Part shown: in pieces, positions 1 to 64,000 of the stretch
How positions within the stretch are numbered: the first letter of the stretch is position 1
Layout: each line of letters begins with the position of its first letter
DNA from: Raja brachyura
Taxonomy: Eukaryota
Length of the DNA: 64,000 nt
Direction of reading: 5' to 3'
Assembly (NCBI GenBank): GCA_963514005.1
Contig: OY740808.1
Span: 29,078,001-29,142,000 of the forward strand
Translations under genes and position numbers: made by a program
The notes under the pieces: model-generated
The model's input: only the letters and a program-made list of their open reading frames with translations
Databases searched by the model: none
What the model was told of the DNA's origin: nothing

Positions 1-96
1 TCATTATGATTTCATAACACCTTGAAACTTCCCTTTTGGGCTATTTAAAATTGTGATAAGATTTTATTTATAATTATTTTCTATGTTTTATTGCAG

Positions 97-177
97 CAAC
101 TTAAAATGGTTTTTATTGGCAGAAGATTAAGAACAAAGAGTGACCTGAGTATTAAAATGTATGAAGAGGAGATTCAG
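97..177 (+). CDS. TPCN1: Two-pore channel 1, penultimate coding exon (gene starts before the window)
   Basis: ttgcag|...|gtatta, 81 nt, phase 0/0; [27 protein letters not shown] resembles the TPC1 C-terminal segment (human, from memory: [24 protein letters not shown]). Confidence 0.93.
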
Positions 178-247
178 GTATTAGAATCTTAACTCTAACG
201 TTAGTACACTGTGCTGTGATTTCCACATGAACAAATGAATTTTGTGG

Positions 248-550
248 TTTAGAGATGCAGGTTGGAAACGGGTCCTTCAGCCCATTTTTCCATGTCATTT
301 TTCCAATGATCACCTAGTTATCTGTTATCCCACTTTTTGTATCCATTCCCTACACACCAGGGGCAATTTGCAACGGCTAATCAATCTACAAATCTACATG
401 TCTTTGGGATGTGGGAGGAAACAGGACCAACTGGCAGAAACCCACATGGTCTCACGGAGAACGTGCAAACTCCACACAAACGGCACCCTAGGTCAGGGTC
501 GAATCCAGGTCTCTGGCACTGTGAGACAGCAGCTCTTCCATTTTGCTGCC
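248..550 (-). mobile_element. HE1/V-SINE-like element
   Basis: Degenerate reverse copy. Confidence 0.7.
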
Positions 551-914
551 CGTTTAGATCAGCTAGAATATTTGTTAGAATGTATTTCAGATGGAAGTAA
601 TTTTGTAGAATTGTCCAATAAAGAGTTAATTTATCAATAAAGAGTTAATTTCTTCACAAAGGGGTGTATAATATAATAGGGGTAGGTGATAGCCAAGGCT
701 TTGTGAATGGAAATTCTGTCTAACTGATGTCCAGATCAGCAATTGTCAGTGGCTTACAATTATAAAGGAACATTTAATTGATTGATGTTTAGAGTTTGTT
801 TGTGATAAGTGATGTGCTGCGTAATCTCGTCTCGTGAAGGCTACCGTATGTTTGCTTGATTTTAATTGTAGTGAACTTCTTCAAAAAAATAGAACTAATC
901 AATTCAGTCCTTGA

Positions 915-1845
915 GTCAAACAGTGAGGAAACAGGTCCTTTGGCCCAACTCACGCATGCCAGTGAGGTTTTATAACTGAGTGAGTCATTTTACCCGCATT
1001 TGGCCCACATCCTCTAAACCAGGGGTGGGGAACCTTTTCAGGTTGGAATGCCGCATTAAGTTAGATGTAATCTAATAAGGTCGCATCCAAGGAACTTCAA
1101 TTAGATATACTTCAAAATGTACATGATTTTGTTAAAATAGCCCTCATGACTTACTAATGTTTTAATTGTGGCCGTCAGTCGGGGAGGATTATTTTGTTGA
1201 ATCTTCTTTTACTCTTTGGTATTTTAAATGGGTTCATTTTAAGAGTAAAATAAAAATAATAAAAGATGAACATAAAACATATTAATAAAAATAAAAGGAT
1301 TTGTTCTACAAAATTTGGATTCATCCAAAAGGCTGCATTTATTGGCCTAAATGGCCGCATGCTAAGGCCGCAGGTTCCCCACCCCTGCTCTAAACCTTTC
1401 CTATCCATGTGCTTGCCTGAATGCCTTTTAAATGTCACCGTTGTACCCACCTCAACTGCTTCCTCTGTCAGCTTGTTCCACATATGCACGATCCTGTGCA
1501 TGTAGAAATTGGCCCTCTGATCTCTTTTAAATCCTGCCTCTCTCACCTTAGATTTATACCCTTTAGTTCTGTATTACTCTACACTGGGAAGAAGATTGTG
1601 ACCATACACTTATCTGTGCCTTTCATGATTTTGTATACCTCAATAAGGTCACCTCTCATCCACCTACACTCCAGGGAAAGAATGTCCAAACCATATCCAG
1701 CCTCTCATTTTAACTTAAGCCCTCAAGTCCTGGTCATATCTTGGTGAATCTTCTCTTCTCTGCCAGCTTAAAGACATCCTATTGCAGGGCAAGACTGGAT
1801 AGTCTTGCCAGTTGTAGCATGATATCCCAACTCCTGTATTCAATA
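915..1845 (-). mobile_element. CR1/HER1-type LINE 3' fragment (split by the hAT MITE)
   Basis: Degenerate CR1 ORF2 C-terminus (FYMHRIVHMWNKLTEEAVEVGTTVTFKRH) and typical tail. Confidence 0.75.
1020..1387. mobile_element. hAT-family MITE inserted into a CR1 3' end
   Basis: 16-bp perfect TIR CAGGGGTGGGGAACCT; 8-bp TSD CTCTAAAC at 1012-1019 and 1388-1395. Confidence 0.9.
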
Positions 1846-2057
1846 AGGGCAAACTCCTGAGTCTGAAGAAAGGTCTTGACCTGAAACGCGACCAATATAT
1901 GTTCTCCAGAGATGGCCTGACCTGCTGAGTTACTCCAGCACTTTGTGTTTTTTACCCATGCTGAAGAAGGCAAGCTTGCCCTGCCTGCCTATGTTGCCAC
2001 TTTAGTAGTTGATTTCTTGTACAATATACAGCAACAAAAATGTATCTCTTCCCACAG

Positions 2058-2183
2058 GAATGGTACGAAGAGCATGCCCGAATAAACCAAATGCAGCAGG
2101 ACCAACCACTGGAATGTATTTTGAACTCCAACACGCACCTGCCATCTGCAGAATTGCGGCAGCGCTCTCAGACTGTAACTTAG
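2058..2183 (+). CDS. TPCN1: Two-pore channel 1, last coding exon
   Basis: cccacag| then EWYEEHARINQMQQDQPLECILNSNTHLPSAELRQRSQTVT-TAG; matches the TPC1 terminus (EWYEEHAR...RQRSQTVT). Confidence 0.93.
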   Translation, partial: EWYEEHARINQMQQDQPLECILNSNTHLPSAELRQRSQTVT

Positions 2184-2668
2184 AAATATAACCAACTTGT
2201 CCACTATGCAATAATTGTTCAGTATTATTTTGTATCTGGTGTTTTGCACGTATGCACTTGGGGATGTTCTGCCAGTTTGAAGACCTACAGTGTTGGCAGA
2301 ATCCTGAATTCTGGAAGGAGCCAGACTGCTGGGGAGGAAAGAGTCCACATTACTCAGAAATTCTGATCTGATGATCTGTGGTAAGCTATATATGTCAAAA
2401 AATATATATTGTTATGTTATTTAAGTTCCATTGATATTTAGCTTTTAGCAGTTTTATTTCATACCTGAATTAATAACGTGCTCTGTGGGTAGCTGATCAC
2501 AATATTTTAATATAAAACCTCCATAACCAGTGTTTTTTATTGCGTCAGTTCTCATTGTCAGTCTATAAGATGTACTATACCTAAAGGAATCATTCTTTTT
2601 TGACTCAGAAGATGTAATTCTCAGGGTCACTTCTATTTGTAAGCCATAGTATTAAATACAGGGAGCTG

Positions 2669-4519
2669 CAGTGCCCTCAGTAATGTTTGGGACAAAGACC
2701 CATCATTTATTTATTTGCCTCTATACTCCACAATTTAAGATTTGTAATAGAAAAAAAATCACTTGTGGTTAAAGTGCACATTATCAGATTTTAATAAAGG
2801 CTGTTTTTATACATTTTGGATTCACCATGTAGAAATTACAGCAGTGTGTATACATAGTCTCTCCATTTCAGGGCACCATAATGTTTGGGACACAGCAGTG
2901 TCATGTAAATGAAAGTAGTCGTGTTTAGTATTTTGTTGCATATCCTTTGCATGCAATGACTGCCACAAAAGGTAGTTGAGGCCAGTTCATTGGCTATATT
3001 TAACGGAGTTAGATGTGGCCCTTGTGGCTAAAGGGATCAGGGGGTATGGAGAGAAGGCAGGTACAGGATACCGAGTTGAATGATCAGCCATGATCATATT
3101 GAATGGCGGTGCAGGCTCAAAGGGCCGAATGGCCTACTCCTGCACCTATTTTCTATGTTTCTATGTTGAAGTCTGCGATTCATGGACATCACCAGTTGCT
3201 GTGTGTCTTCCCTGTTGATGCTCTGCCAGGCCTGTATTGCAGCCATCTTTAGCTTATGCTTGTTTTGGGGGCTAGTCCCCTTCAGTTTTCACTTCAGCAC
3301 ATAAAAGACATGCTCAATTAGGTTCAGATTGGTTGATTGACTTGGCCACTCAAGAATTGACAATTGTTTAGCTTTGAAAAACTCCTTTCTTGCTTTAGCA
3401 GTGTGTTTTGGATCATTGTCTTGCTGTAGAATGAACTTCCGGCCAATGAGTTTTGAGGCATTTGTTTGAAATTGAGCAAAAATAATGTGTCTATAAACTT
3501 CAGAATTCATTATGCTACTACGATCAGCAGTTGTATCATCAATGAAGATAAGTGAACCAGTACGTTCAGCAGCCATACATGCCCAGGTCATAACACCCCC
3601 ACCACCGTGTTTCGCAGATGAGGAGGTATGTTTTGGATCTTGGGCAGTTCCTTCTCTCCTCCATATTTTGCCCTTGCCATCACTCCTGATATGTTAATCT
3701 TCATCGCATCTGTCCACAAGACATTTTTCCAGAACTGTAGTTGCTCATTTAAGTACTTCTTGGCAAACTGTAACCTGGCCATCCTATTTTTGTGGCTAAC
3801 CAGTGGTTTGCATCTTGCAATGTAGCCACTGTATTTCTGTTCATGAAGTCCTCTGCAGAAAGTGGCCATTGACAAATCCACACCTGACTCCTGAATAGTG
3901 TTTCTGATCTGGTGTTTGGGGATTTTTCTTTATTATAGAGAGAATTCTTCTGTCATCAGCTGAGGAGGTCTTTCTTGGCCAGTCCCTTTGCGATTAATAA
4001 GCTCACCAGTGCTCTCTTTCTTCTTAATGATGTTCCAAACAGTTTATTTTGATAAGCCTAAGGTTTGGCTGATGCCTCTAACAGTTTTATTCTTGTTTCT
4101 CAGCCTCATAATGGCTTATTTGACGTTCATTGGCACAACTTTGTTCCTCATGTCGAAAAACAGCAATAAAAGTTTCCAAAGGTGATGGAAAGATTGGAGG
4201 AAAGGCTAGATGCTGAGAGCTCTGTTATTCCTGCATTAAGGAAGCATTTAAACACACAGCTGAGCAATTACAAACACCTGTGAAGCCATGTGTCCCAAGC
4301 ATTATGGTGCCCTGAAATTGTGTGTGTGTGGGGGGGGGGGGGTCTATGTATAAATACTGCTATAATTTCTACATGGTGAAACCAAAATGTATAAAAATAC
4401 CCTTTAATAAAATCTGACAATGTGCACTTTAGCCACATGTGATTTTTTCTCAAATTGTGGAGTATAGAGGCAAATAAATAAATGATGGGACTTTGTCCCA
4501 AACATTATGGAGGGCACTG
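2669..4519 (-). mobile_element. Tc1/mariner (DD34E) transposon, full length, with decayed transposase
   Basis: About 220-bp TIRs CAGTGCCCTC..ATGTTTGGGACA with internal direct repeats; TA on the right flank; frameshifted transposase pieces (ARCKPL, VLWTD, QQDNDPKHT, WPSQS..LNLIE). Confidence 0.93.
2964..3165 (+). mobile_element. CR1 LINE 3' end nested in the Tc1 element
   Basis: Typical chondrichthyan CR1 tail (gatcagccatgatcatattgaatggcgg...ctatgtttctatg). Confidence 0.85.
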
Positions 4520-7500
4520 TAGGTGAAGCTGTAATTGGATAATTATTCTAACCATAGTATTGAAATGTTTCAGATGCTGTTGCCACTACGTTCAAGAATA
4601 TATACTAAACATTCAATTTGGATATTTATTTTGGAAGCTCTGTGGTATTGACGTTAAGTTCCTTTATGTTTAACTCTTCTATACATTTCCATTAAATTTA
4701 AGCCTGGTTAAGCCAGCACGCACATTAAATTGGTTTTCAACTTGCAGTGCTCCTCAAACTGTAACACTGTGTTTATGCTGAATTCTGTGTCTGCGATAAT
4801 TGAACATATACTCAAAATTCACCTCTTTTCCTTTACTTGATCGCGTTTACTGAAACCTGCAGAAATACTTCTTTATATTGTTTTTATGTTTATAATGACT
4901 TTGTGCGTTACTGCAACTCAGGAGAGTGACCCAGCGAAGTAACTGCAGTTGTTAGAATTGGAGCACTGAATAAATTGCTGGAGCAACTCAGTGGGCCGTG
5001 CAGCATCAATTGAAGCAAAGGGATGGTCAACATTTCGGTTTGTGGCCATTCATCAGGACTGAGGGTGTAGAGGCAGAGTAAAGACACGAGGGGGAGGGGT
5101 GAGACGGGGTCTGGCCAGTGATAGGTGGAACCAGGTAAGGTGGGAGTGGGGGAGAAGAAACTCAAGAGACAGAGGTGGTTGAGAGGTAGTGTCATAAGGA
5201 CAGAGACAAAAGGGGTAGATGGAGCCAGGTGGGAAGGTAGACACAGAGGCTGGAAGGTGATAAGTGGAATCAAGGCACTAGATGCAGGATCTGATAAGGA
5301 AGATAGTGGAACAAGGTAAGAGAAATATGGTGGGCAGATGGAACCAGATTGCCAGGGGATACCAGGTGAAATGTATAGGTGATTATCAGGTGGAACCAGA
5401 AGAGGGAGGGAAATGAAACTGGATGACAGGGAGTCTGGATGGAGAGAAAAAAAAAGAGTACAGAGAAAGTGGGTTTGGAAAGTGAAGTTGGAAAATTCAA
5501 TGTTCCCTGTAGACAACCCAGGTGGAACATAGGGATATCCTTCTCGGAGTCCTTGCTACACTCCTTTCTCTCTCCTCTGGCTCCCTGGCCCAACCACTGC
5601 CAGTTTCATTCCCCTTCTGGTTGCATTTGCCTATCACCCACACACTGCATCTTTTGGTTCTCCATCCTCTCTCCCGGCTGGTTCCATCTCCCCATCCCTT
5701 CCCTTATCTACTTCCACATCACCTTCCAGCCCCCCATCGGTGTCCCCCCTTTCTCGTCTCTTATTCTCTCTACTGAACACCCAACAGCCTCTGATTTCCT
5801 CCACCGCCCATCATCTCCGTCTTCACCCGATTACACCTATCGCCTGTCAGCCCGTCTCACTTCTTTCTACATGCTATCTCGCCTCTGTGCTCTCAGTCCC
5901 GACACAGGCTATTGAGTCAAAATGCAACAACTCGTCAACAGCAGCTGCAAAAGCTGTTGTTCCGACTGCAGTTTGTTAGCTTTTTGCTGCAGTTAAGTAA
6001 TTCATTTGGGTACAGTATCACCTCCAGCAACCAAAAATGAAATAAAATATAAGACTGGTAATTTACCATTTGAGTAGAGTGACGCAAGTTCTTTCACAGG
6101 AGTAATGTGAACCTTTTGCTGATTTATTTAGTGATCAGATATTTCACAGGTCAATGTGAAGACAAGTGAGAGGCAGTATCTTCGTGGAGCAGCAGGGGAC
6201 AGTTGCGCAGAGGCATTATAGGAATTAAATGGCATTCCTGAGTTTTGTTTGATTTGGAATTTACGAGTATTAATGCACCGCATTTGCTCTGTTGAATTCA
6301 TAACATAGAAGGGAAGGAAGATTTCACAAGTGCAGATTGGATACCACAGTCGGCAAGTCACCAGGCAAAATGCACTTATTATTATTCAGACATGTAATAA
6401 ATTTCAATATTTTTCCTTTGACTAATTTGGTGAGATTTTCTTCATGTAGAGGTATAATTACTACAATTTAAAAAATAATTTGCTGAATAAGGATAGTAAA
6501 TTCAATAAATAGCTGAACTCTATTCCATATGTTTAGTAACTGCCATCAACACTCACTCCACCTATTAGCAACGAGGCACTGCCACACCTCTCTCCTTTCC
6601 ATACGCGTTGTCTTCTCTCCACACTCTGTCCTGATGCAAAGTCTCAGCCTGAGATGTCAACTATCCTTTTGCCTCCACGGATGCTGCCCGACCTGTGGAA
6701 TTCCTCCAGTTTGTTTTCTTGCTCACTATCCCAGCATCTAGTCTCTTGGGTCCACTATTGAATTCATTGAGTCAATACCGGCTCTAGCAAGAGCAACCTG
6801 GTCTATGCCACGTCCCTGCCCTGTCCCATTAACTCTGTAAATCCTTTCCCTTTTAAAAACTTGTCCAGTTTTCTTTTGACTCTGATAATCCTGGCCTTGC
6901 ATTCCTCACTGCATATATCACATTTCGCATTCACCTTCGTTCTATGTTGTCAATCCCACTACTAATGGAACATTTGTCTAATCTGTATATTTTTCCATAA
7001 TGTTCTTTAAAAAAAAATAAATGATTTGTAACCAAAGGAAACACTTATAGTGCAGATTTTTTTTAAAACTACCCTTGCAGTTTTACAGCATAATGATAAA
7101 TATTGCTTTAAGCATCTTTCTAAAGTTCCTACAGCAGTGTATATTTATAATGGATATTAGTGGATGTTAATATTAACAGTATTTAACCAATAGATATTGG
7201 CCCAATCCCAAATTAACATTATGTATTGTCACTCAAGGATTGAGCCTTAGACCAATTATGCCTCATAGTACAATTTAATTTTAGACCGAGTTTAGGCAGT
7301 AAATGGAGACTGTTGTAATCTAAACAAACAGATTTGCACACTTCCATCAAGTCTTAAAATTCCCTCTGAACTAAAATAGGGCCTCTCATGATTTCACTTG
7401 GCTAGACAGCTAGCCCAGAACTAAAAAGCACAATTCTATTAATTTTCAGCATCTGTTTTATTCTTAAAATTGTTCAATTAGTTTTCTGTATATCAAGCAG

Positions 7501-9423
7501 TTAAATATTTGCTACATTTTAATGATATGAATTAATGAAGCAGTTCTCAGCCGAGTATAATATTGGATGTTTGTTTTTTAAACTGCCATTACTGATACAG
7601 GCAATTCTCAAATTAAATATACTAAAGGCACCTTGCATAAAGTTATTTGATATTTTAGAATTTAACAGTTTTATTTTGTACCACTATGATTCGGTTATTG
7701 CTTCTCAAAACATTATTCAAACCTACTAGCAAAATTAATTTGCTTTCATAATCAAGATACATCTACCATCATAATTAAAACTATGGCACATGATACAAGA
7801 TAAGACAGCAGCACAGCTGAAAATTCCATTTGAATAGTTTATTTCCATTTATTGCATTATTTAAAGTGACAAAGCAAACATTTGTAATGTGGAACTTTTT
7901 ACATTACAAGTTGAGATAATAAGTTAATATTTCAAGTTTCAGACCATCTATTTGAAACACCTTTGTCTTCACAAAAACAAGTATTCCTTGCATTTTTATT
8001 TCAGATATCCCAGGTTCAAAGAATTGTCTCCGTAATAAAAATGTGGAAATGCATTACTTGTGCATATAAAAATAATCTAATATTTATTTTTGTAAAATGA
8101 AGCTTCTCAGGTATTCAGAGTGAATTTTAATCATGTTCTTGCATGACTGTAGAATTAATAGATTGAACTGAGTAATTATATTAACATTTGGAGGAATTGG
8201 GTAATTATTCCTAGTTATAATCAAGTGTTTCCTCATTGCCATTATATGTAGCATTTTTCCTAATTCAGTTTCCCCAATCCCATTCCAGCTCGACATACTG
8301 TAGAGTTTGTATGAAACAAGAGCTTTCAGTTTAATTCTCACTGTGGGCATTTGACAGAATCATGCAGGTCAGTGTAGATGGAAATGGACAGCAATTAAAA
8401 CAGCAGTGATGGAAATATTTGGGCCCTCACTGCCAGCCTGAAGAGGGGGGGGGGGAGAAATGAGAAAATAAAAATCACTGGGGCATTACTTGACTCCAGA
8501 TTCTAGCATTTATTCATAATCCAAATTTTGGTTCTCCTAATAATATCAATACGAAACAGCCATCAAGCTGCTTCTGTTGACCTTACATTGATGCAAATTT
8601 TACAAAAGCCAGCACAAAACATATGGAAAATTCAAATTTGATTCAAACACATTGTGTATGCATTTGGAGTAGCACTGCATTTATGGAAAATGTCTGGTAG
8701 ATTGAAGCTGCCAGAGACATCGTTTCAAGTGGATGTGCACATTACTTTGTCTTTTATTAAACATTAAACTCTGTCATGAACAGTTTTGGCTTCATTTCAG
8801 GATTCTAGAAAATGGTATGCCGTTTATTTTTCCATTCATTTATATTTGTACATACACTTACAATATTTAGTATGGATCAACTGCTATATTTTACTGCAAT
8901 TAAGTTAAATCCGCAATTTAGATTTCAATGTAATTAATAATGTATAGCAATGTTTAGGTCAGTACCCATTATATTCTTGTGCAAGAAAAAACTGCAAATG
9001 TTGGTTTAAATCAACGGTAGACACAAAATGCTGGAGTAACTCAGCGGGACAGGCAGCATCTCTAAAATTCACCGATCAGAAATATACACAGTTTTCTCCT
9101 CAGATATGACCAGATCTGCACCATATCTGAATCTTTTGCTTGCCACCCCTCCCCACTCCAATTCTTGCAACAACTGCAATTGCTGTCTAGATTTTTAGAC
9201 AGCGATACCATGTTGTGGAGTGGAGGAGAATGGTGGAAAGGAAATTAATTCCACACCACCTAAACTATGATGTTGTGACCTTGGCAATCTCAATCAAGGT
9301 AAAGCAGAAAAAGTTGAAATCCGGGCTCTGGTGTTCTGTAAAATATTCACTTGTCTTAAAAATAGAAAATATACATGCATCAAACACCTAACTACTAGTC
9401 ACACAAACATTTAAATAGTAAAA

Positions 9424-9429
9424 TTTATT
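9424..9429 (-). terminator. Candidate polyadenylation signal of SLC8B1
   Basis: AATAAA on the minus strand about 630 nt after the stop, followed by a GT/T-rich element (tttaaatgtttgtgt). Confidence 0.5.
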
Positions 9430-10061
9430 CCACAAGTAAAAAGTCATACAACAGCAATATCATTGAACATAAAATTCAGTTCTAAGGTCAAGTGTAATGC
9501 CGAGGTGTAATCTTACTGGAAAAATTTCCCTTGTTCCCATTGGAGGCAACTTGATAAAACCTTACAACAGTGCAAAGAAAGTTACCCAATTATCCATACA
9601 GTTCAAATGAACGACAAACTCAAGATCAAGAGATGTTAAATTTGTTGATACTCCAATGCGAGTGACTGACTGAATTCCAGCTTCAGTAATAAAGGCTCGT
9701 GGTGAAAATAAGGTTGTTTCTGGGGGTGAACATATTTTAAGCTTTGAAAAAAAATCCCTGTATTCCATCTTTGCTCAGCAATTTATGGACCATATCCAAG
9801 TGAAGCCGCCTCTATTTGTAGAAAACATCATTCTGTTCAACCTCATGAACATACAGAATCAAAAATATAAATTGTCAGCTTCATTAAACAAGAGATTTTA
9901 AAGTAAATAATTAAGGTGCAAATTCTGTTCAGTGCTTTTCCCATCCACCTAAACATTTAGTTTTCAGACATCTGACAAAGGCTATAATTTAAACATAAAT
10001 TCATGTGCAAAATGTGCCAGAACTATTATTTCACATCAGCCTATATCACGGACACCATAAT

Positions 10062-10250
10062 TTAAATATGTATAATTTCAGCTTCAGTCAATAGTGCTAT
10101 TATAACAAATATTACATAATAGGAGACTAAAATAATGCCGTATAATCGTGTGAACTTAAAGCCTTGAAGCGGGATCAATATAAATGACATAACAAGACTG
10201 AAGCCGAGTGATCCAACTAGAACCCAATCTAGGAGGCCATCGCATTTGAT
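10062..10250 (-). CDS. SLC8B1: SLC8B1 last coding exon
   Basis: IKCDGLLDWVLVGSLGFSLVMSFILIPLQGFKFTRLYGIILVSYYVIFVIIALLTEAEIIHI-TAA, 189 nt. Confidence 0.94.
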   Translation of the reverse strand: MKCDGLLDWVLVGSLGFSLVMSFILIPLQGFKFTRLYGIILVSYYVIFVIIALLTEAEIIHI

Positions 10251-13200
10251 CTGAGGAAGAAATATAAATGAGTAAATTTGGCACTAGTATAAATTTACAT
10301 TAAATTACTGTGGAAGATGTTTTAATGCACAACCAAAATTGTGACTTCTACAAAAATGAAACCAAAATTAAGAGATAGGATTCAACCCAAATACCAAAAG
10401 GAACTCTTTGCAGATAAGTTTTTGCAGCGTGCTTATAAAGCACATTTATGTAATAACAATTTTCACAGTGGACTAATCTAAAATGTCCCATCTAAAATAC
10501 ACAAACATGTGGCAGATTGAAATGGCTTATAACAAATCAATCTTTTTTTTACTTCCTGCCAGCAAACTTTAAAACCATACAATTTATGCAGCTCTAGTAT
10601 TTTAGGGATAAGCAACCGACTTCAAATGAGACAGTCACGTTCATATTACAGTGAATCATATCATCTATCCTTAGTTCAGGAAATCCTGCTTTGAATGTCA
10701 ACTCTGATTTACAGCAGTACTTTAAAAATTCAACTGCTCGTTTTAAATTGCTATTTCATCAGAGCCCCTTCATGGAGATTGTTTACTTCTTAGTTAGACA
10801 CAGCTTATCTATCAATGTCCACTTCCTCCATTTTATTCCATTCACCAGTCCCTCATGTTCCATCCTTACTCATCTACAAGCCTTGCAACATCCAAAGTCA
10901 TGAGATCAGCCCTCACATATACACAGCTCACCCGCCTCGGAATGCTTTTGCAAAATCCCCATCTTACCATAACTTACCTTCCTCTGAATATTTATTGCAA
11001 AGTATAATCTTTGAACTCCAGAAATTACATACTCTTGCAAACGACACTACATTTTCCATTGACACTAATTAAATCTTGAAGAATGTTGTATCCAGAGCAT
11101 AGCTTCCCAACTACATCCTTTGGTACACACTTCCATTTCTTAAAAGCGCTCATTTGGACATACTTTCTTGATATGAGGATTTGTATCAAGTGATTTTTCT
11201 TTCCCCAGCTGATTATTTTGATATCTTGGCCTTCCTCCCACACATCTTCAGCTTAGAATTCTATCTCAAACCAATTTCTTTCCCATCATTATCTATTGTG
11301 CTGGAGTGAGCTTGGCTTGATTGTATTAATGTATAGCATTTTCTGACTTGATTGCATAGCATGCAAGACAAAAAACGATCTCAGTTAATCACGAGTCAGT
11401 GATAAACCCTAACCTTTGAAGAAGTCTCGACCTGAAATGTAACCTATTCCTTTTCTCCAGAGATGCTGCCTGACCCACTGAGTTACTCCAGCATTTTGTC
11501 TCTATATCAACGCAAACCTTTTTTTGCTCTTCAACCATCTTCAAAGGTGCTGCAACTCTCGACCCAAAATCAGCATTTATCCTGGGTTAAAAACCATTCA
11601 ATATCCCTAGACCAATTACTCTTATTTTTGACCAGCAGCCTGTTCTTATTTCCCCTCCCATTACATGAAGCCTGCGGCTCCTCCAAGTTGCTGAATAATA
11701 GAGAACAAAAAAGTCCAGAGTTTTAAGTTTACTTTTGAAAAGCATGCAAACATGGTATGAAATATGTATATAGTAAGATGGGTACACACCTCAAGGATGT
11801 TATCATTGTAGGGCATTTGAATAAGAGCGCTTAAGCCTATACCAAACAGCATATCTACAGTGGAATTAAGGAACCATACAACTTTGAATAGCCTTTGGAA
11901 TTTTATAACCAAATGCAGAAACCACACAAAAGGATACTAAATATTATTCCACCGAAGCATGCAGCAATAGCCATCCGCGGGTATCCTTGTCGAGCTACTG
12001 TGATGTCGGAGAACAAATCTGGGGGAGAAAAGCACCAGGTTGATTTCGGCTTCAACCTCCACCCACTAAAGTAATAATTTGATTCAAAGTGTGGCAGTGA
12101 CAAACTCAGCATGTGCACGCTGTTCCCAAACCAGTCACCTTCGCTTTTAAACAAGGAAAACCACCAGTAGCACACACATTTTGTTCCTCTCATTGTCACC
12201 AGCTTTAGGGAAGTAGCCCGACAAAGCATAAATATTCAGTGTTAAAATAACTTCCCCAAATCAAAAACCTCATAATCTTATTTAATATTTAAAATGCCAC
12301 TTAAATTAGTTTCCCCTAATGTAAACAAGCTTATTTAAAACTGCCCCTAATAAGACTCTTAAAGGTCACCCATCTGAAGGGTCCCAACCCAAAACATCAC
12401 CCACTTCCCTCTAGAGATGCTGCCTGTCCAGCTGGGTTTCTCCAGTATTGCGTGTCTACCTTCGATTTAAACCAGCATGTGCAGTTTTTTCCTACACATA
12501 TCTTCAGAGATGGTGACTGACCCAATGGACTATTCCAGCAATTTGTGTTCTACACATTTAGAATTGATAACTTTCTCCAAGCATCATTGCATTGACGTTA
12601 GGCTCATGTTTCATGACATAAAAACATTACATTTCCTCAGCTGCCGGTCAGAGGCAGTTTGCTATCAAGCTCTATTCTGCTGATTCTCAGTGAGAATCCT
12701 TGCCACTGTGTTAATGTCTTTGGGATCATGCAGTATCTTTCTGCATTGCTGGAGCCGTCAAAACATTCCCCAGGAAATTAAAATGGCCTCCGTCTTGCAG
12801 TAAGATTAATCATTGCATGTTAGGAAAGGAAACCTGCATACCTTGGTCTAACAAAGGACATGCATAAGTCAGACAGGTTATTAAACACAATCTGTTAGTT
12901 TCATGGCCACCATGACTGATCCTAATTTTGTGTTCCAGTTTGATTCAATTGACCAGATTTCAATTCTCTAGCTGCCGTGGTGGGATTTGAATATAGGCGT
13001 TGGACTCCACAACACTATTCCATTATTGCAGCTACAATGTTACTACTATTTACGTTTCAAATGTTTGACATAAATATTTACAAATAAAATGGAAACTCAG
13101 CTCAGTTCTGGAAGTGGCCATTCAATTCAGTATAGATCTGGAGTTTGGTGATACAGTGTTGAAACAGACCCTTCGGCCTGCAGTGTCCTCCTTGACCATC

Positions 13201-16200
13201 AATCCTCCATTAGTTCCGTGTTACCCCTGGTTTCGCATCCTACACACTAGGGGTAACTGACAGAAGCTAATTAAACTACAAACCTGCACGTTTTAGGAAT
13301 GAGGGAGGAAACTGGAGAAAACCCACGCTGTCACAGGGAGAATGTACAAACTCTGCACTGACAGTACCCATAGTCAGGATTGAACCCGGGTCTTTGATGC
13401 CGTGAAGCAGCAGCTCTACGCTGCATCACTATTAGAAAATATGCTGGCTATTTACTATTAAATTCATCCAAAACTAAGAGTTTAGCATTAGCCCCTGGTA
13501 AATGTTTATCTACTCTAACTATAGAAGGGGTCTCTACTGCAAAGTACATGCTGTATTAGCACTGGAGTGTTAATCAGCTTCTGACCATTTTACATTGGCT
13601 GTCATGGTCTTCCCCAGCCAGACCATAATAACATACCTCCAATACTGTTTCCCCAGGCGAGTAACGTCAATCCCAGAACAGTATTACTCAGGTTAAAAAT
13701 TATTCCAAAGGAACGCAAAAGATTGACGATCTCAATGGCTACACTGTTGATCAGTATGATGCTGAAGAAGAAACCAATGAAAGCAAACACCTGAAACAAA
13801 GACAAAAATCTGTCATTTCTTGCATGTATTGAATGTCGACCATAGAAAAGTGCAGTTCTACACATTCACCCATTTTTAAGTAAATAATTGTTCCAATCAA
13901 AATTGTTACAGATGTTATGAATTGTAACCATTTTTAAATGGCACAGGTCAAAAATGAGTTGGGCAAAAAAATAAGTCAGATGACCAGTGGCATAGCAAAG
14001 CATATCAAATTACAAATACAAAGACGACTTTTCAGATGGAGTAATGAATTTAACATCCAAGAATGGCGTGTAGAGTTAAAAGTTCAAAAGATTAAAAAGC
14101 GCAGGCTTGGTGTTCGCTTCGCCCAACACCTCCGCTCAGTTCGCAATAACCAACCTGATCTCCCGGTGGCTGATCACTTCAACTCCCCCTCCCATTCCGA
14201 ATCAGACCTCTGTCCTGGGCCTCTGTCATTGCCAGAGTGAGGCCCAATGCAAATTGGAGGAACAGCACCTCATATTTCGCTTGGGTAGTTTACACCCCGG
14301 TGGTATGAACACCGACTTCTCCAATTTCAGGTAGTCCTTGCTTTCTCCCTCCTTCCCCTCCCCATTCCCAGCTCTCCCACATAGCCTACTGTCTCTGCCT
14401 CTTCCTTTCTCTACCCCCCCCCCCCCCCCCGACATCAGTCTGAAGAAGAGTCTCGACTCCAAACTTCGCCTACTCCTTTTCTTCATAGATGCTGCCTCAC
14501 CCCCCCCCCCCCCCCCCGTGTTTCTCCAGCATTTTTTGTCTACAGTCTGAAGAAGAGTCCTTTCTTCAGACTGAAGGGTTCCACCCTGAAATGCCAGCCA
14601 AACTCGGACAGGGTTGGAGGGATATGGTCAAGCGCAAGCAGGTGGGACTAGAAAAGCTGGGACATGTTGGCCAGTGTGGGCATTGAGCCAAAGGGCCCGT
14701 TTCCACACTATCACTATATGACACTCTAGCACTTTGTCTTGTTTTGTAAACCAGCATCTGCAGTTCCTTGTTCCAATACAAACAGAGTCAAGAACAAATG
14801 CATCTGGAGATCTACTTCTGCTTTCGTGTGGCGTGCACAGCCTAAAGTTGTAGGACAACTTGTTCTATTTGATCTTCTGTTTGTTCACGTCGAGTTAATT
14901 GCATTAGTCAAAAACAGGGCGGACCATGTGAAGGTTGCAATCTCCCACCCCTGTTGATCTACAAGTAACCATAAACCAAGATTCTGCCCAAATTCAGGCA
15001 GAGAAAATAAAACTGTGCATCATAGAATAAATTAAAGTAAAATCACTGTTAAACAGGAAGATAAGACACCGCAACAATGAATGATCAAGGGAAAATGTTA
15101 CATCATGTAGTAAAATGTGGCCGCAGTCATTGTGAAATCATGTAGTTCATAATTACAAGGCTAATCACGTTGACACATGCTGATAATTAAGTGATAATTC
15201 TCCATTCAGCCTACATGTTCATTTAAGAACAATTAAAAATATAATTAAAATGGTTGCAATGCATATATTAATCGAGAAATAAAGGAATTTGTAGACATGT
15301 TAAGATTCCATCAAGGTGTTGGTTGGGTTACAAACAGGAAAGGAATTTTTGGAATACAATTAACAGAAAGAAAGAAACTATTGTTCAGATTGAAATCCAA
15401 GTGGGGATTGGCCCAGTAATATAGAACATTACAATGCAAGACAGCATTGGCCCAGTAATGTAGAACGTCGTTCAAAACACGTTTCATGTGAAACTTACAC
15501 AGTGAAACTTTGGTGGTTCCTCATTTTTTGTGAAGAAGAAAATAACCGCTGCTAAAACTAATGTAATCACCAGAACAACAGCCCATACAGGATACTGGCC
15601 ACGGATGAGCAGCAATCCATCTAAAGAAAATAAATTCTAGTTAAATGATCTCACGCAAAGACTATAGACAATATTTCTGTAGATAAACTAATTTAGAAAC
15701 ATTTTCATACAATTAATGTAGCTCATGCAACCTGTACAGCACATTAAAGTCCAATGAAAAATGCACCCCTGTTTTTCTGATCTTTAAGGGCCCGTCCCAC
15801 TTGGGCGTCATTTGCCTGTTACGCAGATGGCGCGCAAAGATTTTGTACATCCCAAAGTCCTGGGGCACCTCGCGTCACCATGCGTGCATGGTAAATGATG
15901 TCGCGTAAATTACGCGCAAATGGCGCCCAAGTGGGACAGGCCCTTTATAAGATACAAAAAGCAGTGATAAGCCTCAAGTTACTCTTATTTCCCCACTTAC
16001 TACACTCCAACCCCCCAAAAAAAAAAATTACACTAGCATTCCAACTTGATAACCCAGTATCCTGAAAATACACACAAAATGCTAGAGTAACTCAGCGGGG
16101 CAGGCAGCATCTCTGCAAAAAAAGAAATAGGTGACATTTTGGGTCGAGACCCTTTTTCACACCCGAAACATCACCCATTCCTTTTCTCCAGAAATGCTGT

Positions 16201-19200
16201 CTGACCCACTGAGTTACTCCAACTTTGTGTCCATCTTCAGTTTAAGCAAGTTTCTGCATTCCACCCATCACACCCTGCATCTTGATTCCCTTGGGTGTTT
16301 AAAAAGTTATCACAAAAAAAAGTACTACATGACTAAATATAATGGAATTGATTTTCCATGGCTGAGCATCCTCAGTACTCGAGATTTACTATCCAAATTT
16401 AACTATGGACTAATCTTCCTCTTTATACGACAGATACCCAATCCCATTTCCGACAGGCAAATTCTCCGTGCCAAATCAAAGGGAAAACGGATCCTTTAAA
16501 AACATGAAGCATGAAACATGAAGCAAGTGCATCTCCAGATACAGAAATCAAATCTACACTTGGTATTCTTGTTGTGATCCCAAACTACTGTTAAGTTGTG
16601 GCATGATTTCCTTATACTGGCATGCAAATCCCCTGGGGAGTTGTAGATAGACAAAATGCTAGAGTAACTCAGTGGGTCAGGCAGCATCTCTGGAGAGAAG
16701 GAATGGGCGACATTTCAGGTCGAGACCCCAGCTGCATTCTATAAAGTTGGGTGTAATGTTGCTGTCATTGACAAAGTCCATTGCTTGAATGAATGGCTTT
16801 TGAGACTTCGAGGGGTGTTGGGTGTTAATTACATTGATAGGTCCGGAGTTCAAAACCAGACCTTCACCAGGACGTTAAACCAAGTGTGCTCTGATTCACT
16901 ATGAAAATGTCAAAGACCCAGTTTAGACTTTTTATGGCACCCTATCAGAGGGCATGTTGACCAGAAAGTGATCCATTTATTCCAGTCATTTCTTAATCAT
17001 TCACTTTTCCATGCTAACATACCACTGCAACCATGTACATTATGAAATGTGCAGGATAAAGCAGGGATAAAGAAATTGTAAATATTTCCCTCGAGATATT
17101 AAATTTTTATAGTGTCCAAAGATAACCTTTTAACCGAGCAGATATTCATGAACTGGTTTCACCAATTTCGTTCTCCATTAAAAAATGCTTCATTATAATA
17201 CACCTCACAATTTACCATTGGACAATTTTAAATTCCTCTGCTTCCTAGCATAGCTTTTGGCCACAAGATTCAGCACGAGACAGATTAAAATCAAAAGATC
17301 AATCTCTAATCAACATTGCAGCAATAAGCAAAATAACGGTGGCGTAACAGAGCTACTGCCTTACAGTGCCAGAGACCCGGGTTCGATCCCAACAATGGTG
17401 CTCATCTTTATGAAGTTGGTACGTTCTGCCCGCGACCCGCATGGGTTTTTTTTTACCCCAGAGATCTTCGGTTTCCTCCCACTAGAGACACAGGTTTGCA
17501 AGTTAATTGGCTCGGTATAAAATGTAAAATTGTCACATGTGTGCGTGGGTAATGTTAATGTGTGAGGATCGCTGGACAGTACAGACTCTGTGGGCCGAAG
17601 GGCCTGTTTCTGCACTGTATCGCTAAAACTAATCCAAAATCAATTGCAGCGGAATTGGTTTTATGAAAATTGTACAGAATTAGATTTAAATTGGCAGACA
17701 TTTAAACTAATGCAGCTTCCAAATCCCTGAATGTAATGTTGGGAGCTTGCAGTGCAAGTCCATTGACCCCGATAATCATGCTTAAAGTATATTAACTGCA
17801 ATTAATTCATTCACAACACCAGTATTTATCTCATTCTCCCATGGAGTACCCAAAAAAACCACAAATAAATAAAAAATCTAAAACTCCTGTTCACTTGCAA
17901 CAATAAAACAGCATGGGAGAGGAGAAAAAAAAAAGTACTTCTGGAATCAATTATCCCAATGAGTAAGCAGGGAAGGGAGGATGCAAAAACAACATCGGCA
18001 ATTGCGCAAGTTGCCTAAATTCAGAAAGCGTTCTGCTTTTGGCTGCCAATTCAGTTTGAAGAAAATCTAAATGTCAAGGAAAGCAACTTAACTAATAGTC
18101 CTTCTGCAAACTGTATTAGTCACATGTCCATATGTTTTAGAAAACTCCTTTTATCTAAACTTGAGATATCAAATTTCAACCAGACCCACCCCAGATTTGT
18201 CTGACCGTTACAATGTTTTTCTCTTATTTTAACACAGTGATGCAAATAAAATTCTTACAGTAGCCAGATTTAAATACAAGGATGCAGACAAGCGAGCCGG
18301 TAACTATCTGTAGACAATTCAGGGGCCGCTTCCAGTTTTGATTATCTTGGTCAAAGTCAACCACAGGAATACAAAGCAGAAGCAAAAACTCGATTGGCAG
18401 CTGGAAGAGAGAAATGAAAGCATCAGAAAGTTGCAACTGAACATTGTAATTAGAACAGACAACCAGTCTAAAATGAGGAAACTAAATCAAGGCACGAGGG
18501 AGGAGGGAGCGGGTGCCGCAAGGAAAATGGGGAAGACTAGAAACCAACAGCAAAACAATTGGAAAAAAATGACTAAAATTAGCTCTGGAAAATAAACAGT
18601 GATTTGGTTACAAATGACGAACTCACAAGCTGAAGTTTCAATTTGTCTTGGTTGCAGAGGGAAGGGAAGAGACGGCCATTATGGGAACCGAAAACTTCAC
18701 CCAAATTATTTAAGCAAAACGTTTGACAAAACTGGAGATTTACATTCTGGACCATTATAACGATTCGCCTTCCTCTGAAAGTGAAACCAAATAGCAAAAT
18801 ACAGCATCTCAGTGCACAGTGCATTAACAATGGCCTCAAACACTGCAATTTAGAATTAAGCTTCCAGTACATTTTAAAGCAAGGGTGCCACAGTGGCACA
18901 ACAGTAGACTTGCTGCCTCACAGCGCCAGAGACCCGGGTTCGATCCTGACTACGAGTGCTGTCTGTATGGAGTTTGTACGTTCTTCCTGTGACCGCGTGG
19001 GTTTTCTCCAGGATCTCCAGTTTCCTCCCACACTCCAAGGACGTACAAAGGTTTGTAGATTAATTGGCTTTGGTAAAAAAAATAGCTCTAGTATGTAGGA
19101 TAGTGTTAACTGTGCGGGGATCACTGGTCAATGTGGACACAGTGAGACAAAGGGCCAGTTTCCACGATGTATCACTAAACTAAACTCAAATCACCTTCAG

Positions 19201-22200
19201 GCATTTGAAAATCTTCCAGGGCAAATGTTTCCTCCTCCATTTTTGAAAGTCGATGGGATTAAGAGAGTCCAGCAAAATGGATTTGGTAGATCTCGATTCT
19301 TCTGTCTCAATTAAAGATTGATACTCGCTTGCTGCAGAGAGAAATCTTTGGTCAGAAATATAGAGTCTGCACTTTGGGATTTGCAAGCCAAAACCAAGGC
19401 AAAAGCAAAAGCCTATTGTTATGTCTTACATTGAACTGGCATGTACATTATATAACTATGTGCCAAAAATAGACAATGTCACAAACCAATTTATACGGGT
19501 TTGAAAGTACGGCACAGAAAGACCTCAACTTCAGTAAATTCGTCACATTACACATTCAAAAACAAAAAATGTTGTAAGCATATGGGGCAAACACAGGCAT
19601 GTGGGACTAGGATAGATGGGGCATCTTGGTTAGCATGGGGAAGTTACGCTGATGGGCCCCCGTTTCCAGGCTGGATGACTAACCCGAACAGTTTAGCTCA
19701 AGAGAAAGTGCTTACTGTCTTCAAGTGTAGTTCTCCTGATACATGTTGGAATCTCATCGTCATTGCCATTAACTGAAAAACAGTAATTATATTGTTTACT
19801 ACATCGAATAGCATACACATCTCAAAAGGACACAAAGTGCTGGAGTATCTCAGCAGCTTTGGCCACATCTCAGGAGAATATGGACAAGTGATGTTTCAGG
19901 CCAAGACTCTTCAAGTTGCCCTGTATAGTGCTCGTTCTAGAGCATTGCTCTACGCCGCTTCAGTTTTAATTGTCAAGTAGAACGTTAAACAGTTATTGTT
20001 TAACGCGTCTTCCAATGTATTGAAACATGCTTGTGGCACTAGTCCTGGAGAAGATAAGGCATGAAACGTAGAAGTCACTTTTAAAAAAAACACTATTCTG
20101 AAAGATGAAAAGTTAATAATCATTTAACAAAGCAAGCCACCATTAATCCACACAAACTTTGCCTTCTCAAAATTAGCAACGTACAAATATGCAGCAAGCG
20201 AGTAAGATGTATATTTCACAAAACACTTCAATGAGATAAAACCCAATTTAGTGTAGGATGGAACTGCAGATGCTGGTTTATACCGAATATAAACAAAACT
20301 CTGGAGTAACTCAGCGGGTCAGGCAGCATCTCTGGAGAAAAGGAATAGGTGGTGTTTCGGGTCCAGACTCTTCTTCAGACAGACTCGGGGGAGAGGGAAT
20401 CTAAAGGCATGACGAGGTACGAACAAATCAGAACCGGCAATGATGACCAAGGAGCCCACAATGGCCCATTGTTGGCTGTGGAGGTGATATCAAAGGGATA
20501 TGAACAGTGAAGCTAGCAGGATGACCAGAGGGTGGGGGAGGGTTACTTGAAATTAGAGAAATCAATATTCATACCACTGGGTTGTAAACAGCCCAAGCAC
20601 CATTAATGTGGCCAGCACTTTCTTACTACCGAGGGCAGTAGTTCAATTCTGCGATAATTGCGATTTGGAAAAAAGTCAGTTAAACAGGGGTTGGCATGTT
20701 ACTTACTTTCTGAATGATTGTTGTAGAGAGAAGCACGTGGCTGGTTTTTGCCCTTCTGGTAAATTACACTGCTTACGATTACCACGAGAACATAAACAGC
20801 ATAAAGGGCCAAGTAACCTACGGAGATAAAATATAAAGTTCATTTCACAATGAGAGTTCAAAGTCATATTGAATTGCCACAAAATTCAATTGGATAGATT
20901 GACAGAAGCTAAAGTCAAGTGATGTGACTTCCCCAAGTCAGCTCAAAATTCTCACCAAGTGCTTGTGCCAAATTAATACTCCCAAAGTAGAGGACCAGGA
21001 ATGCCCAGAAAACTGCCGCCATGTAGAAGGTAACGTCTCGGAGGAATGGTCTGGATGCCACTGTAAATGGTCTTGCAAGGCCAACACCTCCAGCAACAAC
21101 TGTGGTCACAAATATACCAGCACCTGCAAAGTAGCACAAAGTTTTACATCTTAAAGTATTCAGAGCAACTCATCCCAGACTCGAGAAGGCAACTGAACCA
21201 TCCTGCCAACTAGAGAGCCAAACTACTATCTACCTCGATGAAGACAGTCAGATGATCTTTGATCAGACTTTAGTGGCTTTATCTTGCACTAGATGTTATT
21301 CACATTATTCCCTTCATCACGTTTCCGAACACGGTTTAGCTCGATTGTAATCATGTATCGTCTTTTCGCTTTACACACAAAAGTTTTTCCACTGAACCTC
21401 GGTACACGTCACAATAAACCAACACAAACTAAAAGCATCTTATCACAATAAAGGGAAAGAAAAATCTCTTGCATATCATTATATAGGATACCAGCAAGGC
21501 AACATTGTTATAATGCTCTTCAAGACAATAATCACCTCTATATAGATGCAATCCAATGAATCCCACTCCCTCATACCCACCCCTACCAAGTCCATTTTCA
21601 AATATCAACACAGCTCCCACTGGATGCTATAACTGAATCTACCTTCATTATTACACTCAGCAAAGCACGACGTGGCAAATTTTCTTTTAAAAGGCATTGA
21701 TGCGTTGTATAGTGGAAATGTAGCCAATTAGTTTAATTCAGTTTAGAGATACAGCGTCGAAACGGGCCCTTCAGCCCACCGAGTCCGCACCGACCAGTGA
21801 TCCCCACTCTCCTACGCACGCTAGGGACAATTACACATACACCAAGCCAATTAACCGACAAACCTGTATGTCTTGTGTGTGGGAGGAAACCGAAGAACTT
21901 TGAGAAAACCCACATGGTCTCAGGGAGAACGTACAAACTCTGTACGGACAGCACCCGTAGTCGGCATTGATCCAGGGTCTCCGGCGCTGGAATATTTCCA
22001 AATGTCTGAAAATTACCCCAGAGAATCGAGGAGGGTGGTGGGAGTCGGCGACAGTGGATGCAAAACCTGTGTGGGCAACATGGTGCACAGCGGGAGAGTT
22101 GCTGCCTTAGGTTCGATCCCGGCTAAGGGTGCTGTCTGTACGGAGTTTGTATCTTCTCCCTGTGACCACGTCGGGTTTCTCTTAGATCTCTGGTTTCCTC

Positions 22201-25200
22201 CAACATTCCAAAGATGTACAGGTTTGCAAGTTAATTGTCTTTCTCCAAATGATAATTGTTCCGTGTGTGTAGGATAGTGTTGATGTGCAGGGACCGGCAT
22301 GGATTCAGTGGTCTGAAGGACCAGTTTCCACGCTGTATTTCTAAACTAACTAAGCAAAAGGCCAGTGAGAGGAGCCAGGGTCTTGCCTTTGCGCATTCAT
22401 GGTTGGCTGCAGGAGGCAGACCCCGAGGCATGGGCTGCATGGTGGCCAGGCGAGGAGAGGGATGATGTTTTGCTGGACGATCCAGATGCAAGCGACGGCT
22501 GCATTGGGGCTTTATGGCCAACTGCAGCTTGGACATTGAAAATGCCACCAAACCCCGACAACTCTTGTATATGGCGAGAGTGGGCTATTTCTGTACACTT
22601 TGTACTCAATCGGGGATTGTGCTGATCTTGACACAATTTACTGAATTGGATGCTAAAGAATGTCACTGTACCTCAGTACATGCAATAATAAAGAACCATC
22701 AAGCCTTTCTTGTACGCATTACAATGTATAGCCCATCCACATCATGTACATCTTCAGCCAAGACCCAGCAGGATCATCTTCCTTGATATAGCCATTAATT
22801 CCTCAAGGCAGCACGGTGGTGCAGCGGCAAAGTCGCTGCCTTACAGCGTTTTCTGCACCAGAGATGCCGGTTCGATCCCGACTACGGGTGCTGTCTGTAC
22901 AGAGTTTGTACATTCTCCCCGTGAGTTCTCCTCACAGCTCTTCAGTCCTCCCACACTTCAAATATGTACAGGTTTGTAGGTTAATTGGCTTTGTATAAAT
23001 GTAAATTGTCCCTCGTGTGTATAGAAGTGTTAATATGCAGAGATCGCTGGTTGGCGTTGACTTGGTGGGCCGAAGGGCCCCGTTTCCGCGATGTATTTCT
23101 AAACTAAAGATAGATACAGTAACTCCAGATCAGACCTCTAAAAATCCTATCCTTGGTCATGCCTGAAGAATGGTTTCGCATTTCCTGTTCCAGAATATTT
23201 TTTCATGCTTTTAGTCCTTTTCAAAACTTAATCTGCAGTTTAATCAGCCCAGTTGTCACATGTTTAAAATCTGGCAATTTGTTCTTCTGTTTTACTGTTC
23301 ATAGAGTGATATCACATACACACATGGTCCATTTTATCTTCCATAGCCGTTCTGAATATTATGGCTGCAATTTCCAAGCTCCTTCCAGCACCGGAACTGG
23401 ATTCACCTGGTTCATTTCCCCCGAATGAACGATAATACCGCTGTCCTTCATGTTGTGTGAATCAGTAACATCTTGACCAAGCAAGTTCTTAGTTTAATTT
23501 GGAGACACAGCATGGAAACAGCCCCACCCTGACCAAGTTCCCACTGATCATCAATCACCCACTCCCATTAGTTTCATGTTATCCCACTTTCTCATCCACT
23601 ACCTAAACATCAAGATCAATGTTTAGCGGCCAATTAATCTACCAACCCACAAGTCTTTGGGACGTGGGAGGAAATCGGAGCACCTGGAGCAAACCCACGT
23701 GCAAACTCCACACAAGCAGCACAATAAAGGTCAAGATCAAGCCCGGGTTTCAGGTGCTGTGAGACAGCAGTTCTACCCACTGCACAGCCCTCTTCTCCCA
23801 AATACACCTCGTTTAAAATAAATGACATGTTAAATAGCCAAGTGAAAGTGCAAAGAAACAACTTACCGAACAAAGCTCCAATCGCCAGGCTTGCTGTTCG
23901 AGTATCAGAAAAGGCTGCTATTGCACTGAATAGATCAGGAGCTCCGTTACCAAGGGCAAGGAAAGTGACACCATGAATATACTCAGTCAAGGACACGTGA
24001 TGAATAAATAAATGGTGTACAAGTCAGAAATATCTTTGCAAATAAACCAAACCTCAATTATCTCGAGCTAATTAAAACAAGTCTTGGGTGCACAAGCTTA
24101 GAGCTGAAAATTGGGAACAATTTTGAACATCCCAATGTGAACAACAATTCACATTTAATATGAAAGGTGTATTTGAAACATTTAGAAATCCTCTATTTAA
24201 AAAAGAGAACAGGTTTTTGTCTTCCTTGCCAAACTTAGAGTGCATGACATAGCTCAATACAATAACTCCAACCACAGAACGAGATGCAATTAAATACTTC
24301 CAGACAACTTAACTACACTTCTCAGTAACTTTGACCTGGTTTTCACAAGGTTGACAATTGCTTGTAAATCTCTTGCTCGTGGACCATTCACATGGGAGTA
24401 CAGAACACGAGATAGAGGTCAATAGTTACAGTCAAACATCTACAATTCAAACAAGTGGGACTTAATGGCTGGCCAACTATTACAAGTTAATTTGATCAAA
24501 AAATATCAGGAGCAAGCAGTGGAATTTGGAAGATACACAATATCAAATTTTAAAAAACAGCTCTTCCTAACATGGAATTTAAAGAGTCCCAATATATGGG
24601 TCAAGTACGCATTAGAGCTGCCTAGTCCCAATATCAAGGCAGTCATTATAGTAACAGAAAAACAGCTGTACTATGGATGTCAACTACTGAAATTAGGATA
24701 AAATGGAGGCAAAATAGTTTGAGACCAAAGTGGTGGGATGCTGTGGGGGGGAATACAAACGAGGACCCGGTGTGGGGGAACTACGATGGGGGGGTGGTGA
24801 AGGAACAAAGGACCCTGTGTGAGGTACGTTGTTGGCAACCTTTATGTGGCAACTCTTTGCATACCTTGGGTATACACAACAAAGAAAATAACTGACTTGT
24901 CACATGACAATTAAGTATTCATTCACTCATTCTTTTGCATTACTGATTATATTCTGCTATGGTGTGATGTGCTTGGATAGCAGACAACAGTTTTTCTCCA
25001 CTATATAAAACATTAAGCTTTGAATACATCCAGGAATTCAACGGCTGATAAAAAGGATACTGCCACATTATGTGACAACTTCAAACTTGTCGCTATGGCA
25101 GCCAGATTTGGGCAGAAGCTAAAGAGAAACAAAATGAATGAGACTTGCCTTTAAAATGTGTTTGAAGATCAGAACAGTTAAGAAACCACAAATTATAATT

Positions 25201-28200
25201 AGCTCCACTGCCAATGAGGGACAGAATCATATTTTAAAAGAGGTGGGTAAATATCAAGACATTTAGTGCATGAAGGAATGGCTGTAACATGTGGATAGAT
25301 TTTCCAGAAACAGCACACGCAATGTGCACTACATAAGTTATAAGTTAATTAAACCTAGAACTAGCAACTCTAGATTTAACCCAGAGAATATTCCCGGAGC
25401 AGGGAAAGATTTCATGTACAAAACTGAGGCATTTGCATTCTCCAATTTCAAGTAATACCCCCCCCACCCCTCTCTCCTGTGCCCCTCCCCACACCCATTC
25501 TCCCGACCCCTCTTCCCTCCAACCAATATCACTACCCGACTTAACATTTCACGTCTCTTCTCTCCTTTCATAACTAGCCTTAATCACTTCACCCTTTGTT
25601 CCAACATCTACCTATCCAACCCACCTTTGTTCACCCATTGTCTGACACTTCGTCCTGCCTTTCCTCACTCCCGGCTTTCTCCCCCAGCTACCAGTCTGAA
25701 GAATGGCACAAAATGCTGGAGTAACTCAATGGGACAATAGGAATAGGTGACGTTTTGAGTCTTCAGTCTGAAACAAATCACCTATCCATAGGTAGACAAA
25801 AGTGCTGGAGAAACATCTAAGATGTTGCTGCAGCCGCTGAGTTTCTCCAGCACTTTTGTCCACCTTTGATTTTCCAGCATCTGCAGTTCCTTCTTAAACA
25901 CATCACCTACCCATGTTGGCCAGAAACAGTGCTTGACCCACTGAGTTAATCCAGCACTTTGTGTCCCTATCTAGTCTGATCTCTTTATCATAAAGTTGCA
26001 GAACAGAACAAATTGTAATCTCACCAAAAATCTACAGTGTCTGACCAACAATTTCCTGCCACGTGGAGTTTCAGAACACGTGACAAATACCACCATCCAA
26101 TATACAAAACTTTGTTCTGCATAGTTTAGCCTGGAAAGGTTTTACATTCGATTGAAGCGGAAACATCTCTACTTGATTTACAAGCAATTCCAGAAACCCA
26201 ACCTCAGTCAATTGCCTTTAACTATATGGCATTTTAATCTTACTTTGAAGATTAAAAGATAACAGTTTTTCACAAACTGAAGAATGGAAAGCACGAAAAT
26301 ATTTTAAAATTCACAATTTTAAGATTAACTTCAATAACTACAAAAAGGGAACAGGGTAGACAAAGTTCCCGTAAAATGTAACGTCATGCAGAAAGAGTGG
26401 GTAAGCAAAAGATTGTTTAGGCAAGGAATTATATTACGCACCAAAAGTCAGCACTTACAATTTTTCAGCTGTTATTCCAAGGAACATGAATAGATAGAAC
26501 AACCAAACTGCCTGTGTAAAAACAAGTATGAAGAGACTGTTGGGCCTTATTTTACAAATCCTACCTTTTATTGTCAAGCATGTTAGAAATTCTAATCCCA
26601 ACCCTAAACAGTTTGAATGCAGCTATTTGCATTCTAGTCCAATGTACAACCACACATTTTGTCAACGTACAAATTCTACAAAAATAATCAAATTAACACT
26701 TGTCCCAAAAAACAGAATATCAAGGGTGACCCAATGCAAAAAAAAAAATGTTTTATGCAGTTTTAACTCAAGGTTTTAATGAATCATCTTGTAAACTGGG
26801 GCCAAGGAAAGAAGAGTGTTCACATCGCGGCCCAGTTCCCACCACTACACACAAGCGCGAGACACCTTTGTACGCAGATGCCGAGAAGCGTTCAGCTCTG
26901 GCTGAACAATTTCTAATCTTGTGATGGGGACTCGATAAGAAGATTGTGTAAACTGGCATTGTTAAGTAAATTGAGCACTTAATTTCTCAAGTTAAATTGC
27001 GCAAATCCACATAATGAACAGGAAAAATCAGTTGACGACCCTTAAATATTAATCAGTTACATCAACTGACAAATCCATTTGTGGATTTTTTGAGAGCATT
27101 GCAAAATTTGGGTTTTAAATTAACATTGATAATCACAGACTAATCCCATGACAATGACTAATACTCTCTGCTACTCATAGTGTGCATGCACGGTCATTGG
27201 AAAGATTATCACACGAATCTGCAAACATTTTAGGTCAAATTAGTGGAGTTAGGGGTGAATTGTTACATTTTAAAAATCCAAGAAATCTCTCTTAAAAGCA
27301 ATTTGAGTTGGAGAGAGGGGAAGCCATGCCCGTGATCCCAAAGAAACCTGTAGGATGAACTGCTAAATCTTTTTTTTGTATATATTTTTATTAGAGGCCA
27401 TACGTATTACAAATAATATAATAATTTTTTCAGATATGCATATTACACATTTCCAAAATTATATTATTACAAAGCAATATATATCAGCCTCAATTTTTTT
27501 TAATAGTGAAGAGAAAAAAGAGTAAAGAAAGAATAGATGTTTAATTTAAAAAGTGTGATTTTGATTATATGTGAGAAGAGAGAAAAAAATAATAAAATCA
27601 AAACAAAATCAAACAAAATTTAAAAATCCATATTACTAGCAAACAATTATTATACTTAAAGATAGAAAAACAGTATACATCTTAACAATGAATGGAACAA
27701 TTTCTAATACATATATAGAGACAAGTATATAAATCTCAGATTAAACCTTTTCATTTGATCTTACCACCGGGTACTTGTTGATGAACTGCTAAATCTTAAA
27801 AGGAAACTAAATAAATAATTGGCCGAGAATAGCAGGAGCTCTTGGTTTTTTTTTTTTTTAAAACAGTAAGCGGCCTAACAGAAAGCATAGTGGGATGGGT
27901 TAAAAAGATACAACATTTTAGAGCCTTAAATGATTAATGCTTGAGCCCAGAAAATGGACGGTGTTTAGTACAGTTGAATGCATGGCTAAAGACATTGTAT
28001 ACGAGGGCAGGCTTCCTGCAGCATTGGAGGCAGAGGGTTGACAACACAGGCAGATAGGATTAGCTCGGAATGCTAACATGGCTAGCACAGACATGGGTTG
28101 AAGGGTCTATTACTGCAATGTTCTAAAGATACAAGTTCTGATCAGAGGGCTGAAAGACAGCCAAGAAACCAATGAAATGTGTTGATAGAAATTGCCAAGT

Positions 28201-31200
28201 TTTATTCATAGTGGGTCAGCTTCCCTCCCCCCAAAACCAACTTCTTGCATCAAACTATAGACATAAAAGCCAACTAGACTACAACCACATTATTATTTAA
28301 AACATTAAAAATAGTAACCATCACCTTGTGCCCCTCAGACACTCCACTTTATTGGAGTTGTTCCAGGTCCAAACTGGTGCAGGGCCAGCATGTGGACTTG
28401 AATAGATGGAGCATCTTAGTTAGCATGGACATGTCGGGCCGAAGGGTTCATTGTGTGCTACATAACCGTATGACTATGTGCAGGTACTGGTGGAATTCAT
28501 TGACCAACAGCGGATCCTATGGAATCCAAAATCAAACGCAGGCTGGAAAACGCCCCCAAAGACCAGTTACCACATTTGCAACCTCCAGATTTTTGTGGAA
28601 ATTCAGACGGGTACATTGGAGAAAGTTGTTTGGAACATTTTTCTGCTAGATGCAGCTATTTCGGTTGTTAATACAATGCAATACTGACTACCATAGTTTA
28701 GCAGTCCATGATACTGATGACAATTGACCACAACCCTTGCATTTACTCAGTTCTACCATTATTGGCAATACTTACATACAGCACAATGGCCAGAGGCAGC
28801 AGATTGTGGCAAAAGCCACAGACAGCCCCTTGGAGGTAATCAATAAAGCCACTCCCAATTTTGCAGTCTTCGGTAGTTTTTACAAATGAACACCACTGGG
28901 ACCCATTCATATGCACAACATTGCGACACTAGGAAAGAACCAAAATATAGTTAGCAGATTCAACATTTACCTCCTGCACCCATGCAGAACTCATGGACTT
29001 CATTAACATCACCACCAATTTCCATCCTGCACTCAAATTCACTTGGACCATCTCAGACACGTCCCTCCCCTTTCTTGATCATCGTTACTTTTTGCTTTTT
29101 GTGTCTACCTTCATGATGAAACCCCATTCTTTCTAGTGTTTGGCACTTTCAAAATGTCAAATTACTTGACTGTAGACCACATTGATAAAGGCGACAGAAG
29201 GAATTGCAGATGCTGGAATCTTAAGCAAAAGACAAAATACCATGGTAATGCAGATGTTTAAGAAAGAACTGCAGATGCTGGAAAAATCGAAGGTAGACAA
29301 AAATGCTGGAGAAACTCAGTGGGTGAGGCAGCATCTATGGAGCGAAGGAATAGGTGACATTTCAGGTCGAGACCCTTCTTCAGACTGATAATGGTAGTTT
29401 AGATAGTAATGCAGATGATCAGGCAGGATCTGTGGAGGGAATATTCAGACAACCCTTCATCATTTTGAAGGATCCCAAACATCTGTCTATTCCCTCACAG
29501 ATGCTGCCCAACCCACCGGGTTAATCTAGCACTTTGTGTTTGATTTAAATGTAGCCATCGTTCTTGAAAACATTACTTGTCAGTGGCAGGTAGAAGCTAG
29601 GGATTTTTGTATACATTCAAATTACAGCGAGTCACATTTGTGTAATGGTTGTACAGTTGTGTACAGTTTGAGAAGTTAGACATTTTTACTCAAACTGCAA
29701 TTTGAGACAATGCAACCAAACTACATTTATAATGCTAGATCAGATCCTATCGTTAGGCTCAATTTTAAAAACCATTTCAGCGAGTCAAGATTTAGGTTTT
29801 GATTAGGAGACACAAGTTCCTTAATTAGCTCCCCCTCTCCCAGGGCAATTTATTCTCTCAAATTAACATTTGACAGATCTTCACATGGAAGTCAAGCCTG
29901 CCCAAAATCCTAGTGAGAATTTCAAATTGAAATACTTTCAAAAAAAGCACCTGGGCGCAATGCCAAATGGCAGAACATTGATTGATACAGGTGCAGTACA
30001 AGTAACTTGCACTTTCAGATAAAAATCTGAAGATCAAACCATATTCTAAAGAGAAGGGTCAGTGTGAGAGATCCTCCAATAATCTCCATCTCCCAGTTGC
30101 CAAACACTAACTGCCCTTCCCATACTGACCCCGTCCTGGGCCTCCTCCACTGTCAGTGAAGCCACACATAAATTGGAGGAACTGTACCTCATATTTTGCC
30201 TGGGCAGCTTGCAACCCAGAAACATCACCCATTCCTTTTTGCCAAAGATGCTGCCTGACCCGCTGAGTTACTCCAGCATTTTGTGTCCATCTTTGATGTA
30301 AACTAGCATCTGCAGTTCCTTTCTACGTGATAACAGTGGTCAGTTTGTGGGATTTTGCTGTGTGAAGGTTGGCTGGCATATGACCAGATCACACATCATT
30401 GCCAAGTCATTTTCAGACAATGCCCAGATGTATGAAAGAAGCTACACAAATGAATTGTCTCTATTGTTGGATATCAAATGGCACATCCATACCAGGACGC
30501 CCATGAAAAGGGTACCAAGCAATTTTTTTTTTTTTTTTTTTAAATAAAAAAGCCATATCAGAAATTTGGGTTTACTCAAAGATATTCAAGTATTGAATGT
30601 AACAATCACCTTATTTCCAATTTTGGAATGGCATTCAATTTGGTTTATGGCATTTCCCAATCATTAACATGGCCTGCTGCAGATGTAGTGTACAAATCAG
30701 GCTACTTGAAACGAGAAAACCAACAGATCCATTCTTTCATTAGATTTACCATGAAGCAGTCTGGCAAGGATAAAAACCAAGACAACAAGCAACTGGAAGA
30801 AAGCACGCTTTAAATATCTTCCCCATGACATAGGGCCATCATCAAGTGCCATCTCAGAGCATTTCCATTCCCCAGTGTATTTCTTTGTAAGATTCTCTCA
30901 TGCCAAACAACTCCATCCCGATTCTTCTGTTACATAGACCTCTGGTCTAAATAATTTACAGCAGCCAATTTATCTACTGAACAGCAAGTGTTTTAGACAG
31001 AGAAGGAAATGGGAGCACTCAGTATATCCACAGGGAGGACATGCAAGCCCCACACAGACAGCAGCAGAGGGGAGAATGAAATGCAGGTCGCTGGCACAGT
31101 GAGTCAGCTGCACTACCTGCTGGACAACTGTGCCACTCATACAAGTCAACACCTTGTGGTTTCAGAGTTCAGCCAGCCAAGAGGAACACCATAAAGACTG

Positions 31201-32275
31201 CGACGGGAAAGTCAAATATTAAAATGCCGCTAGCTGGACGGGGAGAGAGTTGCTGCTCGACTGAAAAACATGGTTGCAAATAGTGTTTGCATACCGATTT
31301 AAACAATCATATCAATAGGACAAACCATCATCTATTATTCAATTCATTTTAGAGTGACATTTGGAATATTTATGGTGCTCAAGATCTAAATAACAATCTT
31401 ACAATAACATAAGGTGGGCATACTGTTCGCTAGTCAGTGCTGGTATTAGATAACATGGCCCAATACCCAACGACTGTTAGCTGTTGCTCGAGTTATTAAC
31501 CGCGAGGACTAACAAAACTATCTTTTAACCGTGGCATGAAAACAAAATAATTCACCCCAACCCCCATACTAGATCCACAACAGCAACATGCCACAAACCG
31601 AAGGTCAGCTCCCGTAAATATCAGGTAGGGCACTCCACTAACAATTTGCAAATAGCGCTCTAATTAACGATTCGCCCCCACAAAGATGGTTTAGAATGTC
31701 TCCAGTAATAACACATCCGCCCGCCACCCTGAAGACGGGCAGCCTTACGACCTTTGAGCGATCGCACTCATACAGGAAGAACATTGCCGACCACAGTTAC
31801 CACTGTGATACTGGCGATAAAGGCAGGTCCTTGAATGAGCGGAACGTTTAAAAAGTGCCACACAATTAATTGCAAGACATCAACGAAAGTCATTCCCAGC
31901 TTCGGTCAAGCCGGAGATCAGAACGGAGATATAAATAGCTGGACATGGCAAAGCGTTCCTTCAGCTGTTGACATTAATCAATTGCAGAAACATTGAAATA
32001 GATCCGGGGGGGGGGGGGGGGGCAGTTTTTGCTATAGTTCTGTAAAATCATTTGGAGTCAACGCATGCAGAACATACCTCCATTGGCCGACTGGTGCCTT
32101 CAAACAGACTTTGCGAACTTGCATTAAAGGTGTTTTCAGAAGAATACGGCTCAATTATTCCAGCCACGTTGACAAGTGGATGCGATTCCGCCGCTCCCGT
32201 GGGCTCTAGTGAATTGCACTCGGCAGTCCCAAGCCAGAGCAGGCAGCAGATCACAGCAACGTCTCTTGCCTTCAT
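10062..32275 (-). CDS. SLC8B1: Na(Li)/Ca exchanger NCLX, complete multi-exon CDS (15 coding exons, 597 aa)
   Basis: Exons join in frame to 1794 nt; alpha-1 repeat GVTFLALGNGAPDLFS and alpha-2 repeat GLTLLAWGNSIGDLFSD; lies between TPCN1 and PLBD2 as in other vertebrates. Confidence 0.96.
11790..11854 (-). CDS. SLC8B1: SLC8B1 coding exon 14
   Basis: (N)MLFGIGLSALIQMPYNDNILE; preceded by U12 branch site TTCCTTAAT and tag. Confidence 0.92.
11855..11937 (-). other. U12-type GT-AG intron, 83 nt
   Basis: 5'SS GTATCCTTTT; branch TTCCTTAAT at 11873-11865, about 11 nt from the AG; no polypyrimidine tract. Confidence 0.9.
11938..12018 (-). CDS. SLC8B1: SLC8B1 coding exon 13
   Basis: (D)LFSDITVARQGYPRMAIAACFGGIIF, followed by U12-type donor GTATCCTTTT. 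Confidence 0.95.
13143..13430 (-). mobile_element. HE1/V-SINE-like element
   Basis: Reverse-orientation copy of the same family. Confidence 0.8.
13637..13790 (-). CDS. SLC8B1: SLC8B1 coding exon 12 (alpha-2 repeat start)
   Basis: VFAFIGFFFSIILINSVAIEIVNLLRSFGIIFNLSNTVLGLTLLAWGNSIG, 154 nt. Confidence 0.95.
14095..14545 (+). mobile_element. Penelope-like element 3' fragment (GIY-YIG endonuclease end plus pLTR)
   Basis: RRLGVRFAQHLRSVRNNQPDLPVADHFNSPSH and KLEEQHLIFRLGSLHPGGMNTDFSNF, followed by a hammerhead-like motif. Confidence 0.85.
15499..15620 (-). CDS. SLC8B1: SLC8B1 coding exon 11
   Basis: GLLLIRGQYPVWAVVLVITLVLAAVIFFFTKNEEPPKFHC, 122 nt. Confidence 0.92.
15787..15944. mobile_element. 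PIF/Harbinger-type MITE
   Basis: About 29-bp TIR AGGGCCYGTCCCACTTGGGCG; TTA TSD on both sides. Confidence 0.85.
17336..17632 (+). mobile_element. HE1/V-SINE-like element
   Basis: Same family as 18886-19186. Confidence 0.8.
18259..18400 (-). CDS. SLC8B1: SLC8B1 coding exon 10
   Basis: LPIEFLLLLCIPVVDFDQDNQNWKRPLNCLQIVTGSLVCILVFKSGY, 142 nt. Confidence 0.95.
18886..19186 (+). mobile_element. tRNA-derived HE1/V-SINE-like element
   Basis: A-box (gtggcacaacagtag) and B-box (gggttcgatcc), central V-like domain, CR1-like tail with ctaaa repeats. Confidence 0.85.
19195..19331 (-). CDS. SLC8B1: SLC8B1 coding exon 9
   Basis: SEYQSLIETEESRSTKSILLDSLNPIDFQKWRRKHLPWKIFKCLK, 137 nt. Confidence 0.92.
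19716..19772 (-). CDS. SLC8B1: SLC8B1 coding exon 8 (regulatory loop)
   Basis: tttttcag|(I)NGNDDEIPTCIRRTTLED|gtaag, 57 nt, phase 1/1; poorly conserved sequence but correct position and size. Confidence 0.75.
20260..20600 (-). mobile_element. Penelope-like element 3' end / pLTR
   Basis: Same family as 14095-14545 in reverse orientation. Confidence 0.75.
20707..20817 (-). CDS. SLC8B1: SLC8B1 coding exon 7
   Basis: YLALYAVYVLVVIVSSVIYQKGKNQPRASLYNNHSE, tag|...|gtaagt, 111 nt. Confidence 0.92.
20956..21123 (-). CDS. SLC8B1: SLC8B1 coding exon 6
   Basis: AGIFVTTVVAGGVGLARPFTVASRPFLRDVTFYMAAVFWAFLVLYFGSINLAQAL, 168 nt, phase 1/1. Confidence 0.95.
21731..23790. mobile_element. Cluster of four HE1/V-SINE-like copies (-,+,+,-)
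   Basis: Copies at about 21731-21990 (-), 22074-22352 (+), 22808-23107 (+) and 23495-23790 (-). Confidence 0.8.
23867..23972 (-). CDS. SLC8B1: SLC8B1 coding exon 5 (alpha-1 repeat)
   Basis: GVTFLALGNGAPDLFSAIAAFSDTRTASLAIGALF(G); preceded by branch site TCCTTGAC and a non-canonical ...CAT acceptor; donor gtaagt. Confidence 0.92.
23973..25060 (-). other. U12-type (minor spliceosome) intron with probable GT-AT termini
   Basis: 5'SS GTATCCTTTT; branch TCCTTGAC at 23993-23986; ends ...tatattcat|GGTGTC. Confidence 0.85.
25061..25118 (-). CDS. SLC8B1: SLC8B1 coding exon 4
   Basis: FCPNLAAIATSLKLSHNVA, followed by U12-type donor GTATCCTTTT. Confidence 0.93.
26459..26511 (-). CDS. SLC8B1: SLC8B1 coding exon 3
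   Basis: AVWLFYLFMFLGITAEK(F), cag|...|gtaag, 53 nt. Confidence 0.93.
27372..27779 (-). mobile_element. 5'-truncated L1-type retroposed insertion (AT-rich 3' UTR)
   Basis: 18-bp TSD GATGAACTGCTAAATCTT (27354-27371 and 27780-27797), AATAAA plus A-tail on the minus strand, TCTT/AA endonuclease-type site. Confidence 0.8.
28776..28928 (-). CDS. SLC8B1: SLC8B1 coding exon 2
   Basis: CRNVVHMNGSQWCSFVKTTEDCKIGSGFIDYLQGAVCGFCHNLLPLAIVLY, AG/GT flanks, 153 nt. Confidence 0.93.
28965..29080 (+). mobile_element. Penelope-like reverse transcriptase fragment
   Basis: Translates to SCTHAELMDFINITTNFHPALKFTWTISDTSLPFLD, a PLE RT-like segment. Confidence 0.75.
32078..32275 (-). CDS. SLC8B1: SLC8B1 coding exon 1 (signal-peptide-like N-terminus)
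   Basis: ATG at 32275, MKARDVAVICCLLWLGTAECNS...RPME, donor GAG|gtatgt; acceptor ttctttgtgcag 14 nt upstream of the ATG. Confidence 0.85.
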
Positions 32276-32635
32276 GTCTACGGTTCAGTCTGCACAAAGA
32301 ACACGAGTCAATGCACTTTTAATTTGCAATTACCACTGTGCGGTCATTACATGAATGGGAAGTCGCTGGGGAAGAGCGAATTTCATTAACGTTAATGAAC
32401 GCAGAAGGCGTTTCCATCGCTGGTTTAGAAACAGCCGACAGTCGATTCGCGCAAATAAAGAGAGACCATAAAAGCAGGTTCGAACCCTCATTAGTCACAC
32501 CAGGAAGTAATTATTACAATAAATAAATACCAAGCTTAGTTTCACACCGACAATTATTTAGAGATAAATCATTGCACTTCTATCCTTTGCCTATTGCTTC
32601 TCCATTTGTAAACCCTCTTGAAAGGAAAAACTTAC

Positions 32636-32785
32636 GGATGTAACACCTCCCCCGTTCCACTAGACACTAACCAGCCAACACAACAGCAGCTCCGCATGTC
32701 CTTATCATCTCATCTCCCCAATTAAATCAGTTCAGCTCCAATTAACCCACGAGACCAGGGGACACCACCGGGACAATTTAGTGCA
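32636..32785 (-). other. Probable non-coding first exon of SLC8B1 (5' end is a guess)
   Basis: Perfect donor CC|GTAAGT at 32635-32630 upstream of the acceptor at 32291-32290; the TSS cannot be read from sequence. Confidence 0.5.
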
Positions 32786-32962
32786 GCACAAAGGTCCTAT
32801 AGCGGAGCTATATATAGGATCTTTGGTGCAACCGAACCCGCGCCCTGAGATATCCAGCACTGACCAGAGGAGCAAGATGCGCCACTCAGTGGAAATCCAA
32901 TGGGCTGGTGTGTAGTACGTAACGGAACGTCACGGCCGTCATTTTGGCGGACTGCCTCCCCA

Positions 32963-33738
32963 TGTGTAATCCGCTCCAAAGCTACAGAGCAGTTGCAAGC
33001 GAAGATTATAGAGGAGCAAGATGCATTAGAAAGCTATTAGATTTATTTGTAATAGATCTTTACTTACTTCTCGATCCCTCTCTATCCCTCTCGATCTTTC
33101 TCTCCCTCTCCCTCTTTCGATCTCCCTCCTATGTTCTCTCGATCTCCCTCCCTCCCCTCTCCCCCTCCTTCCCTCTCTCTCTCTCTCCCCCACTCCCTTT
33201 TCCCCCTGTTCCCCCATTTCCCTCGCATTTTTCCTCCCCAGCCCCTCTTTTGCGTAGTTTACCTTGCATTGCATTGTGCAGCTTCCCTTGTATTGCTTTA
33301 ACACACTGTGCACAAAATTACAGGCACACACATTCATATAAATATATGGTGGGACAGATAGAAGCAAATCTTTGGATAGAAGAGCTTATTAAAATCTTCC
33401 TACAAAGACCATTATGTAATGTATTTCTATCCTCTTTTGGGCCGAAGGCATAGCAGGGCTGCCAACTCTCAAACAGAGGGGAGAGAGGGAGGGAGAGAGG
33501 GAAATCGAGAAGAGAGGGGAGAGAGATAGATCGAGAGGGGAGAGAAAGAGATCGAGAGGGGAGAGAGAGCGATAGAGAGAAGAGAGGGTGATCGAAAGAG
33601 GGAGATAGCGAGAAGAGAGGGGATAGAGGGGGATCGAGAGGTAAGTAAAGATCTATTACAAATAAATCTAATAACTTTCTAATGCTCCTCTATAATCTTT
33701 GCTTGCAACTGCTCTGTAGCTTTGGGGCGGATTACACA
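32963..33738. repeat. Inverted duplication (about 130 bp arms plus complementary CT-rich and GA-rich tracts)
   Basis: About 32963-33092 is the reverse complement of about 33615-33738, with few differences. Confidence 0.9.
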
Positions 33739-34173
33739 GCGGCAGATCGAGAGACAAAGGTCATAGAGAAGCCCAGTTTCCCAGTAGACGCCATAGTCGA
33801 CGCCATCTCTGGTCCGCTAATATGGCGTCGCCAATCAGACACGCGATACTACACTTTTTTCACTGAGTGGCGCATCTTGCTCCTCTATAATCTTTGTCTG
33901 TCTGTTCACCGTCAACTTCCAATCATTGGGATTTGACACCAAGGCAATCACGTTGTTACTTGGTACCTGCTGCATTTCGCGTTGTCAAAAAAAAAGCAAA
34001 AAAACCCGTCGGACAAACCTTGATAGAAATATTTATATATATTTGATGGGTGTGGGTGGATTGTATAAATTATATTTATACATTATATATATATACAATG
34101 TGTGTAGATGCAAAGATAGCATTGGCAGCACGAACAGGCAGATGGTTACATGATGGTGTAGCAGATGCCGGGG

Positions 34174-34390
34174 CCACGTGACGGGGGGGAGCCGGGGACG
34201 GCACATGACGAGGGTGTCTGGGGCACGTGATGGGGGAAGCTGGTACCATAACCACGTGATGGGGCGATGGGCCAGTGGGATCACGTGATGGGTCGGTGGG
34301 ATCACGTGATGAGGCGGCGGGTCGGTGGAATCACGTGATGCGTTTCCGACGCGGCCCTGTATCACGTGACGGGTGTTTGGGTCACGTGAC
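34174..34390. promoter_or_regulatory. Tandem CLEAR/E-box array (TFEB/TFE3/MITF/USF type) in the PLBD2 proximal promoter / CpG island
   Basis: CACGTG at 34175, 34224, 34253, 34282, 34303, 34332, 34363 and 34383 (the last is a perfect GTCACGTGAC), plus CACATGAC at 34202. Confidence 0.85.
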
Positions 34391-34403
34391 GGGGTGGCGA
34401 AAC

Positions 34404-34633
34404 ATGGCGGCGACGGCTGACGGGTCCGAGCGACCCCGATGCCCGGCGCGGCCCAGACCTGCCGCTCTGCTGCTCCTCCTCACGGCGCTGCTCCAGCCTC
34501 TGCTGGCGACCTCCGACATCCACTTCATCTCGGCGGTGCTGGAGAAACACGGCGGCAGGCTGAGGGTGGTGCCGGGGCTGCGGAAGGACGGAGTGGCGTG
34601 GGGCAGCTTCCGGGACGACATCAAAACCACGGG
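34404..34633 (+). CDS. PLBD2: PLBD2 exon 1 (signal peptide)
   Basis: aacATGg Kozak; [35 protein letters not shown]...[15 protein letters not shown]; donor GG|gtaggg; within a CpG island. Confidence 0.92.
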
Positions 34634-37600
34634 GTAGGGGCGGTGGGGAGAGGGTTGGGGAGGGGGACGGGGGTGGGAGAGGGCGGGGAATGACCCCTCC
34701 CAGGGGTTGGGGGCTGGAGGGGAGAGTCAGGAGGGTTTGGTGATACTGGAAGGTGGGGAGGGGAAGAGTGCGTTGGAGAGGTGCAGATAGGAAGAGTGAG
34801 GCAGAGCGGCGAAAGAGGAAGAATGGGGCAGAGGGGTGAAAGGAGGGGAAGAATGAGGTGAGGGGGTGTGAGGTGGAGGGGAAGAATGGGGCAGAGGGGT
34901 GAGGCAAGCAACGGTGAGGCGCATGGGGAGGCAGAGGTGGAAGGAAGAGCAAGGTGGATGGGGTTGAGCAGGACTGGAGGGGATTGGTGAACTGGAAGAG
35001 ATGGGTGTGGGTGGATTGTATAAAGTGGGGTGGGGGAAAACTGGAGTTATGGCTTTTGTGTAACCTGTGTATTAATACTGTCTGCTATTATTATCAATAA
35101 AGTACCAATATGGCAATTTCCCAAAAATTAAATACGTAATTTCCAGAATAATTGAGGTTTGTTGTAGAATCACTAGGCCTCTTGACATGTCACATTGAAT
35201 GAGGAGGAGCACATATGAAAACTGACAATTTCTGTTATTGAATTTGAGATTTCAAAAGATTTAAAAGAAAAATGTATTGTTTAAAGTACAGGGTGAATTT
35301 ATTGCAGCGATTAGAGATTATTATTGTTACCACGATATGGTAGACTGGAGCACAAGAGTTCTTGAGTTACAGCCTGAAACATTGACTATCCATTTCCCTG
35401 TCTGAAATCGTTTTTTTGGCAACAGATTCCAACATTTGCAATTTCTTGTGCCTCCACACATACATTCACCTCCTCTCTCCCCCCAAAAAAAACATTTGTA
35501 CATGGTTTTACCTTTACAAGAACTGGCAGGTTCTTGCTGATCTTTCAATGTTATCAGTCTGTTGGCAGTGTTTGAAAATAATGTGAAGTAATTCAGTCTG
35601 CCTCGGGAAATAAGAGTTAGATTCTGGACAGATGGGTCTAGGCGATCCAATGATTATTATTCATATTAACCTCCATTGCACACTTAGTTTAACTCTAATA
35701 GTAATTCAGGGTAACATAAATTACTTTATTTGTTGGAGAATACCAAGGCTTGCCATATTATTTCAATTGATTTTATTTATATTCTGCAATTTTAACCAAT
35801 GATTAATTTACAATTTTTGTTCTCTGTAGCTGGTCCTACCTTGAACTGACTACGAATGGAACGTACAATGATAGTATTCAGGCTTATGCTGCAGGAATAG
35901 TGGAGGCTGAGATCACACGCCCCGTAAGCTTTCCTTGTTACTCTGAGATTCTAGTTCACTCTACAACAAAAAGACACTTAATAATAATAATAATAATAAT
36001 ATATTGTATTGTCATTACACATCAGTGAAACGAGATTTGGTTTGCAACTTCGAGATTTCAGTTAGCAACCCTCGAGAACAAGGTTTGTAAAAACGAACAT
36101 TTGACCAGTAACATCAACACAGACTAAAGTGCGAGGCTGGGGGAGACAGTCCATGGGGGTGAGGTGGGTGGTACTCAGCAGGGCTGGTTCAAAGCCGCTA
36201 TAGCTCTGGGAATGAAGCTGTTCCTGAGTCTGGTAGTGCGGGCGTAGAAGGCCTTGTAACGTCTACCGGGAGTAGTTCGAACAGTCCATTACAAGGGTGA
36301 GAGGAGTCTTTATGTATGTTGATGGCCTTCCTGAGGCACCGCGTGTGGTAGATGCCCTCCAAGGCTGGTAGCTGTGTCCCAATAATCTGTTGCGCTGTGT
36401 GGACAACACGCTGAAGAGCTCTCCTCTCCGCCTCCGTGCAGCTGAGATACCACACAGAGATGCCATACGTTAGTATGCTCTCTGTGGTGCAGCGGTAGAA
36501 GGTCGTCAGCAGCTGTTGGGGCAGACCAGTCCGTTTCAATGTTCTCAGGAAGAACAGTTGTTGCTGTGCCTTTTTGACCAGCGCAGCGGTGTTGGTGGAC
36601 CATGTGAGGTCCTCTGAGATGTGAGTGCCCAGAAACTTGAAGCTGGAAACTCTCTCCACACTGTCTCCGTAGATGGAGATTGGGGCATATTCCCCATTCT
36701 GTGACCTCCTGAAGTCGATAATCAGCTCCTTGGTCTTGGAGGTGTTTAGCGACAAGTTGTTTCATGAGCACCAGTCCGCTAGGTTCTGCACCTCCGCTCT
36801 ATAGTTTGTTTCATCACCGTTGGTGATCAGCCCAATCACCGTTGTGTCGTCTGCAAATTTGACAATGGTGTTGTTGTCAAATGCAGGGACACAGTCGTGG
36901 GTGAAGAGGGAGTAGACCATGGGGCTCAGTACACAGCCCTGTGGTGTGCCGGTGCTCAGGTTGTTAGTGGAGGACAGGTGCAGCCCCAGTCTCACTGCCT
37001 GCGGTGGCTCCGTCAGAAAATTCAGGATCAAATCGCATATCAGTGAGCTGAGACCTAGCTGGTGGAGTTTGGTGGTGAGCTTGGTGGGGATGACCGTATT
37101 GAAGGCAGAGCTATAGTCAATGAAGAGCATCCTCACGTAGGTGCCCTGTCTTTCCAGGTGTGTCAGGACAGTGTGAAGAGCCACAGAGATGGCTTCCTCT
37201 GTGGATCTATTTGCCCTGTATGAAAATTGATGAGAGTCCAATGATGCAGGGATGCTGGATTTGATGTGGGAGAGGACCAGCCTTTCAAAGCACTTCATTG
37301 GTATTGGAGTTAGGGCAACCGGGCGGTAGTCATTCAGGTTGGTGACTTTAGACTTTTTCGGCACCGGCACTATAGTAGCTGTCTTCAGGCACTTGGGGAC
37401 CGTTGCCAGAGATAGACAGGTTGAAGATCCTCGTAAATACCTCCGCCAGCTGTACAGCACAGTCCTTTAGTACCCTACCCTGGACTCCATCCGGGCCTGC
37501 AGCCTTGCGTGGATTGATCCTTTCAGAGTGCCCTGTACTTCCTGGGTGCTCAGTGTTAAGGCCTGTCCCTCCGCTCTAGCCAGGGTTGATATAGAGGTAC

Positions 37601-40600
37601 ATAAAGAATGGCAGTGACCAGATACAATGATTAGTATACTAATGAATATGAAATGACCAAAACAATATGAAACTCTGCTATCTTGTTTCACAAAATTGAG
37701 AATGCTAAAGAGATCTTTTGGTTGATGTCACACTTTACTAATCCCACATTTACTTGAAAGGAAAAATGTGGCACCATTTTCAGCTAAATTTGTGGTTTTC
37801 AGGAAGATGGTCATATTTGGTTCACAGGAAGCCTTCATCTCAAGTGGAAGCAAAGCAGACTGTGATTGGCAACTTGGCAGAGCTAGCAGTGCTGCTGCCT
37901 CACAGCGCCAGAGACCCTGATTTCTGTTTATGCGAGTTTGCACGTTCCCCCTGTGACCCAATGGGTTTCCCACAGATGCTAGAGTTTGCTCCCACATCCC
38001 AATGATATGTGGTTTTGTGCTGGTCTCTATAAATTGCTCCTAGTAGGGAATAGATGCTAAAGAGGGATAACATAGAATTGGTGAGAACAGACTGAGGGGC
38101 CTGTTTCTCTGCTGTATCTTTCAACTCAATTTTTTTTAACAAGTCATTTAAGAATAATTTAAAATATTAAAGCAAAATTATTGAAACTTATCTTCTCCTT
38201 TGCCTGCCAATTCTTTGCCTTACAATCCTCATAAAAATCATTGATCCCTTGATCTCTTTTTTGAATCAGCCAGCATCCCACACAAGAGCCATTGCCGTCC
38301 ATCCCCTGACATTCCAGACACTGCTCATCCCACACTCACTGGATCACACCTAGGCAAGTTGACCAAACTGCAGACTTGCACAGATGCAATAGAAGGCGTT
38401 TAATATGGTGGGCATTTAGGTAGTTTGTAAGATGTCATGCTCCATCCACTAACTCTACAGGGAAGCTATTTGTATAGTTTTAGAGATACAGTGTGGAACC
38501 AGGCCATTCGGTCCACTGAGTTCACGCCGACCAATGATTACCCATGCAGTAGTTATATCCTACATACTAGGGTCAATTTACAGAAGTCAGTTAACCTACA
38601 AACCTGCACGTCTTTGGAATGTGGGACGAAACCGGAGCATCCAGAGAATACCAAGGCTGTCATAGAAAATGTGCAAACTCCATACAGACACCGCCCATAA
38701 TCAGGATCAAACCTGGGACACTGGTGCTGTAAGGCAGCACCTCGACCACTGCACCACTGTTGATATGTTCACATCCAAGCCAGGTTTCAGCTGCTGAGGT
38801 TCCAAACCCCATACTGCATTTCGGACATACTCTTCAGTTACTGGCAGGTGCAATTGAAGAGGACACTTGCAATGACTGTCTTTCCATTTACATCAGTTGG
38901 AAATCTCCTTTCTCGAAGGTGGTCCGAGATCTCCTGGTATGACCTCCTCTCTTCTGAGGAAGATGAAAATGCGGAATTGAGTTTGAAGGTCTTCAACGGT
39001 GGGATTCACCTTCAGCCGGGCTACGTTTCTCCAGAGGTCTTGTTGATTTTTAAACGGAGCATCAGTTTTGTGACTTGTTGGAAGTACTCCCCTCAAAGAT
39101 GGGAGGTAGAGAAAGTTTTCTGTGCCCACTGGGAAAAAAAATTACATCTAACCTTGATAGGCTTCCCTCTATACTTGGCTCTTGGTGTTATGGCCACAGA
39201 TGGCCTTAACACGATTTCACAAGTTATGCATGTCAGCAACAAACCAGGCTTCCTACACATTTTCCATCCACCAACTATTCTTTAAATTGCGCCTTTTTTT
39301 CCTGGACCCCCACTGTTTTAACAGGCCACAACTATCTTTTATATAAAGCAATCTGCAAAACCTACAGGAAGGAACTACAGATGCTGGTTTAAATCAAAGA
39401 TAGACACAAAAAGATGGAGTAACTCAACGGGGCAGACCGCATCTCTGGAGAGAAGGAATGAGTGACGTTTTGGATCTGAAGAAGGGTCTTGACCCAAAAT
39501 GTCACCCATTTCTTCTCTCTAGAAATGCTGCCAGTCCCGCTGAGTTACTCCAGCTTTTTGTGTCAATCCACAAAACCTTTTCAGTCATAGGTATTGAACC
39601 TGTGCCAAAATAATGCCGTTAGTACATTCCACTGTGGGGATACATTTGTAGTTTCATCAGATTACAATAACAGGGCAGCTAGTACAGACTCAATGGACTC
39701 CTGCTAGATTGCATGAAAACGTGAAATTAAATATAAAACTGAGCTTCCTCCCCCTCATGCCTGCAGTCACCTTGTCTGGGTGCGCAGGGCCTTTCCTAAT
39801 CCCAGCAATGTGCTTTTGGCAACAACAGGTACTCGGGTAGCACAGTGAGAGGGCCCTTTCTCTAAAATGTCCCTCAGCCTTTAAAATCTAGCAAAGCTTT
39901 ACTGGCCACAAATACTAAACAATTTTTTTAAAGACTTTCAGTGTTTGATCTTAAGGGATATTTATGAACCATCAATACATCAAGAATCAAAACGCAAAGT
40001 AAACACACCAGAAAATAAAATGTTCACCACTGGGCACCTCAAAGCTGAGACTCTGTTCTCTGCATTGTTCCGGGGAAATGCTCCGGGATGGCACAGTTAC
40101 ACAGTTGGTGGAGACCTGGGAGCAGAAACCTGAGACCTATGACCAGGGACAAGAGGCCTAGGACCGATCCTGACCTTGGTGGCCGTCTGTGTGGAATTCG
40201 TACATTCTCCCTGTAACCGCGTGGGATTCCTCCGGGTGCTCCGTTTCCTCCCACATCCCAAAGATGTGTGGGTTTGTAGGTTAATTGGCCTCAGTAATTG
40301 TCTCCTAAGATAACATAGGAATCATAGGAACATAAATGGGTGATTGATGGTCACCATGGACTTGGTGGGCTGATTCACACTTTTTTATATTTAAAAGTAA
40401 GGTAAATTGAAGTGCCCATAGAACCACAATGGAAGCAGATTGCCATTGATCTGAAAGGATTGCCTGAGAAAGATTTCTGTGAAAGTGACATGGATAAGTG
40501 AGTACTGTGGTCTGAAGAAGGGCCCCAACCCAAAACTTCACCTACCCATGTTCTCCAGAGATGCTTCCTGACCCACTGAGTCTCACCAGCATTCCCTTTT

Positions 40601-43600
40601 TTTGTAAACCAGTATCGTATATGCAAGTGAAGTTGGTTTTCTAACAGCCTTTTATAATGTTTACATACATTTTGGAAACAGGTGATTACAATAAATAGCT
40701 TTTATTCTTTTAAACGTGCATGCAGAGCTGAGGATTTTATGGAGAGCATTCCTGAAGCCAAATATCTGGATGGCTGTATGTTGAGTTTTGGTCACCCTGC
40801 TAGAGAAAAGATGCCATAAGCTAGCAGAGAGTATTTACAAGGATGTTGTTAGGACTCAAGGGCCTGAGCTACAGAGAGAGGATGGGGAGGCAAGGCCTTT
40901 GTTCCTTGGCGCACTAGAGGCTGAGGGGTGATCTTATAAAGATGTATAAAATTACAAGGGAAGTAGATAGTATGAATGCACAAACACTTTTTCCCAAGAT
41001 AGGAGAATCAAGATCTAGAGGGCATAAATTTAAGGTGAGAGGGGAAAGATTTAATAGAAACCTCAGGGGTAATTTTTTTTCACACAGAAGATGATGGGTT
41101 CATGGATTGAGCTGCCTGAAGAAGTTGTAGACAGGCACAATAACAACATTTAAAATACATTTGGGCAGGTTTAGGGATAGGAAACGTTTAAAGGAATATG
41201 GGCTGGGCATGGGCAAATATGGCAAGCTTGGTTGTGCCTTTTAGTATCATTGACGTCAGGTTTTGTGTTGTATGACTCTATGGTTTGCTTTAAGCTCCCA
41301 TTGGTGGAGTATCATCAAAATCAAATCAAACAAACTTTATTACAGAAATACATCGATATATGCAATTCCAAACGAAATTCCGTTGAATTTGGCTCCCCGT
41401 GCAACACGATAGTAAACAGAAGGATAAAAGGATAAAATGGATACAAGGATAAAATAGACAATGGTGGCAGCCCATTACACGACATTCAGGAGTCTGATGG
41501 CTCGTGGGAAGAAGCTGTTGCAGAACCTTGATGTGCTCCTTATGCTACGATATCTTTTGCCCGAGGGCAGCAAAGTGAACAGTCCGTGATGGACATGCGT
41601 GGGGTCCTTTATAATACTGCTGGCCTTAGACACGCAGCGTTTGGTCACAATATCCCCAATTGAGGGGGAGAGAAGTCCCAATGATTTTTTTAGCCGTCCT
41701 CACTATTCTCTGCACAGACTTCCAGTCGGAGGCTTTACAGTCCCCAAACCAGACAGAGATGCAGCTGGTCAAAATACTCTCTATGGTGCCCCTGTAGAAA
41801 GTGGTGAGGACAGGATGGGGGAGGTCAGCTCTTCTCATCCGTGGCAGAAAGTGCAACCGCTGCTGCTAGTGATGTGATGTTATTTGACCAGGTCAGACTG
41901 TTAGTGATCTGATGTCAGTTTAGCGATGATCAAGCAGCCAGAATATGGACAGCAGATCTCCTGACAATCTGGAGTTGAAGGAAATGACTGCAAGATTTGG
42001 GTGTTGGAGATGAAATCTGAAAATGTATCAAAGTGATGAGTCTTGGTTAAGTTCTGCTTCATTATTGTTGCTCATGAATTAAAACAAGCGTTTTTGCTTG
42101 TAACATTTCATTTGTTTTATTTTCCAGTATATTTACATGCATTGGATGAATACATTGTATGGCTACTGTGAACCCTTGAAATATCAGACTGCCTACTGTG
42201 AAAAACTTAAAACCTATATAGAGAGTAATCTGGCATGGATGGAAGAGATTCTAGCACAAAATATACCTGTAGACGGAGAATCTGATCCATATTGGTACCA
42301 GGTAAGATCAAAACTGGATATCAAAATATTTTAAGCCTAAACAATTATATGTCGGTACATGTTGGCATAACAATTGCATAATAACTACCAAAAAACAAAA
42401 CTTTATAACTAACTAGACCGAGTGCAGACCCGTTGGGTCTGTTCCTGAGGGGAGGGGGCAGCCTGAGGCANNNNNNNNNNNNNNNNNNNNNNNNNNNNNN
42501 NNNNNNNNNNNNNNNNNNNNNNNNNNNNNNNNNNNNNNNNNNNNNNNNNNNNNNNNNNNNNNNNNNNNNNNNNNNNNNNNNNNNNNNNNNNNNNNNNNNN
42601 NNNNNNNNNNNNNNNNCAGAGACTCTCAACGGGAGGTGCAGAGAGAGGGGGGGAAGGAGACGGGGAGATAGAGAGGGGGTGAGAGGAGAGAAAGGGGAGA
42701 GACAGAGGGGGAGTGAATGGGGAGAGGGGTGAGTGAGTGAGGTGGGAGGGGGGGAAGAGAGAGAGGTGGGAGGGAAGAGAGAGTGGGGGAGAGAAGAGAG
42801 AGGGGGAGAGGGTAGGAGAAAATAGGAGAGAGGGGGAAAGAGAGAGAGAGGGGGAAGAGGGAAAGGGGAAAGAGAAAACGGGGGAAAGAGAGGAAAATGG
42901 GGGGCAAAGAGTAATAGGAGATAGAGACAGAGGAGAAAGAGAGAGGGGAGAGAGGGGAGGGAGAGCAAGGGGGAGAGTGAGGTGGAAGGGAGAAATGGGG
43001 GAGAGAGGAGAAGAGCGAGGGAGGGGGAAGAGAGAGGAGAGAGAGTGTGTGTGTGGAGAGGGAGGGAGAGAGATGGGGAGAGAGGAGGGGGGGGGAGAGG
43101 AGAGATAGAGTGGGGGAGAGAGGGCGCGGTGAGAGGGGAGAGAGCGGAAGAGAGAGCGTGTGAGAGAGGGATGAGAGAGGTTGGAGGGAGAGAGAGAGGG
43201 GAGAGAAAGAGATGTGGAGAGAGGGGGAGAGAAGGGGGAGGGGGGAGAGAGAGGCAGGGCTGCCAACCTCCATGCACTGAGCGTGAGAATCACGCATTTC
43301 GCCACATTCTCACGCTGATCACAAATTTCTCACGCTCAAAACTCATCAACTGTATGGGCCATGGGAGTTGGAAGCAGAAGCAGCTATGCGGACAGATGCA
43401 GACGGGGAGCGGGGCTGGCGAGTGTTTACCGGGCTGGCGAGTCGCTCACTGCAGCTCCGGCCATGGAGCAGCCTCAGTGCAAGGCGTCGGAAGCCATGAG
43501 AGTCTCTGTGCCAAATTCGCCCAAGTGACTGGCATGGATCAGGCTGCCCGAAACGTCGCCTATCTCCTTCGCTCCTTAGATGCTGCTGCACCCGCTGAGT

Positions 43601-45618
43601 TTCTCCAGCTTTTTGTGTAACCCTCGATTCTCCAGCATCTGCAGTTCCTTCTTTAACCCTGCGGTTCGGTGCATCCTGGAGGACAACCAGTGGCTGCTGC
43701 CAGTAAGTACCAGGCACTGGGTAGAAACGGTGGAAGATAGTGGACTTCAAATGGGGGTGGTTGGAGAAAGCATCCTGCTTGCCTGCTAGATTTTCACTTA
43801 CTGTAACTGCAGGAAAAATGTTCCCGATGTTGGGGGAGTTCAGAACCAGGGCTCACAGTTTAAGAATAAAGGGGAGGGGCAGTTAGGACTGAGATGAGGG
43901 CAAACTTTCTTCACACAGACAGTTGTGAATCTGTGGAATTCTCTGCCACAGAAGGCAGTGCAGGCCAATTCACTGGATGTTTTCAAGCACGAGTTACATT
44001 TAGCTCACGAAATCAAGGGATATGGGGAAAAAACAGGAAAGAGGTACTGATTCTAGATGAATAGCCGTGATCATATTGAATAGCAGTGCTGTCTCGAATG
44101 GCCGATGGCCTATTCCTGCACCTATTTTCTACGTTTCTATGCTTGAGTATATGGCAATAAAACTCGATCACTTTATTTTGAAGCATTCATGCATGGTGGA
44201 GGTATAATGTAGTCATAGAGTGATGCAGTGTGAAAACAGGCCATTCAGCGCAACTTGCCCACACCCGTCAACATGTCCCAGCTACGCTACCTGCTTTTGG
44301 TCCATACCTCCAAACCTGCCCTATCCATGTATCAGTCTAACTGTTTCTTAAAGGTTGGGATGGTCCCTACCTCAACTACCTCCTCTGACAGCTTGTTCCA
44401 AACACCCACCACCCTTTGTGTGGATAAAGTTACTCCTTAAAAAGTTACCTCTTAAAAATACTTAATACAAAGAACATTTAAATCATACTTCTACAATGCA
44501 CTAAAACATGATTTTAATACATCAAATTTCAAAAAGTTCCTACCCTGGGAGGGAAGACACCCTTCTTCCACACCCTCTCCCCACTCGGTTGCTCCACTCC
44601 CTCACCGTGTGCCCCCAAGGCCAGAGATCAGTGATCGCTCAGCCTCCCCACTTTCAAAAACGCTCCACGGCCCCTGGTTCAGATGGAGAACACTGCCAGA
44701 TGTGAGCAGGGAACTGAGGCCAGTTGTCCATGATGTTTGATTCCCAATGCTCAGCGCTTCATGTTTCGGAGTTGGCTAATGTTATTGATTTGTAATTAGC
44801 CTGATGACTTCAGGGCAGTTTGTTACGAAAATGAAAGAAATGGTATCAGAATACTTATACAGCTGAGTGAGTATAATTTTATGGATGGGAATTGTGTTCA
44901 ACCAATTGATGACTTATTTGACAAAGTGACTAGCATGTTAGATAACAAGGAAGCCAATGAATTTTGTTATCCATAATTTTGTCTGTGAAGTGCCCCATAA
45001 AGGATTACTGCATTAGCTAAGCATCTGTGGACTTGAACGTAATTGGTTAAGTCCAAGGGGTCAGATATGGGGCTTTATGTGTGGGCCAGATATATTGTCA
45101 GTACAAATGGGCTAGAAGCAAGGCCAAGTGTGCATCCAGAGTCAAGGTCTGGAATAGTACTAGGTGTGCAGTCAAAGCTGGGACCAGGGGTGTGTTCAGC
45201 ACTGGGAACATAAGCAGGTAAGCAGCTATGATCAGGGTAGAATAGGGGCCAGGTGTAGGGCTAGACTCAGGGACAGGAAAGAGAGAAGGTATGCAACTGG
45301 AGTCAGGGCCAGGAGTAGTACCTGGTGTGCAGTGAGACCCAGGTTGGCCAACATGGGCCAAGTGTTTGATTATAATCTGATTTCCATACATGAATACACT
45401 ACGATCATTCATGTGCTGCACGTATGGATCAGAGCCTGGGCTCTTCTGTGGAATGTAATTAGGAATGTAATTTACTCTAACCTTATTCATAACTAATCCA
45501 ATTTAAAGCATACATATTGCATTCAAGTGTAAGTTAAAAGACTCGCTACAGTATGCACCATATTACGCAATTTCAAGCTGAAAAATGCAAAAGGTCTGTA
45601 CCAATGGGAGGACGCGCT

Positions 45619-45657
<39 letters not shown>

Positions 45658-48600
45658 ATATGTAGATATATTATAGCTGTTTAAAATCTAGTTAACCAAC
45701 CTCTTATTTTATGATAAAAGACAATTGATCTGAAACATTTATTCTGCTCACCATGGATGCTGCCTGATGTTTTCTGTCTTTTTGTTTTGTGCTAAAATGG
45801 TCCTGACTTGACATTGATAATGTTTTTGTTACTAAGTAAATATGGCTGCTGCAGAAAGCAATACGAGAGAAGGAAAGCTCTCCAAAATAACTAATTCTGC
45901 AAATTACCAAGTTTAGATGAGAAGTAAATGAAAGGGTACGGAGTCTGAGAACAACACCCACCAGGATGGTCAGCATCTGTGGTGGAGTTAATGGAGTTAA
46001 CTGAGGTCAATGAGCTTTCAGATGAAAGGTAATTGACCTGAAACTATAACTTCATTTCTCTGCTCACTGTGGCTGTCTGAGCTGCTGGATATTTCCACCA
46101 TTTTCTATCCTGATTTCAGATTTCCAGCATTCACAGTATTTATTTGAATGTGTGAAGAGAGCAGTAGCAATGCTGAACTAAAATGTACTAATTCAGCAAA
46201 ACTAGAGATCTGCAAACTCACACCATTGCAGATAACATCGCTGTTTCTGCTTTGCTAATCACTGGTCTGAACTAGATGTGATATTATCTGTGCAATTAAG
46301 TTAATAATTCAGCTGCTGACTGCCCAATTGCACTTTCTTGCTTTGGTTACCAACACCGTACTGTCAGGTAATCAGATGACCAATTTATCTCATTATTACA
46401 TGGTATTTTTTCTATTTTGTTTATGTTACTCCTCCATGTCCATGCAATGCTACAACAGCGAAATGCATTTCATTGTTGAAAAATTAGATGCAGTGCCTTC
46501 TGAATATATGCTGGAACATAAGCATCTGTAACACTATAACAGATATAGTGTAACACTATAATGCTGGAGAATGCTGTGTATTCAACACACTGATATTTTT
46601 CTCTTTGCACTGTCGTGTTTTGTGAATGGCTTGTGTATACAGTGCCCGCCACAATGTTTGGGACAAAGACCAATCATTTATTTATTTGCCTCTGTACTCC
46701 ACAATTTGAGATTTGTAATAGAAAAATTTACACCTGGTTAAAGTGCACATTGTCAGATTTTAATAAAGGCCATTTTTATACGTTTTGGTTTCACCATGTA
46801 GAAATTCCAGCAGTGTTTATACATAGTGCCCCCATTTCAGGGCACCATAATGTTTTTTTATTTCAGTCAATTTGTTAATGAGTTCCTATTCTTACCAAGA
46901 AAGATTTTTATTGATCAGCAAAGTCAATATTTATTGAATATGGAAGTTGAATTCTGCAAAGCATTTGCAATGTAATACCTTTTTGAAAGCCCTGTAGCCA
47001 CATGTTTAACATTACATTATCACATACACGTATCACAGGTAACCTGCAATGTGATGCTCTTTATTCCTTCATGGTTGAACTTGCAACACGTGCCATTCAC
47101 ATCTGCCAAATCGAGTACATTTCTCTTATCCCAATTCTCATTAATTTGTCCTTAACTGTATAAATGTATGCTTTAACAGTCAATGGGGAAACTATCAAAT
47201 GACTTCTAGAAATCCACAAAAATAAGAGCTACATTTATTTGGTAATCTTGTCAAAGATTCAGTGAATTACAATGCAAGTCGCTGCTTGGCAAAGTGATCA
47301 GCAGGTTTATGTTTGATCTCCCAACGTCACTCTGGCAGTCATGAATAATTAATGTAGTCCAAGCAAATCACAAGATTCCCCTGGAAGTTGTGTCTGCAGC
47401 TCTAGTTTGCAGAAAAGGATGAGGCATAAAGACAATTAGTGCACCTTCTTTTATACAAACCTTTTCTGAAGGAAATCAGGCATTTGAAAAGTGGACCAGG
47501 GAATGGCACTTTGGGTGCACAGAGCGGTAGGGAATCTGCTGCTCTTTCTTTACTTTAGAGATACCGCATGGAAACAGGCCCTTCGGCCCACCGAGTCTAT
47601 GTCGTCTAGTGATCACCCCGTACACGAGCAGTATCCTACACACTACGGACAATTTACATATTTTACCGAAGCCAATTAACCTACAAACCTGCATGTCTTT
47701 GGAGTGTGTGTAGACACCGGCGCACCCGGAGAAAACTCACGTGCTCACAGGGAGAACGTACAAACTCCGTACACACAGTACCTGTAGTCAGAATCAAACC
47801 TGGGTCTCTGCTGCTGTGAGGCAGCAAGTCTACCACTGCTACAAATTGCCACCTGCCTCTCCATGGATGAGATCCTACTGGATAAAGCAGGAATAATGGA
47901 ATATGATCTATTGGAAAGGAAAGTGAAGTGAAGGGATGAACGAATAAATGCAAAAATTGGTTCCGAAATAATGAGGGAACTGTCATGCTTGGTGCAAGGG
48001 AAAGGGAACCCTTTTCAGAAGTGTCACTGAGCAGAGTATCATTGCAAGAGCAGGAGAATGAGATTGACTTCTAGAATCAGATTGGAAAGATGACAAGGTT
48101 TTTAATAGCCAGCAATTTCTCAGTTGCAAAACATGAAGTGCTGGAGTAATGAGTGGGCCAAGCATTGTCTGTGGTGGAAATGGACAGACAGCACTTTGGA
48201 TCGGGACCCATCTTCAGACTCCTCATACCTACCACTTGTCCATGATCCAATGGATGAACATCATCTCCCAGATCATTACCGATCTCCTCACCTCCAGCCA
48301 TCTCCCCTCCACAGCCTCCAACCTTACAATCCCTCAATCCTCTACTGCCCTTTTCTATCTCCTTCTAAAGCTTCTGAAGAAGAGTCTCGATCTGAAAGGT
48401 TGTCTATACATTTTATCCATTGATGCTGCCTGGCCCGCTGAATTACTCCAACACTTTTGTGTTTTGTTAGAGATTCCAGCATCTGCAGTTCCTTACCACT
48501 TCAATTTCTCTGTTATCCTGGTTATGGTCTGGTGTTGACATTTAATGTTCCATTGATTGCTCTTTGTCACAATTCCACCACCCATCACCACCCAACAGTC

Positions 48601-51600
48601 TGTCTTGTCCTTTTCTTTCTTTGTTGTTTTTAGTATGTTGTTAAATGTACGTTTTAGTGTATCTTTAGCTTTGTTATTTACTCCATGCTGCCTTCTTCAC
48701 TTTGTTTCCTCCCATCCTGAACCCTGTATTACTTTTCTAACCTCTTTCTTTTTGGGATAGGGTTAGGTGCTGTTTTTAATAGGTGCTGTTTTTCAACAAT
48801 TTATGGTTTCATGTTAAATTTGTCATGTCAGATGTATTTATTATTTATCACAAACTTGGTTCTGACGGTGAAGTGCCCCTCATGATCTGAGTATACCATG
48901 ATGCCCATGATAGCCATTAGGCTATTAAACACTACTAACACAAATAAGCTCCGAACTACATGACTATTATTGTTATTGTTACACTATTATTGTTTGTGTT
49001 GTTTTTTATGTGTACATATATGTGCATATATATATATATATATATGCACATATATGTACACATAAAAAACCTATATATAGGTGCTTCCGTAAATAAGGGT
49101 ACCAACGCGTGACATGAGTGGCCAAATTTGAAAATTTTAAAATCATAATGAAATACCACAGCCTACCTATTATCCTTTTGAGCTGATTTGTGATCAAAAT
49201 CGACCAACATTTAATACTTACAAAATTTGGAAAAAAAAGAGAATTTATAAGACATATACTGATTTCTAAACTCCCTTACAAAATGTCGGCACATAACCCA
49301 CCACGAGGCCCGTTGTTCACGTCGGGGTCATTATAATCGCGTTGTTTGAATTGTTTTAATCGTGACGAGTACAAAGAAGCAGTTATAGCATTGACACCGT
49401 TGGACAACGGGAGGGGCCACAGAATGAGACCTCAATAAAATAAGTGAGCAAACTAGATTTTTATTTCCTGATTTTAAGTTCTATTAAGAATTATTAAGAA
49501 TTTCAATGGAAAGCTTAAGGACAAAATACAAACATTAAAAAAGAAACAATGAATATAAAAACGGATACTCTGCTTACAGTGGCAGCATCGCCAACAGTCT
49601 GTCTTGTCCTTTTCTTTCTTTGTTGTTTTTAGTATGTTGTTAAATGTACGTTTTAGTGTATCTTTAGCTTTGTATTATGGGGGGGGGGGGGGTTGGGGGA
49701 AACTTTATTTTCCGTATTGTATCACCGTCCTCGCTGCAGCCTAACATCGAGGAACTGGTGACCTCTTGACGGCGATCGACTTTGGAAGCACCAACTTTGG
49801 AGCGTGTTGATTCGTATCGTGGAGCTGACGGTCCGTTTGTCAGGGATCGACCTTGGAAGTTCCAACCGCTGGAGCCTGTGGACAACATCGTGGAGATCGC
49901 GGTCCCTTGGTTAGGGACCGACTTCGGGAGCTCTAGCCGCAGGAGCTTTGACCGCCCCGATGCGGGAGCTTCCATCGCCTCGACTGTGGATGGTTCGACT
50001 GCCCCGTCCGCTGGAGATTAAGGAGGAAAGAAGATAAGGTTTTTTTGCCTTCCATCACAGAGGAATATGGGAGCTGCTGTGGTGGACGTTTATGTTAACT
50101 TGTATGTAGTTGTGTGCCTTGTTGCTTTTTTTTCTGGTATGACTGTATGGTAAATCAAATGTCAATGTACCTTAAATGGTACACGTGACAATAAAGGAAC
50201 ATTGACCATTGAATTCACACTTTTCACACGTGACCAAAGGGACACTGCTACTCGCCTTGTGCTGCAAACACTTGGGGCATCTAATCGGGTGATAAATTAT
50301 AAAAATCATAAGCGTAATCAGAATGTGGCATATAGAGTTATTTAATTCCAAAATTAATGTAATCTTTCTGGTATAAATTAGCCTTACGATGTGATGAAAT
50401 CCTGCTTGAAAAATGTCACAATAAAAGGCAAGAAAACACAGGGACATATCTGATATTTTTCTTTGTAAAAACAGATTTATTTATTTTTGCATCATCTCAA
50501 TATTTTGGCTACACACCATGATCTCTACTACTTAAAATACAGGATATGAAAAAATGGGAATATTACATAAAAAACTGGAAAATAACCTGGAAGTTTGGAG
50601 ACTCATTTTCCCTACTGAGTGGTGTATTTATGGAAACACCCATATATGTGATATATCTGTATATGTGAGTATATGTATATATACACACACTGAACTTTTT
50701 TTTCTAGTTTATTATATTGTTTACCGAGGACTATGTTTGCATATTTTGTTGTGCTGCTGCAAGTAAGAATTTCATTGTTCTGTCTGGGACATATGACAAT
50801 AAAACACTCTTGCTCTACAGAAATTACTCTGCTGCATTGTACCCTGAGTAAACAGAGGATCTAATCTTGGAGTTTACAGTTTTAGTTAATGTGATGTTTG
50901 GTGGACTGTGTGGGGTGGGAGGACCAATAGTTCCTCCCGTGCAGAAGGTGGTGCTGCACAGGACAAAGGGACATGTTTTGTATATAGTTAATTCTATATT
51001 TTCCTCCTCAGCTATGCCTGACTTGCTGAATGTTTGCAACATTCTGGGTTTTTTCTTTCCTTGAGGGTTTTTGCTTTTCAGAAAATTGGTTGGTTTTGGA
51101 GATGTGGGCAAACTAAGGTGCTTTGCCTTTATGTATAGTTAAGTTAAAATTGAAAGTTGTGTTCAAGTTGTGTGCTTGGAGAAATGAATATCTGCTTTAA
51201 ATTGATCAGATACGATTGGCATTACTGCAGCTGAAAGGAATGGATGATGGCTATAATAAGCATATTTTGTTTCCCACTGGAAAATTCAGCATTCGATCTG
51301 ACGGATTAATGTAAGTAATTCATCCTTTAATGGAATATACTTATAAGCCCAAAAGACGTGTCTTGATTTCTTCCTTTCTCCAATGACTAAATAAATTGAT
51401 CCTGCTTATGATGATACTTGTTGTTTCTGATTTTTCAGCATCATCAGATTTCAAGAGTAGGTCTCTAGGTTTTTGTTCTTTCAAGGTTTATGGATCTAAG
51501 GTGTGCAAATAGGGTTGGGACACAGATTCAGAATAGTTTCAGATTAATTTATTCCTTGTTCATATGAAGCTCAGGTGAAGAGTAAACGTGGTAATAAATG

Positions 51601-54600
51601 TAACAATAAATACAACAACTATTGCAAAATCAGCAGAATGGTGCAAATGTTGTAGTGCAATTTGAAGTAGAGCGAATAAAGTACATAAGTGGAATAACAA
51701 AATGAGGTAGAGTTATGAGCAAGAGTATGTGGCAGCACCTCAAGTAGGGGGTGTGAAATAAATGATTGGTTCAGCATTGAGAGCAGTGGGGACGAAGCTG
51801 TTCGCAAGACTGGATGTCTGGGCTTTCAAGCTGCTGTACCTTCTAGAAGGTAGAAGATAGAAAAGGGAATGGCCAGGGTGGCAGACCTCTTTCACATTGC
51901 TTCCAGCCTTCCTGATGCAGTTGTGAAGTCGATGAGGTTGTGATGGACTGGGCAGTGCTCATCATTCTCTGCAGGTTCATGGCGGTCAAGAACAGAGCAA
52001 TTGCCACAGCAGGCTGAGGTGCATCCTCTACACCCAATCCGTCCGTCTAAGCTGCATCTGCGCCCAAGATGAGGTGTTCCCTACCAGGACATCCGAGATG
52101 TCCTCATTCTTTAGGGAATGGGGGTTCCCCTCTCCCATCAAAGATGAGGCCCTCATTCGTGTCTCCTCGAGATGCTGCAGTTCCACCCTTGCTCCCTCTC
52201 CCCCTAGTCACAGCAGAAACAGAGTCCCCCTAGTCCTTTCCTTACACCCCATCAACAGTTAAATACAACGCATAATCCTCCAAAATGTTCACCACCTCCA
52301 ACGGGATCCCAATACTAGTCACAACTTCTCATCTCCACCTATTTCCGCCTTCCACAGAGACTGTTCCCTCTGCAACTCCCTCGTTAACTCCTCCCTTCTC
52401 ACCCAACCACCCCCTCCCCAGAACCTACCTGATCTCCCGGTTGCTAAACACTTTAATTTTCCTTCTGATTCTTTTTGTCCTAGGTGTCCTCCATTGTCAG
52501 AGGCTAAACGCAAATTGGAGTAACAGCATCTCATATTTTGTTTGGGCAGCTTAAAGCCCAGTGATATGATAATTGATTTCTCTAAGTTCAAGTAACCCCG
52601 ACATTTCCTCTCTATTCCTCGCCCGCCCAAGTCACACCAGCTTCTTGTTTTCACCCAACAAACAGCTAACAGTGGCCTGTCTCCTTTATCATTGGTTCTT
52701 TTCTGCATATCTTTCATGTTCTTTATCTCTCTACTTCACTATCTCCACCTCTCGTTTCACTTTGCCGTGACTTTCAACCCGAAGAAGGGTCTCAACCCGA
52801 AACGTCACCCATCCCTTCTCTCCAGAGATGCTGTCAGTCCCGCTGTGTTACTCCAGCTTCGATATGATAGAATTTTACTTGGGTCCTTCTATGATGCATT
52901 TCTTTATTTAGTTCCTTCTGCTCTGCAGCTTTTTATTCTTAACCCAAACTCTCTTGCAGAAGCTAGTGAGGGTTGCCCATAACACTTGCAGAATATCACT
53001 ACCTGTCCTCCCTCTGTCATATTTTTCTACTTCATTATTTTTAATTTAAAAAATATATATATTTTGCAGTCTCTTACAGATGACAGGTGACCTGGAAGAT
53101 CTAGAAAATGTATTTAATAAATCGGACAGTTCAAAGATGTTTGGTTCTGGGTCTTGCTCTGCGCTCATCAAACTAATGCCAGACAATAAGGAACTGCTTA
53201 TTTCACATGATACCTGGAGTAATTATCAGACAATGCTCAGGATTATCAAGAAATACAAGATGCCTTTTAGGACCTTCCCAGCAGGTATACATGTTTATCT
53301 GACTGTTCAAAAAAGAACTCGGCAGTTTTAACAATGTGAAGCCTCACTAAAGTGTAAACGTAGTATTTTTTGTTTTAAGCATGACCAATAGAGCATAAGT
53401 TATGAACGTTCAATTTTTGTGTTTTAATTTGTATAGGTGTGCACTGAAAAGTACAAGTCATTCTAGTTATCAAAGCATAAAAGAGCTGATGATCAGCATT
53501 ATTTGGCTGTCTTGACTCCACAGTAAAATCTTGCAAAGCTGAACAATGTGGTGTGCACATATGGGAGAACATAGTTTACACACAAAGCCTCAATATCGGG
53601 TCCCAGCGGTTTTTCAGCATATGCCTGTCATATTTGGGATCTTTTCAATATAGCCCTATTCGTTGGCTAAAGTCCTTCTTTGTACGCAGGTTAACAGAAT
53701 TGGTATAATATTAATTGACCACTTAATCTCAATAGTTACATTTGTTGTGAATGAACAATGTGCTCATGGTTGCTAAATGTGAGGCACTTATTCAAGATAT
53801 TCCTGGATGATTTTTTTTAATTTAATTTTGTTACATTCTGTGATTAAAGCAATTCATTGCAAATAGAGAAACTAAGCATAAATTTAAAAAAAAATAGTTT
53901 CTAAGTATTGGCATAAGTATTATAGAAAATAATTTAGATATGGATATTAACTTAAGGATGATTTAAAAGCAAATAATTTCTGTACAATGTACTTTTGTTT
54001 TTAGGGTACAATTTATATATCGAGTCAACTGCTACAATGTGCAAAGGCAATTGACAATGTAGTGAATAAAGACAGTTTTATTCTGTATCTGACGAGAGAT
54101 GCTGATTCTGTTTGAAATCAAAGTGTCCCAGCACTTAAGATGATAGGCTTAAAATTTAAATATTATCTTTGATGACTATACTGGGGCTACCAGGATTAAT
54201 TCTTTGTAGAATGAATGGGATTAGATCCACAGAGTTCTGGAAATTGAATGCTGGAGAAAGATCATTAAGATTTACTCGCAATACGCTTGCTTTTATTTTG
54301 CACAGGTGATGTAATACCAGGTGAGGTGCAGGCCTTTTCATCATATCCAGGGACTATCTTTTCTGGTGACGATTTTTACATCTTGAGCAGTGGATTGGTG
54401 AGCAGTTTCTGGATGTATTTTTTAATCCTTCACAGCTTTCCTAAATGAACAAATATGTGCTTATCAATCAGAGCATCAACTGTGATGCACATAATGCCTT
54501 AGGCGACACATAAACTGACCACATAAGGACATAAATTAGAGATTGAACATTTTTGATTTCCTCATTTATCGGGTGGGAAATATCACCGGCACGGCGAATA

Positions 54601-57600
54601 TGAACAACTCATCCTTAACTGCACTTGAAGGTGCTAGCAACATTTCCAGGTGCTAATCCGCTGTCTGTACAGTGAAGGTACAATATAATTCTATTTATCC
54701 CAGGAGGAAAATTGGCCTGCAAACAGTCATAAAACACAATAAGATAGGCAAAACATGAAATTAAAATGATGAGTGGAAAGTCCAGGATTGGGGATGTGCT
54801 GAGATTTGGGAGTGGGGGGAATGGAGTCTACCCCATGATAGAAGGAGGAGGAGATGTACAGTTTGACAGCCACAGTAAAAAAGGATCTGTAGCGTTCTGT
54901 GTTGCATCTTGGTGGAACCAGTCTGTTGCTGAAGGACCAATGTGTCATTGAGGGGGTGTGCTGCATTGCTCCATGGCACCATGGAGGGGGTACCCCTTTA
55001 TAACTGATTTTGCCCAGCAATGGAAGCAGAATGGCAATATTTTTCCACGTCATGCAGTTAAACATCATGGATGTTAATAAAGTCTCCAAGCCTACGGAAG
55101 GTATTCTTTTGAACTCCTGACCTAAGACCTATAGATGGTGAAAAAGATTTGATTAGTTGGGTTGTGAACCACTCATTGCTGAACTATAAGGCTTTGACTG
55201 CATTTCAAATTACAGTACTTAGTGGTTAGTTCAGGTAATTTTCTAATTAGTAACCTTTCCATGCCCAAAAATCCCTTTGGAATTTATAAAATGAGAATGG
55301 GTGATGACAACGCTTGATGGAATATGAAAATAGGAAATTGGCCCAGTAGATAATGTGTTATTGGTTGTAGAAATTGGTATTTGGTTTAAATTAGCATTTG
55401 GTGCCAAAATTTCCTTCAACTAAATAGGGACAAAACGGAGATAATTGTTTTTGGTTCTAAAAAAGAAAAGCTTAAAGTAACCCAACGCCTTCACTCTTTG
55501 TCCTTGAAAACCTCAAAGTCAGAAATCTCGGGGTTATTATGGATTCAGATTTACATTTCGACAGTCACATCAAATCAGTAACAAAATCGGCCTACTATCA
55601 CCTCAAAAATGTAGCAAGACTAAGAGGACTCATGTCAGCTCAAGACTTAGAAAAACTTGTATATTAATTACTATTAGGCTAGATTATTGTAACGGTCTCC
55701 TTGCAGGTCTTCCGAAAAAAACTGTCAGGCAGCTACAGCTAGTTCAGAACACTGTTGCTAGAGTTCTAACAAAGATCAAAAAATCTGAACACATTACACC
55801 AATTCTTAAATCCTTACATTGGCTCCCTGTGTGTCAGAGAATTGATTTTAAAATCTTGCTGCTCACCTATAAATCACTACATGGTTTAGGGCCAAAGTAT
55901 ATCACTGACATGCTTCCACTATATAAGTCTTCTAGACCCTAAGATCTTCAGAGACCAATCTGTTAGTGATTCCCAGAGTAAATACAAAACGTGGGAAAGC
56001 AGGATTTAGTTACTATGCGTCAAATAGCAGGAATAAACTTCCTGAAGATTTAAGACTTGACCCAACTTTGACCACTTTTAAAACAAGACTGAAAACTTTT
56101 ATGTTTACTTTAGCTTTCAGCTAAATCCTAACTACATTGCACTTTTAACTTTTGCATTTTTCTATAATGCATTTTTTACTTTTATTTTCTTTTAATTCTT
56201 CTATTTTATTTCTTTTATTATTATTTCATTTTATTGTATGACATGTTATTATGTGAAGCATAAAGTCTGCCTCGTGTATGAAATGTGCTATATAAATAAA
56301 GTTGCCTTGCTTAAATCAAAGACTTCGAAGTTGACTGCAGTTAGAATTTCTGAAACAATATAATTCATTTCAGATGTGCTGGAATTGAACTGCAGAAACT
56401 GGTTTAAATGGAGGATAGACACAAAAAATTTTGAACTATTCGACACAACATACGAGAGTAACTCAGCGGGACAGGCAGCAACTCTGGACAGTAGGAGTGG
56501 GTGACGTTTTGGGTCGAGACCCTTTTTCAGTCTGAAGAAGTGTCTCGACCCGAAACATCACCCACTCCTTCACTCCAGAGATGCTGCCTGTTCTGCTGAG
56601 TTACTCCAGCTTTTTGTGTCTAATAGTTAAAAAATAGACATAAGATGCTGGAGTAACTCAGTGGGTCAGCCAGCATCTCTGGAGAAAAGGAATGGATGAC
56701 GTTTCAGGTCGAGACCCTTCTTCAGACTGTCAGGGGAAAGGGAAATTAGAGGCATGAAAAGGTTCAAAACAAATCAGAGCCCGCTCCGATGACCATGGAA
56801 AGGGGGAGCCCACAATGGTGCTTTTTTGGCTATGGAAAAGGTGATCACAAAAGGATATATGTTTGCAAATTAGTTGAACTTTGGGAAGAATATATGGAAG
56901 GAGAAAGATTTCTCGTGTCTCTGAATAACAAGGGAAATAAATAATAAGCAAAAGGGGTTTGAATACAATGAAAGAAGAAAAAGGACATGATTACTTCAAC
57001 TACCGCAATTTTAATTTTTAACAAGTATGGAAAGTTGAACTGATGCATTATTAATATTGATCTCTTTTTTGAAAGGTTACTCTAGAAACCACAATAGGTA
57101 ATAATAATGACCATTTGTGGAGTTTTGTGAAGCCATATGGTTCTGTGATGGAGTGGTTAAGAAACATTATAGCTAATAGACTTGCAACAAATGGTGCGGA
57201 ATGGGCTGCAACTTTTAAGAAGTTCAACAGTGGCACGTGAGTTCAGTTAATTAAAAAACCTATTTTAAATGGACCACACAGCTGTTAGTAAAGTGCAAGC
57301 CATTTTAAGATTTGTTGGTTAAGATGCTGGTTTGATAGACAAAACATGAACATAGAAACATTGTCATGAACATGACAAAACATAGACTAAACCGAAGATA
57401 GACACTAAAGGGCCTGTCCAACTTGCATGCGATTGCGCGACCAAATGGAAGTGGAGTTCGCGCTAAGTACGCGCGTGATGTCATTTGCATCATGCTTACC
57501 AATCAGCTGGGCAGGAGACGGGCCGACTGAATTTGGGCATCGCACGGCCTCAGGCGGTGACGTCATCACGCAATGCCATGCCAGCAGTGACGTCATCGCG

Positions 57601-60600
57601 CAACGCCACGCGCTAGACGTACGCCGTCAAGATGCTGCGTACGTGGTCAAGACGTGGCAAGGAGCCTGCCACGTGGCAATGTCGGGACCCGCCCCGCAAA
57701 ACTCCGCGCTTCTAAGTGGGACCGGCCCCTCGCGGCCATACGGTGCCTGTGCGCCTCAAGCGACCACGAGGTTGAGTAGTTTGCGAGCCAAGGTCGCATA
57801 AGTGGGACAGGCCCTTAAAAAACTGGAGTAGTTCAACGGGTCGGACAGCATTCTCACAAACCGGAATAGGTGACGTTTCGCGTTTAGACTGAAGAAGGGT
57901 CACCTATTCCTTTTTCTCCAGAGATGCTATCTGACCCGTTAAGTTATTTTAGCTTTTTGTGTCTTATCATAAGTAAAAGTGATCGGTATTACACAAAAGG
58001 AGACCATTCCGCTCATTAAATACCTGTTAGTGTTATTCTGACATCTCTCCATAACTTAATAATTGTTTTTCCACCAAGTACCTAACTAATTTCTTTTGAA
58101 TTCTCAATTTGATTCTCCACCATTCTTTTTGGTACTGAGTTCAAAGTTAGAAAAATTGTTGCATCAGTGAATCTTGTGGAACACTTTTTCTTTGAAGATA
58201 AATTCAATTGTAAGCAATTGAATTCTTACCGTAAGCATCTGTCTGTGTGGAGTTTGTATGCTTCCTGTAACTGTGTGGGTTTCCTCCCACATCTAAATGC
58301 GTACGGATATGCTGGTTAATTCGCTTCTGTAAATTGCCCCAAGTGTGTAAGGTGTGGATGCAAAAGTGGGATAACATAGAAGTGAACAGGGTAATCAATG
58401 GTCAGAGTGAAGTTGGTGGGCCAGAGGGCGTGTTTCCATGCTGTATATTTCGATCAGTCAATCTAGATGTAAAACTAGATTGTAAACAAATTAGCCAAGC
58501 AAGACATGCAATGCCACCTGGGGACTTCTCAAATTGTTTGTGTTAATTCTTCATTAATATTGGAAAATATAGCAAATGTTTCCAGATTTTGCCTTGATTC
58601 ATGCGTAAAAGGATCTGCGCAGTCGGAATGGCCTGACTAGATGACAATGCACTGCTTAGCAACATAACACAAAACTTCTCCCCACATTTTTATTAGAGAA
58701 AATACATTTTAAATCAGTACCTGATTAGATTTGTGCCATATCTTACTAGATTCTGTGGTTTCTTGGGAGTTTGCACGCTTGAGTATATATATATATAGTG
58801 ATTCATGATCTGAAAATAGTTAGCGAACAGTTAACTTTAAGATTTATTTTTAAAGTCGGGTTAATTTCTCACATATTCTAATGTTGTATCACTCTGCCAC
58901 CGAAATACTTGAAACATGTTCAAATTATATTTAGCCACTTGGTGGTATCACAACTGAAGTAATCAGAACATTATTTGCAATTCACATTGAACTTTTTAAT
59001 GTGCATCTTTTCAGTTTATAATGTTTGTATTTTAGAGATACAGAGTGGTAACAGGCCCTTCGGCCCATCAAGTCTGCGCCAACCAGCAATCACCCCGTAC
59101 ACCAACACTATCCTACACACTAGGGACAATTTGCAATTTTATCAAACCAATTCACCTTCGAACCTGTACATCTTTGGAGTGTGGGAGGAAACCGGAGCAC
59201 CCGGGGGAAACCCACACAGTCACAGGGAGAGGTACCAATTCCATTCAGGGAGCGTCCTCAGTCAGGATTGAACCCGGGTCTCTGGAGCTGTAAGGCAGCA
59301 ACTCTGCTGCTGGGCCAATGTGCCACCCTCATTCTGTTTCCCCATCATCATTATCAAGTCAGGTCTGCGGGAGTTCCCCCACCGCCACAGGTACCATGTA
59401 ATCCCATGCTACCTGCTCCATGGTCATATGGTCAGCGACTAAACCGTCTCCCCCACCTAGTTTGCCATGTGAGGAGGGGGCTGTAGACCCCCCATCTGGA
59501 CCAAAAACAAGACCTGTCAAAGGGCGGATGAGCTCCAAGCGAGCCGAAGGCCATCCACACTTCAGTAGAAGTTGTGATCACTGTCGTGCACAGCATTGTA
59601 AGGCACCGTGCCCATTGATGTTTTCAACAATGATGATAATGATGATTATCACTGCTACTTATTTAACTGTGAAACATTTGATCACAACTCTGATGAGCAA
59701 ATGAACAGCAGATGCCCATTTGGGAAACCAATCTGAATTGTTGCATAGATTAAGTCACGATCAAAATATTTTAAATGCCAAATTCATGCATGTCTTCCTG
59801 GTGAGAATCAGCTCCTAGCCATTGAGAGCTGCAGGCCCTGGAACATACACTGCGTAACATTTAAAGTTTTCTTTTCAGGCAGTGACATGTTTTTGGAGGA
59901 TACGTTGCGAATGGAAAGAGGCAGGTGCCCACTTTCTTGTCCTAGTCATTATCTCAAGCTGATCCAAGTATCTCAGCAAAATGTCAGGAATGTTGTTTCA
60001 TTTTGACCCTTTCAAAATAATGTGGTTCGATTAAATTCCTAGATGAGGATTGAGAGAAATTGCACTAATTAAACCATTTAATATGATGTACGATGACATA
60101 ACACACTTATTGTTTGATAACATCATATTCCAAAAAGCTAATAAAGAACATTCTCTTGTAAGCAGGTAGAAGATTCAAGCAAAACACAGAAATTCTGGAT
60201 TTGATAACTATTTCATAACTTATTTATGACTATTTATAACTTGGCACCTTACTGATTATATTTCCCCTGCTCCTTTAATATATGGTCACTATGCTTTAAC
60301 ATTCACGAAAATAGCTGTAATGAAATATTATATGTTTTTCTCCTTCACAGCTACAATAATCAGTGGATGATTGTGGACTATAATTTCTTTAAACCAGGCA
60401 AATTTGATATCGATAACAACCTGTTGACAGTTCTGGAACAAATACCGTAAGTATGAGTGTGATGTGCTTGATTTCTTGGTTTATTTGGTTCTGCTGGGCT
60501 AAGCTAGAAATGCCGTCATGGACAAGGTGCTCCACAATTTGTCTTTACAATGTTTATTTCATGGAACACTTTGATTCTGGCCTGCATAGTGAGAATGGGT

Positions 60601-63600
60601 AAACACTCTTGATTTTATATGTAGGAAAGAACTGCAGAAGCTGTTTTAAATCGATGGTAGACACAAAGTGCTGGTGTAACTCAGCAGGACAGGCAGCATC
60701 TCTGGAGGACACAAAATGCTGGAGTAACTCAGCGGGACAATTGACATAAAATACTGGAGTAACTCCAGAGGTGCGACCTGTCCCGCTGAGTTACTCCAGC
60801 AATTTGTGTCTACTCTTGATTGTATTCTGGTTGCTTCTGTCAGGCTTTGTTTGCATTTCATGTTCCCTCCAAACTTTTGTGCAATTGCAGGGGCGAAGTT
60901 GTTGTTGCAGATAAAACAGATGAGCTGATGCAGAACGGTTACTGGGCGAGTTACAACATACCGTAAGTATGGACCGCGGTGAGTAGGTTCGTTCTCCTGT
61001 CTCTATACAAGTACAATTATCCAGTTTAATTACATTTTTATACGCATTCCCTAGAAACAAGCTCATTATCTGCCTCATTCTAATTTTTTTAAATTTGTAT
61101 TTTATTATCTCATTTATACTACTCTCTCACTGACGATCTTTAGTGTTATTTTAAGTCAACTCATTCAACATATTAAATTTGGACTTTTAACAAGTATTAC
61201 TCTCATAAACATAATCCACCAATTTAACCTTGAGAAAAAAATGAACCAGATGTGAGCAGATTTTTAATCAAATCTCCTGCATTTTCACATTCTGTAATCT
61301 ACCATGACTAAAATCTTTTAATTGATACCCACTCTCATACTATCACTCCCCCCTCTTTGCCATGAAAGCCAATGTCCCATTGAGTGCCTCGAATGCAGAA
61401 GCATAAAACAGTCATATATCTGTGACTATTCAAAGAAGAGCTGGATCTCTTCCAAGGCAGCTTTCAACATTTATCCCTCATCCAACATCAGATTGCATGA
61501 TTACCTATTAAAGATGTCTGCACTGGGCAGTATCCAAGATTGTTCACATTGATTGAAGTGTGCTCCTGAAGGTGAATGAATCCTTTCTGAAGTAGGCGAG
61601 GATCTGATATGGTACTTTCTCTGTAAGTTAAGCCAGAGCATGACTTGCACAGAAAATGGCAGGGATCTGTTAAACAGAGCAACCTAGTGGTACAAGTAAA
61701 TAGTTCTCTGGGAGTGGCGACACACGCGGACATAGTGGTGACAAAGGCATTTGGCAGGCTTGTCTTCACTGGTCGGGGAATTCAGCACAAGAGCTACAAC
61801 TGTGACTTTGGGATGTGGGAGGAAACCAGAGCACCCGGAGAAAACCCACACGGTCACTTGTCAGCTAACATGGAGTTGTCAGCTCAATTGGCAGCAACAC
61901 ATGTCAAACCTTGCTCGGGAAAACAATTAAATATTGTGGCAGAATGCTTAGGCTAACTTAGAGGGTCCAGTAAATCATGCAAGATCACTAAGATAAACAT
62001 TTGCTTTCCCAGAGACATCTGAGACTAGCTCAGTGCCTGAAAGGACAAATAACTCGTGTTATTTTGTCACAAAGGAAGTTAGCTTGTTTTGAAACATAGT
62101 CACCTGTTGTTTTAGATTAGGGTGGAACCACAATCTTATTCTGATATATAAGTGCATGCTTCAACCGAGCTTTAGAGAAAAAAACTTCACCTTCCAAAAG
62201 AGAGAGAGAGCCTGGACTGTGATGCATGCATGTCTCAAGGCCAGCCATCATAGACTGGAGTCTCGGATATGCAGAGGGACGTAATTAATTGTCGCTTAAT
62301 TAATAATTTTACTTTAATAAATATAGTTGCATGCTTTGTGCAAAAAGACTGCAGCTGTGAACACTGCCCGGTCCATCACCACCTCTGACCTCCCCACTAT
62401 CGAACGGATTTACTGGAGCTGCTGCCTCAAAAAGGCAGCCAGCATCATCAGAGACCCGCACCACCCATATATGCACACACACACGTTGTGTGTACGTATG
62501 TGTGTGTGCATATATATATATCGGTATTTGTGAGTATGTGTGCCTGTATATACACACTGAACTTTTTTCTTCTCATTCATTACATTGTTTACAGTGTACT
62601 ATGTTCACATATTCAGTTGTGCTGCTGCAAGTAAGAGTTTTGTAGTTCTATCTGGGACATATGACAATAAAACACCCTTGACTCTAGTTGATGAACTCTC
62701 CAAAATGTTCTTTCTCCATTCATTGATCCAAATCCTTGAAAGTTATATTTTGTTACGTTTTGGAATAGTCAGCAGGAGTTTGAAAATCTGGAGAAAGGAG
62801 GTTGAAGTCTGAACCTGAGACGTTTCTGGTCCCGGGATGGTTAGATAATTCTGAAGATTGTGGTAGTTTGTTTAATGTGTTACCCAATGGTGGGCACCTA
62901 AATAATGAATAAACGAAAGATACTTTAAAGAATGAATTATACAGGCCCTTCTGCACACCGGGAGTAAGGGTGTCGGGTTATGGGGAGAGGGCAGGAGAAT
63001 GGGGTTGAGAGGGAACGAGATCTGCCGTGATTGCATGACTGTGTAGACTTGATTGGCCGAATGGCCTAATTCTGTTGCTAGAACTTATGAAGCCCATAAT
63101 GGATGGATCATTGAAGACTGGCTCCAGGCATATATTCTCTCCTTTGTCCTTGAGTGGTCCAACCCACTCCATATTTTAGTAATGTCAAGTTCTAGACTGA
63201 AGAGAGCAAATATGTGTTGATGGGTCCAACAGTAGAGGAGGTTGTGGTAAATGGCTGCACCGACGCCACTCGTGAGCTCAACCATTAAAAAAATAATTTG
63301 GGGCGAGAGAGTTAATGGATAAGCCCGTTCCTGTGCAGCCTTTGCTGTCTCAGTCAAGGTCACACAAGCGACTTTCCAGGGCGGCTAACCCTTTTGTCAA
63401 GTCTTTCGGTTTCAATTTTCATTTTTTCTATTATGATACCCTGCTGCCAAAGTGTAGTAGCAACTATCCATCCCACTTGTGGGAGATCCTCGTTCGTTTT
63501 GGAGAAACCTACTCCCTCCAAACATTTAATAATCAAATATGGTAGCTTTGCTGGCTAATCCTTTACCACTCTCCCAATATTATTTTTTTTAATGTTTTTA

Positions 63601-63798
63601 AAACATAGTTTTAACTCCAAGTTGTCCCCTTCCATTTTTTTGTAGGTATTTTGAAGACATCTATAACGCAAGTGGTAAACTAGCCCTGTTTCAGGAATAC
63701 GGAGACTGGTTCAGTTATGACAAGAGTCCTCGAGCTCTGATATTCCGACGAAATCAGACTTCTGTTACAGACTTGAATTCGATGATTAAATTAATGAG
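34404..63798 (+). CDS. PLBD2: Phospholipase B-like 2 (lysosomal Ntn-hydrolase), exons 1-10; gene continues past the window
   Basis: Ten exons join in frame; signal peptide, [10 protein letters not shown] autocleavage/nucleophile motif, FSSYPG, GDDFY, NSGTYNNQW and YWASYNIP motifs. Confidence 0.96.
35830..35923 (+). CDS. PLBD2: PLBD2 exon 2
   Basis: [31 protein letters not shown], 94 nt. Confidence 0.95.
35979..37585 (-). mobile_element. Rex1/Babar LINE, 5'-truncated, RT and C-terminal domain nearly intact
   Basis: [28 protein letters not shown] and KFADDT motifs; in-frame TGA at 36764-36762; (ATT)n tail. Confidence 0.92.
37868..38760. mobile_element. Two HE1/V-SINE-like copies (+ then -)
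   Basis: Copies at about 37868-38120 (+) and 38476-38760 (-). Confidence 0.7.
40775..41280 (+). mobile_element. CR1 LINE 3' fragment
   Basis: aggctgaggggtgatcttata..., gggcataaatttaaggtgagagggg...; CR1 ORF2 end. Confidence 0.8.
41314..41900 (-). mobile_element. Rex1-type LINE 3' fragment
   Basis: [22 protein letters not shown] and [13 protein letters not shown]...[11 protein letters not shown]; (TTTGA)n tail. Confidence 0.85.
42128..42301 (+). CDS. PLBD2: PLBD2 exon 3
   Basis: [28 protein letters not shown]...DPYWYQ, 174 nt. Confidence 0.95.
42471..42616. other. Assembly gap (146 N)
   Basis: Run of N. Confidence 1.
42617..43255. repeat. GA-rich polypurine low-complexity tract
   Basis: Almost only G and A on the + strand, next to the gap. 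Confidence 0.95.
43810..44140 (+). mobile_element. CR1 LINE 3' fragment
   Basis: Same tail family as 2964-3165. Confidence 0.8.
45625..45655. repeat. (CA)n microsatellite
   Basis: About 15 CA units preceded by cgcgcg. Confidence 0.95.
46640..46854. mobile_element. Solo terminal inverted repeat of the same Tc1 family
   Basis: TA|CAGTGCCC..ATGTTTGGGACAAAGAC..., closely similar to 2669-2885. Confidence 0.88.
47553..47850 (-). mobile_element. HE1/V-SINE-like element
   Basis: Same family. Confidence 0.8.
51210..51310 (+). CDS. PLBD2: PLBD2 exon 4
   Basis: [33 protein letters not shown], 101 nt, donor gtaagt. Confidence 0.92.
52035..52860 (+). mobile_element. Penelope-like element fragment
   Basis: [16 protein letters not shown] segment, endonuclease C-terminus remnant and pLTR with hammerhead-like motif near 52780. 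Confidence 0.8.
53070..53284 (+). CDS. PLBD2: PLBD2 exon 5 (catalytic Cys, TGC at 53155-53157)
   Basis: [12 protein letters not shown]...[11 protein letters not shown]...[18 protein letters not shown]...; 215 nt. Confidence 0.96.
54306..54397 (+). CDS. PLBD2: PLBD2 exon 6
   Basis: [30 protein letters not shown], 92 nt. Confidence 0.95.
55410..56310 (+). mobile_element. L2-clade LINE 3' fragment
   Basis: [34 protein letters not shown] and [22 protein letters not shown] motifs; tail gtgctatataaataaagttgccttgc. Confidence 0.88.
56696..56727 (-). ncRNA. Minimal hammerhead-ribozyme-like motif (best copy of many, Penelope pLTR-derived)
   Basis: Minus strand gt-CTGAAGA-A-GGGTC-tc-GACCT-GAAA-CG-TC-at: conserved core, stem II, palindromic ACGT stem III and GUC cleavage triplet. 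Confidence 0.6.
57076..57236 (+). CDS. PLBD2: PLBD2 exon 7
   Basis: [20 protein letters not shown]...[12 protein letters not shown]...FNSG(T), 161 nt. Confidence 0.95.
57409..57815. mobile_element. PIF/Harbinger-type MITE (related family), nested in a Penelope-derived repeat
   Basis: TIR AGGGCCTGTCCMACTT; TAA TSD at 57406-57408 and 57816-57818; CpG-rich interior. Confidence 0.85.
59030..59327 (-). mobile_element. HE1/V-SINE-like element
   Basis: Same family. Confidence 0.8.
60351..60446 (+). CDS. PLBD2: PLBD2 exon 8
   Basis: [31 protein letters not shown](P), 96 nt. Confidence 0.95.
60891..60962 (+). CDS. PLBD2: PLBD2 exon 9
   Basis: [23 protein letters not shown](P), 72 nt. Confidence 0.95.
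63646..63798 (+). CDS. PLBD2: PLBD2 exon 10
   Basis: [10 protein letters not shown]...[33 protein letters not shown](R), 153 nt. Confidence 0.95.
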
Positions 63799-64000
63799 GT
63801 ACCTGGACTACATCAATTAATATTATAATTCGATTTTAGTTTAGTTTGTAGATACAGCACAGAAACAGGCTCTTCAGCCCACCAAACCCACATTGACTAT
63901 CGGTTACCTGTTCAGGCTATCCCACTTTTTGCTACAGAATCTTTATCCTGTAGCAAAGGATTTCACAGGGGCTTAGTGCGGGTGGGACAGATGAGGGGAA

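What the first reader, a model, noticed from the sequence alone, without database searches (positions are those of the whole stretch)
19309..32275. NCLX here looks like a secretory/endolysosomal protein inside a lysosomal gene cluster
Seen: the N-terminus MKARDVAVICCLLWLGTAEC resembles an ER signal peptide rather than an amphipathic mitochondrial presequence. The following Cys-rich segment has N-glycosylation sequons (NAS, NGS). The large loop contains E-Y-Q-S-L-I (19326-19309), which fits both [DE]xxxL[LI] and Yxx-phi adaptor motifs. The gene is flanked by the endolysosomal channel TPCN1 and lysosomal PLBD2 and shares an upstream region holding eight CLEAR-type boxes. Known: NCLX is usually described as mitochondrial. 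Inference: TPCN1-SLC8B1-PLBD2 may be a co-regulated endolysosomal module, with NCLX acting as an acidic-organelle cation/Ca2+ exchanger. Speculative, but the strongest system-level candidate in the window.
Basis: partly seen in the sequence, partly recalled or inferred. Interest (0 to 1): 0.7.

Follow-up and report, generated by a model that had tools for sequence, protein, structure and literature searches.

The report
"Mitochondrial" exchanger carries lysosome address tag
This skate or ray gene encodes NCLX, a calcium exchanger normally described as mitochondrial, yet its sequence has a likely secretory signal peptide, a conserved sugar-attachment motif and an acidic dileucine motif kept from sponges to rat, so the protein likely goes to endosomes or lysosomes, where it would load calcium in exchange for protons.

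Summary
The protein half of the finding holds and strengthens; the gene-module half mostly does not. The window holds an intact 15-exon, 597-aa batoid SLC8B1/NCLX. EYQSLI lies in a predicted disordered loop that published protease mapping puts on the cytosol side. E, Y and the first L are invariant in 117 of 117 vertebrate orthologues. [DE]xxPL[LI] recurs in 15 of 45 named invertebrate genera (shuffle mean 0.5) and 26 of 119 distant homologues (mean 1.9), spacing-specifically. A sequon between invariant cysteines is kept in 114 of 117. The N-terminus is hydrophobic, not presequence-like. Published tables agree: mouse N60 called N-glycosylated in a lysosome fraction; lysosomal assignment in 2 of 6 proteome lists. 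Against: NCLX loss lowers mitochondrial Ca2+ efflux, human has LF instead of LL, and two Lyso-IP sets miss it. The eight E-boxes are real but sit 15-223 bp from the PLBD2 start, about 2 kb from SLC8B1's; TPCN1 is tail-to-tail. Likely an endolysosomal H+/Ca2+ exchanger (0.6); localisation untested here.

The parts
10062..32275 (-). SLC8B1/NCLX coding span: 15 exons, 597 aa (32275-32078, 28928-28776, 26511-26459, 25118-25061, 23972-23867, 21123-20956, 20817-20707, 19772-19716, 19331-19195, 18400-18259, 15620-15499, 13790-13637, 12018-11938, 11854-11790, 10250-10062)
   Evidence: Open frame with one terminal stop; 92% identical to Rhinoraja longicauda and 82% to Mobula hypostoma NCLX; exons recovered by tblastn; PDB hit rat NCLX 9ps1
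32216..32275 (-). Predicted cleavable ER signal peptide, aa 1-20 (hydrophobic core about aa 6-17; candidate cleavage after aa 18, 20 or 22)
   Evidence: Net charge 0 in aa 1-20 and -2 in aa 1-30; KD9 2.93; low hydrophobic moment. Heuristic only; SignalP not available
32117..32125 (-). Sequon N51-A-S in the exon-1 stretch before the Cys domain
   Evidence: this stretch is low-confidence in the orthologue model
28818..28928 (-). Four-cysteine N-terminal domain (C67, C79, C88, C103) with sequon N74-G-S at 28907-28899; aligns with rat N60
   Evidence: Cys conserved at 0.99-1.00 in 117 vertebrates, CCCC in 45 of 45 invertebrates and 102 of 119 distant homologues; sequon 114 of 117, shuffle 25.4; two disulfides in the rat structure; mouse N60 called glycosylated
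19309..19326 (-). Acidic dileucine plus YxxPhi motif EYQSLI (aa 304-309) in the TM5-TM6 loop
   Evidence: E/Y/L invariant 117 of 117, dileucine 116 of 117; rat EYRPLL; pLDDT below 50 coil 277-314; loop protease-accessible in human NCLX
23867..23972 (-). Alpha-1 repeat exon (NGAPD, Ca2+-binding D167 = rat D153)
13637..13790 (-). Alpha-2 repeat exon (NSIG-D487 = rat D471, codon split by intron 12)
32290..32636 (-). Candidate 5'-UTR intron: GTAAGT donor near 32636 and pyrimidine tract plus CAG acceptor just upstream of the ATG; implies a non-coding first exon, start site unknown
   Evidence: Sequence only; no transcript data
32866..33896 (.). About 1-kb inverted-repeat (foldback-like) element between SLC8B1 and the E-box cluster
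   Evidence: Arms of 108, 63 and 30 nt at 79-97% complementarity; no other copy in the window
34173..34390 (.). Cluster of eight CACGTG E-boxes (one full GTCACGTGAC) in the CpG island directly upstream of PLBD2
34404..64000 (+). PLBD2 (lysosomal hydrolase), head-to-head with SLC8B1; runs off the window
   Evidence: Pfam PF04916 in 5 of 7 candidate exon ORFs tested; signal-peptide-like N-terminus
94..2183 (+). Last two coding exons of TPCN1, tail-to-tail with SLC8B1, about 7.9 kb between stop codons

Best explanation
This gene encodes an intact NCLX whose hydrophobic N-terminus likely takes it into the ER, whose four-cysteine domain is likely disulfide-bonded and N-glycosylated in the lumen, and whose conserved E-Y-x-[PS]-L-[LI] loop motif likely binds clathrin adaptors that send it to endosomes or lysosomes, where it would exchange lumenal protons for cytosolic calcium. 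Shown in sequence here: gene structure, transport-site residues, N-terminal character, cysteines, sequon, motif and their conservation. Shown in published work on mammalian orthologues: the loop faces the cytosol side and both termini are protected; two N-terminal disulfides; H+/Ca2+ exchange in which acid on the outer (lumen-equivalent) side drives Ca2+ out of the cytosol; N60 glycosylation; lysosomal assignment in two proteome lists. Inferred: signal cleavage, adaptor binding (AP-3, AP-1 or AP-2), the steady-state organelle and calcium loading in vivo. The gene order is conserved at least loosely to cattle, but the E-box cluster is best read as the PLBD2 promoter; any effect on SLC8B1 is secondary and TPCN1 is not part of it.
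For: Motif: E304, Y305, L308 invariant in 117 of 117 named vertebrates while the preceding 37 loop columns average 0.39 (max 0.80). In 119 distant homologues, D/E stands at -4 of PL[LI] in 27 of 41 sites against a 14% background; [DE]xxPL[LI] in 26 loops (null 1.9, max 7), other spacings 6, 8, 8, reversed 1, K/R version 2, and 0 of 80 N-terminal regions. Named sponge, coral, molluscs, hemichordates, amphioxus, bryozoan and centipede carry it (15 of 45, null 0.5). The motif is in predicted disorder on the protease-accessible side. N-termini: 82 of 101 have KD9 of 2.0 or more, only 9 of 101 net charge +3 or more, median +1. Sequon 114 of 117, at offset 7 or 5 from the first Cys by clade. Literature: mouse Slc8b1 N60 deamidated only after PNGase F in macrophage lysosome fractions (PMC5352332); SLC24A6 in the Chapel (734 genes) and Jadot (318 genes) lysosome lists (PMC10025164 Table S12); disulfides, H+ coupling, intact mitochondrial Na+/Ca2+ exchange in knockouts, localisation by differential centrifugation with no lysosome marker named, and no useful native antibody (PMC12571890); rat NCLX reaches the cell surface in HEK cells (PMC13483046); yeast Ycx1 is ER/Golgi and not mitochondrial (PMC10126930).
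Against: NCLX knockout lowers, and expression restores or induces, Na+-independent Ca2+ efflux attributed to mitochondria in HeLa and Sf9 cells. GO and UniProt list mitochondrion with experimental evidence. Human reads DEYRPLF, so the second leucine is F; its N-terminus has three Arg. SLC8B1 was absent from two Lyso-IP/Endo-IP supplements, from 4 of the 6 published lists, and appeared with one peptide and no ratio in 1 of 6 cell lines. The glycosite table also lists cytosolic proteins (KRas, Eef2), so it has false positives, and that fraction held 398 mitochondria-annotated proteins. The strict motif is missing from 30 of 45 invertebrates and 93 of 119 distant homologues; YxxPhi is not enriched outside vertebrates (61 vs 58). 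Most bird N-termini are only weakly hydrophobic. Orthologues are related, fish- and bird-heavy, with only two mammals seen. Dileucine motifs also serve endocytosis and Golgi sorting, and yeast and plant relatives are reported in ER/Golgi.
Confidence: 0.6

Rival explanations
1. NCLX is a secretory-pathway glycoprotein but works mainly at the plasma membrane, ER, Golgi or recycling endosomes; the motif drives endocytosis or Golgi retrieval, and lysosomal detections are protein on its way to degradation.
For: Surface biotinylation of overexpressed rat NCLX; early ER and plasma-membrane report as cited in PMC10126930 and yeast Ycx1 in ER/Golgi; Arabidopsis CCX4 in Golgi (title); absence from Lyso-IP sets.
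Against: The ExxPL[LI] form resembles lysosome/melanosome signals such as those of LIMP-2 and tyrosinase (recalled, not tested). Two fractionation studies assigned it to lysosomes. An H+-coupled exchanger has most driving force at an acidic organelle (inference).
Confidence: 0.17
2. Dual localisation: a glycosylated endomembrane pool and a separate inner-mitochondrial pool, for example from an alternative start or failed signal recognition in mammals.
For: Functional mitochondrial efflux data; Arg-rich human N-terminus; 11 ray-finned fish records begin at a Met 8-14 residues before the first Cys.
Against: No presequence features in fish and shark N-termini; short records may be annotation errors; SLC8B1 was not seen in the stored part of the MitoCoP tables where TMEM65 is class 1 (files cut, so weak).
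Confidence: 0.16
3. The textbook view: NCLX is exclusively an inner mitochondrial membrane protein; the loop motif has another job (phospho-tyrosine or partner binding) and the sequon is unused.
For: Database annotation; fractionation, protease protection and efflux assays; the invariant Tyr could have another role.
Against: Spacing-specific ExxPL[LI] without Tyr in invertebrates; sequon kept at shifting offsets; N60 glycosylation call; disulfides on the supposed matrix side; the protease result fits any sealed vesicle in a crude pellet (inference).
Confidence: 0.07
4. TPCN1, SLC8B1 and PLBD2 form a co-regulated TFEB/TFE3 module (independent of the localisation question).
For: Dense E-box cluster in a head-to-head interval; the three genes also lie together in cattle (PMC6125589); SLC8B1 called UP with TFEB dose; NCLX mRNA rises on starvation.
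Against: Boxes hug PLBD2 and are about 2 kb and one inverted-repeat element from SLC8B1; TPCN1 is convergent and negatively correlated (PCC -0.49, FDR 0.15); none of the three was ChIP-bound. That dataset also left MCOLN1 unbound, so it is insensitive. CACGTG is also bound by USF and MYC/MAX (recalled).
Confidence: 0.12

Closest known systems
Mammalian NCLX/SLC8B1 (rat structures PDB 9ps1, 9z4i; PMC12571890, PMC13483046)
   Same: Orthologue: full-length match E 5e-197 with a ray query; same Ca2+ aspartates, same substitutions at the Na+ sites, same four cysteines, sequon, loop motif and C-terminal His.
   Different: No difference in kind. The batoid N-terminus lacks the Arg cluster of human NCLX, which makes its signal-peptide character plainer. 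What differs is the proposed address: endolysosomal rather than mitochondrial.
CCX family: yeast Ycx1/YDL206W, Arabidopsis CCX4
   Same: Same CaCA branch per PMC10126930 and PMC12571890; reported in the secretory pathway, not in mitochondria.
   Different: Reported in ER/Golgi rather than lysosome or vacuole; their own sequences were not examined here.
Vacuolar H+/Ca2+ exchangers (yeast Vcx1, plant CAX)
   Same: Works like: proton-driven Ca2+ movement by protonation of the Ca2+-binding acids, an analogy drawn in PMC12571890.
   Different: Different CaCA family; NCLX is not a member. Ion coupling of NCLX is disputed (H+ only versus non-selective cations).
Membrane proteins sorted by acidic dileucine signals (LIMP-2, tyrosinase; recalled)
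   Same: [DE]xxxL[LI] with Pro before the leucines, in a disordered cytosolic segment.
   Different: Signal is in an internal loop and overlaps a YxxPhi in vertebrates; human has LF; adaptor binding untested.
TMEM165 as lysosomal Ca2+ importer (10.1101/2024.05.09.593345, listing only); TMEM65 as mitochondrial Na+/Ca2+ exchanger (PMC12830682)
   Same: TMEM165 claims the job proposed here; TMEM65 takes over the job long given to NCLX.
   Different: Not CaCA exchangers (TMEM65; TMEM165: recalled). TMEM65 has a prototypical presequence and TOM40-dependent import.

Membership tests
SLC8B1/NCLX (CCX branch of CaCA) | Two alpha repeats with Ca2+-binding aspartates | tested here: met
   NGAPD167 and NSIGD487 match rat D153 and D471; Pfam Na_Ca_ex on the 92% identical orthologue
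SLC8B1/NCLX (CCX branch of CaCA) | NCX Na+-site residues replaced (rat G150, A177, V181, G494) | tested here: met
   G164, A191, V195, G510
SLC8B1/NCLX (CCX branch of CaCA) | Best full-length matches are SLC8B1 orthologues | tested here: met
ER-targeted N-glycoprotein | N-terminal hydrophobic core with small-residue cleavage site | tested here: met
   KD9 2.93, 13-residue uncharged run, candidate -3/-1 sites; heuristic, SignalP not run; 82 of 101 orthologues reach KD9 2.0
ER-targeted N-glycoprotein | Sequon on the lumenal side, conserved | tested here: met
   114 of 117 vs 25.4 by shuffle; 55 of 106 vs 23.4 in distant homologues
ER-targeted N-glycoprotein | Sequon actually occupied | not testable with these tools
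   Mouse N60 called glycosylated in PMC5352332; no hit in the held N-GlycositeAtlas file, which is probably cut
Presequence-targeted mitochondrial protein | Arg-rich, net positive, acid-free amphipathic N-terminus (criteria recalled) | tested here: not met
   One R, one K, D and E in aa 1-20, net -2 in aa 1-30, moment 0.20; 9 of 101 orthologues reach +3
Mitochondrial inner-membrane protein without presequence | Import via internal signals and TOM/TIM22 | not testable with these tools
   SLC8B1 not found in the stored part of the TOMM40 importomics table (cut)
Acidic-dileucine-sorted endolysosomal membrane proteins | [DE]xxxL[LI] conserved beyond its surroundings and beyond chance | tested here: met
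   exceptions: human LF, Echeneis, all 18 chelicerates examined
Acidic-dileucine-sorted endolysosomal membrane proteins | Motif cytosolic and unstructured | tested here: met
   Predicted coil, pLDDT below 50, aa 277-314; sidedness taken from published protease mapping
Acidic-dileucine-sorted endolysosomal membrane proteins | Binds AP complexes and motif is needed for localisation | not testable with these tools
   No eukaryotic adaptor chain available for modelling; needs experiment
Acidic-dileucine-sorted endolysosomal membrane proteins | Steady-state residence in endosomes or lysosomes | not testable with these tools
   Published lists: 2 of 6 positive; two Lyso-IP sets without the protein
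CLEAR network gene | CLEAR boxes close to the start: PLBD2 | tested here: met
   Eight cores 15-223 bp upstream of the ATG; transcription start not mapped
CLEAR network gene | CLEAR boxes close to the start: SLC8B1 | tested here: inconclusive
   1.9-2.1 kb from the ATG; no CACGTG between 32200 and 34170; non-coding first exon unmapped
CLEAR network gene | Upstream region shared with TPCN1 | tested here: not met
   TPCN1 is tail-to-tail; promoter outside the window
CLEAR network gene | TFEB binding and induction | not testable with these tools
   Human HEK293 data: SLC8B1 UP but unbound; PLBD2, TPCN1 and MCOLN1 unbound

The most novel reading that the evidence does not exclude
NCLX has been placed in the wrong organelle: it is an ancient, dileucine-sorted endolysosomal H+/Ca2+ exchanger that fills acidic calcium stores in vertebrates, and the mitochondrial effects of its loss are largely indirect.
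Probability: 0.35. Interest if true: 0.92.

Novelty: new member of a known kind. Interest (0 to 1): 0.74.

Why it matters
NCLX is pursued as the mitochondrial calcium exit route in heart failure, Alzheimer's disease and metabolism. Work from 2025-26 removed its Na+/Ca2+ role (TMEM65 does it) and showed proton coupling, but still assumes mitochondrial residence on crude fractionation and without a working antibody. How lysosomes refill calcium is a separate open question. A single conserved six-residue motif and one glycosylation site make both questions testable with two point mutants and a glycosidase digest. The gene and its fold are known; the new content is the sorting signal's conservation and the re-reading of existing data.

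Tried and rejected
Single-sequence motif match as evidence: rejected, too common by chance. YxxPhi as the ancient signal: not enriched outside vertebrates (61 of 119 vs 58; 19 of 45 vs 18.8). Three-gene CLEAR module: rejected on geometry and TFEB data. The first exon assembly had a wrong exon-3 start and was corrected. Proteome look-ups without SLC8B1: Endo-IP/Lyso-IP, tagless LysoIP, N-GlycositeAtlas (file about 4.0 million characters, probably cut), MitoCoP (2 of 3 files cut); NCLX is rarely detected, so these count little either way. The Chapel 2013, Jadot 2017 and Carey 2020 papers were not held. The look-up that would have named the distant homologues could not be made, so the taxa of most of those 119 are unknown; named invertebrates came. 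Rows left out: of 149 unnamed representatives, 16 at 47% identity or more and 14 outside 520-1050 aa; 17 of 118 N-termini lacking Met or shorter than 30 aa before the first Cys; unnamed records and extra isoforms. No complex prediction or fold search was run. No other vertebrate genomic DNA was reachable, so conservation of the E-boxes and introns is unchecked. bioRxiv supplements were closed and 3 of 15 files of PMC10025164 were not searched; they may hold further SLC8B1 rows.
Full report
What is in the window. The minus strand carries an intact SLC8B1 (NCLX) gene: 15 coding exons from 32275 to 10062 give 597 aa with one terminal stop. The model is 92% identical to Rhinoraja longicauda NCLX and 82% to Mobula hypostoma, so the source is a skate or ray. 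The Ca2+-binding aspartates (D167, D487), the four substitutions that remove the NCX sodium sites and the C-terminal His match rat NCLX. PLBD2 starts at 34404 on the plus strand, head-to-head. The last two TPCN1 exons end at 2183, tail-to-tail.

Checking the observation. NAS lies before the cysteine domain, not in it. In a single sequence the motif means little: 15% of shuffles of the loop contain a dileucine pattern and 35% a YxxPhi. Only one box is the full palindrome, and the cluster lies 15-223 bp from the PLBD2 ATG but 1.9-2.1 kb from the SLC8B1 ATG, beyond a 1-kb inverted-repeat element.

The loop motif. In 117 named vertebrate orthologues (14 cartilaginous fish, 61 ray-finned fish, 42 lobe-finned fish and non-mammalian tetrapods, one per genus) E304, Y305 and L308 are invariant and 116 fit [DE]xxxL[LI]; the 37 columns before it average 0.39. 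Rat reads EYRPLL; human reads EYRPLF. An AlphaFold2 model of the Rhinoraja protein puts the motif in low-confidence coil, aa 277-314. Published protease mapping shows this loop exposed and both termini protected. In 119 distant homologues (46% identity or less; 16 closer and 14 off-length unnamed hits left out) the loop is 40-425 aa and poorly alignable, yet 26 contain [DE]xxPL[LI] against 1.9 expected (max 7 in 400 shuffles). Other spacings give 6, 8 and 8, the reversed pattern 1, the basic version 2, and N-terminal regions 0 of 80. In 45 named invertebrate genera not chosen for the motif, 15 carry it (null 0.5), from sponge and coral to molluscs, hemichordates and amphioxus; none of the 18 chelicerates does. 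The tyrosine is a vertebrate addition. These sequences are related, so counts are not independent events, but retention of exact spacing in a free loop is what selection on a short linear motif looks like. That ExxPL[LI] is the form typical of lysosomal and melanosomal cargo is recalled, not tested.

Secretory features. Four cysteines are near-invariant in vertebrates, complete in 45 of 45 invertebrates and 102 of 119 distant homologues. The rat structure shows two disulfides here, on the side called matrix; disulfides are expected in the ER lumen rather than the matrix (recalled). A sequon between C67 and C88 is kept in 114 of 117 (25.4 by shuffle), at offset 7 in 66 and offset 5 in 46, which suggests selection for a glycan rather than a residue. 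Of 101 usable N-termini, 82 have a hydrophobic core of KD9 2.0 or more, 9 reach net +3, and the median charge is +1; birds are weak. These are heuristics. Plasma-membrane NCX proteins also have signal peptides (recalled), so these features say secretory pathway, not lysosome.

Published data. Mouse Slc8b1 N60, which aligns with N74 here via rat, was called a glycosite in macrophage lysosome fractions by PNGase-dependent deamidation; the same table has evident false positives. SLC24A6 is on the lysosome lists of Chapel and Jadot but not on four others. Two Lyso-IP supplements lack it. Fan et al. found mitochondrial Na+/Ca2+ exchange intact in knockouts and showed that low external pH drives Ca2+ out of NCLX-expressing oocytes. 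Topologically that is loading of an acidic lumen (inference). Their localisation used differential centrifugation with MCU, COX2, actin and histone controls, and they report no useful native antibody. They also found that NCLX loss lowers, and expression raises, Na+-independent efflux attributed to mitochondria, the strongest evidence against my reading. Zhang et al. found rat NCLX at the cell surface and non-selective for cations. Yeast Ycx1 is ER/Golgi.

Regulation. The box cluster is far above chance and fits a TFEB/TFE3-type PLBD2 promoter; PLBD2 is enriched in lysosome isolates. In human HEK293 cells with rising TFEB, SLC8B1 was called up (7.2 to about 7.5-7.7 on the table's scale; FDR 0.034), PLBD2 had FDR 0.09, TPCN1 fell, and none was ChIP-bound, nor was MCOLN1. 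NCLX mRNA rises on starvation. The three genes also lie within one interval in cattle. A weak SLC8B1 link is possible; a three-gene module is not supported.

Mechanism and odds. Most likely NCLX is made at the ER (about 0.9), sorted by the loop motif to endosomes or lysosomes (0.6), and exchanges lumenal H+ for cytosolic Ca2+ there. The bold form, a misassigned lysosomal Ca2+ loader with indirect mitochondrial effects, I put at 0.35. Rivals: other secretory compartments 0.17, dual localisation 0.16, mitochondria only 0.07.

Novelty. The gene is a known orthologue. I saw no paper proposing lysosomal NCLX or describing this motif in the listings. I read listings only (up to 40 of as many as 492 hits), and the library lacks most subscription papers, so this is weak evidence of absence; non-mitochondrial NCLX has been reported before (as cited).

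What I saw of each paper. PMC12571890: sections 8 and 9 whole, plus passages. PMC13483046: first seventh of the text, plus passages. PMC12830682, PMC12894878, PMC10126930, PMC5352332, PMC6125589, 10.1101/2023.03.17.533187: passages. PMC10025164, PMC7518873: passages and supplement rows. PMC11670117, PMC12130315, PMC6731604, PMC11827837, PMC8664129: supplement searches only. PMC10828203 and 10.1101/2024.05.09.593345: search listing only. Chapel 2013 and Jadot 2017: not seen, only their gene lists as reprinted in PMC10025164.

Noticed in passing
window 23973-25060 (-), SLC8B1 intron 4: Minor-spliceosome (U12-type) intron signature, GTATCCTTT donor and CCTTGAC branch site, but the intron must end in AT rather than AG to give the NVA-GVTF junction seen in all 49 orthologues. 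An AG 9 nt upstream would insert three residues into the alpha-1 repeat. Could be a non-canonical GT-AT intron, a variant or a sequencing error. U12 consensus recalled.
   Followed up: partly
window 11855-11937 (-), SLC8B1 intron 13: Second U12-type signature (GTATCCTTT, CCTTAAT branch, AG end), 83 nt, in the alpha-2 region; these are the only two GTATCCTT sites on this strand.
   Followed up: partly
window 32866-33896: About 1-kb inverted-repeat element with purine/pyrimidine-rich inner arms between the two genes; no second copy in the window.
   Followed up: partly
chelicerate homologues, e.g. P0231, P0370, P0396, P0403, P0413: All 18 spider, tick, mite, scorpion and horseshoe crab records lack the dileucine motif, and nearly all also lack an N-terminal hydrophobic core in their annotation: possible joint loss of both signals, or truncated gene models.
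   Followed up: no
ray-finned fish records, e.g. P0046, P0057, P0108, P0183: Eleven records start at a Met 8-14 residues before the first conserved Cys, i.e. without the signal peptide; annotation error or a short isoform.
   Followed up: no
window 19716-19772 (-), exon 8: This 57-nt acidic loop exon is absent from the Rhincodon, Stegostoma and Pristiophorus isoforms examined while the motif exon is kept, suggesting alternative splicing just upstream of the motif.
   Followed up: no
window 42471-42616: Assembly gap of 146 N inside PLBD2, next to a GA-rich simple repeat.
   Followed up: no
window 55390-56121 (+): Broken ORFs in a PLBD2 intron that read like the end of a LINE (L2/CR1-type) reverse transcriptase; label recalled, not tested.
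   Followed up: no

What the first reader, a model, noticed from the sequence alone, without database searches (positions are those of the whole stretch)
23973..25060. Minor-spliceosome intron with non-canonical GT-AT ends at the alpha-1 ion-binding repeat
Seen: the exon ends HNVA|GTATCCTTTT (U12 donor). The 3' end reads TCCTTGACtgagtatattcat|GGTGTCACTTTC, a U12 branch site with its A about 14 nt upstream of a CAT acceptor that restores the conserved HNVA-GVTFLA. The only nearby AG (23983-23982) is 4-5 nt from the branch A, too close for normal U12 use, and would insert YIH in frame. Known: U12 3' sites are chosen largely by distance from the branch site, and GT-AT termini are very rare. Automated annotation is likely to mis-model this junction; a minor +3 aa isoform is possible.
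Basis: seen in the sequence. Interest (0 to 1): 0.75.

Follow-up and report, generated by a model that had tools for sequence, protein, structure and literature searches.

The report
Known GT-AT minor intron in NCLX
The gene for the mitochondrial calcium exchanger NCLX (SLC8B1) in this skate-like fish has an intron with minor-spliceosome signals that is cut out at GT...AT instead of the usual GT...AG; the same oddity is already catalogued for the human and mouse gene, so the fish copy mainly shows that it is likely very old.

Summary
Observation confirmed. Minus-strand intron 25060-23973 (1088 nt) has a perfect U12 donor, a branch site 14 nt from its end, and GT...AT ends. It is intron 4 of a 15-exon, 597-aa SLC8B1/NCLX model, 92% identical and gap-free to skate RefSeq. 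Spliced contigs from two runs (this organism and a relative) join exactly 25061 to 23972; no join to the upstream AG (+YIH) was listed. A second sample reads the same bases. 0 of 207 homologues carry the +3 aa form.

It is not new. Sheth 2006 lists SLC24A6 (=SLC8B1) as GT-AT in human and mouse. Parada 2014 lists a 163-nt GTAT intron that is the 5' of two human minor introns, the same order as here.

What this adds: the AT end likely predates the split of cartilaginous and bony vertebrates, and teleosts likely use AG. In unnamed non-vertebrate contigs the same position is AT-AC, AT-AT, GT-AG or U2-type. Direction of change is untested. The scan noted a GT-AT minor intron before, in LIPT1, not this gene.

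The parts
23973..25060 (-). U12-type intron, 1088 nt, phase 0, GT...AT; coding intron 4 of SLC8B1/NCLX
   Evidence: sequence; spliced contigs X12 and X19 skip exactly these 1088 nt; gene model
25052..25060 (-). U12 5' splice site GTATCCTTT
   Evidence: matches the RTATCCTTT consensus quoted in PMC1635337
23986..23993 (-). U12 branch-site motif TCCTTGAC, predicted branch A at 23987
   Evidence: consensus TTCCTTRAY; branch use itself not measured
23973..23975 (-). used acceptor CAT, 14 nt after the branch A
   Evidence: same bases in a second sample, X13
23982..23983 (-). AG 5 nt after the branch A; would add YIH; no use seen
   Evidence: no joint listed; 0 of 207 homologues with +3 aa
25061..25118 (-). 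upstream exon, 58 nt, ends in HNVA
23867..23972 (-). downstream exon, 106 nt, starts GVTFLALGNGAPD = rat NCLX 141-175, holding the Ca2+ ligands N149 and D153
   Evidence: PDB match 9ps1/9z4i; Pfam PF01699; ligands from PMC12571890 passages
10062..32275 (-). SLC8B1/NCLX coding region, 15 exons, 597 aa
   Evidence: open frame, 92.1% identity and 0 gaps to Rhinoraja longicauda NCLX (P0002)
11855..11937 (-). second U12-type intron, 83 nt, canonical GT-AG, in the second exchanger repeat (GGIIFN)
   Evidence: not covered by the read laying

Best explanation
Intron 4 of this fish's SLC8B1/NCLX gene is spliced out between GT at 25060 and AT at 23973, likely by the minor (U12) spliceosome, and is likely the orthologue of the GT-AT minor intron already catalogued in human and mouse SLC8B1. 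Shown: the sequence signals, the exact junction in spliced contigs, and the restored open frame. Inferred from known U12 biology: the U11/U12 di-snRNP binds GTATCCTTT and TCCTTGAC together; the 3' end is then set mostly by a short distance window after the branch A, so the AG 5 nt away is skipped; and a G-started minor intron tolerates a final T. The choice of CAT at 14 nt over TAT at 8 or 10 nt probably also needs the C at -3 or the exon context (my inference). The product is ordinary full-length NCLX with an intact first ion-binding repeat.
For: Junction: X12 and X19 contigs skip 1088 nt, with loose ends matching the neighbouring exons. Base check: X13 has 0 differences over 23810-24052. X14, another organism, has none listed in 23973-23997, with 35 of its contig's 41 substitutions shown. 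Model: 597 aa, 0 gaps against two named batoid proteins; the other 13 introns are GT-AG. Homologues: 165 of 207 direct, 31 other, 11 without motif, 0 with +3 aa. Print: SLC24A6 GT-AT conserved in human and mouse (PMC1557818 Table 3). Human 163-nt GTAT intron, 327 reads in 14 tissues, 1-nt direct repeat as here (PMC4176328 supplement row). It is the 5' of two human minor introns (PMC6717393 supplement). It is classed minor and marked responsive in 4 of 9 minor-spliceosome perturbations, including U12 morpholino (PMC11347168 Table S6). Optimal branch-to-3' distance 11-13 nt (PMC3584512). GT-AT competence in U12 splicing as reported in PMC1557818.
Against: U12 dependence and branch use were not measured in this organism. 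The runs are contigs with no library record, and X19 is tagged 'probably DNA', so a retrocopy cannot be formally excluded (it would still record the same splice). X12 comes from the same sample as the best DNA holder. Orthology to the human intron rests on gene identity, intron order, type and donor context; no human genomic sequence was aligned here. 14 nt is just outside the quoted 11-13 nt optimum, and an AT at 10 nt is equally near it. The human intron was marked not responsive in 5 of the 9 perturbations.
Confidence: 0.95

Rival explanations
1. The intron is a normal GT-AG minor intron ending at the AG at 23982, giving an NCLX with YIH inserted, as the main or a real minor isoform.
For: The AG is canonical and in frame. 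U12 3' site choice is described as error-prone (PMC3584512). Contigs drop rare variants, so a minor form would be invisible.
Against: The only joint listed between these exons is the 1088-nt one, in two runs. The AG is 5 nt from the branch A. 0 of 207 homologues show N-V/I/L-A plus three residues.
Confidence: 0.03
2. The final T is an assembly or sequencing error and the true end is CAG or CAC.
For: GT-AT makes up only 0.433% (319) of conserved animal minor introns (PMC10639083 Table S1 row).
Against: A second sample matches without difference, and another organism shows no listed change there. A skate-type genomic ORF from a public run also reads SLTEYIH|GVTF (P0122). Human and mouse are GT-AT.
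Confidence: 0.01
3. The junction is real but is made by the major (U2) spliceosome or a mixed pathway.
For: A U2-type GT-AT intron is known (DGCR2). Not tested in this organism.
Against: Perfect U12 donor with C at +5/+6, U12 branch motif, and no pyrimidine tract before the acceptor. The human intron is classed minor and responds to U12 morpholino.
Confidence: 0.02

Closest known systems
Human/mouse SLC8B1 (SLC24A6, NCLX) GT-AT U12-type intron: Sheth 2006 Table 3 (PMC1557818); Parada 2014 chr12:113758491-113758654 hg19 (PMC4176328); Olthof 2019 and 2024 chr12:113320687-113320849 hg38
   Same: Same gene, GT-AT ends, first of two minor introns, 1-nt direct repeat at the junction. A mouse table row gives GCA|GTATCCTTT and a CCTTGAC branch, as here; the row names no coordinates, so assigning it to this intron is my inference.
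   Different: Length is 1088 nt here against 163 nt in human and 120 nt in mouse. Cartilaginous fish were not among the five species of Sheth 2006. The fish copy has an in-frame AG 5 nt after the branch.
Non-canonical U12-type introns, GT-AN (G-type) class; also DEADC1 GT-AT
   Same: U12 donor and branch with a relaxed last base; 4 human and 3 mouse GT-AT cases in 2006; 319 of the conserved animal set in 2023.
   Different: Nothing mechanistic.
U12 subtype switching AT-AC to GT-AG (Burge 1998 as cited in PMC2831892; AT-AG proposed as intermediate in PMC1557818)
   Same: The same intron position shows AT-AC, GT-AG (U12), U2-type and intron-less states in other eukaryotes.
   Different: The mixed states seen at this position are AT-AT (1 locus) and GT-AT (vertebrates); AT-AG was seen in 0 of 29 loci with both ends.

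Membership tests
U12-type (minor) intron | 5' splice site RTATCCTTT | tested here: met
   GTATCCTTT at 25060-25052
U12-type (minor) intron | Branch site TCCTTRAY close to the 3' end | tested here: met
   TCCTTGAC, A 14 nt from the end; quoted optimum 11-13 nt
U12-type (minor) intron | No distinct polypyrimidine tract | tested here: met
   GAGTATATTCAT before the exon, unlike the T-rich ends of the gene's U2 introns (by eye)
U12-type (minor) intron | Removed from the transcript at the predicted ends | tested here: met
   joint skipping 1088 nt in X12 and X19
U12-type (minor) intron | Depends on U11/U12/U4atac/U6atac | not testable with these tools
   only the human intron has such data
SLC8B1/NCLX | Full-length similarity to named NCLX, Na_Ca_ex repeats, Ca2+ ligands N149/D153 | tested here: met
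   92% to P0002; PF01699 on P0002 (2 stretches) and on the exon; exon = rat 141-175
Orthologue of the human SLC8B1 GT-AT intron | Same rank among the gene's minor introns and same ends | tested here: met
   5' of two minor introns in both; 163-nt human one is GTAT
Orthologue of the human SLC8B1 GT-AT intron | Same codon position and phase by direct alignment to human genomic DNA | not testable with these tools
   no human or mouse genomic sequence on hand; donor context GCA| in the mouse row agrees

The most novel reading that the evidence does not exclude
This one intron position records a subtype switch by an unproposed route: ancestral AT-AC to AT-AT to GT-AT to GT-AG, one base at a time. 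The GT-AT intermediate has stayed frozen across cartilaginous fish, frogs, birds and mammals for over 400 million years (date recalled), and was resolved to AG only in the teleost line. For: 16 AT-AC and 1 AT-AT of 29 non-vertebrate loci with both ends, with AT-AC also in the two most distant homologues; bird and frog read-throughs end in His in the same register as here; 9 of 9 teleost-type genomic read-throughs end in Gln or Glu. Against: 4 non-vertebrate loci are already U12 GT-AG, so GT-AG to GT-AT is an equally short path; the tree was a quick one and does not resolve the order; AT-AT rests on one unnamed contig; vertebrate ends outside this window, human and mouse are read from amino acids only. 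I found no paper stating this route in searches.
Probability: 0.3. Interest if true: 0.5.

Novelty: already known. Interest (0 to 1): 0.24.

Why it matters
As found, it matters modestly. It is a verified non-canonical junction eight codons before a Ca2+ ligand of NCLX, and gene predictors get it wrong in some birds and frogs. It extends a human-mouse oddity to cartilaginous fish, which suggests the non-AG end has been kept for a very long time. If the multi-state pattern at this position holds up, the intron would be a ready natural series for testing how minor introns switch from AT-AC to GT-AG and whether a GT-AT end is neutral or kept by selection.

Tried and rejected
No whole genome is held for this window. 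The run search listed no holder on record as RNA; this is no evidence either way, and only 4 of the 21 listed runs were laid. No Rfam match in the window. Paper searches slc8b1+minor intron and NCLX+U12 gave 0 papers, because the case is printed under SLC24A6 or in supplements. Lin 2010 text and its one supplement held no SLC24A6/SLC8B1 or GT-AT mention. The zebrafish Zrsr2 supplement could not be read, so the teleost AG end has no DNA check. One of Parada's supplement files was not searched. The tree was the quick version, L052 was left out as too short, 6 rows were under half filled, long branches met and 12 of 33 inner branches were open; it cannot order the changes. My first exon borders were wrong and gave stops; one search corrected them. 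Rejected: base error, main use of the upstream AG, and a TA..TG register.

Full report
Observation. On the minus strand an exon ends in codons for HNVA at 25061 and is followed by GTATCCTTTT. 1088 nt on, TCCTTGAC (23993-23986) is followed by tgagtatattcat and then codons for GVTFLALGNGAPD from 23972. The predicted branch A (23987) is 5 nt from the end of the only nearby AG and 14 nt from the final T. Two more AT dinucleotides end 8 and 10 nt after it, and the next AG is 45 nt away and out of frame. Neither motif is enriched window-wide: donor 4 hits against 1.86 expected, branch 10 against 11.7. What is not chance is their placement: two donor hits and two branch hits mark the two ends of two introns of one gene.

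The gene. An exon used as query found NCLX proteins, the best named one from the skate Rhinoraja longicauda. A 15-exon model from 32275 to 10062 gives an open frame of 597 aa, 92.1% identical to that protein with no gaps. 13 of its 14 introns are GT-AG and intron 4 is GT-AT. The downstream exon matches rat NCLX residues 141-175 in PDB 9ps1 and 9z4i and PF01699. N149 and D153 in that stretch coordinate Ca2+ (PMC12571890, passages), so the junction lies eight codons before the first ligand. Intron 13 (11937-11855, 83 nt) is a second U12-type intron with normal GT-AG ends.

Is it spliced at the AT? I laid 4 of 21 listed runs, all contigs. X12 (same organism and sample as the best DNA holder) has a 3014-nt contig that matches both exons with no difference and skips 1088 nt; its loose ends match the neighbouring exons (compared by eye). 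X19 (another organism) shows the same joint. The one-base ambiguity allows GT..AT or TA..TG, and only the first has splice signals. No joint to the upstream AG was listed, but contigs hide rare forms. Library types are not on record and X19 is tagged probably DNA, so a retrocopy is not excluded; it would record the same splice. X13 (same organism, other sample) matches 23810-24052 without difference. X14 (a third organism) has no listed change in 23973-23997, with 35 of that contig's 41 substitutions shown. A base error is therefore very unlikely.

Homologous proteins. Of 207 proteins from three searches, 165 join N/S-V/I/L-A directly to GVT, 31 differ, 11 lack the motif, and none has the three-residue insertion. 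17 of 18 named cartilaginous-fish entries are direct and 1 lacks the motif. Among the 31, five bird and four frog named models read through the intron end as SLT-x-x-x-H then GVTF, the same register as this window's SLTEYIH. That implies a branch site at the same distance and a CAT or CAC end, and shows that mis-annotation does occur. Nine unnamed genomic read-throughs whose exon is closest to teleosts end in Q (6) or E (3), never H. That excludes AT or AC there and fits AG, though AA is also possible. These ends are read from amino acids, not DNA.

What is in print. Sheth 2006 (PMC1557818; section 23, Tables 2-3 and passages seen) lists SLC24A6 as GT-AT in both human and mouse, and reports GT-AT as competent in U12 splicing. 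Parada 2014 (PMC4176328; passages and supplement rows) lists a 163-nt GTAT U12-like SLC24A6 intron with 327 reads in 14 tissues. Olthof 2019 (PMC6717393; supplement rows only) gives two minor introns per species, of which the 163-nt human and 120-nt mouse ones are the 5' ones. Olthof 2024 (PMC11347168; supplement rows only) classes the 163-nt intron as minor and responsive in 4 of 9 perturbations, U12 morpholino among them, and not responsive to CENATAC loss, U4atac or U6atac morpholino or in one patient set. GT-AT is 0.433% of conserved animal minor introns (PMC10639083; passages and Table S1 rows). The 11-13 nt optimum is from PMC3584512 (passages) and the consensus motifs from PMC1635337 (passages). 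PMC7367187 (passages) and PMC2831892 (passages and supplement search) did not mention this intron. PMC8280824 (passages) reports that CENATAC mainly serves A-started minor introns. That SLC24A6 is the older name of SLC8B1 is recalled; it agrees with the shared transcript id ENST00000552014. I could not align human genomic DNA, so orthology rests on gene, order, type and donor context.

Mechanism. Shown: signals, junction, open frame. Inferred: U11/U12 binds donor and branch together, the 3' end is chosen in a short window after the branch A, the AG at 5 nt is too close, and a G-started minor intron accepts a final T. Distance alone is not enough, since an AT at 10 nt is as near the optimum as the used one at 14 nt; the C at -3 or the exon context probably decides.

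Deeper history. 26 have no intron at this codon, 1 lacks the motif, 24 are interrupted with no donor placed, and 29 show both ends. Of those 29, 16 are U12 AT-AC (11 distinct), 1 is U12 AT-AT (L001), 4 are U12 GT-AG, 8 are U2-like GT-AG (4 distinct) and 0 are GT-AT. So the position is old and has switched subtype. A quick tree put all vertebrates together (SH-aLRT 99) and the two most divergent AT-AC loci on long outer branches, but left the order among the others open. GT-AT could be a held intermediate on the way from AT-AC, or one G-to-T step from GT-AG; my data do not decide. The papers I read propose AT-AG as the intermediate. Searches showed no paper on this locus's history, but subscription journals and the full intron databases were not searchable.

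Verdict. Real, correctly read by the first stage, and already known from the human and mouse orthologue. The additions are depth in time and a possible natural series of splice-site states. Interest 0.24.

Noticed in passing
window 11855-11937, minus: Second U12-type intron (GT-AG, 83 nt) in the second exchanger repeat; human and mouse also list a second minor intron (2109 and 684 nt).
   Followed up: partly
L001:822-1564: Unnamed non-vertebrate homologue with a 743-nt U12-type intron at the same codon with AT...AT ends; one contig, no RNA check.
   Followed up: partly
L042 (41 nt before 4004), L072 (58 nt before 418), L074: Very short AT-AC introns with U12-like signals at the same codon in strongly diverged homologues.
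   Followed up: partly
P0035, P0101, P0116, P0137, P0138, P0133, P0136, P0140, P0143: Public bird and frog NCLX models that include translated intron-end sequence at this junction, apparently mis-annotated.
   Followed up: partly
P0033, P0086, P0092, P0123-P0128: Teleost-type genomic read-throughs end in Q or E before GVTF, hinting that teleosts use a canonical AG here.
   Followed up: partly
window 24829-24930: A short high-copy repeat inside the intron; hundreds of unrelated contigs pile on it.
   Followed up: no
window 36201-37466, minus: Long open stretches that look like a LINE reverse transcriptase fragment (label from recalled motifs).
   Followed up: no
window 3097-3929, minus: Broken reading frames that look like a Tc1/mariner transposase (label from recalled motifs).
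   Followed up: no
window 42471-42616: Run of 146 N next to a long CT-rich low-complexity stretch.
   Followed up: no
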